DNA from: Pristiophorus japonicus
Taxonomy: Eukaryota
NCBI RefSeq assembly: GCF_044704955.1
Contig: NC_091999.1
Coordinates: 52,328,001 to 52,392,000 of the forward strand
DNA: 64,000 nucleotides
Direction of reading: 5' to 3'
A model generated the notes under the pieces. That model searched no databases. It was not told the origin of the DNA and saw only the letters and a list, made by a program, of their open reading frames with translations. Numbering within the stretch: the first letter of the stretch is position 1; each line of letters begins with the position of its first letter. The position numbers and the translations under genes are program-made. Shown piece after piece: positions 1 through 64,000 of the stretch.

Positions 1-58
1 TCTCTCTAAACAGCCAATCCAAAAATGCACAGGACAGGCACAACACAGGTTAGGTACA

Positions 59-1660
59 CATCATCATCATCACAGCCAGTCCGTCAAAATCGAGGAAGAC
101 TTGCTTATACTCTAAAGGTGAGTTCTTACGTGACTAAACAATCCAGTACGGGAATTACAGTCTCTGTCACAGGTGGGACAGCCAGTCGTTGAACGACAGG
201 GTGGGTGAAACTGGTTTGCTGCATGCTCCTACGCTTGGTTTCTGCATGCTCTCAGTGATGAGACACGAGATGCTCAGAGCCCTCCTGGATTCACTTCCTC
301 AACTTAGGGCGGACGTTTGTCAGGGATCGGGGGGTTGTTGAATTTTATCAAGGAGTCTTTGAGGGTGTCGTTGAAAGGTTTCCTCTGCCCACTGTAGGCT
401 CGCTTGCCATGTAGGAGTTCCGAGTAGAGCCTTGCTTTGGGAATCTTGTGTCAGGCATGTGAACAATGTGTCGAGCCAAGGTATCCCTGGAGATTGAGCA
501 TGCAGTGTCCACCGGTAGTCTCGTGGCCTTCCATGAGAGGTGAGCACCAGAGAGACTGGAGTGCATCATTCCAGAGGCAACAGAATTGAAATTTTCATTC
601 ATTTGATTTGATTTGACAAAAGTTACCTTTATGTTGAATTGTTAATTTGTGTTTTTGGTTCCCCCCAAAAAAACAAGGGGGCACTTTAATGAAAGTTTCT
701 GGAGTGTGACCCCCCTCCACCCTTTAATCAGGAGGAACCTGATTATTGTTCTACTTAAAATAGTTGTGAACAATGTGGCCCACCCAATGCAGCTGGTCGA
801 GTGTGGTCAGTGCTTCGATGATGGGATTGTTAGCCTGATCGAGGAAACACCAGGACTGGTTTGATGAGAATAACCAGGAGATGCAAGAGCTAATTAATCA
901 CAAGCACAGGGTATTTCTGAACCTAAAACAACAACCCAACTCGGGAGCAGCAAAGCAGCATTACAGATGGCTTGAGGCTGAGGTCCAAGAAAAAAACCTG
1001 TGACCTAAAGAATAGATGATGGGTGGAGAAATTAAAGGAGGTTCAGCAGCTGGCCGACAGCCATGATGTGCGAGGATTCTTCATCGCAGTCAAGGCCACC
1101 TATGGCCCAAGCACCCAAGGCACCACCCCACTGCTGGCCAAGAATGAGGAAACACTCATCAAGGACACTGAGGCCGTCAGGACCCGTTGGAAGGAGCACT
1201 TCGAAGATGTCCTTAACCGAGACTCTGCCTCTGACTCGAGTGTCCTCGACTCCATCCAGCAGCATGCTACCCGCCAACATCTCAGCAAAACCTCAGCCCT
1301 GCACGAGATAGAAAAGTCCATCCGCCAGCTCAAGAACAACAAGGGAATGGGAGCAGATGGAATCCCCGCTGAGGCACTAAAGTATGGTGGAGAGGCAATA
1401 TTGGCATGAATGCGTGACCTCATCTCTCTCATCTGGAAGGAAGAGAGCAGGCCTGGAGATCTCAGAGATGCAGTAATCGTGACCATCTTTAACAAAGGAG
1501 ACAAGTACGACTGTGGCAATTACAGATAAGTCTCCCTGTTACCAGCCACTGGGAAAGTCATCACTAGAATCCTCCTCAACCGTCTTCCCCTGTGGCTGAG
1601 GAGCTCCTCATGGAGTCACAATGTGGATTTCGTCCTCTACGGAGTACAACGGACATGGAG
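59..1660. mobile_element. RTE-clade LINE insertion with 5' inversion: 3' part on minus strand (~59-840), inverted 5' part on plus strand (~841-1660)
   Basis: (CAT)n reverse tail at ~58-72. Plus-strand RTE ORF remnants RKHQDWFDEN and RWKEHFEDVLN...GADGIPAEALKYGG (ORF 1023-1409). Possible degenerate TSD taggtaca (51-58) / tagataca (1661-1668). Confidence 0.75.
471..764 (+). mobile_element. 5'-truncated Tx1/L1-like LINE 3' end inserted in the RTE
   Basis: Flanked by a 13-bp direct repeat TGTGAACAATGTG (458-470 and 765-777). Encodes a decayed EHAVSTGSLVAFHER*APERLECII, resembling a Tx1 ORF2 C-terminus, followed by an AT-rich UTR. Confidence 0.6.
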
Positions 1661-1729
1661 TAGATACAGATTAAAGCTCCCTCTACACTGTCCCATCAGA
1701 CATTCCCAGGGCAAGTACAACATGGGTTA

Positions 1730-4700
1730 TGTTATGTATGCAACCTGATGAAACCAGCATCTACCGCCATCAGAGGGCATATCTGTTGGAGTCCCAAGGG
1801 ATCCCAGCATCGCTTGGGAGCACTGTATAGAAGCAGGCCTCCCATGCTGTACGTGCACTCTGGATTTAGAAAAAAAGAGACCAAGATCACACTTACTCAT
1901 GTCTACAGTACTCAATCACATTACTTTATTCTGGACATAACAATTGGTGACGAGATAATGAAACACCATGCAAAAATGCAGAGAACTGTTGGTATCCTGG
2001 AGAAGGGGACGATTGGGAGGTCTTCATGCAGCGACTCGACTAATACTTCATGGCCAACGAGCTGGCAGGGGATGTGAATGATGCCAAACAAAGGGCGAAA
2101 TAAGGCACCTTGCAGGACATTGCGAATTTGATGGATGCCTGGAGTAAATGCTAAGAGATTTTTTGTGTTTGGCATTGGCCATGAGGATATCCTTCGCAAT
2201 CTATTGACTGTTGAAACACTGCACCTGAGCAAAGCCATAATGATAGCCGAGATATTTATGTCCACCAGCGATAACACCAAACACATTTCGCAGCAATCAG
2301 ATGTTTCAGCAAGTACTGCACACAAAGTAACATCGTTTTCAGGCAGGAATGCATATGGCAGAATGTACACGCCTGCAGCTGCATGATCTCAGATGACTCA
2401 GAGTCTGCCATCAAGCATTAATGCGAGGCAGTTAACAGCTTGTTGGCACTGCGGAGATGATCATCGAGCCCATCAATGCAGCTTCAAACACTATGCGTGC
2501 AAAGGTTGTGGAACAATGGGACACCTCCAGCGAATGTGCAGATGAGCTGTAAACACTGCAAATCACCACATTGCAGTGGAAGACCGATCCATGGTGGATC
2601 AAACTGAACTCGAGGCTCAACCCGAGGAGGCAGATGTGTATGGGGTACACACCTTCACCACGAAATGTCCACCGATCATGTTAAATGTTGAACTGAACAG
2701 AATTCCAGTATCCATAGAATTGGACATGGGTGCGAGTCAGTCCATCATGAGTAAAGGGCCTTCGACAAGCCCAAGCTGAGCCCCATTCAAACCAAGCTGA
2801 AAACGTGCACGAAAGAGCTGATCCCTGTAATTGACAGCACAGCATATTAAAAGTCTCTTATGATGGAACAGTACACGAACTACCACTCAGGATATTGTCA
2901 GGACATGTCCCCACACTGTTCGGCAGAAGCTGGCTGAGGAAAATACGCTGGAACTTGGATGACATCCAAGCGCTTTCATCCATCGATGACGCCTCATGTG
3001 CCCAGGTTCTGAGCAAGTTTCCATCGTTGTTTGAGCCAGGGATTGAAAGTTTCTTGAGGGCGAAGGTGCAGATCCATTTGATTCCCGGTACATGACCCAT
3101 CCATCACAAGGCACGGGCAGTGACATATATGATGCGAGAGAAAGTAGAGATCGAGTTAGACAGGCTGCAATGAGAGGACATCATCGCACTGGTGGAGTTC
3201 AACGAGTGGGCCAGTCAGATTGTTCTGGTTTTCAAGGGTGATGTCACGGTCAGCATATGCGGGGACTATAAATTAACGATTAAGCATTTTTCGCTGCAGG
3301 ACCAGTACCAGCAACCCAAGGCAGACAATCTATTTGCGACACTGGCAGGAGGAAAGATATTTACCAAGTTTGACCTGACCTTTGCCCACATGACGCAGGA
3401 GCTGGCGGAATCTTAAAAAGGCCTCACCTGCATCAACACGCACAAAGGTCTGTTCATCGACATTAGATGCCCGTTTGGAATTCAATCGATCGCGGCTATT
3501 TTTCAAAGGGACATGGAGAGTCTGCTAAAGTCGGTGCTGCACATCGTGGTTTTCCAGGATGATATACTGGTCACAGGTCGGGACACCATCGATCACTTGC
3601 AGAACGTGGAAGAGGTTCTAAGTCGGCTAGATCATGTGGAACTCAGGTTGAAACACTCAAAGTGTGCTTTCCGGGCGCCAAAGGTCGAGTTCCTAGGCAG
3701 AAGAATCGTGGCAGATGGCACCAGACCCACTGACACCAAGACGGAGGCCATCAAGAACGCACCGAGACCACAGAATGTGACGGAGCTGCGGTCATTCCTG
3801 GGGCTCCTCAATTATTTTGGTAATTTCCTACCCGGGTTAAGCACCTTGCTAGAACCTCTACACATGTGGCTGCGCAAGGGAGATTATTAGGCATGGGGGA
3901 AATCAAAAGAGAGTGATTTTGAGAAAGCCCGAAATCTGTTATCTTCCAACAAACTGCTTGTCCTGTATGATCCATGAAAACGTTTAGTGCTAGCTTGCGA
4001 TGCATCTTTGTACGGGGTCGGGCGTATGTTACAAGAAGCAAACGAATTGGGAACATTGCAACCGGTCGCCTATGCGTCCAGGCGTTTGTCCAAGGCCGAA
4101 AGAACCGACAGCATGATTGAAAAAGAAGCTCTGGCATACGTTTACGCGGTGAAAAATTACACCAGTATCTGTTTGGGCTTTAATTCGAGTAAGAAACTCA
4201 CCATAAGCCGCTCATATCGCTATTCACAGAGAGCAAAGGTATTAAAACCAAAGCACATCGTGGTTTTCCAGGGAAATTGTGTTGGGGAAATTGGTGGGAT
4301 TGAAGGCCGATAAATCCCCAGGGCCTGATGGACTGCATCCCAGAGCACTTAAGGAGTTGGCCTTGGAAATAACGGATGCATTGACAGTCATTTTCCAACA
4401 TTCCATTGACTCTGGATCAGTTCCTATAGAGTGGAGGGTAGCCAATGTAACCCCACTTTTTAAAAAAGGAGGGAGAGAGAAAACAGGGAATTATAGACCG
4501 GTCAGCCTGACATCGGTAGTGGGTAAAATGATGGAATTAATTATTAAGGATGTCATAGCAGTGCATCTGAAAAATGGTGACATGATAGGTCCAAGTCAGC
4601 ATGGATTTGTGAAAGGGAAATCATGCTTGACAAATCTTCTGGAATTTTTTGAGGATGTTTCCAGTAAAGTGGACAAAGGAGAACCAGTTGATGTGGTATA

Positions 4701-7635
4701 TTTGGACTTGCAGAAGGCTTTCGACAAGGTCCCACACAAGAGATTAATGTGCAAAGTTAAAGCACATGGGATTGGGGGTAGTGTGCTGACGTGGATTGAG
4801 AACTGGTTGTCAGACAGGAAGCAAAGAGTAGGAGAAAACGAGTACTTTTCAGAATGGCAGGCAGTGACTAGTGGGGTGCCGCAAGGTTCTATGCTGGGGC
4901 CCCAGCTGTTTACATTGTACATTAATGATTTATAAGAGGGGATTAAATGCAGTATCTCCAAATTTGCGGATGACACTAAGTTGGGTGGCAGTGTGAGCTG
5001 CGAGGAGGATGCTATTAGGTTACAGAGTTACTTGGATAGGTTAGGTGAGTGGGCAAATGCATGGCAGATGAAGTATAAGGTGGATAAATGTGAGGTTATC
5101 CACTTTGGTGGTAAAAACAGAGAGACAGACTATTATCTGAATGGTGACAGATTAGGAAAATGGAAGGTGCAACGAGACCTGGGTGTCATGGTACATCAGT
5201 TATTGAAGGTTAGCATGCAGGTACAGCAGGCGGTTAAGAAAGCAAATGGCATGTTGGTCTTCATAGCGAGGGGATTTTAATACAGGGGCAGGGAGGTGTT
5301 GCTACAGTTGTACAGGGCCTTGGCGAAGCCACACCTGGAGTATTGTGTGCAGTTTTGGTCTCCTAACTTGAGGAAGGACATTCTTGCTATTGAGGGAGTG
5401 CAGCGAAGATTCACCAGACTGATTCCCGTGATGGCAGGACTGACCTATCAAGAAAGACTGGATCAACTGGGCTTGTATTCACTGGAGTTCAGAAGAATGA
5501 GAGGGGACCTCATAGAAACGTTTAAAATTCTGACAGGTTTAGACAGGTTGGATGCAGGAAGAATGTTCCCAATGTTGGGGAAGTCCAGAACTAGGGGTCA
5601 CAGTCTGAGGATAAGGGGTAAGCCATTTAGGACCGAGATGAGGAGAAACTTCTTCACCCAGAGAGTGGTGAAGCTGTGGAATTCTCTACCACAGAAAGTA
5701 GTTGAGGCCAATTCACTAAATATATTCAAAAGGGAGTTAGATGAAGTCCTTACTACTCGGGGGATCAAGGGTTATGGCGAGAAAGCAGGAAGGGGGTACT
5801 GAAGTTTCATGTTCAGCCATGAACTCATTGAATGGCGGTGCAGGCTAGAAGGGCTGAATGGCCTGCTCCTGCACCTATTTTCTATGTTTCTATGTTTCTA
5901 TGTTTCTGCTCGCATCGAAAAATGGGTGCTCACGCTGTATGCATATAAGTATGTAATTCATCACTGGCCAGGCACAGAGAACAGCGCTGATGCCCTCAGT
6001 CGGCTACTTTTTCCACCAGCGGGATGGAAATGGAACAGCCTGCAGACTTGCTCTTGGTGATGGATGCATTTGAAAATGAAAAGTCACCCGTTACGGCCGC
6101 CAGATGAGGACCTGGACCAGCCAGGGTCCTTTACTGTCCCTTGTAAAAACTGTATCCTCCATGGGAGCTGGTCCAGCATCCCAGCGGAGATGCATGAAGA
6201 GATCAAGCTGTTCCAGCAGCGTAAAGACGAAATGTCCATACAGACGGACTGTCTTTTGTGGGGTAATCACGTGGTTTTGCCCAAGAAAGGCAGGGAAATG
6301 TTCAAACCTGACCTACACTGTGCCCAACCAGGCATAGTATTGATGAAAGCTTTAGCCAGACCCCATGTTTGGTGGCCCGATATCGACTCAGATTTGGAGT
6401 CTTGCGTGTGCCAATGCACCACTTGCTCGTAACAGAGCAATGCACCCAGGGCACCCAAGTGTGTGGTCATGGCCCTCCAAAACGTGGTCTAGCATCCACG
6501 CTGACTTTGCTGGCCCATTTCTAGGCAAAATGTTCTTCGTTCTTGTGGATTTTTATTCCAACTGAATTGAGTGTGTAATAATGTCTGTAAGCACGTCCAC
6601 TGCCACCCTCGAAAACCTACGAGCCACGCACGGCCAGCCTGATGTCCTTGTCAGCGACAACGGGCCGTGCTTCACCAGCGCTGAATCCAAGGAATTCATG
6701 ACACACAATGGGATCAAACACATCACAACTGCCCCGTTCAAGCCCGCATCCAATGACCAGACAGAACGTGCAGTCCAAACCATCAAACAAAGCTTGAAAC
6801 ACCTGTCAAAATAATCCCTGCAGACCCACCTGTCCCGAGTCCTGCTCAGCCACTGCACCAGACACCATTCTGTCACCGTGGTTCCCCAGCTGAGCTGCTC
6901 CTGAAAAGCGTGCTCAAAACAAGGCTTTCTCTCGTTCACCCTGATCTCCATGAACAAGTCGAGGGCAGGCGGCATCAATAAAGCATGTACCGTGATCGCA
7001 CAAATTTCTAACGCAATATTGAAGTCAATGACCCTGTATTTGTACTCAACTATGGACATGGTCCCTAATAGCTTGCTGGCACTGCCATAGCCAAAGAAGG
7101 GAGGAGGGTGTTTCAGGTCAAACTCGCAAATGGAATAACTTGCAGAAAGCATTTGGACCAAACCAAACTGCGATTCACAGACAGCCACAAGCAACCCACT
7201 TCGACCCTCCGACGCACACACAAGTGGCAACCAACATCATGGTAGACCACGAAGCTGAACTCATCATCCCCAGCAGCCCAGCAAGGTCAGCTGCGCAGCA
7301 GCCCAGCGAAGAACCAACCAACTCACCTGCACCTGCATTTGTACTGAGATGATCGACTCAGAAACGAAAAGCCCCAGATCATCTCAGCTTGCAAATAAGT
7401 GTATTTTGACTTTGGGAGGGAGTGATGTTATGTGTGCAACCTTATGTAACCAGAATTCTACCACCACCGTAGGCCGTATCTGTTGGAGTCCCAAGGGATC
7501 CCAGCGTCCCTTGGGAGCACTGTGTATAAGCAGACCTTCCATGTTGTACGTGCACTTTGAAGTTAGAATAAAGAGACAGGTCACAATTACTCACGTCTAC
7601 AGTACTCAATCACATTACTTTTTCTGAACTGAACA
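1730..7635 (+). mobile_element. Gypsy/Ty3 (Mag/K02A2.6-like) LTR retrotransposon, decayed, with both LTRs
   Basis: 5' LTR 1730-1942 and 3' LTR 7426-7635 (TG...CA). TSD GGTTA at 1725-1729 and 7636-7640. PBS-like TGGTGACGAG at 1945 and PPT GGGAGGGAGTGA before 7426. Protease LDMGAS, RT VVFQDDIL, RNase H LACDASLYGVG, integrase IHADFAGP and VSDNGPCF, all with frameshifts or stops. Confidence 0.95.
4271..5907 (+). mobile_element. 5'-truncated CR1 LINE nested in the Gypsy pol
   Basis: RT ORFs 4279-4935, 4981-5280 and 5296-5802 (KSPGPDGLHPR, GVPQGSMLGP, FADD); (TTCTATGT)n tail at ~5880-5907. Confidence 0.95.
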
Positions 7636-7871
7636 GGTTAAATATAGAATAAAACTCCCTTTATACTGTTACAACAAACGTTTCCAGTGCAAGTACAGCA
7701 CAGATTGGACACAGACTACGTCTCCCTCTAACTTGTTACAGCCATTCTAGGGCCGATACAGATCTGTTAGTTCTAGAGAAAATATCCCTCTATACTGTTC
7801 CAGCGGATATTCGCGGTACAGGTGCAGCACGGGTGAGATACAGAGTAAAGCTCCCTCTACACTGTCCCACT

Positions 7872-10800
7872 GTAATAAAAAGGCAAGCATGAAAGCTCGG
7901 TGCCTCAATGCGAGGAGTATTCGGAACCAAGAGAGGGCTCTGAGCTAGTTAGAGTGGGGGAGAGCTCAGATGAACAGGACCCCAAGAAAGAATGCAAAAG
8001 GCAGGAGGCAACAGAGCAGAGCAGCACTGGGGTAAGAGTAAACTATAAGGTGATAGGAAGGGACAATATTTATAAATATAAAGGGGCTGCAGGAGGTGTC
8101 AAAACTAAAAATTATGGTTCAAAAACTAGTGTTAAAACACTCTACCTAAACGCATACAGCATTCAAAATAAAATAAATGAGTTGACGGCTCAAATCATTA
8201 CAAATGGGGATGATTTGGTGGCCATTACAGAAACGTGGTTGCAGGGGGGCCAAGACTGGGAATTAAACATACAGGGGTATCTGACAATTCGGAAAGATAG
8301 ACAAGAAGTGAAAGGAGCTGGGGTAGCTCTGTTAATAAAGGATGATATCAGGCCAGTTGTGAGAGACGATATTGGCTCTCATGAACAAAATGTTGAATCA
8401 TTGTGGGTGGAGATTAGAGATAGTAAGGTGAAAAAAGTCACTGGTGTGCGTAGTTTATAGGCCCGCAAATAATAACTTCACGGTGGGGCGGACAATAATC
8501 AAGGGAATAATGGAGGCATGTGAAAAAGGAACGGCAGTAATCATGGAGATTTTAACCTACATATCGATTGGTCAAATCAAATCGCACAGGGTAGCCTTGA
8601 AGAGGAATTCATAGAATGCATACGGGATTTCTTCTTGGAACAGTATGTTCCAGAACCTGCAAGGGAGCAAGCTATCTTCGATCTGGTCCTGTGTAATGAG
8701 ACAGGAATAATAAACGATCTCCTCATAACAGATCCTCTTGGAATGAGTGATCACAGTATGGTTGAATTTGTAATACAGATTGAAGGTGAGGAAGTAGTGT
8801 CTCAAACAAGCGTGCTATGCTTAAACAAAGGGGACTACAGTGGGATGAGGGCAGAGTTGGCTAAAGTATACTGGAAACACAGCTAAACGGTGGCACAATT
8901 GAGGAACAGTGGAGGACTTATAAGGAGCTATTTCATAGTGCTCAGCAAAATTATATTCCAGTGAAAAAGAAGGGCGGAAAGAGAAGGGATAACCAGCCAT
9001 GGATAACCAAGGAAATAAAGGAGAGTATCAAATTAAAAACCAATGCTTATAAGGTGGCCAAGGTTAGTGGGAAACTAGAAGATTGGGAACAGTTTAAACG
9101 ACAGCAAAGAATGACTAAGGAAGCAATAAATAAAGGAAAGATAGATTACGAAAGTAAACTTGCACAAAACATATAAACGGATAGTAAAAGCTTTTACCGA
9201 TATATAATACGGAAAAGAGAGATTAAAGTAAATGTTGGTCCATTCGAAGATGAGAAGGGGATTTAATAATGGGAAATGTGGAAATGGCTGAGACCTGAAA
9301 CAATTATTTAGCTTCGGTTTTCACAGTGGAAGACACAAAAACCATGCCAAAAATTGCTGGTCACGGGAATGTGGGACGGGAGGACCTTGAGATAATCTCT
9401 ATCACTAAGAGGGTAGTGCTGGACAGGCTAATGGGACTCAAGGTAAACAAGTCCCCTGGTCCTGATGAAATGCATCCCAGGGTATTAAAAGAGATCGCGG
9501 AAGTTACAGCAGGTGCATTCGTTATAATCTACCAAAATTATCTGGACTCTGGGGAGCTACCAGCGGATTGGAAAGCAGCATATGTAACGCCTCTGTTTAA
9601 GAAAGGGGGCAGAGAAAAGGCAGGTAACTATAGGCCGGTTAATTTAACATCTGTAGTGGGGAAAATGCTTGAAGCTATCATTAAGGAAGAAATAGCGGGA
9701 CATCTAGATAGGAATAGTGCAATCAAGCAGATGCAACATGGATTCATGAAGGGGAAATCATGTTTAACTAATCTACTATAATTATTTGAGGATATAACGG
9801 GCATGGTGGATAGAGGTGTACCGATGGATGTGGTATATTTAGATTTCCAAAAGGATAAGGTGCCACACAAAAGGTGACTGCAGAAGATAGAGGTACACGG
9901 AGTCAGAGGAAATGTATTAGCATGGATCAAGAATTGGCTGGCGAACAGAAAGCAGAGAGTCGGGATAAATGGGTCCTTTTCGGGTTGGAAATCGGTGGTT
10001 AGTGGTGTGCCACAGGGATCGGTGCTGGGATCACAACTGTTTACAATATACATAGATGGCCTGGAAGAGTGGACAGAGTGTAGTGTAACAAAATTTGCAG
10101 ATGACACAAAGATTAGTGGGAAAGCAGGTTGTGTAGACGACACAGAGAGGCTGCAAAGAGTTTTAGATAGGTTAAGCGAATGGGGTAAGGTTTGGCAGAT
10201 GGAATACAATATCGGAAAATTGTAGGTCATCCATCTTTGAAAAAAAAACAGTAAAAGGGAATATTATTTGAATGGGAGAAATTACAACATGCTACGGTGC
10301 AAAGTGACCTGGGGGTCCATGTGCATGAATCCCCAAAAGGTTAGTTTGCAGGTGCAGCAGTTAATCAGGAAGGCGAATGGAATGTTGGCCTTCATTGCGA
10401 GAGGGATGGAGTACAAAAGCAGGGAGGTCATGCTGCAACTGTATCGAGTATTGGTGAGGCCGTACCTGGAGTACAGCGTGCAGTTTTGGTCACCTTACTT
10501 AAGGAAGGATATACTAGCTTTGGAGGGGGTACAGAGACGATTCACTAGGCTGATTCCGGAGATGAGGGGGTTACCTTATGATGATAGATTGAGTAGACTT
10601 GGTCTTTACTCGTTGGAGTTCAGAAGGATGAGGGATGATCTTATAGAAACATTTAAAATCATGAAAGGGATAGACAAGATAGAAGCAGAGAGGTTGTTTC
10701 CACTGGTCGTGGAGACGAGAACTAGGGGGCACAGCCTCAAAATACGGGGGAGCCAATTTAAAACCGAGTTGAGAAGGAATTTTTTCTCCCAGAGGTTTGT

Positions 10801-11033
10801 GAATCTGTGGAAGTCTTTGCCCAAGGAAACAGTTGAGGCTAGCTCATTGAATGTATTCAAATCACAGATAGATAGATTTTTAACCAATAAGGGAATTAAG
10901 AGTTATGGGGAGCGGGTGGGTAAGTGGAGCTGAGTCCACGGCCAGATCAGCCATGATCTTGTTGAATGGCGGAGCAGACTCGAGGGGCTAGATGGCCTAC
11001 TCCTGTTCCTAATTCTTATGTTCTTATGTTCTT
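7872..11033 (+). mobile_element. Near-complete CR1 ORF2 (APE endonuclease + RT), degenerate
   Basis: LYLNAYSI, AITETWL and SDH endonuclease motifs; RT motifs; (TTCTTATG)n tail at ~11012-11033. Confidence 0.93.
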
Positions 11034-11117
11034 ATCAAACACTCCCAGAACAGATACAGCATGGGTTAGAGACAGAGTAAAGTTTCCTCTTCACTGTCTC
11101 TTCCTGGGCAGGTACAA

Positions 11118-11767
11118 CCAAGCTCATGGTCTACAGGGCTGTCGTAATACCCGCCCTCCTGTATGTCTCAGAGGCATGGACAATGTAGAGTAGACACTTT
11201 TTCTCGCTGGAGATATATCACCAACACTGTCCCTGCAAAATCCTACAAATCACCTGGCAGTACAGGCACACCAACATCAGCGTCCTAGACCAGGCTAACG
11301 TCCCCAGCATTGAAGCACTGATCACACTCGATTAGCTCCGCTACGCAGACCACATAGTTCGCATGCCAGACACGAGACTCCCAAAGCAAGTCCTCTATGC
11401 GGAACTTCTTCACGGAAAATGAGTCAAAGGTGGGCAGCGGAAACGTTACAAGGACACCCTCAAAGCCTCCCTGATAAAGTGTGAGATCACCACTGATATC
11501 TGGGAGTCCCTGGCCAAAGACCACCCTAAGTGGAGGAAGTGTATCCGGGAGTTTAATCGCCAAGAGCATGCAGAAAACAAGTGCAAGCAGTGGAAAGAGC
11601 GTGCTGCAAATCGGTCCCACCCACCCCTTCCTTCAACAACTATCTGTCCCACCTGCGACAGAGTCTGTGGCTCTCGTATTAGACTGTTCAGCCCCAAATA
11701 ACTCACTTCAGGTGTGGAAGCAAGTCTTCATCGATTCTGAGGGACTGCCTATGATGATGATGATGAT
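11118..11767 (+). mobile_element. 5'-truncated RTE LINE
   Basis: TKLMVYRAVVIPALLY remnant; 3' end GAGGGACTGCCT(ATG)n at ~11740-11767. Confidence 0.85.
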
Positions 11768-12310
11768 AACACAGGTTAGATGCAGAGTAAAACTCCCTCT
11801 ACAATGTCTCACCAGACATTCCCAGGCAGATACAGCTTTGTTTATTGAAGGTTAAATCTCCATCTAGCCTGTCCCAAACACTCCCAGGGTAGGTACAACA
11901 TTGGTTAGATACAGAGTTAATCTCCCTCTACACTGTCCCATCAAACACTCGCACAATAGGCACAGCAGGGGTTAGTCAGAGAGTAAAGCTTCCCATAGAC
12001 TGATCCATCAAATACTCGCATCGCAGTTACGGCATGGATTAGATAGAGAGTACAACTCTTGCAACACTGCCCCATCAAACACTCCCAGCGCAGGTACAGC
12101 ACGGGTCACATACAATGTAAAGCTCCCCCAACACTATCCATCAAACACACCCAGGGGAGGAACAACACGGGTTAGATACTGAGTAAAGCTCACCCTACAC
12201 TCTCCTATCAAACACTCTGTGGAAAGATGCAACACGGAGTAGATAGAGAGAAAAGCTTGCTCTACACTATCCAATCAAGAACTGCCAGGGCAGGTACAGC
12301 ACGGGTTAGA
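11768..12310 (+). repeat. ~67-bp satellite; other pieces at 1-58, 1661-1729, 7636-7870 and 11034-11117
   Basis: Degenerate tandem unit CAGGGCAGGTACAGCACGGGTTAGATACAGAGTAAAGCTCCCTCTACACTGTCCCATCAAACACTCC. Confidence 0.9.
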
Positions 12311-12324
12311 CAAAAATGTTTAGG

Positions 12325-12930
12325 CTGGGTTTTCCAGAACTTGGGGCCTTGGCAAAAGAAGGCACAGCCACCAACGCCATCAATGGTTGAACAATTATAA
12401 TCAGGGATGCGCAGGAAGACAGATATCTCATGGGTGGGCGGGGGGGGTGGGTGCGGTGTGGTGCTGGTTGGGGCTGGAGCAGTTTACAGAGCTAGGGATG
12501 GGCGAGGCTATGGAGAGTTTTGAAAATGTATTAGGATTTTGAAAGCAAGGCGTTGCTGAACCAGAAGCCAATGTAGTTCAGCGAGCACAGGGCTGGTGGG
12601 TGAGCTGGACTTGGTGAGAGTTAGGGCATGGGCAACCGAATTTTGGATCAACTCAAGTTTATGCAGGTGAGAATGTGGCAGGAATGCGTTGGAATAGTCA
12701 AGTCCAGAAGTAACAAAGGCAGGGATGACGGGTCAGCAGCGGATGAGCTGAGGCAACGGCGATGTTACAGAGGTGCAAATATGTATTATTAATTATGCTG
12801 TGGATATGTGGTCAAAAACATACTTCAGGGTTAAGTATGGCACCAAGGTTGCAAACAGTCCGGTTCAGGCACAGACACAAGTTGGGGAGAAGGATTGAGT
12901 CGGTGGCTAGAGAGCTGAGTTTGTGGCAAT
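12325..12930 (-). mobile_element. Old L2-like LINE fragment
   Basis: Reverse-complement similarity to the L2-like 3' pieces at 14950-15040 and 45040-45500. Confidence 0.55.
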
Positions 12931-13489
12931 GACAATTACAAATATCAGAATATTTCACAGACAATTACAAATATCAGAATATTTTACAGGCAAAATGTGT
13001 GGATGCATTTTAAAATTCAATCGGTTCCAAAACCAGGTTACAGAAATTTACAGATTTCAAATCTTATGCAAGACAGTTCAATAAAGGGGCGGTTCAAAGG
13101 ATTTCAGCTGAGTTTAAACTGCAGTTAAGTCTATTACAACGACAACTCGTGTACTCAAACGGAACAAGTTTCGGGTTTGATATAATAGAAGGTGAACTAG
13201 GTGAGAAGTGATGTAAGTTAGATTAAGAAAAAGCATTAAAATGGAACAGTCGGTAACAGAACATCAATTAGTCTCCTCTGATCATGGAGCTATCAAAAAG
13301 TCGACAAACTGTTTTTGAAACGAAGATAATTTGTTCAACATTTGTACAAGATATTAATCTCCAGCCCATATATAGGGGTTATTAAGATAATCGGAAAAAA
13401 ACAAGAGCTGCCAGAATGAACATGGTTCAGTGCCCAAAGTAATCCCAGTCAATCCTGTTCTATTTACAAATGCAGCTTTTCTCCTCAGA

Positions 13490-16400
13490 CCATTTAAGAC
13501 TAAGATGAGGAGGAATTTCTTCTCTCAGAGGGTTGTAATCTGTGGAAATCTCTGCCCCAGAGAGCTGTGGAGGCTGGGTCATTGAATATATTTAAGGCTG
13601 AGGTAGACAGGTTTAACAGAGTTGTTCACAATCAGGAAGGCTTTAGATTGAGTCAGGGAACAGAGTAGTTCTGCTCACACAATCAAAGAATGGTTACAGC
13701 ACGAAAGGCCATTCGGCTCGTCGAGCCCTTGCCGGCTCCCAACCAGTTTCACTGCCCCGCCCTTTCCCACCGGTCCTGCAAATGTTTCCTTTCAGATACT
13801 TATCCAAATCCATTTTGAAAGCTGTGATTAAGTCTGCCTCCACCACCCTTTCAGGCGGTGCATTCCAGATCCTAACGACTCACTGCATAAAATAGATTTT
13901 TCTTCCATTGTCTTTGGTTCTTCTTCTCATCCACTTTAAATCCGTCTCCTCTGGTTCTCGACCCCTCCACCAATGGGAACAGTATCTCTCAATCTACTCT
14001 GTCTGGACCCCTCATGATTTTGAACACCTCGATCAATTCTCCTCGCAAACTTCTCTGCTCCAAGGAGAACAACCCCAGCTTCTCCAGTCAATCCACGGAA
14101 CTGAAGTCCCTATTCTCGTGAATTATTCTTGTCAATCTTTTCTGCATCCTCTCTAAGGCCATCACATCCGAATCTGCGGTGCCCAGAATTGGACACAATG
14201 ATCCAGTTGAGACCGAACAAGTGTTTTACAAAGGATCATCATAACCTCCTTGCTTTTGTACTCGGTGATGCCCAGGATCCTGCAAGCTTTTTTAACTGCT
14301 TTCCCAACCTGTCCTGCCACCTTGAGCGATTTGTCCACATATACCCGCAGGTCTCACTGTTCATGCATCCCCTTTCGGATTGTACCCTTTAGTTTATATT
14401 GTCTCTCCTTGTTCATTTAATCATGCTTTTCTAATTTTATTTCTTAACTCAGATTCACGGACTCATTTTATTTCTTCCTCCGAGCCCCTCAACTTCATCT
14501 GGCAGCGTAATGTTGGCGAGTGGTGATTGATTGCCCTGGGAACCAACAGAAAGAGATGTCAGAGGCCGGAGGGCCGAGGGAGCAGCGTGTTCTGCAACAA
14601 ATCACGGTGCTTGAGGGGTGGATCCTGAGTCGGCCCATCGGGTGAGTATGTTTCAACATCTGTTAAACAATTTATCTTTTAAAAGTTAAAATGTGATTTC
14701 CTTTGTCAACAAAACAGTTTAACATCTGTCAGTATTTTATTTCCATTTATGAGTTCCTATTATTAGCTTCAGACACTTCAGTTCCAAGTGTACCAGGTAT
14801 TTAAAGGTCATTCATTCCCTCGTTTCATGTCGCTGTTAGTTAAAGGGACAGAGATTGATTTCCTCTCATTATGCATTTGTAGTAGTAAAAGTAACATCCT
14901 TCCTGTTGGTAGTGATTTACATTCTGCGCTGGGCGAGATGGCTGGTGGCATCAACCTTTAAAATACACATTCTGGTGTTTAAATCTCTCCAGGGTCTCAC
15001 CCTTCCCTATCTCTGTAACCTTCTCCAGCCCACCAATCCTCTTAACAGTTTGTTTTCTTTGGAACAGAGAAGGCTGAGGCCAGACTTTAATGAGGTGTAT
15101 AAAATTATGAGGGACCTAGATAGAGTGGATAGGAAGGACCTATTTCCCTTCACAGAGGGGTTCGGCAACCAGCTGAACCTTTTAGCCAGTATGTAGCAAG
15201 CCCAGCAAGAGAGGGGGAAGTTCTGGACTTTGTATTAGGGATTGAAGCTGGGCAGGTGGAAGGGGTATCAGTGGTAGAGCATTGGTGCTATTGGTCGTAA
15301 TTCTCTTAGATTTAGGGTAGTTATGGAAAAGGACAAAGATAGACCAGGAATAAAAGTTCTCAATTGGGGGAAAGCCAATTTTAAGAAACTGAGATGTGGT
15401 TTAGCCAAAGTGGACTGGAAACAGCTACTTGAAATGGTGAGAGATTGGGAAATGTTGGTGTTCAGAGGGACCTTGGTGTCCTTGTACACGAATCAATGAA
15501 AGTTAACATGCAGGCACAGCAAGCAATTAAGAAAACAATTGGTATGTCGGCCTTTATTACAAGAGGAGTTGTGGATAATAGTAAACATAAGAACAGGAAC
15601 ATAAGAAATAGGAACTGGAGTAGGCCATACGGCCCCTCGAGCCTGCTCCGCCATTCAATGAGATCATTGCTGATCTGATCATATACTCAGCTCCACTTAC
15701 CCGCGAGCTCTCCATAACCCCTTATCCCCTTATCATTTAAAAAACTATTTCTGTCTCAAGTTTATTCAATATCCCAGCTTCCACAGTTCTCTGAGGCAGC
15801 GAGTTCGACAAATTTGCAACCCTCTGAGAGAAGAAATTCCTCCTCATCTGTTTTAAATGGGCGGCCCCTTCTTCTAAGATCATGCCCTCCAGCTTGAGTC
15901 TCCCCCCATCAATGGAAACATCAGCTCTGAACCACCTTGTCAAGCCCCCTCATAATCTTATACGTTTCGATAAGATCACCTCTCATTCTTCTGAATTCCA
16001 ATGAGTAGAGGCCAAAACTACTCAACCTTTCCTCATAATTCAACCTGCTGATCCCTTATATCAACCTAGTGAACCTTCTCTGAACTGCCTCCAAAGCAAT
16101 TATATCCTTTCCTAAATATGGAAACCAAAACTGCATTCAGTATTCCAGGTGTGGCCTCACCAAAACCTTCTATAGCTCCAGCAAGACTTCCCCGCTTTTA
16201 TACTCCATCCCCTTTGCAAAAAGGGTCAAAAAACCATTGGCCTTCCTGATCACTTGCTGTACCTGCATACTATCCTTTAGTATTTCATGCACAAGTAACC
16301 CCAGGGCCTGCTGTATTGCGGCACATTGCAATCTTTCTCCATTTAAATAATAACTTGCTCCGAGACATCTTACTGCAATTATATAGGGCCCTCGTCAGAC

Positions 16401-16620
16401 TACAACTGGAGTATTGTGTACAGTTTTGATTGCTTACCTAAGGAAGGATGTACTTACCATTGAGGATGGCAACGAAGGTTCGCCAGACTGATACCTGGGA
16501 TGGAGGGATTGTCCTGTGAGGAGAGATTGAGTAGACTAGGCCTATATTCTGTACAGGTTAGAAGAATGAGAGGTAATCTCATTTTAAAACATAAAAATTC
16601 TTAAAGTGTTTGACAGTATA
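13490..16620. mobile_element. Cluster of fragmented CR1/L2 pieces on both strands, including a minus-strand CR1 3' end at ~15585-16360
   Basis: RRNFFSQRV-type and LEYCVQFW-type CR1 motifs; reverse tail at 15585-15610. Confidence 0.75.
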
Positions 16621-16623
16621 GAT

Positions 16624-16700
16624 CAGGGGTGTCAAACATACGGCCCATGGGCCGAACACGGTCCCGCAAGCCTCTTCCTCCGGCCCACCACGTGTTTTAA
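16624..16700 (+). mobile_element. hAT (Charlie-like) DNA transposon/MITE terminus
   Basis: CAGGGGTGTCAAAC followed by CGGCCC motifs; the partner TIR was not found. Confidence 0.45.
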
Positions 16701-17097
16701 TTTATATGACCTCTTCCGCCCCCCCCCCCGCCCCGATCTTTTGCTTGCTGACTGGAACACAACTTGAATTTGACGGCCGTCACGGAACAGGAGGAGGGTG
16801 GCGGAGGCACGGGAAAGGTCAGTCGGTGTCCACGGGGAGCAATTCTGGGACAACGAGGGCGCTCACATGGACTGTCAATGGGAGATAAGTTTTGAGTGAG
16901 GCAGTGAGTAGATAAACACCAAGAGAGAGGGGGAGGAGTGTCGCTGGAACTCCAGGTGATGTAACAGATGATGGGGGTTAGTGCAGGGTAGGTAGTGAGG
17001 GGGTTGTGTTCTTGCAGTTCTCCCCCCTCCTCGGCCCCAGTGAGGCGCTGATTTTAAAATTCTCAGCTTCCTGTTCAAACACCTCGATGGCCCCGCC

Positions 17098-17480
17098 CCT
17101 CCCTATCTCTGTAACCTCCTCCAGCCCCTACATCCTTCCCTCTCACTGTAACCTTCTCCAGTCCCGACACCCCTCCCTATCTCTGTAACCTCCTCCAGCC
17201 CCTACACCCTCCCTATCTCTGTAACCTCCTCCAGTCCCTACACCCCTACCTATCTCTGTAACCTCCTCCAGACCCTACATCCTTCCCTATCTCTGTAACA
17301 TCCTCCAGCCCTACACCCCTCCCTAGCTCTCTAACCTCCTTGAGCTCCTACACCTCTCCCTATCTTTGTAACCTCCTCCAGCCCTACACCCTTCCCTATC
17401 TCTGTAACCTCCTCCAGCCCTACACCCCTCCCTATCTCTCTAAACTCTTCGAGCCACTCCACCTCTCCCGATCTCTCTAA
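17098..17480 (+). repeat. ~36-bp minisatellite derived from an L2-like LINE segment
   Basis: About 10 copies of CTATCTCTGTAACCTCCTCCAGCCCTACACCCCTCC. Confidence 0.9.
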
Positions 17481-17483
17481 CGT

Positions 17484-18005
17484 TGTTAGGGTTAACTTCA
17501 ACCCACCACTAGGATTCTGTTAGCCTTAAAGTAAATGTAGGTTTTATTAATACAAGCCGGCAGGGGAGCTATCCTTGAAGGAATGCTCGAAGATAGAGCC
17601 AGAGACATATTACTTTATACAGTTTCAGATTATAGCATTAAGTAAATACGCAAGTTCTAATTAATACATGCTGATTGATTAATACATGATTGGTACAGCG
17701 CTTTCTCCAATCTGGCTTCTATATGCCTTAATTGGCAATTCCAAATACATGTTGTTATGATTCTTTTTAATTAACTCTTATCTTGCTATACAATTCAAAT
17801 TCTAGTTATCTGTGTCTGTGCCCAGCTCCCAAGGCCTTTGGTCTATGAATTGGAACATCTGCTCCTCTGTGGAAGGCATCCCACACATGCTTCCCACAGT
17901 TTGAAAACAGGCTGTGGGATCCATTTTAAAAACCTCTTAACTCCATTTTAAAACATCGCAATTGTAATTATTAATTGTAATTTCAATTTGTAATCTGCCC
18001 TTTCA
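17484..18005 (-). mobile_element. 3' LTR of endogenous retrovirus A
   Basis: On the minus strand: PPT-like ...ACAGGAGGGAC, then TGAAAGGG...CCCTAACA (imperfect terminal inverted repeat), TATAAA at ~17614-17619 and AATAAA at ~17543-17548. Confidence 0.75.
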
Positions 18006-18261
18006 GTCCCTCCTGTTGATCCCTGATTATTTCTAAATAATCAGCTGACCACATATATGTTCTGAGCCATCTGCTGGAAATGGTGATATCAAGTCCATAT
18101 TCCTGGGATCACTTGTAGTTCCATCTTTTGCGGAGTCTTTACATACTACCCCTGACCATTTCCCTGGGATATTGGCACGCCATTTATATTTCTTTTTGTA
18201 CATACAGTTGGTTGTTTCCCTAACGCGTTACAAAATCATTCGCCTCCCTATCATGCCTACA

Positions 18262-19440
18262 TTACATAATTAACAAGGCTTTTTGCTGTTCGGCTAGAAC
18301 CACGTGGTTGTATATCTCTCTCATCTTACACATCAGATATAGTTGGATCACGATACATGTCCCTTCCACTACCATTATTACCTCAATTAAATGCCACATC
18401 AATTTGAGGACTGCGTAGGCTTCAGGTGACCAGACCTTAAAAATATCCCACCATGAACAACAATCTTTCTTTCCCTGCCTTATCCTAACCTGATTCCTAT
18501 GCCTCCCGCCTCGGTTTCGTTGATCAGGCGATAGGATTGGGACACTCACGACTCAGATCAGGTGTTCATGCCGTCTTTTTGTTTGATTAACCATCTTTGG
18601 ATCTAGCAAAGGCTTTCTGCGATCTTGGTTGCGGGCATTGGCCAACCTCTTCTTCCTGCATCTCTTGTATCTGCCTGTGCAGTCTCCCAGGAGCATCAAC
18701 ACCACTATCAGCTGCACTAGGACTAACACATGGGATATAATTCGAATCCCTATCTTGTAATTTTACTCGGGTAAGCCTTGCCTGTCTTTGCACTTGTTAC
18801 ATAACATCACCAACCAAATCAAGGCTATTACTATCTTTACTGCCACTAGAGTATGGGAAAGTATCCTTATCCAGGGATGTATAATCTCATGTACCAAGGC
18901 GGGTTTTTCAGGTTATCCTTTATTTCACTGTCCAGTTCTTTTGCTTTATCCTTCAGCTCTTAATATTTTTTAATGTTATTTCTTGAGCTAGTTAAATCTT
19001 CAAGTAACAGGGGAATTGATTGTGCTTGCTCTTCCATGTAAACATCAATATCTTGCTTAATCTCATCACTTATATTTCATGTCATTGTCTTCCTGGCATG
19101 TCATGTTTGCTCTTCCCACTGCCACCGACAGTCTTGGAGTAATGTAAGTTCCCAGGCTAGTTACTGCACAATATTCTCCTCGCCCATGATAGGTGTAATG
19201 TGTGGGTTCGGTTCGGGCAGGGTTTATTCCAATGACACATCCTTCCGTAGTATTGTAAAACCCGCAGCTATCCTTGCTCCCGTCTCCCACTGGGTGAGGG
19301 CATATAGTTAGGCTCCCTTCTCTCCGGCACATGGATAAAGATATTTCCATTCTTTTTGATCTCATACTGGTCCACCGCGGATGCACTCTTCCCCTCGTAT
19401 TATGTTTGTTTCCCCTCACATCCTCCTGTAACCGCATACG
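18262..19440 (-). pseudogene. env: env remnant of ERV A (foamy/lokiretrovirus-like fusion glycoprotein C-terminal half) with several TM modules
   Basis: ORF 19066-19437 has a Cys-rich block CRREGSLTICPHPVGDGSKDSCGFYNTTEGC...GRGEYCAVTS. After a frameshift come a heptad-like ELKDKAKELDSEIKDNL..PPWY and the TM IHPWIRILSHTLVAVKIVIALIWLV. It lies directly upstream of the PPT and LTR. Confidence 0.65.
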
Positions 19441-19444
19441 CCCT

Positions 19445-19940
19445 TGTCATTCCTTTCAAAAAGGGCCACATTACAGCAAAAGTCTAAAGGGACAAAGTGT
19501 GTTAAAAAGACAAGCCTGAAGGCTCTGTGCCTCCATGCGAGGAATATTCGTAATAAGGTGGACGAATTAACTGCACAGGCACCAATTAATGAATATGATA
19601 TAATTTGCACCACGGAGACATGGCTGTCCTAAGGCTGTGTCCCCTGGTTCTGGACTTCCCCAACATCGGGAACAAGCTACCCGCATCTAACCTCTCCCGT
19701 CCCGCCAGAATCTTTATGTTTCTATGAAATCCCCTCTCATCCTTCTCAACTCCAATGTATAAAAATCCAGTTGATCCAGTCTCTCCTCATGTGATAGTCC
19801 AGCCATCCCGGGAATCAGTCTGGTGAACCTTCGCTGCACTCTCTCAATAGCAAGAACGTCCTTCCTCAGATTAGGAGACCAAAACTGAACACAATAGTCC
19901 ATGTGAGGCCTCACCACGGCCCTGTACAACTGCAGTAAGA
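19445..19940. mobile_element. CR1 fragments (endonuclease start on plus strand ~19445-19627; RT 3' part on minus strand ~19628-19940)
   Basis: ORFs 19444-19632 (LCLHARNIRNK..TETWL) and 19714-19929. Confidence 0.8.
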
Positions 19941-20695
19941 ATCTGTTGAATCTGCATTTTACTGTAACTCTATGACATTCTGAACCGATAAAGAAATGGA
20001 ATCGTGAAATGTATCTGTGTCTCTCAGTCTCTGCCTCACTCTCTACCTCTGTCTCTTTAGAGATCTGTGCATGTGTTTGCGTGTTTGAGTCTTTGTCTCC
20101 CTCACTCTGCCTCTCTCTGTCTTTCCCTGTTTTTCTGTTTGTCTCGGTCTCTCAATCTGCCCGTGTCTTTCTCACAGTGTCCAGTTCTGTTCCAAAGGGA
20201 TTCTCTTAGTCTCTCTGTCTGACTGTCTCTCTCTTTCCCATCATCACTGTCTGTCTATGTCTCTGCCTGTCTGTCTCTCTTTGCCTGTCTCTGTTCGACC
20301 CTGTCTCTAACCTATTGAGTATTTCCATAATTTTCTGTTTTTATCTCTGTCTCTCTCTCTCACCTCTCACTCTCTCTCTCTCTCTCTCTCTTTGACGCTC
20401 CCTTTGTCCATGTCTTTGTCTTTGTCTCTGGCTTTCCTGTACTCTTTGCCTCCCTCTCTTTATGGAGCACACACACACACATCTCTGTGTCTGTGTGTGT
20501 TTGAGTCTTTGTCTCACTCAGTCTGCCTATCCCTCTCAGTCTCACACTTGCTCTCTCTCTATTTCTCTAGCTCGCTGTCTGTCTCTCCCTGTTCCTGTTT
20601 TTGTGTCTGTCTCTCAATGTGTCTGTCTCTTTCTCATAGTATCCAGTTCTTCTCACAGCGCGATTCCTGCTGTCTCAAAATCTACACCCGTCAGT

Positions 20696-20740
20696 ACCTC
20701 GTTAGTATAGTCGTGAGTATCCCCACCTGTCATGCGGGAG
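20696..20740 (+). pseudogene. tRNA-Asp(GTC) pseudogene, 3' half deleted
   Basis: ACCTCGTTAGTATAGTCGTGAGTATCCCCACCTGTCATGCGGGAG, with no T arm or B box. Confidence 0.85.
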
Positions 20741-20958
20741 GAAGCATTTTCGAAATGTAGAATTGTACTTCTGTTATTCGGTATAGATTCATAATAAAAG
20801 TTCCAGAGCAACATAGAAGAGTAAAAATACAGCAAGAGGATATTGGCTCTTCCAGATTTTTAGGAAACGGAGACTTTTTCAGGACTCTGTGGTGTTCTGA
20901 TGCAGAGAGATGGATGATTGAGTTATATCTTAGTAACATTTGAAAACACACAGACGCA

Positions 20959-21040
20959 GTAATCGTGGCCGAGTGGTTAAGGCGATAGACTAGATATCCA
21001 TTGGAGTTTACCCGTGCAGGTTCGAATCCTGCCGACTACG
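20959..21040 (+). tRNA. tRNA-Ser(AGA) variant; promoter boxes intact, stem mismatches, possible pseudogene
   Basis: 82 nt; A box TGGCCGAGTGG, B box GGTTCGAATCC, loop CT-AGA-TA, T-run downstream. Confidence 0.85.
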
Positions 21041-21784
21041 GATTCAGCATTTTTCATTCAATTTCAGACTTTAACCAGATCCCTGCAAAACGGATCCTGA
21101 GTTGGGTGGAATAACGTCCCACACCTTTCAACACTGACATGTTATTCTCATTTTCATTAATCTGCAATATTCACGATACATACGGATAGAAAAACGCAAA
21201 AATCAGCTAAATTAGCGACAGTGATTCAGCCTGTCTATCCCTCTATATGTCTAAGGCACTCTGTGTATATCCATTGGTGCGTCTATATTTTTTGTTATTT
21301 ATGCGTGTGTGTCTCTGTGTCTGTCTAACTGTGTATATGTCTCTGTGTATGCGCAACTGTCTGTGGATATCATCACCATGAATTTGGTATGTCCTGGAAC
21401 TTTTAAAAAAGATTTGATGAAAATAATACGGTTGTGACATTTGATATCGGCTTTGCTTCAGCGACAGCATTTTCGATTTCAAGTCCCACTCCTGAGACTT
21501 GAGCATATAATCTTGGTTGACACTCAACTGCAGTACTTGGGGAATTTTGCATTGTTGAAGATGTTGACCTTCGGATGAAATGTTAAATTGAAGCTCTGTC
21601 TGCTCTCTTGGGTGAATGTGAACGTTCCAACAGCATTATTCGATAAAGAGTACTGAGTTGCCTCCATGTCACTTTTATATAAATATTCTGAAATGCTCAC
21701 TGAAAACCTTTGTGTATGCGTGTGTCTGTGAGGGTGGAGCTCAAGCCCAGATTCTCACAGAGACAGAATGTGAAGGTTCACAAG

Positions 21785-21867
21785 TCCAGAATGGCTGAGT
21801 GTATAAGTCGTTGCATTTAAGATCCAATGGGTTTATAGCTACGTGGGTTCGAACCCCACTCCTGGTA
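21785..21867 (+). pseudogene. tRNA-Leu(TAA) pseudogene
   Basis: Intact 3' half GTGGGTTCGAACCCCACTCCTGGTA; D arm and anticodon arm degenerate. Confidence 0.8.
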
Positions 21868-22045
21868 ACTCTTGAATTTAACACGATTTTCTCCCATCCT
21901 GCTCAGTGATATCCTAATGCCTTCTGTTGAAACTGTAACTCTGTCACATTCTCAACTGACCAAGAAATGGGATTGTGAAGTGCCTCTCACTCTCTGTCTT
22001 TAGAGAGCTCTGTATATCTTTACGTGTTTGAGTCTCTGACTCAAT

Positions 22046-24915
22046 GTGTCTGAGGACCTACAAGCTGAATTCAGAGAGCTAGGAGTTAAATTAAAAAGTA
22101 GGACTTCAAAGGTCGCAAACTCAGGATTGCTACCAGCGCCACCTGCTAGTCGACTCAGGAATCGCAGGATAGTTCAGATGAATACGTGGCTTGAAGTGTG
22201 GTGCAGATGGGAGGGATTCAAGTTCTGGGAATTTGGAACCGGTTCTGCGGGAGGTGGGACCAGAACGAAACCGGACGGTCTGCACCTGGGCAGGACCAGA
22301 ACCAATGTTCAAGGGGGAGTGCATGCTAGCGTTTCTGGGGAGGGTTTAAAGTAATATGGCAGGGCGACGGGAGACAGAGGGAAGTAGAATGGGCGCAGAA
22401 GTGAAAGAATAAAAGTAAAGGTGGAGGGCAGAGAAACCCACGGCAAAAATCAAATAGGGCCACTTTACAGCAAAATTCTAAAGGGTCAACGTGTGTTAAA
22501 ATAACAAGCCTGGAGGTTCTGTGCCTCATTGCGAGGAGTATTCGTATTAAGCTGGACGAATTAACTGCACAAGCAGCAATGACTGAATATGAAATAGTTG
22601 ACATCACGGAGACATGGCTCCAGGGTGACCAAGGCTGGGAATTCAACATTCAGGAAGCATAGACAGAAATGAAAAGGTGGTAGGGTAGCGTTGCTGGTTA
22701 AAGAGGAAATTAAGGCAATAGTAAGGAACGACATTAGCTTGGATGATGTGGAATATGAATGGGTGGAACTGCGTAATACCAAAGTGAAGAAAACGCAAGA
22801 GGAGTTGTGTACAGATCAGCAAACAGTAGTAGTGAGGTTGGGGACAGCATCAAACAAGAAATTAGGGATGCGTGCCATAAAGATACAGCTGTTACATGTA
22901 GATTGGGCGAACCAAACAGGTAGCAATATGGTGGAGGAGTATTTCCTCGAGCGTATTAGGGATGGTTTTCTCACTCAGTATATCGAGGGATCATCTAGAG
23001 GGCTGGCCATCCTAGACTGGGTGATGTGTAATGAGAAAGGACTAATTAGCAATCTTGTTGTGCGAGGCCCCTTGGGAAAGAGTGACCATAATAAGGTAGA
23101 ATTCTTTATTTAGGTGGCGAGTGACACAGTTAATTCAGAGACTAGGGTCCTGAATTTAAGGAAAGATAACTTCGATGGTATGAGGTTTATATTTTCTAGA
23201 ATAGACTGGCGAATGATACTTAAAGGGTTGAAGGTGGATAGGCCATGGCAAACATTTAAAGATCAAATGGATGAACTTCAACAATTGTATTTCCCTGTCT
23301 GGAGTAAAAATAAAACGGGGAATGTGGCTCAACCGTGGCTAACAAAGGAAATTAAGGACAGTGTTAAATCCAGGGAAGAGACATATAAATTGGCCAGAAA
23401 AAGCCACAACCTGAGGACTGGGAGGAATTTAGAATTCGGCAGAGGAGGACAAAGGGTTTAATTAGGAGGGGGAACATAGATTACGAGAGGAAGCTTGCTG
23501 GGAACATAATAAAGTTCGATAGATATGTGAAGACAAAAAGATTAGAGAAGACAAACGTAGGTCCCTTGCAATCAGATTCAGGTGAATTTATAATGGGGAA
23601 GAAGAAAATTGTAGACCAGTTGAACAATGACTTTGGTTCTGTCTTCACGAAGGAAGAAACGCATAACCTTCCAGAAATACTAGGGCACCAAGGATCTAGC
23701 GAGAAGGAGGAACTGAAGGAAATCCTTATCAGTCAGGTAATTGTGTTCAGGAAATTGATGGGATTGAAGGCCGATAAATCCCCGGGGCCTGATAGTCTGC
23801 ATTGGAAAGTACTTAAGGAAGTGGCCCTAGAAATAGCGGATGATTGGTGATCATTTTCGAACAGTCTATCGACTCTAGATCAGTTCGTATGAACTGAAGG
23901 GTAAATAATGTAACACCACATTTTAAAAAACGAGGGAGATAGAAAACGGATAATTAAAGACCGGTTTGCTTGACATCAGTAGTGGGGAAAATGTAGGAAT
24001 CAATTATTAAAAATGAAATAGCAGCGCATTTGGAAAGCAGTGACAGGATCGGTCCAAGCTTTATGAATATATGAATGGGAAATCAAGCTCGACAAATCTT
24101 CTGGAATTATTTGAGGATGTAGCTCGTATAGTGGACAAGGGCAACCAGTGGATGTGGTGTATTTGGACTTTCAAAAAGGTCCCACACACGTATTGGTGTG
24201 CAAAGTTAAAGCACATGGTATTGGGGGTAATGTACTGATGTGGATAGAGAACTAGTTGGCAGACAGGAAGCAGAGAGTCGGGATAAACGGGTCCTTTTCA
24301 GAAAAGCAGGCAGTGACTAGTTGGGTGCCACAGCGCTCAGTGCTGGGATCCCAGCTATTTACAATATACATTAATGATTTAGATGAAGGAATTGAGTGTA
24401 ATATCTTCAAGTTTGCAGATGATACTAACAGGGTGGCGGTGTGAGCTGTGAGGAGGACGCTAAGAGGCTGCAGGGTGACTTGGACTGGTTAGGTGAGAGG
24501 GCAAATGCATGGCAGATGCCGTATAATGTGGATAAATGTGAGGTTATCCACTTTAGTGGCAAAAACACGAAGGCAGAATATTATCTGTATGGCAGCAGAT
24601 TAGGAAAACGGGAGCTGCAACGAGACCTGGGTGTCATGGTACATCAGTCATTGAAAGCTGGCATGCAGTTCCAGCAGGCAGTGAAGAAGGCAAATGGTAT
24701 GTTGGCCTTCATAGCTAGGGGATTTGAGTATCGGCGCAGGGAGGTCTTACTGCAGTTGTACAGGACCTTTGTGAGACCTCACCTGGAATATTGTGTTCAG
24801 TTTTGGTCTCGTAATCTGAGGAAGGACTTTCTTGCTACTGTGGGAGTGCAGCGAAGGTTTACCTGACTGATTCCCAGGATGGCAGGTCTGACATATGAGG
24901 AGAGATTTAATCGAC
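22046..24915 (+). mobile_element. CR1 LINE (ORF1 SGNH-esterase C-terminus + ORF2), 3' end lost, inserted in the tRNA array
   Basis: ORF1-like LKSRTSKVANSGLLP...DGLHL; endonuclease and RT fragments up to ~24900. Confidence 0.9.
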
Positions 24916-25414
24916 TGTGTCTCTGTGTCTGTCTCTCTGTATATATGTCTCTGTGTATGTACAACTGTCTGTGGAAATCATCACCATGAACTTGGTATGT
25001 CCTGGAACTTAAAAAAAAAGACTTGGGGAAAGTAATACGGCTGTGAACTTTTGTCTCAGCTTTGGTTCAGTGGCAGCATTCTCGACTGAATCAGGAGTTT
25101 GTTTGTTCAAGTCGCACCCCTGAGACTTGAGCATATAATCTTGGCTAACACTCAACTGCAGGACTTGGGGAATTTTGCATTGTTGAAGCTGTTGACATTC
25201 GGGTGAAATGTTAAATTGAAGCTCCGTCTGCGCACTCGGGTGGATGTGAGAGGTCCCAGAGCATTACTTCAAAAAGAATAGGAGAGTTGCCCCCGTGTCA
25301 ATATTGCTAAAAATGATCGGAAATGCTCCCTGAAACCCGATGTGTATGTGTGTGGCTGTGGGGGTGGAGTTGAAGCCCAGATTCTGACAGAGACAGAATC
25401 CAATTGCTGACGGG

Positions 25415-25496
25415 ACCAGGATGGCCGCATGGTTAAGGCGGTGGCTTTAAAATTCAATGGACCTTTCCCGCGTGGGTTTGTACCCCACTCCTGGTA
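25415..25496 (+). pseudogene. tRNA-Leu(TAA) pseudogene
   Basis: ACCAGGATGGCC...CCCCACTCCTGGTA; B box mutated (GGTTTGTACC). Confidence 0.8.
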
Positions 25497-26217
25497 TCTC
25501 TTTAATTTAACATGGATTTCCTCCCATTCCGATCAGTGATACCGGAATTTCATCGGTTGAATCAGCAATTTTCTGTACCTATGTGACACTCTGAGCCGAT
25601 AATGAAATGAAATTGTGAAATGTATCTGTGTCGCTCGGTCTCTGCCTCTCTCTCTCTTTCGAGAGCTGTGTATGCGTTTGTATGTTTGAGTCTTTGTCTC
25701 AATCTATCTGTCCCTGTTTCTCGATTTGTCTCCGTCTCTCAATCTGTCTCTTTCTCACGGTGTCCACGTCTGTCCCAATGGGATTCTCTCAGACTCTTTG
25801 TCTGACTGGCTCTCTCTTTCCCATCATTTCTGTCTGACCATATCTTTGCCTGCCTCTGTTCGTCCCTGTCTCTAACCTGATAAGTATTTCCATCATTTTC
25901 AATTTTTGTCTCTATCTCTCTCTCGCTATCTGTCTCTGTCCTTGTCACTGTCTTTATCATTGTCTTTCTCTCACTCTTTCCCTCTCTCTCTTTATAAATC
26001 ACACACGCACATCTCTGTATATGTTTGTATTTGAGTCTTTTTCTCACTCAGTCTGCCTCAGACTCATACTTTCTGTCTCTCGTTGTCTCTATCTCGTTGT
26101 CTGTCTCTCCCTGTTTGTCAGTTTGTCTCTGTCCCTCAATATGTCGGTCGGCTTCTCATTGTGTCCAGTTCTGTTCACATCTTGATTCTAGGTCTGACAA
26201 AGCCACTATCTGTCAGT

Positions 26218-26289
26218 TCCTCGTTAGTATAGTGGTGAGTATCCCTGCCTGTCACGCGGGAGACCGGGGTTCAATTCGCCGATGAGGAG
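26218..26289 (+). tRNA. tRNA-Asp(GTC), near-canonical with 3'-stem mismatches
   Basis: TCCTCGTTAGTATAGTGGTGAGTATCCCTGCCTGTCACGCGGGAGACCGGGGTTCAATTCGCCGATGAGGAG. Confidence 0.85.
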
Positions 26290-26508
26290 GCAGTTGTTTT
26301 AAAATGCAAAGTTTTACTTTTGCTTCTTGGTATAGACTCATGTTAAAAAGTTCCAGCGTAATATAGAACAGTAAAAATACAGCAAGATCAGATTGCTACT
26401 TCCAGATTTTTAGCAAGCGGAGACTGTTTCAGGATTCTGTGGCCGTCTGCTGCACAGAAATGGATGACTGAGTTTTATCTGAGTAACACTTAAAGAGGCA
26501 GCGGACCA

Positions 26509-26590
26509 GTAGTTGTGGCCCAGTGGTTAAGACGATGGACGGAAAATCCATTGGGGTTTCCCCGTGCAGATTTGAGTCCGGCCGACTGCG
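26509..26590 (+). pseudogene. tRNA-Ser-body pseudogene with GAA anticodon
   Basis: ATGGA-CG-GAA-AA-TCCAT; Ser variable arm GGGGTTTCCCC; B box mutated. Confidence 0.8.
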
Positions 26591-26739
26591 TTTCTCAGCA
26601 TATTTCATTCTGTTTGATAATTTAACCAGGTTAATGCAAAACTGATTCTGAGATAGATGGAACAAAAGCCAGCCAAAGTAGCGACAGTGAACCTGCCTGT
26701 CTATCCATCTATTTGTATAAGGCACTCTGTGTATATCTT

Positions 26740-27446
26740 GATCTGGGTGTCATGGTACATCAGTCATTGAAAGTTGGCACGCAGGTGCAGCAGGTGGTGA
26801 AGAAGGCAAATGGCATGTTCGCCTTCATAGCTGGGTGATTTGAGTATAGGAGCAGGGAGGTCTGACTTCAGTTGTACAGAGCCTTGGTGGGGTCACACCT
26901 AGAATATTGTGTTTAGTTTTGTTCTCACAATCTGAGGAAGGACGTCCTTGCTATTGCGGGAGGACAGCGAAGATTCACTAGCTTGATATCCGGGATGGCA
27001 GGACTGACATATGAGGAGAGACTGGATCAACTGGGCTGGTATCCACTGGATTTTAGAAGAATGAGAGGCGCTCCCATAGAAATATGTAAAATTCTGACGA
27101 GATTGGACAGGTTAGAGGCGGGTTGAATGTTCCCATTGATGTGGAATTCGAGAACCAAGGGTGACAGTGTAAGAATAAGTGGTAAGGCATTTAGGACCGA
27201 AATGAGGAGAAACTTCTTCACTCTGGCATTCTCTACCGCAGAAAGTTGTTGAGGCCAGATCGTTAGATATATTCAAAACGGAGTTAGATATGGCCCTTAC
27301 GGCTAAAGGGATCAAGGGGTATGGAGAGAAAGCAGGAAATGGGTACTGAGGTTGAATGATCAGCCATGACCTAATTGAATGATGGTGCAGGCTCGAAGGG
27401 CCGATTGGCCTACTCCTGCAACTAATTTATTTGTTTCTATGTTTCT
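26740..27446 (+). mobile_element. 5'-truncated CR1 in the tRNA array (paralog of 38551-39250)
   Basis: RT 3' end plus (TTCTATGT)n tail; same insertion point in the unit as the 38.5-kb copy. Confidence 0.9.
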
Positions 27447-27892
27447 ATGTTGATGCGGGTATATTTTTGGTTATTGTGTGTGTGTGTGTGTCTGTGTATG
27501 TCTGTCTGTATTCATGTCTCTGTGTATGTGCAACTGTCTATGGAAATCATCACAATGAATTTGGTGCGTCCTGGAAATTCTAAAAAGCTTGGGGCAAATA
27601 ATACGGTTGTGATCTTTGGTATCGGCTTTGCTTCAGTGGCTCCATTCTCGACTGAATCAGGAGGTTGTGTGTGTCAGTCGCACTCCTGAGACTTGAGCAC
27701 GTCATCTTGGCTGACACTCAAATGCAGTGCTTGGGGAATTTTGCATTGTTGAAGCTGTTGACATTCGGATGAAATGATAAATTAAGCTTCATCTGCACCC
27801 TCGGGTGGATGTGAAAGGTCCCATAGCCTTCTCATGGTGTCCAGTTTATTCACAGCTCGAATATTGATTTGACAAAACCAATGCGCATCAAT

Positions 27893-27963
27893 TCCTCGTG
27901 GGAAAGTGGTGAATATCCCCGCCTGTCATAAGAGAGACCACGGTTCAATTCCCTAACGGGAAG
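27893..27963 (+). pseudogene. tRNA-Asp(GTC) pseudogene
   Basis: TCCTCGTGGGAAAGTGGTGAATATCCCCGCCTGTCA...GGTTCAATTCCC. Confidence 0.8.
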
Positions 27964-28171
27964 GCTGCATTTTACAAAAGGCAGAATTTTGCTTCTGCTT
28001 CTTGGTATAGATTCATATTAAAAAGTTCCAGAGCAATATAGAGCAGCAAAAATACAGCCTCTTCCAGATTTTTAGCAAACGGTGACTTTTTCACGATTCT
28101 GTGGCCGTCTGCTGCACAGAGATGGATGGTTGATTTTTAACTGAGTAACATTTAAAAAAGGCAGTGAGCCA

Positions 28172-28253
28172 GCAGTTGTGGCCCAGAGGTTAAGGCAATA
28201 GACTAAAAATCCATTCGGGTTTCCCCGCATAGATTTGAATCCTGCCGACTCCG
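28172..28253 (+). pseudogene. tRNA-Ser-body pseudogene with AAA anticodon
   Basis: ATAGA-CT-AAA-AA-TCCAT; B box GATTTGAATCC. Confidence 0.8.
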
Positions 28254-28910
28254 TTTCTCAGCATATTTCATTCTCTTTGACAATTTAACCAGGTCCCTGC
28301 AAAACTGATTCTGAGATAGACGGAACAACGTCCCACACCTTTCAATGCCGCCGCTGTTTTCTTTCTTTCATTAATCTGCAATATTCACGATACATACGGA
28401 TAGAAAATCGCAAAAATCAGCCAAAGTTGCGACAGTGATTCAGCCTGTCTATCCCTCGAGATGTCTAAGGCATCTGTGCATGTCCGTTGGCGCGTGTAAA
28501 TTTGTGTGTGTGTGTCTCTGTGTCTGTCTATCTGTAAAAATGTGCAACTGTCTGTGGAAATCATCACCATGAATTTGGTATGTCATGGAACTTAAAAAAA
28601 AGACTTGGGGAAAGTAATATGGCTGTGAACTTTTGTCTAAGCTTTGGTTCAGTGGCAGCATTCTTGACTGAATCAGGAGTTTGTGTGTTCAAGTCGCACT
28701 CCTGAGACTTGAGCACGTCATCTTGGCTGACACTCAAATGCAGTGCTTGGGGAATTTTGCATTGTTGAAGCTGTTGACATTCGGATGAAATGATAAATTG
28801 AAGCTTCATCTGCACCCTCGGGTGGATGTGAAAGGTCCCATAGCCTTCTCATGGTGTCCAGTTCTATTCACAGCTCGAATATTGATTTGACAAAACCCAT
28901 GCGCATCAAT

Positions 28911-28981
28911 TCCTCGTGGGAAAGTGGTGAATATCCCCGCCTGTCATAAGAGAGACCACGGTTCAATTCCCTAACGGGAAG
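28911..28981 (+). pseudogene. tRNA-Asp(GTC) pseudogene (duplicate of 27893)
   Basis: Essentially identical to the copy 1018 bp upstream. Confidence 0.8.
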
Positions 28982-29189
28982 GCTGCATTTTACAAAAGGC
29001 AGAATTTTGCTTCTGTTTCTTGGTATAGATTCATATTAAAAAGTTCCAGAGCAATATAGAGCAGCAAAAATACAGCCTCTTCCAGATTTTTAGCAAACGG
29101 TGACTTTTTCACGATTCTGTGGCCGTCTGCTGCACAGAGATGGATGGTTGATTTTTAACTGAGTAACATTTAAAAAAGGCAGTGAGCCA

Positions 29190-29271
29190 GCAGTCGTGGC
29201 CCAGAGGTTAAGGCAATAGACTAAAAATCCATTCGGGTTTCCCCGCATAGATTTGAATCCTGCCAACTCCG
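29190..29271 (+). pseudogene. tRNA-Ser-body pseudogene with AAA anticodon
   Basis: Duplicate of 28172. Confidence 0.8.
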
Positions 29272-30015
29272 TTTCTCAGCATATTTCATTCTGTTTGACA
29301 ATTTAACCAGGTCCCTGCAAAACTGATTCTGAGATAGACGGAACAACGTCCCACACCTTTCAATGCCGCCGCTGTTTTCTTTCTTTCATTAATCTGCAAT
29401 ATTCACGATACATACGGATAGAAAATCGCAAAAATCAGCCAAAGTTGCGACAGTGATTCAGCCTGTCTATCCCTCGAGATGTCTAAGGCATCTGTGCATG
29501 TCCGTTGGCGCGTGTAAATTTGTGTGTGTGTGTGTCTCTGTGTCTGTCCATCTGTAAAAATGTGCAACTGTCTGTGGAAATCATCAGCATGAATTTGGTA
29601 TGTCATGGAACTTAAAAAAAAGACTTGGGGAAAGTAATATGGCTGTGAACTTTTGTCTAAGCTTTGGTTCAGTGGCAGCATTCTTGACTGAATCAGGAGT
29701 TTGTGTGTTCAAGTCGCACTCCTGAGACTTGAGCATATAATCTTAGCTAACACTCAACTGCAGCACTTGGGGAATTTTGCATTGTTGAAACTGTTGACTT
29801 TCAGATGAAATGTTAAATTGAAGCTCCGTCTACGCACTTGGGTGGTTGTGAGAGGTCCCAGAGCATTACTTGAAAAAGAATAGAGAGTTGCCCCCGTGTC
29901 AATATTCCGAAAAATGTTCGGAAATGCTCCCTGAAACCCTATGTGTTTGTGTGTGTCTGTGGAGGTGGATTTGAAGCCCAGATTCTCACATAGACAGAAT
30001 CCAGTCGCTGACGGC

Positions 30016-30098
30016 ACCAGGATGGCCGAGTGGTTAATGCGTTGGTCTTAAGATCCAATGGGTTTATACCCGTGTGGGTTCGAACCCCACTCCTGGTA
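30016..30098 (+). tRNA. tRNA-Leu(TAA), best-preserved copy
   Basis: 83 nt; A box TGGCCGAGTGG, B box GGTTCGAACCC, TTGGT-CT-TAA-GA-TCCAA (one stem mismatch). Confidence 0.85.
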
Positions 30099-31307
30099 AT
30101 TATTTAATTAAACAGTGATATCTCCCATTCTGCTCAGTGATAACTGATTTTCAACTGTTGCATTTGCATTTTTCTGCAGCTCGGTGACAATCTGAGAAGA
30201 TAATGAAATGAAATAGTGAAATGTATCTGTATCGCTCAGTCTCTGCCTCTCGCTCTCTCTTTAGAGAGCTGTATATGTATTTGTGTGTTTGAGTCTTTGT
30301 CTCTCTCAGTCTGCCTCTCTCTGATTCACTCTGTCTGTCCCTGTTTCTCTGTTTGTCTCTGTCTCTCAATCTGTCTCCTTCACACGGTATCCAGTTCTGT
30401 TCCTATGGGATTCTGTCATACTCTCTGTCTGACTGTCTCGTTCTTTCCCATCATCTCTGTCTTTGCCTGTCTCTGCTCGTCCCTGTCTCTAACCTGATGA
30501 GTATTTCCATCATTTTCTGTTTTTGTCTCTATATCTCTCTCTCTCTATTTGTCTTTCTCTCTATCTGTCTCCCTCTTTGTCTCTCTCCTTGTCCCTGTCT
30601 TTATCTCACTCTTTCCCTCCCTCTCTTTATAAATCACACAAACACATCTCTGTATATGTAAGTGTTTGAGTCTTTGGCTCATTCAGTCTGACCCTAACTC
30701 TCAGTCTCAAACTTTCTGTCTCTCTCTGTCTCTACCTCGCTGTCTGTTTCTCCCTGTTTCGCTGTTTGTCTCTGTCTCTCAATGTGCCTGTCTTTTTCTC
30801 ACGGTGTCCAGTTGTGTTCCAATGGGATTCTCTCAGTCTCTCTGTCTGACTGTCTCACTCTTTCCCGTCATCTCTGTCTATCTATGTATCTGCCTGCCTG
30901 TCTCTCTTTGCCTGTCGCTGGTAGTTCCTCTCTCTAACCTGCTGAGAATTTCCAACATTTTCTTTTTATTTCTTTGTCTCTCTGTCTATCTGTCGCTCTC
31001 TCTCCATCTGTCTCTCTCCTTGTCACTGTCTTTATGATTGTCTTTCTCTCACTCTTTCCCTCTTTCTCTTTATTGATATCACACACACAGATCTCTTTAG
31101 ATGTATGTGTTTAAGAGTCTTTTTCTCACTCAGTCTGCCTCTCGTTTTCAGTCTCACACTTGCTGTCTCTCGTTGTCTCGATCTCGCTGTCTGTCTCTCC
31201 CTGTTTGTCGGTTTGTCTCTGTCTCTCAATGAGTCTGTCGACTTCTCATGGTGTCCAGATCTATTCACAGCTCGAATATTGCTTTGACAAAACCCATACG
31301 CATCAAT

Positions 31308-31378
31308 TCCTCGTGGGAAAGTAGTGAATATCACCGCCTGTCACACGGGAGACCACGGTTCAATTCCCTAACGGGGAG
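31308..31378 (+). pseudogene. tRNA-Asp(GTC) pseudogene
   Basis: ...CGCCTGTCACACGGGAGACCACGGTTCAATTCCC; D arm degenerate. Confidence 0.8.
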
Positions 31379-31585
31379 GCTGCATTTTACAAAAGGCAGA
31401 ATTTTGCTTCTGTTTCTTGGTATAGATTCATATTAAAAAGTTCCAGAGCAATATAGAGCAGCAAAAATACAGCCTCTTCCAGATTTTTAGCAAACGGTGA
31501 CTTTTTCACGATTCTGTGGCCATCTGCTGCACAGAGATGGATGGTTGAGTTTTAACTGAGTAACATTTAAAAAGGCAGCGAGCTA

Positions 31586-31667
31586 GTAATCGTCGCCCAG
31601 TGGTTAAGGCCATAGACGAAAAATCTATTCGGGTTTCCCCGCATAGATTTGAATTCAGCCACCTCCG
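31586..31667 (+). pseudogene. tRNA-Ser-body pseudogene with AAA anticodon
   Basis: ATAGA-CG-AAA-AA-TCTAT (fully paired stem); B box mutated. Confidence 0.75.
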
Positions 31668-32422
31668 TTTCTCAGCATATTTCATTCTGTTTGACAATTT
31701 AACCAGGTCCCTGCAAAACTGATTCTGAGATAGACGGGACAACGTCCCACACCTTTCAATTCCGCCGCTGTTTTCTTTCTTTCATTAATCTGCAATATTC
31801 ACGATACATACGGATAGAAAATCGCAAAAATCAGACAAAGTTGCGACAGTGATTCAGCCTGTCTATCCCTCGAGATGTCTAAGGCATCTGTGCATGTCCG
31901 TTGGTGCGTGTACATTTTTGTGTGTGTGTCTCTGTGTCTGTCTATCGGTAAAAATGTCTATGTGTATGTGCAACTGTCTGTGGAAATCATCACCATGAAT
32001 TTGGTATGTCCTGGAACTTAAAGAAAAGACTTGGGGAAAGTAATATGACTGTGAACTTTTGTCTCAGCTTTGGTTCAGTGGCAGCATTCTTGACTGAATC
32101 AGGAGTTTGTGTGTTCAAGTCGCACTCCTGAGACTTGAGCATATAATCTTGGCTAACACTCAACTGCAGCACTTGGGGAATTTTGCATTGTTGAAACTGT
32201 TGACTTTCGGATGAAATGTTAAATTGAAGCTCCGTCTGCGCACTCGGGTGATTGTGAGAGGTCCCAGAGCATTACTCGAAAAAGAATAGGAGAGTTGCCC
32301 CCGTGTCAATATTCCGAAAAATGTTCGGAACTGCTCCCTGAAACCCGATGTGTTTGTGTGTGTCTGTGGAGGTGGAGTTGAAGCCCAGATTCTCACATAG
32401 ACAGAATCCAATCGCTGACGGC

Positions 32423-32505
32423 ACCAGGATGGCCGAGTGGTTAAGGTGTTGGGCTTAAAATCCACTGGGTTTATACCTGCGTGGGTTCGAACCCCACTCC
32501 TGGTA
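32423..32505 (+). tRNA. tRNA-Leu(TAA) variant or possible pseudogene
   Basis: Intact A and B boxes and acceptor stem; CT-TAA-AA loop; anticodon-stem mismatch. Confidence 0.8.
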
Positions 32506-33713
32506 ATTACTTAATTAAATAGAGATTTCTCCCATCCTGCTCAGTGATAACTGATTTTCATCTGTTGCATTTGCATTTTTCTGCAGCTCGGTGACAATCT
32601 GAGCAGATAATGAAATGAAATAATGAAATGTATCTGTACCGCTCAGTCTCTGTGTCTCGCTCTCTCTTTAGAGAGCTGTATATGTATTTGTGTGTTCGAG
32701 TCTTTGTCTGTCTCAGTCTGCCTCTCTCTGATTTACTCTGTCTGTCCCTGTTTCTCTGTTTGTCTCTGTCTCTCAATCTGTCTCCTTCACACGGTATCCA
32801 GTTCTGTTCCAATGGGACTCTGTCATACTCTCTGTCTGACTGTCTCGTTCTTTCCCATCATCTCTGTCTGTCCATGTCTTTGCCTGTCTCTGCTCGTCCC
32901 TGTCTCTAACGTGATGAGTATTTCCATCATTTTCTGTTTTTGTCTCTATGTCTCTCTCTCTCTATTTGTCTTTCTCTCTATCTGTCTCCCTCTTTGTCTC
33001 TCTCCTTGTCCCTGTCTTTCTCTCACTCTTTCCCTCCCTCTCTTTATAAATCAGACAAACACATCTCTGTATATGTATGTGTTTGACTCTTTGCCTCACT
33101 CAGTCTGACCCTCCCTCTCAGTCTCAAACTTTCTGTCTCTCTCTGTCTCTATCTCGCTGTCTGTCTCTCCCTGTTTCGCTGTTTGTCTCTGTCTCTCAAT
33201 GTGCCTGTCTCTTTCTCACGGTGTCCAGTTGTGTTCCAATGGGATTCTCTCAGTCTCTCTGTCTGACTGTCTCACTCTTTCCCATCATCTTTGTCTATCT
33301 ATGTCTCTGCCTGCCTGTCTCTCTTTGCCTGTCCCTGGTAGTTCCTGTCTCTAACGTGCTGAGAATTTCCACCATTTTCTTTTTATATCTTTGTCTCTTT
33401 GTCTATCTGTCGCTCTCTCTCCATCTGTCTCTCTCCTTGTCACTGTCTTTATCATTGTCTTTCTCTCACTCTTTCCCTCTTTCTCTTTATAGATCACACA
33501 CACAGGTCTCTTTATATGTATGTGTTTGAGAGTCTTTTTCTCACGCAGTCTGCCTCTCGTTTTCAGTCTCACACTTGCTGTCTCTCGTTGTCTCGATCTC
33601 TATGTCGGTCTCTCCCTGTATGTCGGTTTTTCTCTGTCTCTCAATGTGTCTGTCGACTTCTCATGGTGTCCAGTTCTACTCACAGCTCCAATATTGCTTT
33701 GACAAAACCCACT

Positions 33714-33785
33714 TCCTCGTGAGAAAGTGGTGTGTATCCCCACACGTCACGCTGGAGACCACGGTTCAATTCCCTAAATGGGAAG
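33714..33785 (+). pseudogene. tRNA-Asp pseudogene
   Basis: Degenerate Asp body at the expected position in the unit. Confidence 0.7.
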
Positions 33786-34002
33786 TTGCATTTTACAAAA
33801 GGCAGAATTTTGCTTGTTTCTTGGTATAGATTCATATTAAAACGTTCGAGAGCAATATCGAACAGCAAAAATACAGGTAGAGGTGATTGTCTCTTCTAGA
33901 TATTTATCAAATGGAAACTTTTTCTGGATTCTTTGACCGTCTGCTGCACAGAGATGGATGACAGTGTATTTTCTGAGTAACGTTGAACGAGGTAGTAACG
34001 CA

Positions 34003-34085
34003 GCAGTCGTGGCAGAGTGGTTAAGACGATGGACTAGTAATGCATGCTGTTTTAGCCGCTCAGGCTCGAATCCTGCCAAATATTA
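34003..34085 (+). pseudogene. tRNA-Ser-body pseudogene with AGT anticodon
   Basis: ATGGA-CT-AGT-AA-TGCAT; 3' acceptor strand degraded. Confidence 0.75.
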
Positions 34086-34849
34086 TTTTCAACATTTTTC
34101 GTTCCATTTCACAATTTAACCAGGTCTCTGCCAAAACAGTTCCTGACATAGAAGGAATAACGTCCCATACCTTTCAACACTGACATTTTTTTCATATTTT
34201 TATTAATCTGCAATATTCACGATTTATACGGATAGAAAAACACAAAAATCAGCTAAATTTGCGACAGTGATTCAGCCTGTCTATCCCTCTATTTGTCGAA
34301 GGCATCTCTGCATGTCCGTTGGTCCGTGTAAATTTTTGGTGATGTGTGTGTGTGGGTCTCTGTGTCTTTCTATCTCGATATATGTCTCTGTGCATGTGCA
34401 ACTGTCTGTGGAAATCATCACCATTAATTTGGTAAGTCCTGGAACTTAAAAACAGACTTGGGGAAAGTAATTCGGCTGTGAACTTTTGTCTCTGCTTTGG
34501 TTCAGTGGCAGCATTCTCGACTGATTCAGGAGTTTGTGTGTTCAAGTCGCACTCCTGAGACTTGAGCATATAATCTTGGCTAACACTCAACTGCAGCACT
34601 TGGGGAATTTTGCATTGTTGAAGCGGTTGACTTTCGGATGAAATGTTAAATTGAAGCTCCGTCTGCACCCTCGGGTGGATGTGAGAGGTCACAGAGCATT
34701 ACTCCAAAAAGAATAGGAGAGTTGCCCCTGTGTCAATATTGCTAAAAATGATTGGAAATGCTCCCTGAAACCCTTCGTATTTGTGTGTGTCTGTGGGGGT
34801 GGAATTGAAGCCCAGATTCTCACAGAGACAGAATCCAATCGCTGACGCG

Positions 34850-34932
34850 ACCAGGATGGCCGAGTGGTTAATGCGTTGGGCTTAAGATCCAATGGGTTTA
34901 TACTCGAGTGGGTTCATATCCCACTCCTGGTA
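34850..34932 (+). pseudogene. tRNA-Leu(TAA) pseudogene
   Basis: B box mutated (GGTTCATATCC). Confidence 0.8.
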
Positions 34933-36121
34933 ATTGCTTAATTAAACAAATGTATTTTTTTCCCCATCCTGCACAGTGATACCCGATTTTCATTTGTTGC
35001 ATTTGCATTTTTCTGTAGCTCGGTGACACTCTGAGCAGATAATGAAATGAAATTGTGAAATGTATCTGTGTCGCTGTGTCTCTGCCCCTCTCTCTTTAGA
35101 AAGCTGTGTATGTGTTTGTGTATTTGAGTCTTTGTCTCTATCAGTCTGCCTCTCTCTGATTCACTCTGTCTATCCCTTTTACTCTGTTTGCCTCTGTCTC
35201 TCAATCTGTCTCTTTCTGATGGTGTCAAGTTCTGTTCCAAATGGATTCTCTCAGACTCTCTGTCTGACTGTCTCTCTCTTTCCATCATCTCTGTCTGTCC
35301 ATGTATTTGCCTGTCTCTGTTACTCCCTGCCTCTAACCTGATGAGTATTTCCATCATTTTCTGTTTTTGCCTCTTTGTCTCTCTCTCTCTCTATCTGTCT
35401 TTCTCTCTATCTATCTCCCTCTTTGTCTCTCTCTTTGTCCCTGGCTTTTTCTTGTCATTCCATCACTATTTGCCTCCCTCTCTTTTTGGAGCACGCAAAC
35501 ACATCTCTGTGTACGTGTTTTCAAGTCTTTGTCTCACTGAGTCTGACCCTCCGTCTCAGTCTCAAACTTCCTGTCTCTCTCTGTCTCTATCTCACTGTCT
35601 GTCACTCCCTGTTTTCCTGTTTGTCTCTGTTTCTCACGGTGTCCAGTTCTGTTCCAATCGGATTCTCTCAGTCTCTCTTTCTGACTGTCTCACTCTTTCC
35701 CATCATCTCTGTCTGTCTATGTCTCTGCCTGTCCGTCTCTCTTTGTCTGTCGCTGTTAGTCCCTGTCTCTATCCTGATAAGTATTTCCATCATTTTCAGT
35801 TTTTTCTCTATATCTCTCTCTCTATCTGTATCTCTCCTTGTCACTGTCTCTATCATTGTCTTTCTCTCATTCTATCCCTCTCTCTCTTTATAGATCACAC
35901 ATACAAACCTCTGTATCTCGATGCGTTTGAGTCTTTTTCTCACTCAGTCTGCCTCTCCTTCTCAGTCTCACACTTTCTGTCTCTCGTTGTGTCTATCTCG
36001 CTGTCTGTCTCTCCCAGTTTGTCGGTTTGTCTCTGTCTCTCAATGTGTCTGTCGACTTCGCATGTTGTACTGTTCTGTTCACAACTCGATTCCTGCTCTG
36101 ACAGAACTGATACTCGTCAGT

Positions 36122-36192
36122 TTCTCGTTAGTATAGTGGTGAGTATCTCAGCCTTTCATGCGGAAGAGCGGGGTGCAATTCATTGCAGGGAG
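36122..36192 (+). pseudogene. tRNA-Asp-body pseudogene with TTC anticodon
   Basis: TTCTCGTTAGTATAGTGGTGAGTAT..GC-CT-TTC-AT-GC; T arm degenerate. Confidence 0.75.
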
Positions 36193-36411
36193 GCCGTTTT
36201 TTCAAAATGCATAATTTTACTTCTGTTTCTTGGTATAGATCCATGTTATCAAGTTCCAGAGCAAGAAAGAACAATAAAAATACAGATAGAGGAGATTGCC
36301 TCTTCCAGATTTTTAGCAAATGGAAACTTTTTCAGGATTCTTTGGACGTCTGCTGCACAGAGATGGATGACTGCATTTTTTCTGCGTAACGTTTAAAGAG
36401 GCAGCAACGCA

Positions 36412-36493
36412 GTCGTCGTGGCCGCGTGGTTAATGCGATGAACTAGAAATCCATTGGGTGTTTCACATGCAATTTCGAATCCTGCCGACTTTG
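36412..36493 (+). pseudogene. tRNA-Ser(AGA) pseudogene
   Basis: CT-AGA-AA loop; several stem mismatches. Confidence 0.75.
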
Positions 36494-37256
36494 ATACTCA
36501 GTATCTTTCATTGCATTTCATAATTTAACCATGTTTCGACAAAACTGATCCTGAGATAGGTGAATTAACCTCCCACACCATTCAACAATGACATCTCTTT
36601 CTGATTTTTATTAATCTGCAATATTAAAGATACATACGGATAGAAAAACGCAAAAAGCTGTCAAAGTTGCTACAGTGATTCAGCCTGTCTATCATTCTAA
36701 ATGTCTAAGGCATCTGTGCATCTCCGTTGGTGCGTGTAAATTTTAGGTTATGTGTGTGTGTGTATGTCTCTCTCTCTCTCTGTCTATCTGTATATATGTC
36801 TCTGTGTATGTGCAACTGTCTGTGGAAACCATCACCATGAATGTGGTATGTCCTGGAACTAATAAAAAAGAATTGGGGAAAATAATACGGTTGTGAACTT
36901 TGGTATCGGCTTTGGTTCAGTGGCAGCAGTCTCGACTGAATCAGGAGTTTGTGTGTTCAAGTCGCACTCCTAAGACTTAAGCATATAATCTTGGCTAACA
37001 CTCAAGTGCAGCACTTGGGGAATTTTGCATTCTTGAAGCTGTTGACGTTCGGATGAAATGTTAAATTGAAGTTCCGTCTGCACCCTCGGGTGGATGTGAA
37101 AGGTCCCAGACCCTTACTCGAAAAAGAATAGGAGAGTTGCGTACGTGTCAATATTACGAAAAATGTTCGAAAATGCTGACTGAAACCCGATGTGTATGTG
37201 TGTGTCTGGAGTTAAAGCCCAGATTTTCATAGAGACAGAATCCGGATACTGACAGG

Positions 37257-37309
37257 ATGAGGATGGACGAGTGGTTAATGCTTCGGACTTGAGATCCTCA
37301 GTCTTGGTA
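37257..37309 (+). pseudogene. tRNA-Leu pseudogene, internally deleted
   Basis: GGATGGACGAGTGGTTAA...CTTGGTA at the expected position in the unit. Confidence 0.6.
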
Positions 37310-37955
37310 ACCCCATAATTTAACGCAGTTTGTTTCCCATCCTGCTCAGTGATACCCGATTTGAATCTGCATTTGTCTGTGGCACTCTGAGCCGATAATG
37401 AAATGAACTTGTGAAAAGTATCTGTATCGTTGAGTCTCTGCCTTTCTCTCTCTCTTTAGAGAGCTTTGTGTGTGTTTGAGTCTCTGACTCACCCTGTTTC
37501 TCTGTTTGTCTCTCTTTCTTTCTCACGGTGTCCAGTTCTGTTCCAATGGGTTTCTCTCAGACTCTCTGTCTGACTGTCTCTCTCTTTCCGATCATCTCTC
37601 TTTGACAGCCTGTCTCTAACCTGCTGAATATTTCCATCATTTTCTATTGATATCTCTGTCCCTCTCTCTCTATTTGTCTCTCTCCTTGTCATTGTATTTT
37701 TCACTCTTTCCCTCTCTCTCTTTATAGAGCACACAGGCACATCTCTGTATATGTGTGTGTTTGAGTCATTTTTTCACTCAATCTGCCTCTCCTTCTTAGA
37801 CTCACACTTTATGACTCTCGTTGTCTCTATCTCGTTGTCTGTCTTTCCCTGTTTATCGGTTTGTCTCTGTCTCTCAATGTGTCGGTCGGCTTCTCATGGT
37901 GTCCACTTCTGTTCATAGCTCAATTCCGGGTCTGACAGATGCAATATCTGTCAGC

Positions 37956-38027
37956 TCCTCGTTAGTATAGTGGTGAGTATCCCCGCCTGTCACCCGAGAC
38001 ACCGGGGTTCAATTCCACGACGAAGAG
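37956..38027 (+). pseudogene. tRNA-Asp(GTC) pseudogene or variant
   Basis: 5' half canonical; 3' anticodon stem and acceptor stem mismatched. Confidence 0.8.
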
Positions 38028-38246
38028 GCAGTTGTTTCAAAATGTAGAATTTTACTTTTGTTTCTTGGTACAGACCTATGATAAAAAGTTCCAGTGTAAT
38101 ATAGAACAGTAAAAATATAGCAAAAGCAGATTTCATCTTCCAGATTGTTCGCAAACGAAGACTGTTTCAGGATTCTGTGGCCGTCTGCTGCCCAGAGATG
38201 GATGACTGAGTTTTATCTGAGTAACATTTAAAGAGGCAGCGGACCA

Positions 38247-38327
38247 GTAGTTGTGGCCGAGTGGTTAAGACGATGGACAAAAATCCATTGGGGTTTCCCC
38301 GCGCAGATTTGAATCATGCTGAATACG
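38247..38327 (+). pseudogene. tRNA-Ser-body pseudogene with 6-nt anticodon loop
   Basis: ATGGA-CAAAAA-TCCAT; B box mutated. Confidence 0.75.
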
Positions 38328-38550
38328 TTTCTCAGCATATTTCATTTTGTTTGACAATTTAACCAGATTCATGCAAAACTGATTCTGAGATAGATGGAAC
38401 AACTTCCCACACCTTTCAACACAGCTGCTGATTTCTTACTTTCATTAAGCTGCAATATTCACGATACATACGGATAGAAAAACGCAAAAGCCAGCCAAAG
38501 TAGCGACAGTGAACCTGCCTGTCTATCCCTCTATTTGTCTAAGGCACTCT

Positions 38551-39250
38551 TGATCTGGGTGTCATGGTACATCAGTCATTGAAAGTTGGCATGCAGGTGC
38601 AGCAGGCGGTGAAGAAGGCAAGTGGCATTTTCGCCTTCATAGCTAGGGGATTTGAGTATAGGAGCAGGGATGTCTTACTGCAGTTGTACAGGGCCTTGGT
38701 GAGGCCATACCTGGAATATTTTGGTCAGTTTGTTCTCCAAATCTGAGGAAGTACGTATTTGCTATTGAGGGAGTACAGCGAAGGTTCAACAGCTTGATTC
38801 CCGGGATGAGGAGAGAATGGATCAACTGGGCTGGTATCGACTGGAGCTTAGAAGAATGCGAGGGCAACTCATTGAAATATATAAAATTCTGACGAGATTG
38901 GACAGTTTAGAGGCGGGAAGAATCTTCCCGTTGCTGGGGAGTTCGAGAATCAAGGGTCACAGTCTAAGAATAAGGGATAAATCATTTAGGACCGAGATGA
39001 GGAGAAACTTCTTCACTCAGAAAGTGGTTAACTTGTGGAATTCTTTAGCACAGAAATTTGTTGAGACCAGTTCGTTCGATATATTCAAAAGGGAGTTAGA
39101 TATGGCCCTTACGACTAAAGGGATCAAGGGGTATGGAGAGGAAGCAGGGAAGGGTTACTGAGGTTGAATGATCAGCCATGATCTTATCGAATGGTGGTGC
39201 ACTCTCGATGGGCCGAAAGGCCGACTCCTGCACCTAATTTCTATCTTTCT
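38551..39250 (+). mobile_element. 5'-truncated CR1 in the tRNA array (paralog of 26740-27446)
   Basis: Same 5' truncation point (GATCTGGGTGTCATGG) and same 3' junction (..TTGATGCG). Confidence 0.9.
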
Positions 39251-39614
39251 ATATTGATGCGTCTATATTTTTGGTTATTGTGTATGTGTGTGTCTGTATA
39301 TGTCTATCTGTATGTATGTCTCTGTGTATGTGCGGTCTATGGAAATCATCACCATAAATCTGGTATGTCCTGGAACTTTTAAAACAACTTGGGGAAAATA
39401 ATAAGGTTGTGATCTTTGGTATCGACTTTGGTTCAGTGGCTCCATTCTCGACTGAATCAGGAGGTTGTGTGTGTAAGTTCCACTCCTGAGACTTGAACAC
39501 ATCATCTTGGCTGACACTCAAATGTAGTACTTGGGGAATTTTGCATTGTTAATGCTGTTGACTTTTTGATGAAATGTTAAATTGAAGCTCCATCTGCACT
39601 CTCGGGTGGATGTG

Positions 39615-40845
39615 AAACATAGAAACATAGAAACATAGAAAATAGGTGCAGGAGTAGGCCATTTGGCCCTTCGAGCCTGCACTGCCATTCAATGAGTTCA
39701 TGGCTGAACATGCAACTTCAGTACCCCATTCCTGCTTCCTCGCCGTACACCTTGATCCCCCTAGTAGTAAGGACTACATCTCACTCCTTTTTGAATATAT
39801 TGAGTGAATTGGCCTCAACAACTTTCTGTGGTAGATAACTCCACAGGTTCACCACTCTCTGGGTGAAGAAGTTTTTCCACATCTCGGTCCTAAATGGCTT
39901 ACCCCTTATTCTTAGACTGTGACCCCTGGTTCTGGACTTCCCCAACATTGGGATCATTTTTCCTGCATCTAACCTGTTTAAACCCGTCAGAACTTTAAAG
40001 GTTTCTATGAGATCCTCGCTCATTCTTCTGAACTCCAGTGAATACAAGCCCAGTTGATCCAGTCATTCTTGATATGTCTGTCCCGCCCTCGCGGGAATCA
40101 GTCTGGTGAACCTTCGCTGCACTCCCTCAATAGCAAGAATGTCCTTCCGCAAGTTAGGAGACCAAAACTGTACACAATATTCCAGGTGTGGCCTCACCAA
40201 GGCCCTGTACAACTGTAGCAACACCTCCCTGCCGCTGTACTCAAATCCCCTCACTATGAAGGCCAACATGCCATTTGCTTTCTTAACCACCTGCTGAACC
40301 TGCATGCCAGCCTTCAATGACTGATGTACCATGGCACCCAGGTCTCGTTGCACCTCCCCTTTTCCTAATCTGTCACCATTCAGATAATAGTCTGTCTCTC
40401 TGTTTTTACCACCAAAGTGGATAACCTCACATTTATCCACATTGTACTTCATCTGACATGCATTTGCCCACTCACCTAAACTATCCAATTCACTCTGAAG
40501 CCTAATAGCATCCTCCTCGCAGCTCACACTGCTACTCAACGTCGTGTCATCCGCAAATTTGGAGATACTACATTTAATCCCCTCATCTAATTCATTAATG
40601 TACAATGAAAACAGCTGGGGCCCCAGCAAAGAACCTTGCAGTACCGAACTAGTCACTGCCTGCCATTCTGAAAAGTACCCATTTATTCCTACTCGTTGCT
40701 TCCTGTCTGCCAACCAGTTCTCAATCCATGTCAGCATACTACCCCCAATCCCATGTGCTTTAACTTTGCACATATAATCTCTTGTGTGGGATTCCTGTTT
40801 GATGCCCTCCCCAACATCACTACTACTGTTTGGAGGTCTGTACAT
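39615..40845 (-). mobile_element. CR1 LINE, internally deleted
   Basis: (AAACATAG)n reverse tail at 39615-39640; ORF 40063-40926 joins an endonuclease piece (YRPPNSS) to RT. Confidence 0.9.
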
Positions 40846-41703
40846 TTGCGTTATACCTACATAAGCAAGTATTACATACATAGGCATTTCAGTACCTTCA
40901 TCATAATTCTGAGCCCCTATTTGCAACCTTATAATTTATCCTTTACAGGGATCGATGCAAATCCTCCCTCATTGCTCCCTGAGTCCTCTAATTGTTTGGT
41001 GAGATGGTTATCCACTCTGCTTAGATCTTCGTTTTAAATCTGAAGATTCCCTAATTTTTCCATTGCAGTGCCTACGTGAATTGCATTGATACTCTGCTGT
41101 TGCATTACTGCAGTAGCTGAGGCAAATTGACTCTGCAAATTCTCAGTTTTCTGTTTATTGTCTCAATCTATTTTTTACAATTCTTCATTCTTAGCCGAAC
41201 TTTGCTTTTCCAATTCCGATATTTTATCCTCTAATTCTTTCTTGACCTTTGATTCATGTTCTGCGAAGTATGAAGGTGCATAGGTGACTAGATTCAGCGC
41301 CTTACCAAGCTTCTATTTCTTAGCTTTAATCTGATCATCAATAAAAGTGACCGTATCCTTAAGCGACACATTCGGGTTTTCCCCTAGGCAATCTACCAAC
41401 AGTGTCTGCACTTGCGTTTCGTCACATCTTTTTTCTAACTTTTTCTGATACTCTTCCCAGCGACACTCGTCTGGCATCTTAAAATTAATTATCTTTAATT
41501 GAGCTTCCTTACGAAGATAATAGTCACTATTGGTTGACATATATTAACCCACCACAAGGTTTGATCTGTAATCAAACGATCTGCCTTGCATCTGCTGTTG
41601 ACACACAACAACCTGTTTTCAAATGGAGAGAAAAAATTACAAGAGTCCCCAATTAAATTGGTAAAGAATATATTGTATTTTTTTTACAATACCTCTTTGT
41701 TTT
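40846..41703 (-). pseudogene. gag: Leader and N-terminal gag remnant of ERV B (coiled-coil rich)
   Basis: ORF 41313-41540 starts ~160 bp after the PBS and continues past stops into K/E-rich heptad sequence (KVKKELEDKISELEKQ). Confidence 0.5.
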
Positions 41704-41721
41704 GTCCCTTCGTGGTCGCCA
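41704..41721 (-). promoter_or_regulatory. Primer-binding site complementary to the 3' end of tRNA-Arg(TCG)
   Basis: Minus-strand TGGCGACCACGAAGGGAC is an 18-nt complement of ...GTCCCTTCGTGGTCG-CCA and sits 2 nt after ...CTACA. Confidence 0.85.
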
Positions 41722-41723
41722 GA

Positions 41724-42552
41724 TGTAGTTTTTAAATACTGAGCAGCTTTTTTGCCGCTTTGCTAACTGTAGCAATTCAACTATTCTCAGGGTTTATCTT
41801 TAATTCAAACTAGGAGACTTTTGTTCAAATCATAACAAATGCTTTTAATACAGGTATAATGGGTAAAAAAAAACAGAGCTTTATCAAGTTAATTATGTTC
41901 TGTTACAAAAAGTAATACTTAACAAATTATAGTCACAGCCTAATTCTCGATAGCGTCCTCTCGAGCTGACCGTGGTGCCGACTCCTTATCTCATGTTTTC
42001 TTGATTCACACTGCCTGCTGAATAGAAGAGCTATTAATTTATACCATTTTTGTCCGATTCAAATGCTATGAAAATCTGCTGCTGTTTTACCCTTACAATA
42101 GATCATATTGTCCACTGCCTTTGACCTTTAATGTTATCTCTATCTCCCCTCCCTCTCTGCGGCAGGAATCACTTCTCTGAGAACAGTTATACAGACCATG
42201 TCACACAGAATTCATTACTAAGCTTGGCTTAAAAAAATTATGATAAGAACTGGTACATGCCGCATACCTTTATCTGATTGATTAATAATTTTGGCCTTCA
42301 TCCTTCTAGTTCTAAACTAAGTTCTATCAGCAGTTACAAAAATGGATAACATAATAACGGCTCAGTTAACCATGATGCTTTGCTTCTCAGCCTTTGGTCA
42401 CATTTAAATGCATTTTAAGTTATACGGCCATTTTCTATCATTTATAAACTAGTTTTACAGACAATCAATGCATATACTGGAAATTACAAACATAAAAGTT
42501 ATTCATTAACTAAAGACGTGTAAAATAAGGTTCTTAACTCTAACTTCTAACA
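41724..42552 (-). mobile_element. 5' LTR of ERV B
   Basis: Ends ...CTACA next to the PBS; probable start TGTTAG at 42552; TATAAA at ~42038-42043 and ATTAAA at ~41844-41849. The 5' boundary is inferred. Confidence 0.65.
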
Positions 42553-43075
42553 TCTGTCAATAGCAGGTATATTAGATTAGTCAGCAACCCCATCCATTCC
42601 TAAACTCACTTCCAAGCCCCTTCAGCAGCGCCGATGAATCTTCCCTCCCACCAACGCTAAGTGTCATTCTACTACAGGAGCCCTCAGGCCTAGACCGCAT
42701 GGGTTTCGAGAAAGAGCAGCGTGGCATCAGAAGGAACACGGGGGAAGATACTCGGGTGTGGCCACAAACCGTGGGAGGTGTTTCTTGGTCGGGAAGCTCC
42801 GAATGAAAGTTCGGACGGTGAAGGACACTGTACCCAAAGTTCAGCGAAACAGGGAGCGAATGTCACTGGTGGGTCCCTGCGGGATCTTCAGTGAGTTCAG
42901 GGAGATGGTATCAGAGTGAATGGACCAGAGCAGGGAGACAGAATCCCTGGGATGATGACCAATGAGTTCAGGGAGATGGTAACAGAGGGAATGCAATTGA
43001 GCAGCGAGGCAGGATCCCCGGGGTGATGATCAGTAAGTTCAGGGAGATGGTGTCAGAGGGAATGGAGCAGAGTAG

Positions 43076-44865
43076 AACATAAGAACATAAGAACATAAGA
43101 ACATAAGAAATAGGAACAGGAGCAGACAATACGGTCCCTCGAGCCTGCTCCATCTTTCAATAGGATCAGGGCTGATCTGTTCATGGATTCAGCTCCACTT
43201 CCCTTCCCGCTCCCCATAGCCCCTTATCACCTTATCGTTTAAGAAACTGTCTATTTCTGCCTTAAATTTATTAAGTGACCCAGCTTCCAGAACTCTCTGA
43301 GGCAGCGATTTCCACAGATTTACAACCCTCTGAGAGAACAGATTTCTGCTCATCTCTGTTTTAAATGGGCGGCCCCTGATTCTAAGATCATGCCCTCTAG
43401 TACTAGTCTCCCCCATCAGTGGAAACATGCTCGCTACATCCATCCTGACAAGCCCTTTCATAAACTTATACTTTTCGATAAGATCACCTCTCATTCTTCT
43501 GAATTCCAATGAGTGGAGGCCCAACCTACTCAACCTTTCCTCATAACTCACCCCCCTCATTCCCGGAATCAACCGAGTGAACCTTCTCTGAACTGCATCC
43601 AAAATAAGTATATCCTTTCGTAAATATGGAAACCAAAACTTCACGTCGTATTCCAGGTTTGGCCTCACCAATATCTTATATCGCATTAGCAAGATTTCCC
43701 TGCTTTTATACTCCATCCCCTTTGCAATAAAAGTCAAGATACCATTGGCCTTCTTGATCACTTGCTCTACCTGCATACTATCCTTTTGTGTTTCAGGCAC
43801 AAATACCCCAGGTCCTGCTGCACTGCGGCACTTTGCAATTTTTCTCCATTAAAATAATAACGTGCTCTTCGATTTTTTTCTGCAAAAGTGCATGACCTCA
43901 CACTTTCTAACATTATACTCCATCTGCCAAATTTTTGCCCACTCACTTAGCCTGTCTACGTCCTTTTGCAGATTTGTTGTGTCCTCCTCACACATTGCTT
44001 TTCCTCACATCTTTGTAACGTCATCAAACTTGGCTATGTTACACTCAGTCCCTTCTACCAAGTCGTTAATATAGATAGTAAATAGTTGGGGTCACAGCAC
44101 TGATCCCTGCGGCGCCCTATTAGTTACTGGTTGCCAATCACAGAATTACCCATTTATCCCTACTCTCTGTTTATGTTCGTTAGCCAATTCTCTATCCATG
44201 CTACTATATTACCCCCAACCCCGTGAACGTTTATCTTGTGCATTAACCGTTTATGTCGCACCTTGTCAAATGCCTCTAGATGTCCACATACACCACTTCC
44301 ACTGATTCTGGTTTATCCACCCTGTTCGTTACATCCTCAAAGAACTCCAGCAAATTTGTCAAACATGACTTCCACTTCATAAGTCCATGCTGATTCTGCC
44401 TGACCGAATTTTGCTTTTCAAAATGTCCGGCTACAGCTTCTTTAATAATCAACTCCAACATTTTCCCAGCCACAGATGTTAGTCTAACTGGTCTATAGTT
44501 TCCTGCTTTTTGTCTGCTTCCTTTTTTTAAATAGGCACGTTACATTTGCAATTTTAAAATCTGCTGGGATCTCCCCAGAATCCAGAGCATTTTGGTAAGT
44601 TAAAACCAATACATCCACAATCCCTATCACTACTTCTTTTAAGACCCGAGGATGCAATCCATCATGTCTAGGGGATTTATCCGCCTTTATTCCCATTATC
44701 TTACTGAGTACCATCGCCTTAGTGATTGTGATTGTGTTAAGTTCCACCCGTCCTATAGGCCCTTTACTATCCACTGTCGGAATATTGCTAGTGTCCTCGA
44801 CTGTAAAGACTAATACAAAATATTGTTGAGAATTTCTGCCATCTCCATGTTCCCCATTACTAATT
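43076..44865 (-). mobile_element. 5'-truncated CR1 LINE
   Basis: (AACATAAG)n reverse tail; RT ORFs 43189-43800, 44276-44473 and 44493-44774. Confidence 0.92.
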
Positions 44866-45039
44866 TCAGTCGGGCTAACTGCATTCTGGAAACAGGAGAC
44901 AGAGTGTCAGGGTTTAATGGGTGTTGCTGAGATTAGAGCAGGATTGGAGGTGGTTACTTTGCTCCTCGTTCTGTTTAAAACGTTTGGACTCGGGAGTCAT
45001 TTAAAGAGGACAATCCAAAACCAAAAATCATTGTACAAA

Positions 45040-45500
45040 TTCCCTCCCCGAGACATAGCCAAACTCGCACCAAGTCCCGGTCACCAATCACACCTCTGCT
45101 CGATTACTTATAGGGGGTTCCGGTCGAGCAACGGCTAGATTTTAAAATTCTCATACTTGTATTCAAATCTCTCCGTGGCCGCACCCCTCCCTATTTCTGT
45201 AAACTCCTCCAGCTCTCCAAGCTGTCAAGATCTCGAGGCTCCTCCAAGTCTGCCCTCACGAGCATCCCCGATTTTAATCGTTTCAGCTGCCCAGTCTCTA
45301 AGCTCTGTCATTCCCTCCCTACACCTCTCTGCCAAACTTTATCTCTCTCTCTCTCTTCATTTAAGACACTCCACAAAACCTATCTCTTTGAATTTGGTAA
45401 TCTGTCCTAAAATCTACTTATATGGATCGGTGTCAAAAATATTTTGTTAACGCTCCTGTGAAGCGCCTTGGGACGTTTTACTACAATAAAGGCGTTTGCT
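45040..45500 (+). mobile_element. L2-like LINE 3' end
   Basis: FKILILVFKSL remnant; terminal GTGAAGCGCCTTGGGACGTTTTACTAC motif. Confidence 0.65.
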
Positions 45501-45524
45501 GTCCTTGTTGCATTTGTTATCAGT

Positions 45525-48500
45525 ATAACATAGGATTACATAAGATATATGGCACAGAAGCAGGCATTCTGCCCAACCAGTCCATGCCGGCGTTTATGCT
45601 CCACTCGAGCCTCCTCCCGTCTTTCTTCATCTAAATCTATCAGCATAACCCTCTATTCCCTTCTCCCTCATATGCTTATCTAGCCTCCCCTTAAATGCAT
45701 CTATGCTATTCTCTTCAACCACTCCCTGTGGTAGAGACTGCCATATTCTCGCAATGCTTTGAGTAAATAAGTTTCTTCTGAATTCCCTATTGGATTTTTT
45801 GGTGACTATCTTATATTGATGGCTTCGAGTTATGCTCTTCCCCACAAGTTGAAACAATCTCTCTGTATCCACTCTGTTAAAACTTTCATAATTTTAAAGA
45901 TCTCTATTAGGTCACCCCACAGCCTTCTTTTTTCAAGAGAAAATAAAAGCAGCACGTTCATCCTTTGCTGATATGTATACCCTCGCATTTCTGGTATAAT
46001 CCTTGTCACACTTCTCTGCACACTCTCTAGTACCTCTATATCTTTTTTATAATGTGATGCCCAGAACTATACGCAAAACTCGAAGTCTGTACTAACTAAC
46101 ATTCGATACAGGTTCGGCATAATTTCGGTAATTTTCAATTCTATCTCTAAAAATAAACCCTAGTGCTTAGTTTGCTTTTTTATGCACTTGCTAACCTGTG
46201 GTGCAACTTTTAGTGATTTGTGTATTTTAATCCGAGATCCCTCTGTTCCTCTAGCACACCTTGATTCGTATCCTCCAAGTAATAAGTGACCTCCCCATTT
46301 GTCCTACTAAAATGTAACACTCACATTCATCTATGTTGCACTTCGTTTGAAAATTATATTCCCATTCTGCAAGTTTATTAATGTCCTCCTGTAATTGTTG
46401 CAGTCCTCAGTCTTGAATGACCCCTCTCCCCAGGTTGGTGTCATCTGCAGATTTAGAAATTGTATTTTTGATTCTAAATCTTTAATATAAATTGTGAACA
46501 ACAGTGGTCCCAGCACTAATCCTTGTGGAACACCACTACCCACCTTCTGCCATTGTGAATAGCTACTACTTTTTTACCCTACTCTCTGCTTTCTGTCTTG
46601 AAGCCAGCTAGCAATCCATTCTGTTCTGCTACTTGTCCCCTCACTCCGCATTCTCTGACATTGTTCATCAGTCTATTCTGGGGTACCTTATTAAAGGCCT
46701 TTTGTAAATCTAGATAACTTATGTCAACTGCATTACCACTGTCTATTATCTCTGTTACTTCTTCAAAATAAATCAATTACTTTGGTCAAGCAAGACTTTC
46801 CTTTTTAAAATTCATGCTGACTGTTCATTATTATATTTTTAGCTTCTAGATGTTTTTTTATTTTCTCCTTTAGTAGGGATTCCATTAGTTTCCCTACCAC
46901 GGATATTTGCTGACTGGCCTGTAGTTCCTTTGACGAGACATGTGACACTTCTTAAATATACATATTACGTCAGCTATCCGCCAGTCCTCTGGCACGACAC
47001 CTTTTTTTAACGAAATATTAAGCATGTGCAGTAATGCCTCTGCTATCTCTTCCCTATATTGTTTTGAAATACATGGATGCAATCCATCCGGACCAGGGAT
47101 TTTATCCTTTTTGATTTTGATTAGTTTGGATAATATATCCCCTGTTTTTATATCAAATGCACTGATCGCATTTCTAATCTCATCGTCGAATATCATGGCC
47201 TCTTGTTCTATCTCCCAGGTACATACTGAAGCAAAATGATGATTTAATATCTCTGCCATCTCTTTGTCGTTAGCTGTGGTATTATCCTGTCGAACCCTTA
47301 ATGGCGTTATTCGCATTTGAACATTTCTTTTTAATTGATGTGCATGTAAAATATTTTACAACTTTGTCTTATGTTCCTAGAAAATTTATTTTCATAATTC
47401 CTATTTGCCTTCCTAATTGTTTTTTTTGTTACTTTTATCCAAATCTCTTCATATCCTCCTTTGTCTATGTGCTTCTTTCCATACCCTCAATTGTTCTCGT
47501 ATGGCTTTATTCATCCCTGGAGTCTCATTCGTGTTTATGGTTTCTTTAGTTTTAGAAGAATATATTGTTCCTGCACTCTGTTGAACACCGTTTTAAATAC
47601 TGCATCTCCAGTGTCATCACCGGAATATCGGATGAGGGGAGGGCGAGCTCTGGTGTGCTGGCCTTCAGCACTACATCTCTTCTGTCTCCAGTTCATTAAG
47701 CTGCTTTTAACATCACGTGGACTGAAAAGAATGAGCTCGATGCTGCTCTCTGTGATGGCGGAAATCTCAGGAGGAGTGACTACGCCCATTACTTCAGCAT
47801 CTTTAACTGATAGGACTGTCAATCACATCGAACTTCATTCCTGATAACCAGTGCAGGTTTCCTCTATTTTTGAGCATGGGATGTTTATGCAGCATCCTGG
47901 ATTCTCGGCTGGATATGACTGAGCTGCGGTGTTTTACTCTGATCCGCTTGCTGTGGGAACACATATCTCTGAGATAGACTGCTGCCTTTGTTCTTTCGCA
48001 TGTAGATAGCCCTGTGTGATATCTTCCCAAGGTTTGTATCTCAAACTAATATGTGCCTGATTCTGGGTTCGGCACGTCCCTTCACACTCCACTGAACTAA
48101 GATTGGTCTCATCGCTCGATTTTGAGCAAAAGACATTGGCCTGAATCGTTAACTTGATCTTACAGATACAGCCTTACCTGCTGAGTGGTTCTGGCATTTT
48201 CTGTTTTTATTTTTATTTTCCTGGCACGAGGGCGATCATGGCGTGAGGGATGTGTCAGATCATCAGGTTACAGAAATGGTGATTCAAAACACCCGGTGCA
48301 GGTTCATTTTGGGGTCACTGATCTGATGCCCTGACCCCGGAGGATGCCTATTGTGGGGTTACTGATCTCTCTCTCTGAACCTGGATGTCCCATCACACTG
48401 CATGATGGGGAGGTCCACACGGTGGAGATGAAATGTTGTTTTCACAAGGATTGTGTGGCCTTTATTTCTATTAACTGTACTGTTCCTAGCCGTGTTTGTG

Positions 48501-48850
48501 ACAAGTATTTTGGTGAAGACAAGCTCAATAGGTGATTCCCTTGTTATGGTTCCATTGCCAACAACTGAAGCCCAGTCAGGCAGGCCTTTCCTTCAGGAAT
48601 CCCTCACCTTGACCAGTGGTGTAGTCCCGGGTCATAGTGTTGGACTTACAAATCCGCAATCAGATTGCATTCTGCGATTTTCTTCCCTGAGAGAAACTTC
48701 CAAGTGAATTTCATCAGTTGAGGGGACGGAAGTTAATGATCGGCAGCAGGTTCCTTTCACCTAGTTTCACCTGAAGTCTTGAGACGCTATGGGCTCCATA
48801 TCCGATGCTGAGAACTATCAGGGGCAGCCCACCCAGCAGTATATAGCTAT
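45525..48850 (-). mobile_element. Old CR1 (~45.5-47.6 kb) plus further degraded LINE fragments
   Basis: ORFs with PGPDGLHP, LDLQKAFNKVP and GVPQGLVLGP. Confidence 0.75.
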
Positions 48851-49499
48851 ACGCCATCTGTACACCAAGTGCCGCTATCAGTGTACCGCCAACCGTGGAG
48901 CATTGGCTCCACGTGCCCCAAATCCTCAAATTAAAACTCCTCATTCTTCTGTTTAAATACCTTCATGGTATTTCCGGTCATTATGTCGCTAACTTCATCC
49001 AGTCTAACAGGATCCTCGCCCACTGCGTGCTGATCATTCCTGTAACTCTGTTCACCCTCTCCCGCTGCTCCAATGGTCTTCCCTTGTCTCCAACCTCTTG
49101 TCCACACTCCTCTCCCTTTGCTCCACTAGCGGTGATCATTAATTCAATCGTCAAGATCTCACGTTCTGGAATGTCCTCCCGAAATCCTTCTTCCTCTCCA
49201 CCTGCCTCTCCTCCTTTAAGCTCAAGTTTTTAGTCACTCTCCCTGTTCTCTCAATCTTTGGCTTGGCATCCAATTCACATTTTTATGTTTTTACCCCTTG
49301 TTCGAACCACTCTGTAATGCAAGTTTCTGTGAAATAAATTACCGACTGATTCATTATTTTTTATTGATTATTTGCAGTATTAGTTTATTAAACATATTGT
49401 CTCTCCTTCACGCTTGAAGTTTTTTTATTGTCATGATTTATGGTGGCATTGGTGTCCTTTGACTCATCGTGTTCTCCCCACTGCCAAAAGTCCAGTCCG

Positions 49500-49900
49500 T
49501 TGATTCATTCAGTCCTGCCCAACACCAATCCGTCCCATCCACTGGAGCATTCAGTCATATCCTAACATTCACCCGTCCCATCCACTGGTACATTCTGACC
49601 TGACCATCACGCACCCGTCCCATGCACTGGTCCATTCAGTCATGTTCCAACACCCACCCGTCCCATCCAGGGTCCATTCAGTCATGTTCTAACACCAACC
49701 CGTCCCATCCACTGGTCCATTCAGTCATGTTCCAAAACCCACCCGTTCCATCCAGGGTCCATTCAGTCATGTCCCAGCACCCAACCGTCCCATCCACTGG
49801 TCCGTTCAGTTATGTCCCACCACCAACCCGTCCCATCGACTGGTCCATTCAGTCATGTCCGAACACCTACCCGTCCAATTCACTGGATAATTCAGTCCGA
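49500..49900 (+). repeat. 42-43-bp minisatellite
   Basis: About 9 copies of CCATTCAGTCATGTTCCAACACCCACCCGTCCCATCCACTGGT. Confidence 0.9.
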
Positions 49901-50560
49901 ACCATTAGTTCATTGTCCCACTGCTTTCGAGACTGTCCCTGAGGGTGGCGCTACTCACACTCTGGTACTCCTGGATATTGTCCAGTGTCCTGCTCGGATT
50001 CAATGTCGGTTTCCATGATTTTGTTTAATTAATTGGTGAATGTTCCAATCCTCTAATAGTGTATCTGTCTGCAATTAGGATCCAATGGAAGGATTTCCTT
50101 ATGTAAGTTCCACACTTCAAACCTCATTCATCAGATGTAAACCGCTTTGGAAAGCAAGACATTCGTTGTTTCTTTCAAAAAACGATCAGAGATATTCCAC
50201 CGATTTTTAAAATTGCACCATTTTCCTTCGAATGGATACACAGCCCAGCCCATAGATGCATACCCTAAATGTGAACATGCGCTGTTTCTAACAGGGTCAT
50301 CGGAGTGTGATCAGGACGAGAAACTCTAGGTTATTTTCACTATTCATCCAAGGTCATTGAGGACATTGCAGAATCCAACTGCTAACCCCGTATAGGCCAG
50401 GAATTGGAGCTCGTTTCCTGCTACACCAGGGCGGTGTTTTACTATAAACTCTCTCTCCAGCAGAAAGGTCTATCAAAGATAAAGTACCCAGAGTTCTATC
50501 AGACAGGTGCTGTTGCTCTCAGTCTGAACTATAATCTCCCTGCTTTACTCTTCCTTACAG

Positions 50561-51990
50561 TGAACTTGGTGACGATAGTGATCCTGTCTCGAGGAAGTTG
50601 CAGTCTCTCCAACTGTGTCACCCGTTAGCTGGTGTCCATGGCAGCCGCGGATGTACTGGTCGTGGTCACTGATCTCATATTCCGGCAAATTCCTATTCTT
50701 TATCGAGCTCAGTTTCAGTTCATTTGGAAGATTAAAGTGTGTAATATCCACGCCGTACTGCTTCACTCAGTCTCAGACTGTTCTCTCTGGTTCAGTCACT
50801 TTCACCTTTGATCGATTTGTAGCCATTTGTTGCCAAGAGCTGAAAAAAAATATTGCGCTGAGAAAACGGTGACTGTGGTTGTGGGAACAGTAAGTGTGCT
50901 GCTCTGTGTGAAGAACACTTTCCACTACTTTATTTATGGAGCTTGTTGTGGGAACATTGAGTGCGCTGTTCTGTGTGAAGAACACTTTCTGGTACTTTAT
51001 GTATGGAGCTGTTTGTGGGAACAGTGAGTGTGCTGTTCTGTGTAAAGGACACTTTCTGGTATTTATGTATGGAGGTGCTTGTGGGAACAGTGAGTGTGCT
51101 GTTCTGTGTGAAGAACACTTTCTGGTATTTATGTATGGAGGTGCTTGTGGGAACAGTGAGTGTCCTACTCTGTGTGAATAACACTTTCTGGTATTTATGT
51201 ATGGAGATGCGTGTGGGAACAGTGAGTGCGCTGTTCTGTGTAAAGAACACTTTTTGGTATTTATGTATGGAGGTGCTTGTGGGACCAGTGAGTGTCCTAC
51301 TCTGTGTGAAGAACACTTTCTGGTATTTATATATGGAGGTGCTTGTGGGAACAGTGGGTGCGCTGTTCTGTGTGAAGAACACTTTCTGGTATTTATGTAT
51401 GGAGCTGTTTGTGGGAACAGTGAGTGCGCTGCTCCGTGCGAAGAACACCTTATGGTACTTTATGTACGGAGGTGGTTATTGGATTTCTAATTCTCCCTGG
51501 TTTTGTTTTGTATCATTGGCTGTTGCTGAGTCACCTGCATGGGCAGTAATTGAATTCCTTCATTATATTTTAACCCCATTTATCCCATTCATTCTGATTC
51601 TGCTGCTCAATGCTATAACTGTCAGACAGGTTTTAGTATCGAGCAGAGCCCGCACGAGACCCCGGACCCACAGCAGTGGGGAGAGTCCCAGTGACCCAGA
51701 GATGGAGAAGCGGAGGAAATCCATCATTTTAGTATTTATTATGTCCGGGAATTTTACCCTTCTATGGACAGTGCTTCTGTTGTATTCTGTGTGTAGCCGA
51801 TTGTATCGGTTACGTTATATTTTTGTGTATCTGCTTCAATATGTATAGGAACTTGGATTTATGCTTCGGCTCCTATGTTGCTGCACCAACACATGTATAT
51901 ATGCAGTGACTCAGACTAAATTCAGAGAGGAGTTGAAGAATGTGGTGAAATATTTGTTGAGTGTAATCGTTAATTCGTTAAATAATGAGA
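50561..51990 (+). pseudogene. GPR139/GPR142-like class A GPCR pseudogene (main exon)
   Basis: Splice acceptor ttccttacag at 50551-50560. NLVTIVILSRG..R*LVSMAAADVL (TM1-2), FTFDRFVAIC (TM3), LILLLNAITV, CCTNTCIYAVTQTKFREEL (TM7/H8). In-frame stops at 50626 and 51846, plus frameshifts. Confidence 0.85.
50878..51465 (+). repeat. 66-67-bp tandem repeat (9 copies) of the TM4-coding segment of the GPCR
   Basis: Unit GTGGGAACAGTGAGTGTGCTGTTCTGTGTGAAGAACACTTTCTGGTATTTATGTATGGAGGTGCTT encodes VGTVSVLFCVKNTFWYLCMEVL. Confidence 0.95.
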
Positions 51991-52954
51991 TTTTGCACCA
52001 TTACAACGTGTTGGGCTTGTGTTCTTCGCAATCCCCTCACCTCTGTGATACATGCACAGTGAGGCCAGTTTTCCTCTTTCACCGCCCGGATTCGGAGACT
52101 AACGGGAACGATAGAGGTGCGAAGTCTGCAGAGCTCAATCCCACTGGATTCCTGATGCTTTTTATTCCCGTTCTGTGCTCTGATAGGGGCTTGAGCGGGT
52201 TTATGAAGCTCCCGCCCACGAGGCTCGAGTTTCACCTGATTACCAAAAACGGGCGGCGCAGAGAAGATCGATCTATCAGTTTACAGTCGACGGGCCACTC
52301 AGCCCTCAGCACCCGCAGGGAGACCTCTGGGAAAGTCCTCAGACCAACCTGCAGCCAGGGAGGGAGGTTTTAAAAGGCTCAAAGTTCGGTGGTTTTGGTC
52401 ATTTATAAACCCTCCCACTTGTTGTTCCAACGGCGTTCAAGCTGAGAAGTCGCAGGGCACCGTTATGGGGAAATATCCTTGTTTGGGATTAGAAATTCTC
52501 TCGTAGACAGATTATGTCCCAATGAAATTCAACAAATAAAAAGTCCCTTTGAAGACAACAATTTGGGAGAGTGAATCATGAACTATGTTCAACTCATCCT
52601 GAACAAAGGCAGCTCATAGTGTGCAGACTACAGAGTTAACAATCATTTAACGTCTCTTAATATAAATTTGTCTGAACAATGTGGAGATGTACAGGGTGTG
52701 TGATCCCCGCTCATGTTCTACACACTGAACCCAGCTTACCTTTCACTGTATAGAAAAGTTCCGAGCTAAACACTTCCCATAATAAGGAACGTTCAGAGAG
52801 GTTGGTTTCTAGGTTGGTTTCTAGGCACTGCAGTACTTGTGCTGTCATGAAGCAGTGACACTCCCGTGACATCACAGACCTGCCCTGCAGACCACGCCTT
52901 GGTTTGTGGTCGACCCAGAATCAGCATTTCAAACATGTACACGCATTCCAGCAC

Positions 52955-55900
52955 ACACACCGAGTTACAGAGAGTCCGCAGCACCGCCCTTCTCCTTCAT
53001 ACAACACCTAACATAGAGTTACAGGGAGTCTGCAGCACCACCCTTCTCCTTCATACATCACCTTACACAGAGTTACAGAGAGTCTGCAGTGCCACCCTTC
53101 TCCTTCATACAACACCTTACACCGAGTTACAGAGAATCTGCAGTGCCGCCCTTCTCCTTCATACAACACCTAACATAGAGTTACAGGGAGTCTGCAGCAC
53201 CACCCTTCTCCTTCATACATCACCTTACACAGAGTTACAGAGAGTCTGCAGTGCCACCCTTCTCCTTCATACAACACCTTACACCGAGTTACAGAGAATC
53301 TGCAGTGCCGCCCTTCTCCTTCATACAACACCTTACACCGAGTTACAGAGAGTCTGCAGTGCAGCCCTTCTCCCTCATACAACACCTTACACCGAGTTAC
53401 AGAGAGTCTGCAGAGATGCCCTTTTCCTTCATACAACACCTTACACCGAGTTACAGAGAGTCTGCAGTGCCGCCCTTCTCCTTCACACATCAACTTACAC
53501 CGAGTTACAGAGAGTCTGCAGTGCCGCCCTTCTCCTTCATACAACACCTTACACAGTATTACAGAGAGTCTGCAGTCCCGCCCTTCTCCTTCACACAACA
53601 CCTTACACAGAGTTACAGAGAGTCTGCAGTGCCGCCCTTCTCCTTCACACAACACCTTACACAGAGTTACAGAGAGTGTGCAGCGCCGCCCTTCTCCTTC
53701 ATACAACACCTTACACAGAGTTACAGAGAGTCTGCAGTGCCGCCCTTCTCCTTCATACAACACCTTACACAGAGTTACAGAGAGTCTGCAGTGCCACCCT
53801 TCTCCTTCATACAACATCTTACACCGAGTTACAGAGAGTCTGCAGTGCAACCCTTCTCCCTCATACAACACCTTACACCGAGTTACAGAGAGTCTGCAGT
53901 GCCGCCCTTCTCCTTCATACAACACCTTACACAGAGTTACAGAGAGTCTGCAGTGCCACCCTTCTCCTTCATACAACACCTTACACCGAGTTACAGAGAG
54001 TCTGCAGTGCAACCCTTCTCCCTCATACAACACCTTACACAGAGTTACAGAGAGTCTGCAGTGCCACCCTTCTCCTGCATAGAACACCTTACACCGAGTT
54101 ACGGAGAGTCTACAGAACCACCCTTCTCCTTCATACAACACCTTACACAGAGTTACAGAGAGTCTGCAGTGCCGCCCTTCTCCTTCATACAACACCTTAC
54201 ACAGAGTTACAGAGAGTCTGCAGTGCCACCCTTCTCCTTCATACAACATCTTACACCGAGTTACAGAGAGTCTGCAGTGCCGCCCTTCTCCTTCACACAA
54301 CACCTTACACAGAGTTACAGAGAGTGTGCAGCGCCGCCCTTCTCCTTCATACAACACCTTACACAGAGTTACAGAGAGTCTGCAGTGCCGCCCTTCTCCT
54401 TCATACAACACCTTACACAGAGTTACAGAGAGTCTGCAGTGCCACCCTTCTCCTTCATACAACATCTTACACCGAGTTACAGAGAGTCTGCAGTGCAACC
54501 CTTCTCCCTCATACAACACCTTACACCGAGTTACAGAGAGTCTGCAGTGCCGCCCTTCTCCTTCATACAACACCTTACACAGAGTTACAGAGAGTCTGCA
54601 GTGCCACCCTTCTCCTTCATACAACACCTTACACCGAGTTACAGAGAGTCTGCAGTGCAACCCTTCTCCCTCATACAACACCTTACACAGAGTTACAGAG
54701 AGTCTGCAGTGCCACCCTTCTCCTGCATACAACACCTTACACCGAGTTACGGAGAGTCTACAGAACCACCCTTCTCCTTCATACAACACCTTACACAGAG
54801 TTACAGAGAGTCTGCAGTGCCGCCCTTCTCCTTCATACAACACCTTACACAGAGTTACAGAGAGTCTGCAGTGCCACCCTTCTCCTTCATACAACATCTT
54901 ACACCGAGTTACAGAGAGTCTGCAGTGCAACCCTTCTCCCTCATACAACACCTTACACCGAGTTACAGAGAGTCTGCAGTGCCGCCCTTCTCCTTCACAC
55001 ATCACCTTTCCACCGAGTTACAGAGAGTCTGCAGTGCCACCCTTCTCCTTCATACAACATCTTACACCGAGTTACAGAGAGTCTGCAGTGCCGCCCTTCT
55101 CCTTCACACAACACCTCACACCGAGCTACAGAGAGTCTGCAGTGCCGCCCTTCTCCTTCATACAACACCTTACACCGAGTTATAGAGAGTCTGCAGCACC
55201 ATCCTCCTCCTTCACACAACACCTTACACAGAGTTACAGAGAGTCTGCAGTGCCGCCCTCCTCCTTCATACAAAACCTTACACACAGTTACAGAGAGTCT
55301 GCAGTGCCGCCCTTCTCCTTCACACAACATCTTACACCGAGTTACAGAGAGTCTGCAGCACCACCCTTCTCCTTCATACAACACCTCACACAGAGTTACA
55401 GAGAGTCTGCAGCACCATCCTTCTCCTTCATACAACACCTTACACAGAGCTACAGAGAGTCTGCAGCACCACCCTGCTCCTTCATACAACACATTACACC
55501 GAGTTACAGAGAGTCTGCAGTGCCGCTCGTCTCCTTCATACAACACCTCACACAGAGGTACAGAGAGTCTGCACCACCCTTCTCCTTCATACAACAACTT
55601 ACACAGAGTTACGGAGATTCTACAGCACCACCCTTCTCCTTCATACAACACCTTACACAGAGTTACAGAGAGTCTGCACCACCCTTCTCCTTCATACAAC
55701 AACTTACACAGAGTTACAGAGTGTCTGCAGTGCCACCCTTCTCCTTCACACAACAACTTACACAGAGTTACAGAGAGTCTGCAGCACCGCCCTTCTCCTT
55801 CATACAACACCTTACACTGAGTTACAGAGAGTCTGCAGTGCCGCCCTTCTCCTTCACACAACACCTTACACAGAGTTACAGAGAGTCTGCAGTACCGCCC

Positions 55901-56540
55901 TTCTCCTTCACACAACACCTTACACCGAGTTACAGAGAGTCTGCAGTGCCGCCCTTCTCCTTCACACAACACCTTACACCGAGTTACAGAGAGTCTGCTA
56001 TACCGCCCTTCTCCTTCCCACATCAACTTACACCGAGTTACAAAGAATCTGCAGTGCCGCCCTTCTCCTTCATACCTCAACTTACACAGAGTTACAGAGA
56101 GACTGCAGTGCTGCCCTTCTCCTTCATACAACACCTCACACAGAGTTACATAGAGTCTGCAGTGCCACCCTTCTCCTTCACACAACACCTCACACCGAGT
56201 TACAGAGAATCTGCAGTGCCGCCCTTTTCCTTCATACATCACCTTACACCGAGATACAGAGAGTCTGCAGTGCCGCCCTTCTCCTTCATACATCACCTTA
56301 CACCGAGATACAGAGAGTCTGCAGTGCCGCCCTTCTCCTTCATACATCACCTTACACCGAGATACAGAGAATCTGCAGTCCGCCCTTCTCCTTCATATAA
56401 CACCTCACACAGTATTACAGAGAGTCTGCAGTGCCGCCCTTCTCCTTCACACGTCACCTCACACAGTATTACAGAGAGTCTGCAGTGCCGCCCTTCTCCT
56501 TCATACAACACCTTACACAGAGTTACAGAGAGTCTGCAGC
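52955..56540 (+). repeat. 54-bp satellite (~66 copies)
   Basis: Unit CTTCTCCTTCATACAACACCTTACACAGAGTTACAGAGAGTCTGCAGTGCCGCC. Confidence 0.97.
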
Positions 56541-56769
56541 AACGAAGCTAAGCTCTCGGCTGCAGATTAATCGACGGCATTTCCCTGAGGTTTCATTGCG
56601 GTTGCTGGGCATTAGCGGCGCATTCGCCCATGTAGGTTAAACTGACAGAGCGCCCATGTCCGCCCCGTCCGCTTTCGCACCAACACTTCATGCCAGCTTT
56701 TAATCTATCAGTATATACGATTCTCAATTTTTCCCTCATGTTCGTATGCATCTTCCACTTAAATTCGCC

Positions 56770-59575
56770 ACAATGAGGGACAAGTTGCAGAATGGATCGC
56801 TAGCTTGGTTCAAGACAGGAAACAGATAGTAGGTTTAAAGTGTAAAGTGTAGCTATTCAGAGTGTCAGAAGGTTGAAAGTGGGGATCCACAAGGATCAGT
56901 ACTATGACTGCTGTTGTTCCCAATTAATATTAACGATGTATAATTTGGAATCAAAAACACAATTTCTAAGTTTGAGGATGGAACCCAAAAAGTGGGCGGA
57001 GGTGGGGGTTGGGCGGCGAACAGTGAATATTGAGAAGGACTGCGACACGTTACAAGAATACATTAATTAACTTGCAAAATGGGCAGATTATTGGCAAATG
57101 AAATTCAACGCAAAAGTGCGAGGCATTTTGGTATGAAAAATAAGGAGGTCTTATATTTCATAAGAACATGAGAAATATGAAGCAGGAGTAGGTCATTCGG
57201 CCCTTTGAGCTTGCTCTTCTACCTCAACTCTGCCTTCCCGCACGATTCCGATATCCCTTGGCTCCCTTAGTATACAAATATCCATCGATCTCCGTCTTCA
57301 ATATACTGAAAGATTTAGCATTTACAGCACTCTCGAGAGGAGAATCCCAAGATTCACAATAATTTCATGAAGAAATTTCTCCTTTTTCAATCCTAAATGG
57401 CCGACCCTTAATCTGAGATTGTGTCCCGAGGGGAAACATCCTCCCAGCATCTACTCTGTCAAGCTCTCTAAGAATTTTATACACTTTAATGAAATCATCA
57501 CTGTAGGGAATATAGGCCAAGTCTACTCAATCATTCTTCATAGGACGTTTCCCCATTCCAAAAATCAGTCCAGTGAACTTACGCTGTCCTCCGTCTAAGG
57601 CAAGTCAATCCTTCCTTAGCTAAGGAGATCACAGCTGTTCATAAAAGAATCGTACTCTAGGTATGGTCTCAATAAGGCCCTATATAATTGCAGTATGACT
57701 CCTTTACTCTAATACTTTTGCAATGAAGGCTAACATACAATTTGCTTTTCTTATTTCCTGCTATACCTAAATGTTAACTATCAGCAATTCATGCTCTAAT
57801 TTTGTGTAACAACCTCTTGTATGGTACGATGTCGATTGCTACCTGGTCTCGAGCAGCTTCTTTTCTCCCTCACTCCTTTCTTGAATAGGCCGGTTATATT
57901 TGTTACCTTCCAATCCGCGGGGACAGTTCTGGAATCTGGAAATACATGAAGATCAAAACCAATGAATCCACTATCTCTGTAACCACAACCATTAAAATGT
58001 TAGGATGTATGCAATCAAGTGCAGGGGATTAGTATTTTTTTAGTTACATTCATTTCTCCAGTACAATTCCTTTACTAATATTAATTCCTTTAAGTTGCTC
58101 ATTCTCACTTGACCCTTGGTTCCTCGTTATTTCTGCAATGTTTTTTGATTCATCCATGAAGACAGATACAAAGTATTCGCTTAGTGTATCTGCCATTTCC
58201 TTATTCCCTATTATAATTTCTTCTCTCCCTGCCTGTAAGGGACCCACCTTTACTTTCGTTAATCTCTTTATTCTACATAAATATAGAAGCTTCTGCAATC
58301 CGTTTCATGTGTCTTATTAATTTACTCTCGTTCTCTTTTTGCTCTCTTTGACAATGTCTTGGTCATCCTTTGCTCAATTCTAAAAACCTCGCAATCATTT
58401 GAAAAATAATAAGAAACTAAAGGAATCTAGGAGTACAAATACATAAATCACTCAAAGTAGCACAGCAGGTTAATATGGCTATGAAAATAAAAAAAGGGCT
58501 TGTTTCTAGATGGATAGAATTAAAAAAGTGAGAAGATATGCTAAACTCGTATCGAAATTTGATTAGACCAGGGGTTTACAAACGGAGATCCGAAGGCCCC
58601 TATCTTTTTTCGAGAAGATTTCAAAATGTCCACCATAAATAACCCCCGGGATTTTAAAAAATCCGATTTCAGAAATGAAGTCGGACGTCTGTTCTCAGTG
58701 TCAGCTGTGGCTCAGTGCTAGCGCTCTCGCTTCTGTGTGAGAAGGTCGTGGGTTCAGAACCCCACTTCAGAGACTTGAGCACATGAATCTAGGCTGAGAG
58801 TCCAGTGAAGTGCTGAGGGAGCGCTGCACTTTCGACGGTGCCGTTTTTCAGATGGGATATTAAACCGAGGCCCCATCTGTTCGTTCCTGTGGACATGAAA
58901 GGTCCCATGACAATATTTCGACTAAGAGCAAGGGCTTGCGGGGTGGGGTTATCCCTCCTGTCCTGGCCAATATTTATCCATCAATCAACGTAACAAAAAA
59001 TAGATTATCTGGTCATTTTCACATTGCTGTTTGTGGGAGTTTGCTTGAATGCAAACTGGCTGCTGCATTTTCTACATTATAGCAGTGACTACACTCCAAA
59101 AGAAGAGGTGCAACAAATGTTCATGGGATTGATTCCTGGGATGCGAGGGTTGTCCTATGAGAAGAGATTGAGTAGATTGGGCCTATATTCTGTGGATTTT
59201 AGAGAATGAGAGATGATCTCCTTACAATGTATGAAATTCGCAGAATAGAGGCTTGGAGGCTGTTTCTCCTGGCTGATGTGTCTAGAACTAGAGGTCATTG
59301 TCTTTGGATATGCCATTCAGGATAGATATGAGGAGAAATTTCCTCATTCACAGGGTTGCGAATCTTTTGAATTCTCTACCTCAGAGAGCTGTGAATACTC
59401 AGCCGTGGAGTATATTCAAGACAGAGATAGATAGATTTTTGGGCACGAAGTGAGTTAAATGTTGTGGCGATAGGGCGGGAAAATGAAGTCGAGGTCATAA
59501 AACAACCATGATCTTATTGAATGCTGGAACAGGCTCGAGGGGCCGTATGACCTACTCCTGCTCCTATTTCTTATT
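56770..59575. mobile_element. Old plus-strand CR1 interrupted by a minus-strand CR1 (~57158-58395) and a DeuSINE
   Basis: CR1 RT motifs resume at ~58396 and ~59100; reverse tail near 57160. Confidence 0.7.
58700..59100 (+). mobile_element. DeuSINE (SacSINE1-like; tRNA-derived head plus Deu domain)
   Basis: GCTGTGGCTCAGT..GGTTCA head; TAAACCGAGGCCCC...TCCTGGCCAATATTTATCC Deu-domain motifs. Confidence 0.8.
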
Positions 59576-61029
59576 TTTTGGGATGGATCAATCCAGCCAC
59601 AGCTGTGTTGATATATTTTCGACGGCAGAGTCCGCTGTATGCTCATTGAGATTTACCTAACCATCTCTAAGCTTTGCATCGGTATGTGGCACCTTATTCA
59701 ATTCTCAGGACCTTCACTTCCAAAACAAACAACTTTATTTCTTTTTTGACTGATTCAACAAATTGTCCTCCAATAGGAATGGTTTCTGACTGTGATCCCC
59801 TTCTCGATAACGACACTAGCCCATTTTACCCAATATATAGCTATTGTGAAAAAAACAAGTGCTGGTGATAGACTGGCAATCCTTCCTAATCACTATAATT
59901 ATTCTGTGACTGAAGACCACTGAAAGGGAAACAAGTCCAGCAAGTCTATTTAATGAGTCTTCAATGTTCAATATTACTGACAGACCAATAGCAAGAGAGT
60001 GCTACAATCCAAGTATATTATATTCTTGTTCAACATTTACTGCATTGAATACTCACATTATAATTGGGTCAAGAGGATGGAGTCACTGCAAAGCGTCATT
60101 CGGACGCACATGACTCCTAGTTTAAACAGTAGCTCTCTAGGTAAGCTTAGTGTGTACTGACTAAGGGTAGTTGTGTTTAAAGAGCGCGGGGACTATTCCA
60201 ATCCTTTTGATGGATTGGTGGGGGCAGAAGCATTGTCTAAGCTTTCCATGAAATACCCACAGATGTTTCATCTGGTTATTATGTGTGAAGGATATCGTTG
60301 CTATTACCAGCAAGGTTTACGATTTCCGTTAGATTTCGCCAAAGCATAATGCATTTTTAGGAGTGCTGTCAGAATTTCGCAAAAAAAACACCACGAATAT
60401 ACATCTTTCAGTTACGTTAACATGATCCCTAATAATGACCAGCAGAACATTATTACCTCAGTGATTAGTTAAGACAAAACGAAATGGCCAATTGAAGAAT
60501 TTGCCTTTTGTTCAGGACAGCAATTAAAATACTGATGCGGACGTCTTAACTGATAGGAATTTTTTTACACCAAAGGTTCGGTCAGAACCGATCTGGTGCA
60601 TTACTACTGAAATAACCTGTGACATTATAACGTTGTTTTGAGAGAACAAAGAGCATGAAGAGTTTTTCATGTGCATTGTCATTCAAGTTCTCGTCGTTGT
60701 ATTAATATATGGAATCTAGATAGAAACACATATCGGAACTGAATGGACTCTGGCAATGTATAACTGGCAAAGAGTAAAATAAAAGCCTATCCCAATATCA
60801 CTTCATAGAAAATGGACCACATTTATTTCTGACAACAGAAAATAATATAGTTGAACTGTCCTGTAATTTACCTAAATTTTGCAAAATAAAATATTTCAAA
60901 AGCAGAAATGATAACTCAACCTTCTGTATTTGCGCCATATCTCATGTAGCACTTCTTTCTTTAGAAATGTACATAATTGCCTTTTTAATATTTCCACTGT
61001 CTCTTTCAAATCTTGGTTTGTAATATATT

Positions 61030-62160
61030 CTGCTAGTATAATAAATGCAGCAACTAGTCAGGTGCCACAGGGATCAGTGCTGGGACCCCAACTATTTACA
61101 ATCTAAATTAACGACTTGGAAGAAGGGGCTGAGTGTAACATAGCCAGGTTTGGTAACGATACAACGATGGGAGGTAAAGGAAGGCGTGAGGTGGACACAA
61201 AACATCTACAAAGGGACATAGACAGGCTTAGTGAGTGGGCAAAAAGTTGGCAGATGGAGTATAATGTTGGAAAGTGTGAGGTCATGCACTTTGGCAGAAA
61301 AACAATCAAACAGCAAGTTATTATTCAAATGGAGAAAGTTTGCAAAGTGCTGCAGTACAGCAGGACCTAGGGGTACTTGTGCATGAAATACAAAAGGATA
61401 ATATGTAGATACAGCAAGTGATCAGGGAGGCCAATGCTTCCTTTGTTTCCATAGGCAGCCTGTCCCACAGATTGACCACTCACTCACTGAAATATTGTTT
61501 CCGTGTATTGGCTTGAATTTACTCCCTTCAAACTGCAGCCTTAAAGCAGGGAAGTCTTGCTACAGCTGTACAGGGTATTGGTGAGGCCACGGCGGGAATA
61601 CTGCGTGTAGTTTTGGTTTCCATATTTACGAACGGATAACATTGCTTTGTAGGTGGTTCAGAGAAGGTTCACATGTTTGATTCCGGAGATAAGGGGGTTG
61701 ACTAATGAGAAAAGTTTGATAGGTTGGGTCTCTACTCATAGAAATTCAGAAGAGTGAGAGGTGATCTTATCGAAACGTATAAAGTTATGAAGGGGCTTGA
61801 CAAGTTGGAAGCAGAGAGGATGTTTCCACTGATGGGGAAGATTAGAACAAGAGGACATCATATTAGAATAAGGGGCCGCCCAATTATAATTGAGACGAGG
61901 AGAAATTTCTTCTCTTAGAGAGTTGTACATCTCTGGAATTCTCTGCCTCAGAGAGCTGTGGAAGCTGGGACATTGAGTACATTTAACATATAAATCGACT
62001 GTTTCTTAAACGATAAGGGAATAAGAGGTTATGGGGAGCGGGCAGCGAAGTGGACCTGAGTCCATGATTAGTTCAGCCATGATCGTATTAATTGGCGGAG
62101 CAGGCTCGAAGGGGCCGTATGACCTACTGCTGCTCCTATTTCCTATGTTTTTATGTTCTT
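61030..62160 (+). mobile_element. 5'-truncated CR1
   Basis: VPQGSVLGP to 3' end with a TTATGTT-type tail; contains a foreign ~110-bp insert at 61435-61545. Confidence 0.85.
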
Positions 62161-62988
62161 ATATTGAAGAGGCTGATTTATGGCTTAATGGACATTGGAA
62201 CATAGGAATATATGAATCGCTAGATGGAAAAAGACCAAGGTGCATTTAATTGGCCTTCTACCATCCTGGTACTCAAAGTATACAACGATAATTCAGTTGT
62301 TGATTAATCACAGCAATCAATCTCTATCAATGATTCTACAATAGACATTAGGCGAAGAAAACTTCAGTGGTGGATAACTTAACAACCAATCGACCAAAGT
62401 CACCTGCTCCTCCCAAGCATACTACATTCACCAGAGGTCTTGTCTCAAAGTACTCGCATAATGTGTCCTACATTTTATTCTGTGAAATAATTCTCTCCAA
62501 TTTGCATTTGAATGAATCAACACGAACTGCTTCCATCGTTTCCCTAGGGAGCCTGCCCCACAGATTGATCACTCACTCACTGAAATATTGTTTCCGTCGA
62601 TTGGTTTTGAATGTACTCCATTGAAACTGCACCCTTTAAATAAGCGAACCTACAATTTATCTCGGTTCTTATTGTTGTGATCTTGCTTGCCGCAAATTAT
62701 CGGCAGTGCTTGCATGCAGGGAACCGTAATTATTCTTCAGAATACAATTCAACAATTTGAAAGCGCTTTGGAGGGTGCTATATTCTTGAAATAAACGCGC
62801 ACTTGTGTAGATTCTGTGATTGTGCTAAAGAGTAAACCGCAGATAGCGATTTTTTAATGGAAGTACAAATCAGCACAAATGTAAAACGGACTGCCGATTT
62901 GCTATCGCCGTGTTTATACAATTGCATATTGTGAAAATCTATCCCATTCGATCTTCTTTCTAAACATTCCATCCTAAAAGCAGCCCCG

Positions 62989-63027
62989 GGTTTTTGTGCA
63001 CACTCTGTCACTCATTATCACACTGTG
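62989..63027 (-). promoter_or_regulatory. Consensus 23-RSS (V(D)J recombination signal)
   Basis: Minus strand: CACAGTG (63027-63021), 23-bp spacer, ACAAAAACC (62997-62989). Confidence 0.97.
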
Positions 63028-63298
63028 TGCACGACACAGAAGTAGGTCGCTGTGTCTGTCAGATGTAAGGCCGCGATAGTCAGGGAGCTGCGCTTCTCCG
63101 AACTTTGACTGACGGCTGTAAATCGTCCTTTATGTTCACCATTTTCCGATGCCAACATCACCATCTTTGTGCTTTGGATTGGATGCTGGACCCACCAGAA
63201 TATCGCAGAGAAGGAAATGGTTGTGTGACAGTTAATCGATATGGTTTTCCCTTCACTGGGAGTCTGTGACGGAAATGTTTGTACAATTTCCTCTTTAC
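63028..63298 (-). CDS. T-cell receptor alpha/delta-type V gene segment (V exon; leader uncertain, possibly pseudogene)
   Basis: Open frame KEEIVQTFPSQTPSEGKTISINC...IFWWVQHP...GRFTAV...SSLTIAALHLTDTATYFCVV with both Cys and the Trp. Phase-1 acceptor tatag|GT at 63299/63298. Abuts the 23-RSS. Confidence 0.85.
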
Positions 63299-63475
63299 CT
63301 ATAACAACCAATCTTATTAATGGAGAAAAGCAGACAAAACCAGTCAGTTCCAAAAGGTATGTCAGGAACATAGCAGTTCCCAATCAGAGGAAATAGTTTC
63401 TGCATATCTAACTGATCGAAATAAACTTAACATTTAAAACATCGCATTTTTTTTTACTCACTAGCATCCAACAAA

Positions 63476-64000
63476 CGTTTCTCTAACCTGTCCTTATAAT
63501 TTAATATTCTGTGACCCATTCATCATCATCACAGGCAGTCCCTCGAAATTGAGGAAGACTTGCTTCCACTCTAAAAGTGAGTTCGCAGGTGACTCTACAG
63601 TTCAATATGGGAATTACATTCTCTGTCACAGGTGGGACAGACAGTGGTTGAAGGAAAGTGTGGGTTGGGAGTCTGGTTTGCCACATGCTCCTTGCGCAGC
63701 CTGCGTTGATTTCTGCATGCTCTCGGTGACGAGACACGAGGTGCTCAGTGCTATCCCGGATGTTCTTCCTTCATTTCGGATGGTTTTGGGCCAGGGATTC
63801 CCAGGTGTTGGAGTGGATGTTGCACTTTATCAAGGAAGCTTTGAGGGTATCATTCTAGTGATTCTGCGCTGTACCCGCTCCGAGGCCAGTATATCTTTCC
63901 TGAAGTGCGGTGCCCAGAACTGAATGCAGTTACTCCAGAAGCAGACAACCAGAGTTTATACAACAGAAGCGGGACTTTCCTTCCTTTGTATTCCAGCTCC
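63476..64000 (-). mobile_element. CR1 fragment with a nested RTE 3' end (~63518-63853)
   Basis: (CAT)n RTE reverse tail at ~63517-63530; CR1 RT sequence on both sides (..ITRM and YKDRLEK). Confidence 0.75.

Follow-up and report, generated by a model that had tools for sequence, protein, structure and literature searches.

Why should one reading frame at the 3' end of an endogenous retrovirus (ERV) hold three anchor-like membrane segments in succession, each closed by its own stop codon? The question is raised by a minus-strand locus in the 64,000-nt stretch of Pristiophorus japonicus DNA analysed here (the window). A preliminary description had reported three serial anchor/tail modules in a single frame, separated by single stops, and both its translations and its stop coordinates proved exact: read from 18882, the frame is closed at 18765-18763 (TAA), 18555-18553 (TGA) and 18264-18262 (TAA), and the best 19-residue hydropathy windows of the three segments score 2.36 (from 18855), 2.70 (from 18741) and 1.98 (from 18390). 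No 19-residue window above 1.5 occurs in the other two minus-strand frames inside the element. We consider this serial architecture real and odd, and probably a fossil. The reading that we prefer, and to which we would give about an even chance, is that the three segments are stranded 3' ends of two or three env-like genes, stacked by recombination or deletion. The locus contains the following features.

17484 to 18005, minus strand: 3' LTR, with TG...CA ends, TATA boxes and a poly(A) signal
18006 to 18016, minus strand: polypurine-tract-like run, abutting the LTR
18262 to 18453, minus strand: module 3 core, with a Trp-rich segment, anchor 3 (about 18390-18334) and a short tail; first in-frame ATG at 18399
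18454 to 18552, minus strand: Arg-rich start of the module 3 frame, without ATG; unaligned in contig X7-27
18553 to 18762, minus strand: module 2, with anchor 2 (about 18741-18685), a paralogue of anchor 1, and a basic tail of about 43 residues; stop TGA
18763 to 18912, minus strand: module 1, with anchor 1 (about 18855-18799) and a short Cys/basic tail; stop TAA
18867 to 19076, minus strand: predicted long stalk-like helix leading into a Trp/Tyr-rich stretch; stops at 18962-18960 (internal) and 18869-18867 (end)
19077 to 19455, minus strand: Cys-rich stretch left from an env-like ectodomain, its frame broken in this copy; CP-x10-CG-x7-C at 19302
19456 to 19625, plus strand: LINE-like repeat fragment truncating the 5' side of the element; 86% match to 22450-22619

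The retroviral element and its env-like gene

The retroviral setting that had been claimed for the modules is borne out. The minus-strand LTR is 522 nt long, begins with TG at 18005 directly after the purine tract, ends with CA at 17484, and carries TATAA at 17634 and 17619 and AATAAA at 17548. To these marks of an LTR retroelement (TG...CA ends, TATA, poly(A) signal and preceding purine tract) can be added many dispersed related copies, seen as 3572 contigs in one run and also in a second organism. There is no second LTR copy within the window. The 5' part of the element is severed at about 19456 by the repeat fragment, which we take to be of CR1/L2 type; at 19456-19457 contig depth leaps and loose ends are many. 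The window holds no pol for this element, which is why we do not place it in the Loki, foamy-like or SnRV-like families. Sister elements share the 3' region, the purine tract and the LTR start (17985-18005) but differ in their LTR bodies (contig X7-25; X6, with a loose end at 18002), which points to several LTR subfamilies.

A 37-nt minisatellite of 10.5 copies (17096-17481) immediately adjoins the LTR end. Dispersed tRNA genes (Ser, four Leu-TAA and two Asp) lie in repeated (GA)-rich units at 20959-38029, a tandem array starting at about 52820 repeats with a 54-nt period at least 62 times, the copies overlapping and for the most part 90-95% alike, and an inverted LINE-like pair (4747-5906 and 39614-40773) is 1160 nt long and 92% complementary.

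Position and anatomy suggest that the gene upstream of the modules is an env. In a single-sequence AlphaFold model of its X-marked read-through, helices span residues 95-128 and 132-148, at low confidence (mean pLDDT 45). The immunosuppressive domain and the CX6CC motif are absent from all three minus frames of 18006-19460; a gamma-type Env is defined by that domain and by CX6CC before the anchor (bioRxiv 2021.11.23.469661, in the portion available), so the upstream gene would not be gamma-type. The earlier reading of this env as running directly into module 1 does not hold for the present copy: the stalk frame stops at 18869-18867 and is not the frame of module 1, the shift being located between 18912 and 18870. 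An imperfect slippery heptamer at 18909 lies in phase for joining the stalk to anchor 1, and the RNA behind it folds into no structure (z +0.94). The offset between stalk and anchor 1 (18912-18867) may be either a founder lesion or a switch between soluble and anchored forms.

Comparisons with known systems, here and below, refer to the available portions of the cited sources. Lokiretrovirus Env carries CP-x12-CG-x9-C in 5/5 full-length proteins, against CP-x10-CG-x7-C here (by eye), and its Cys-rich region, also found here, is followed by one C-terminal anchor; this single anchor has another sequence, however, and by eye no long helix or Trp-rich stretch precedes it (PMC7947760). The hosts named in the abstract of that source include no cartilaginous fish, and five module motifs found no Env match in the portion of its supplement that was searched. 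A version of the Cys pattern with an added Pro, present in 2/5 Loki Env proteins, matches once in the window, at this locus, the pattern having been written after both had been seen, which makes its chance figure optimistic. A fourth Cys that seemed to extend the Loki-like pattern was dropped, as it sits where other copies differ in frame. Foamy virus Env, an F-related fusion protein, has helices and a membrane-proximal region before its anchor, as here (PMC11468914), and the env region gave no Pfam or PDB sequence match to foamy Env. Lokiretrovirus Env is characterised by likeness to Fusion_gly (PF00523); the env fragments here gave no Pfam match, and their Cys spacing is like that of Loki Env by eye only. 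The three foamy-like Env ends compared each carry a single anchor and bear no resemblance to the modules here (PMC5512871), and whereas foamy-like ERVs show GGGTG at the border of polypurine tract (PPT) and LTR (PMC5210030), the junction here reads GGGAC then TG. By eye, a similar PPT/LTR junction and LTR end occur in the scaffold-2 CmiERV of elephant-shark lineage I, which differs in having a gamma-type Env with one anchor (PMC4422223).

From this anatomy we infer an F-like env, for which sequence searches gave no match, and the element would at most work like an F-like retroviral env with passenger ends. Pfam returned nothing above cut-off for nine pieces and the X-marked ectodomain, the best hit being Hemotin (E 0.027), a generic anchor likeness. 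Relatives were found in 0/32, 0/77 and 0/1010 candidates of word-seeded protein searches, HMMER gave 0 matches for the three modules against 1.84 billion representatives, PDB sequence searches gave chance matches only, and Atlas yielded no usable match for two unaltered ORFs. Scans of viral and metagenome contigs revealed no relative, and Rfam gave 0 matches. The literature searched, which took in few subscription papers, contains no description of serial Env anchors, and the available parts of PMC13524379, PMC13709493, PMC8672886 and bioRxiv 2024.03.25.586437 have nothing on them. The ERV family, with its non-gamma Env, is apparently undescribed.

Paralogy and constraint of the anchors

Modules 1 and 2 had been described as diverged paralogues, and this was upheld (BLOSUM62 score 56; p 0.0002 by global and 0.002 by local shuffle), while the likeness of module 3 to modules 1 and 2 is not significant (p 0.07 and 0.27). 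The DNA likeness of module 2 to module 1 begins about 13 nt past stop 1 and is restricted to the anchor, so that module 2 lacks an ectodomain of its own. Module 2 also bears coding constraint relative to module 1: over 17 in-register codons of anchors 1 and 2, pN is 0.31 and pS 0.75 (Fisher p 0.006; 0.006 and 0.004 over 18 or 22 codons), and 6/6 replaced hydrophobic residues are still hydrophobic, against 51% expected (p 0.018), although all these p-values are somewhat flattering because the stretch was picked by its alignment. The excess of pS over pN and the retained hydrophobicity suggest that selection acted on anchors 1 and 2 for a long time, as expected of the ends of two separate env genes.

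The same figures bear on the idea that the modules are chance hydrophobic frames in non-coding 3' sequence. No module has a database match, as that idea would have it. Three such segments in any of the six frames arose in 1/5000 base shuffles of the 621 nt, and in 38/607 other tiles of the window (about 8 clusters, several in (GA)/(CT)-rich repeats). With so few shuffles matching, significant paralogy and pN below pS a chance origin is largely refuted for modules 1 and 2; for the locus as a whole we find it scarcely credible.

Other copies of the element and possible routes to expression

To place this copy among its relatives, we compared four contig sets (3572, 55, 289 and 107 contigs, mostly 90-99% alike), of which X5 comes from a second organism. 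The sets show presence only, none is on record as RNA, and X1 is possibly the window's own sample; the figures for other copies rest on what was listed of each kind: 40 of the 356 places with variants, 12 of the 62 indels and 32 of the 4032 pieces. Stop 2 is bridged by five listed pieces with net length differences of 0, 0, 0, -24 and -1 (frame kept in 4/5), and stop 1 by two, with 0 and -1 (frame kept in 1/2). Since pieces bridge both stops at like spacing, the order and spacing of the modules are older than this insertion. The layout is common to other copies in two organisms, and a family with one anchor only, the outcome named beforehand as fatal to the serial arrangement, was not seen among the listed pieces. 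Neither internal stop has a variant among the 40 of 356 listed places, which include places 1 and 9 nt from stop 2 supported by 43 and 37 contigs in X1; this suggests that both stops are family-wide.

The single frame and the stops invite the view, raised in the preliminary description, of a once multi-pass Env, here a three-pass protein later broken by two nonsense changes. It would explain why one frame runs throughout, and the family was perhaps defective when it spread. Yet all three anchors have the same predicted orientation, with 5/2, 8/1 and 3/2 basic/acidic residues per 20 on the C-sides of anchors 1, 2 and 3. Under the positive-inside rule of membrane-protein topology, which a three-pass reading violates, anchor 2 would sit inside-out, with the 8 basic residues after it outside the cell. 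Moreover, anchors 1 and 2 are duplicates and not a hairpin pair, and neither stop shows a variant among the listed places. We consider the multi-pass claim unsupported and very improbable.

Other copies also inform on the decay and constraint of individual parts. The offset between stalk and anchor 1 is bridged by two listed pieces, one ungapped and one with three unplaced gap letters; as the ungapped piece is from the second organism, the offset is common to at least one other copy. Length differences between this ectodomain and those of other copies fall within 19215-19357 and 18945-19018, and in the former interval the difference seen in two other pieces is not a multiple of three. At two positions of anchor 3 that are polar here, most other copies have a more hydrophobic residue, which indicates that this copy has decayed. 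Elsewhere in the family the module-2 tail varies in length (net changes of -24 and -17, and skips of 89-125 nt). Listed variants number 3 in 198 nt in anchors 1 and 2 against 12 in 132 nt in the module-2 tail (p 0.002), and they are also sparser in anchor 2 alone than in that tail (p 0.03), in a list selected by support. The synonymous share is 10/29 (p 0.08-0.25), with no excess in any frame. The sparser variants give a weak hint of constraint on the anchors after the modules had been joined.

Module 3 is seen behind other upstream sequence in contig X7-27 (1978 nt, depth 87.5), which aligns only at 18329-18453, from the first Trp codon onward; the 1824 letters upstream of this part have no alignment to the window at 80%, and no joint is listed at that depth. 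Contig X7-25 (depth 93.5) spans 17985-18294; some 20 nt into the LTR, at 17985, it parts from the window sequence. The two are probably parts of one sister element that has module 3 and lacks modules 1 and 2, and the simplest reading of X7-27 would be that the Trp/anchor-3 segment can end a different upstream region, although this contig could alternatively stem from a relative too diverged to reach the 80% cut-off, or could be a fragment lying in host DNA. In fish ERVs, some long and unnamed env-like ORFs presumably end in anchors of the anchor-2 and anchor-3 types. The paralogy first proposed for modules 1 and 2 stands; module 3 behind unlike sequence in X7-27 comes near to the unrelated insertion that had been named as a refuting case. 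The Arg-rich stretch before the Trp pair (18454-18552) may, we presume, recall the RNA-binding motifs of Rev-like proteins.

X7-27 also bears on whether modules 2 and 3 were one env end, namely anchor 2 and, behind it, a tail about 140 residues long that contains a late Trp-rich/hydrophobic helix. A single nonsense change in the family founder would have broken this tail, and anchor 1 would have arrived later. Such an end would account for the shared frame and open linker of modules 2 and 3, its basic loop would be cytosolic, the Env tail of snakehead retrovirus (SnRV) has 136 residues (PMC12193657), and the PPT/LTR ends are by eye like those of an elephant-shark ERV. We nevertheless hold it to be quite improbable, given that X7-27 has the Trp/anchor-3 part without the linker or anchor 2 and that stop 2 is without a listed variant even though places 1 and 9 nt away are listed.

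Splicing and readthrough had both been put forward as routes to modules 2 and 3. The AGs said to lie before module 2 are indeed present, but with at most 4 pyrimidines in the 14 upstream bases they make poor acceptors, and a donor score of 7 of 9 is reached at 18489 alone, outside the stalk. Readthrough found no support: stop 1 is UAA (UAA-AAU), described as a consistently weak readthrough codon (PMC13517186, available portion), stop 2 is UGA-GUC, and the RNA folds after the two stops are no better than shuffles (z -0.68 and -0.55). Joints removing anchor 1 number 0 of 6 listed in the four contig sets, none of which is RNA, so that the count says nothing on expression; the 6 joints have no minus-strand GT-AG ends. 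No ATG precedes anchor 2, the first ATG of module 3 (18399) falls just before its anchor, and an N-myristoylation start is absent from both modules.

Alternative anchors and small accessory membrane proteins, taken together, are nonetheless a tentative possibility, and they remain candidates given that variation among copies is lower in anchor 2 than in its tail and that the frame has been retained. In its broadest form, a cartilaginous-fish retrovirus with an F-like envelope would have carried a cassette of swappable anchors and tails or of small Env-derived membrane proteins, with splicing or frameshifting selecting between a secreted form and as many as three anchored ones; we consider this doubtful. 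More specifically, splicing or recoding in the progenitor virus might have supplied one ectodomain with anchor 1, anchor 2 or anchor 3, so that its Env forms would have differed in their cytoplasmic tails; a secreted form may have stopped at 18869-18867. The like predicted orientation of the three anchors, the constraint on anchor 2 relative to its tail and the retention of the layout in two organisms agree with such switching, as does an offset between stalk and anchor 1 that is not private to this copy and has the in-phase heptamer at 18909; foamy virus Env-Bet offers a precedent for 3' Env splicing (PMC6950176). The purine-rich acceptors, the misplaced donor, the weak UAA, the featureless folds after both stops and the heptamer, and the missing synonymous excess in listed variants all count against it, and we judge it unlikely.

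Modules 2 and 3 might instead be small accessory membrane proteins, Vpu-like or FAST/sORF2-like, which a complex fish retrovirus would have expressed through spliced subgenomic RNAs. The interval between env and LTR is the site of accessory genes in fish complex retroviruses: fish foamy-like ERVs have extra genes there, like the extra modules here (PMC5210030, PMC5512871), in one cichlid foamy-like ERV an accessory gene is duplicated (PMC5512871), and SnRV combines its long Env tail with small spliced ORFs of 52, 94 and 76 residues, comparable to the tail and the short frames of 69 and 96 residues here (PMC12193657). sORF2/FAST-like fusogens are short frames with one anchor and a polybasic stretch after it, as in module 2 (bioRxiv 2025.03.14.642691), and the combination used to recognise them, a single anchor followed by at least 3 K/R in 15 residues, is present in modules 1 and 2. 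Module 3, for its part, has an ATG just ahead of its anchor. The fusogens are described, however, for env-less elements, whereas module 2 derives from an env anchor and lacks the ATG/myristoylation start (bioRxiv 2025.03.14.642691): no module has its own start codon with an N-myristoylation motif, anchor 2 has no preceding start codon, and it is paralogous to an env anchor. In addition, the accessory genes of teleost foamy-like ERVs have no TM motifs in the available part of PMC5210030, and Pfam gave no match above cut-offs. We regard accessory proteins, too, as improbable.

Proposed origin and meaning of the stacked anchors

Several observations lead us to favour stranded env ends. No route to expression was found for modules 2 and 3, the C-sides of all three anchors are basic, as in three separate type I ends, X7-27 holds the module 3 core without modules 1 and 2, and the module-2 tail tolerates length changes. 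In such a history, a diverged paralogous env ending at anchor 1 would have been placed upstream by template switching during reverse transcription. The ancestor of the multi-copy ERV family would then have carried the whole stack, its upstream envelope protein being served by anchor 1 only. An older env end (anchor 2 with its tail) may have been left behind as an untranslated passenger, and the end of a further membrane-protein gene (the Trp-rich segment with anchor 3) may likewise be a passenger, both kept because of their position immediately ahead of the purine tract and LTR. Anchor 2 would have come under constraint while it still served as the anchor of its own gene, and the family would have spread afterwards, possibly already env-defective.

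Stranded ends leave the shared frame and the open linkers unexplained, a coincidence for which a hand estimate gives 1/9 x 0.17, or a chance of about 2%. The smaller number of listed variants in anchors 1 and 2 than in the module-2 tail also counts against them. Finally, no intact relative was found, and the parent genes are those we infer from their ends.

If the three segments are indeed stranded env ends, the locus would be a compact record of serial envelope replacement, useful to paleovirology, and not a new mechanism. If, on the other hand, anchors 2 and 3 are expressed, it would represent a retroviral means of varying the tails of Env or of deriving small membrane proteins from one of its anchors.
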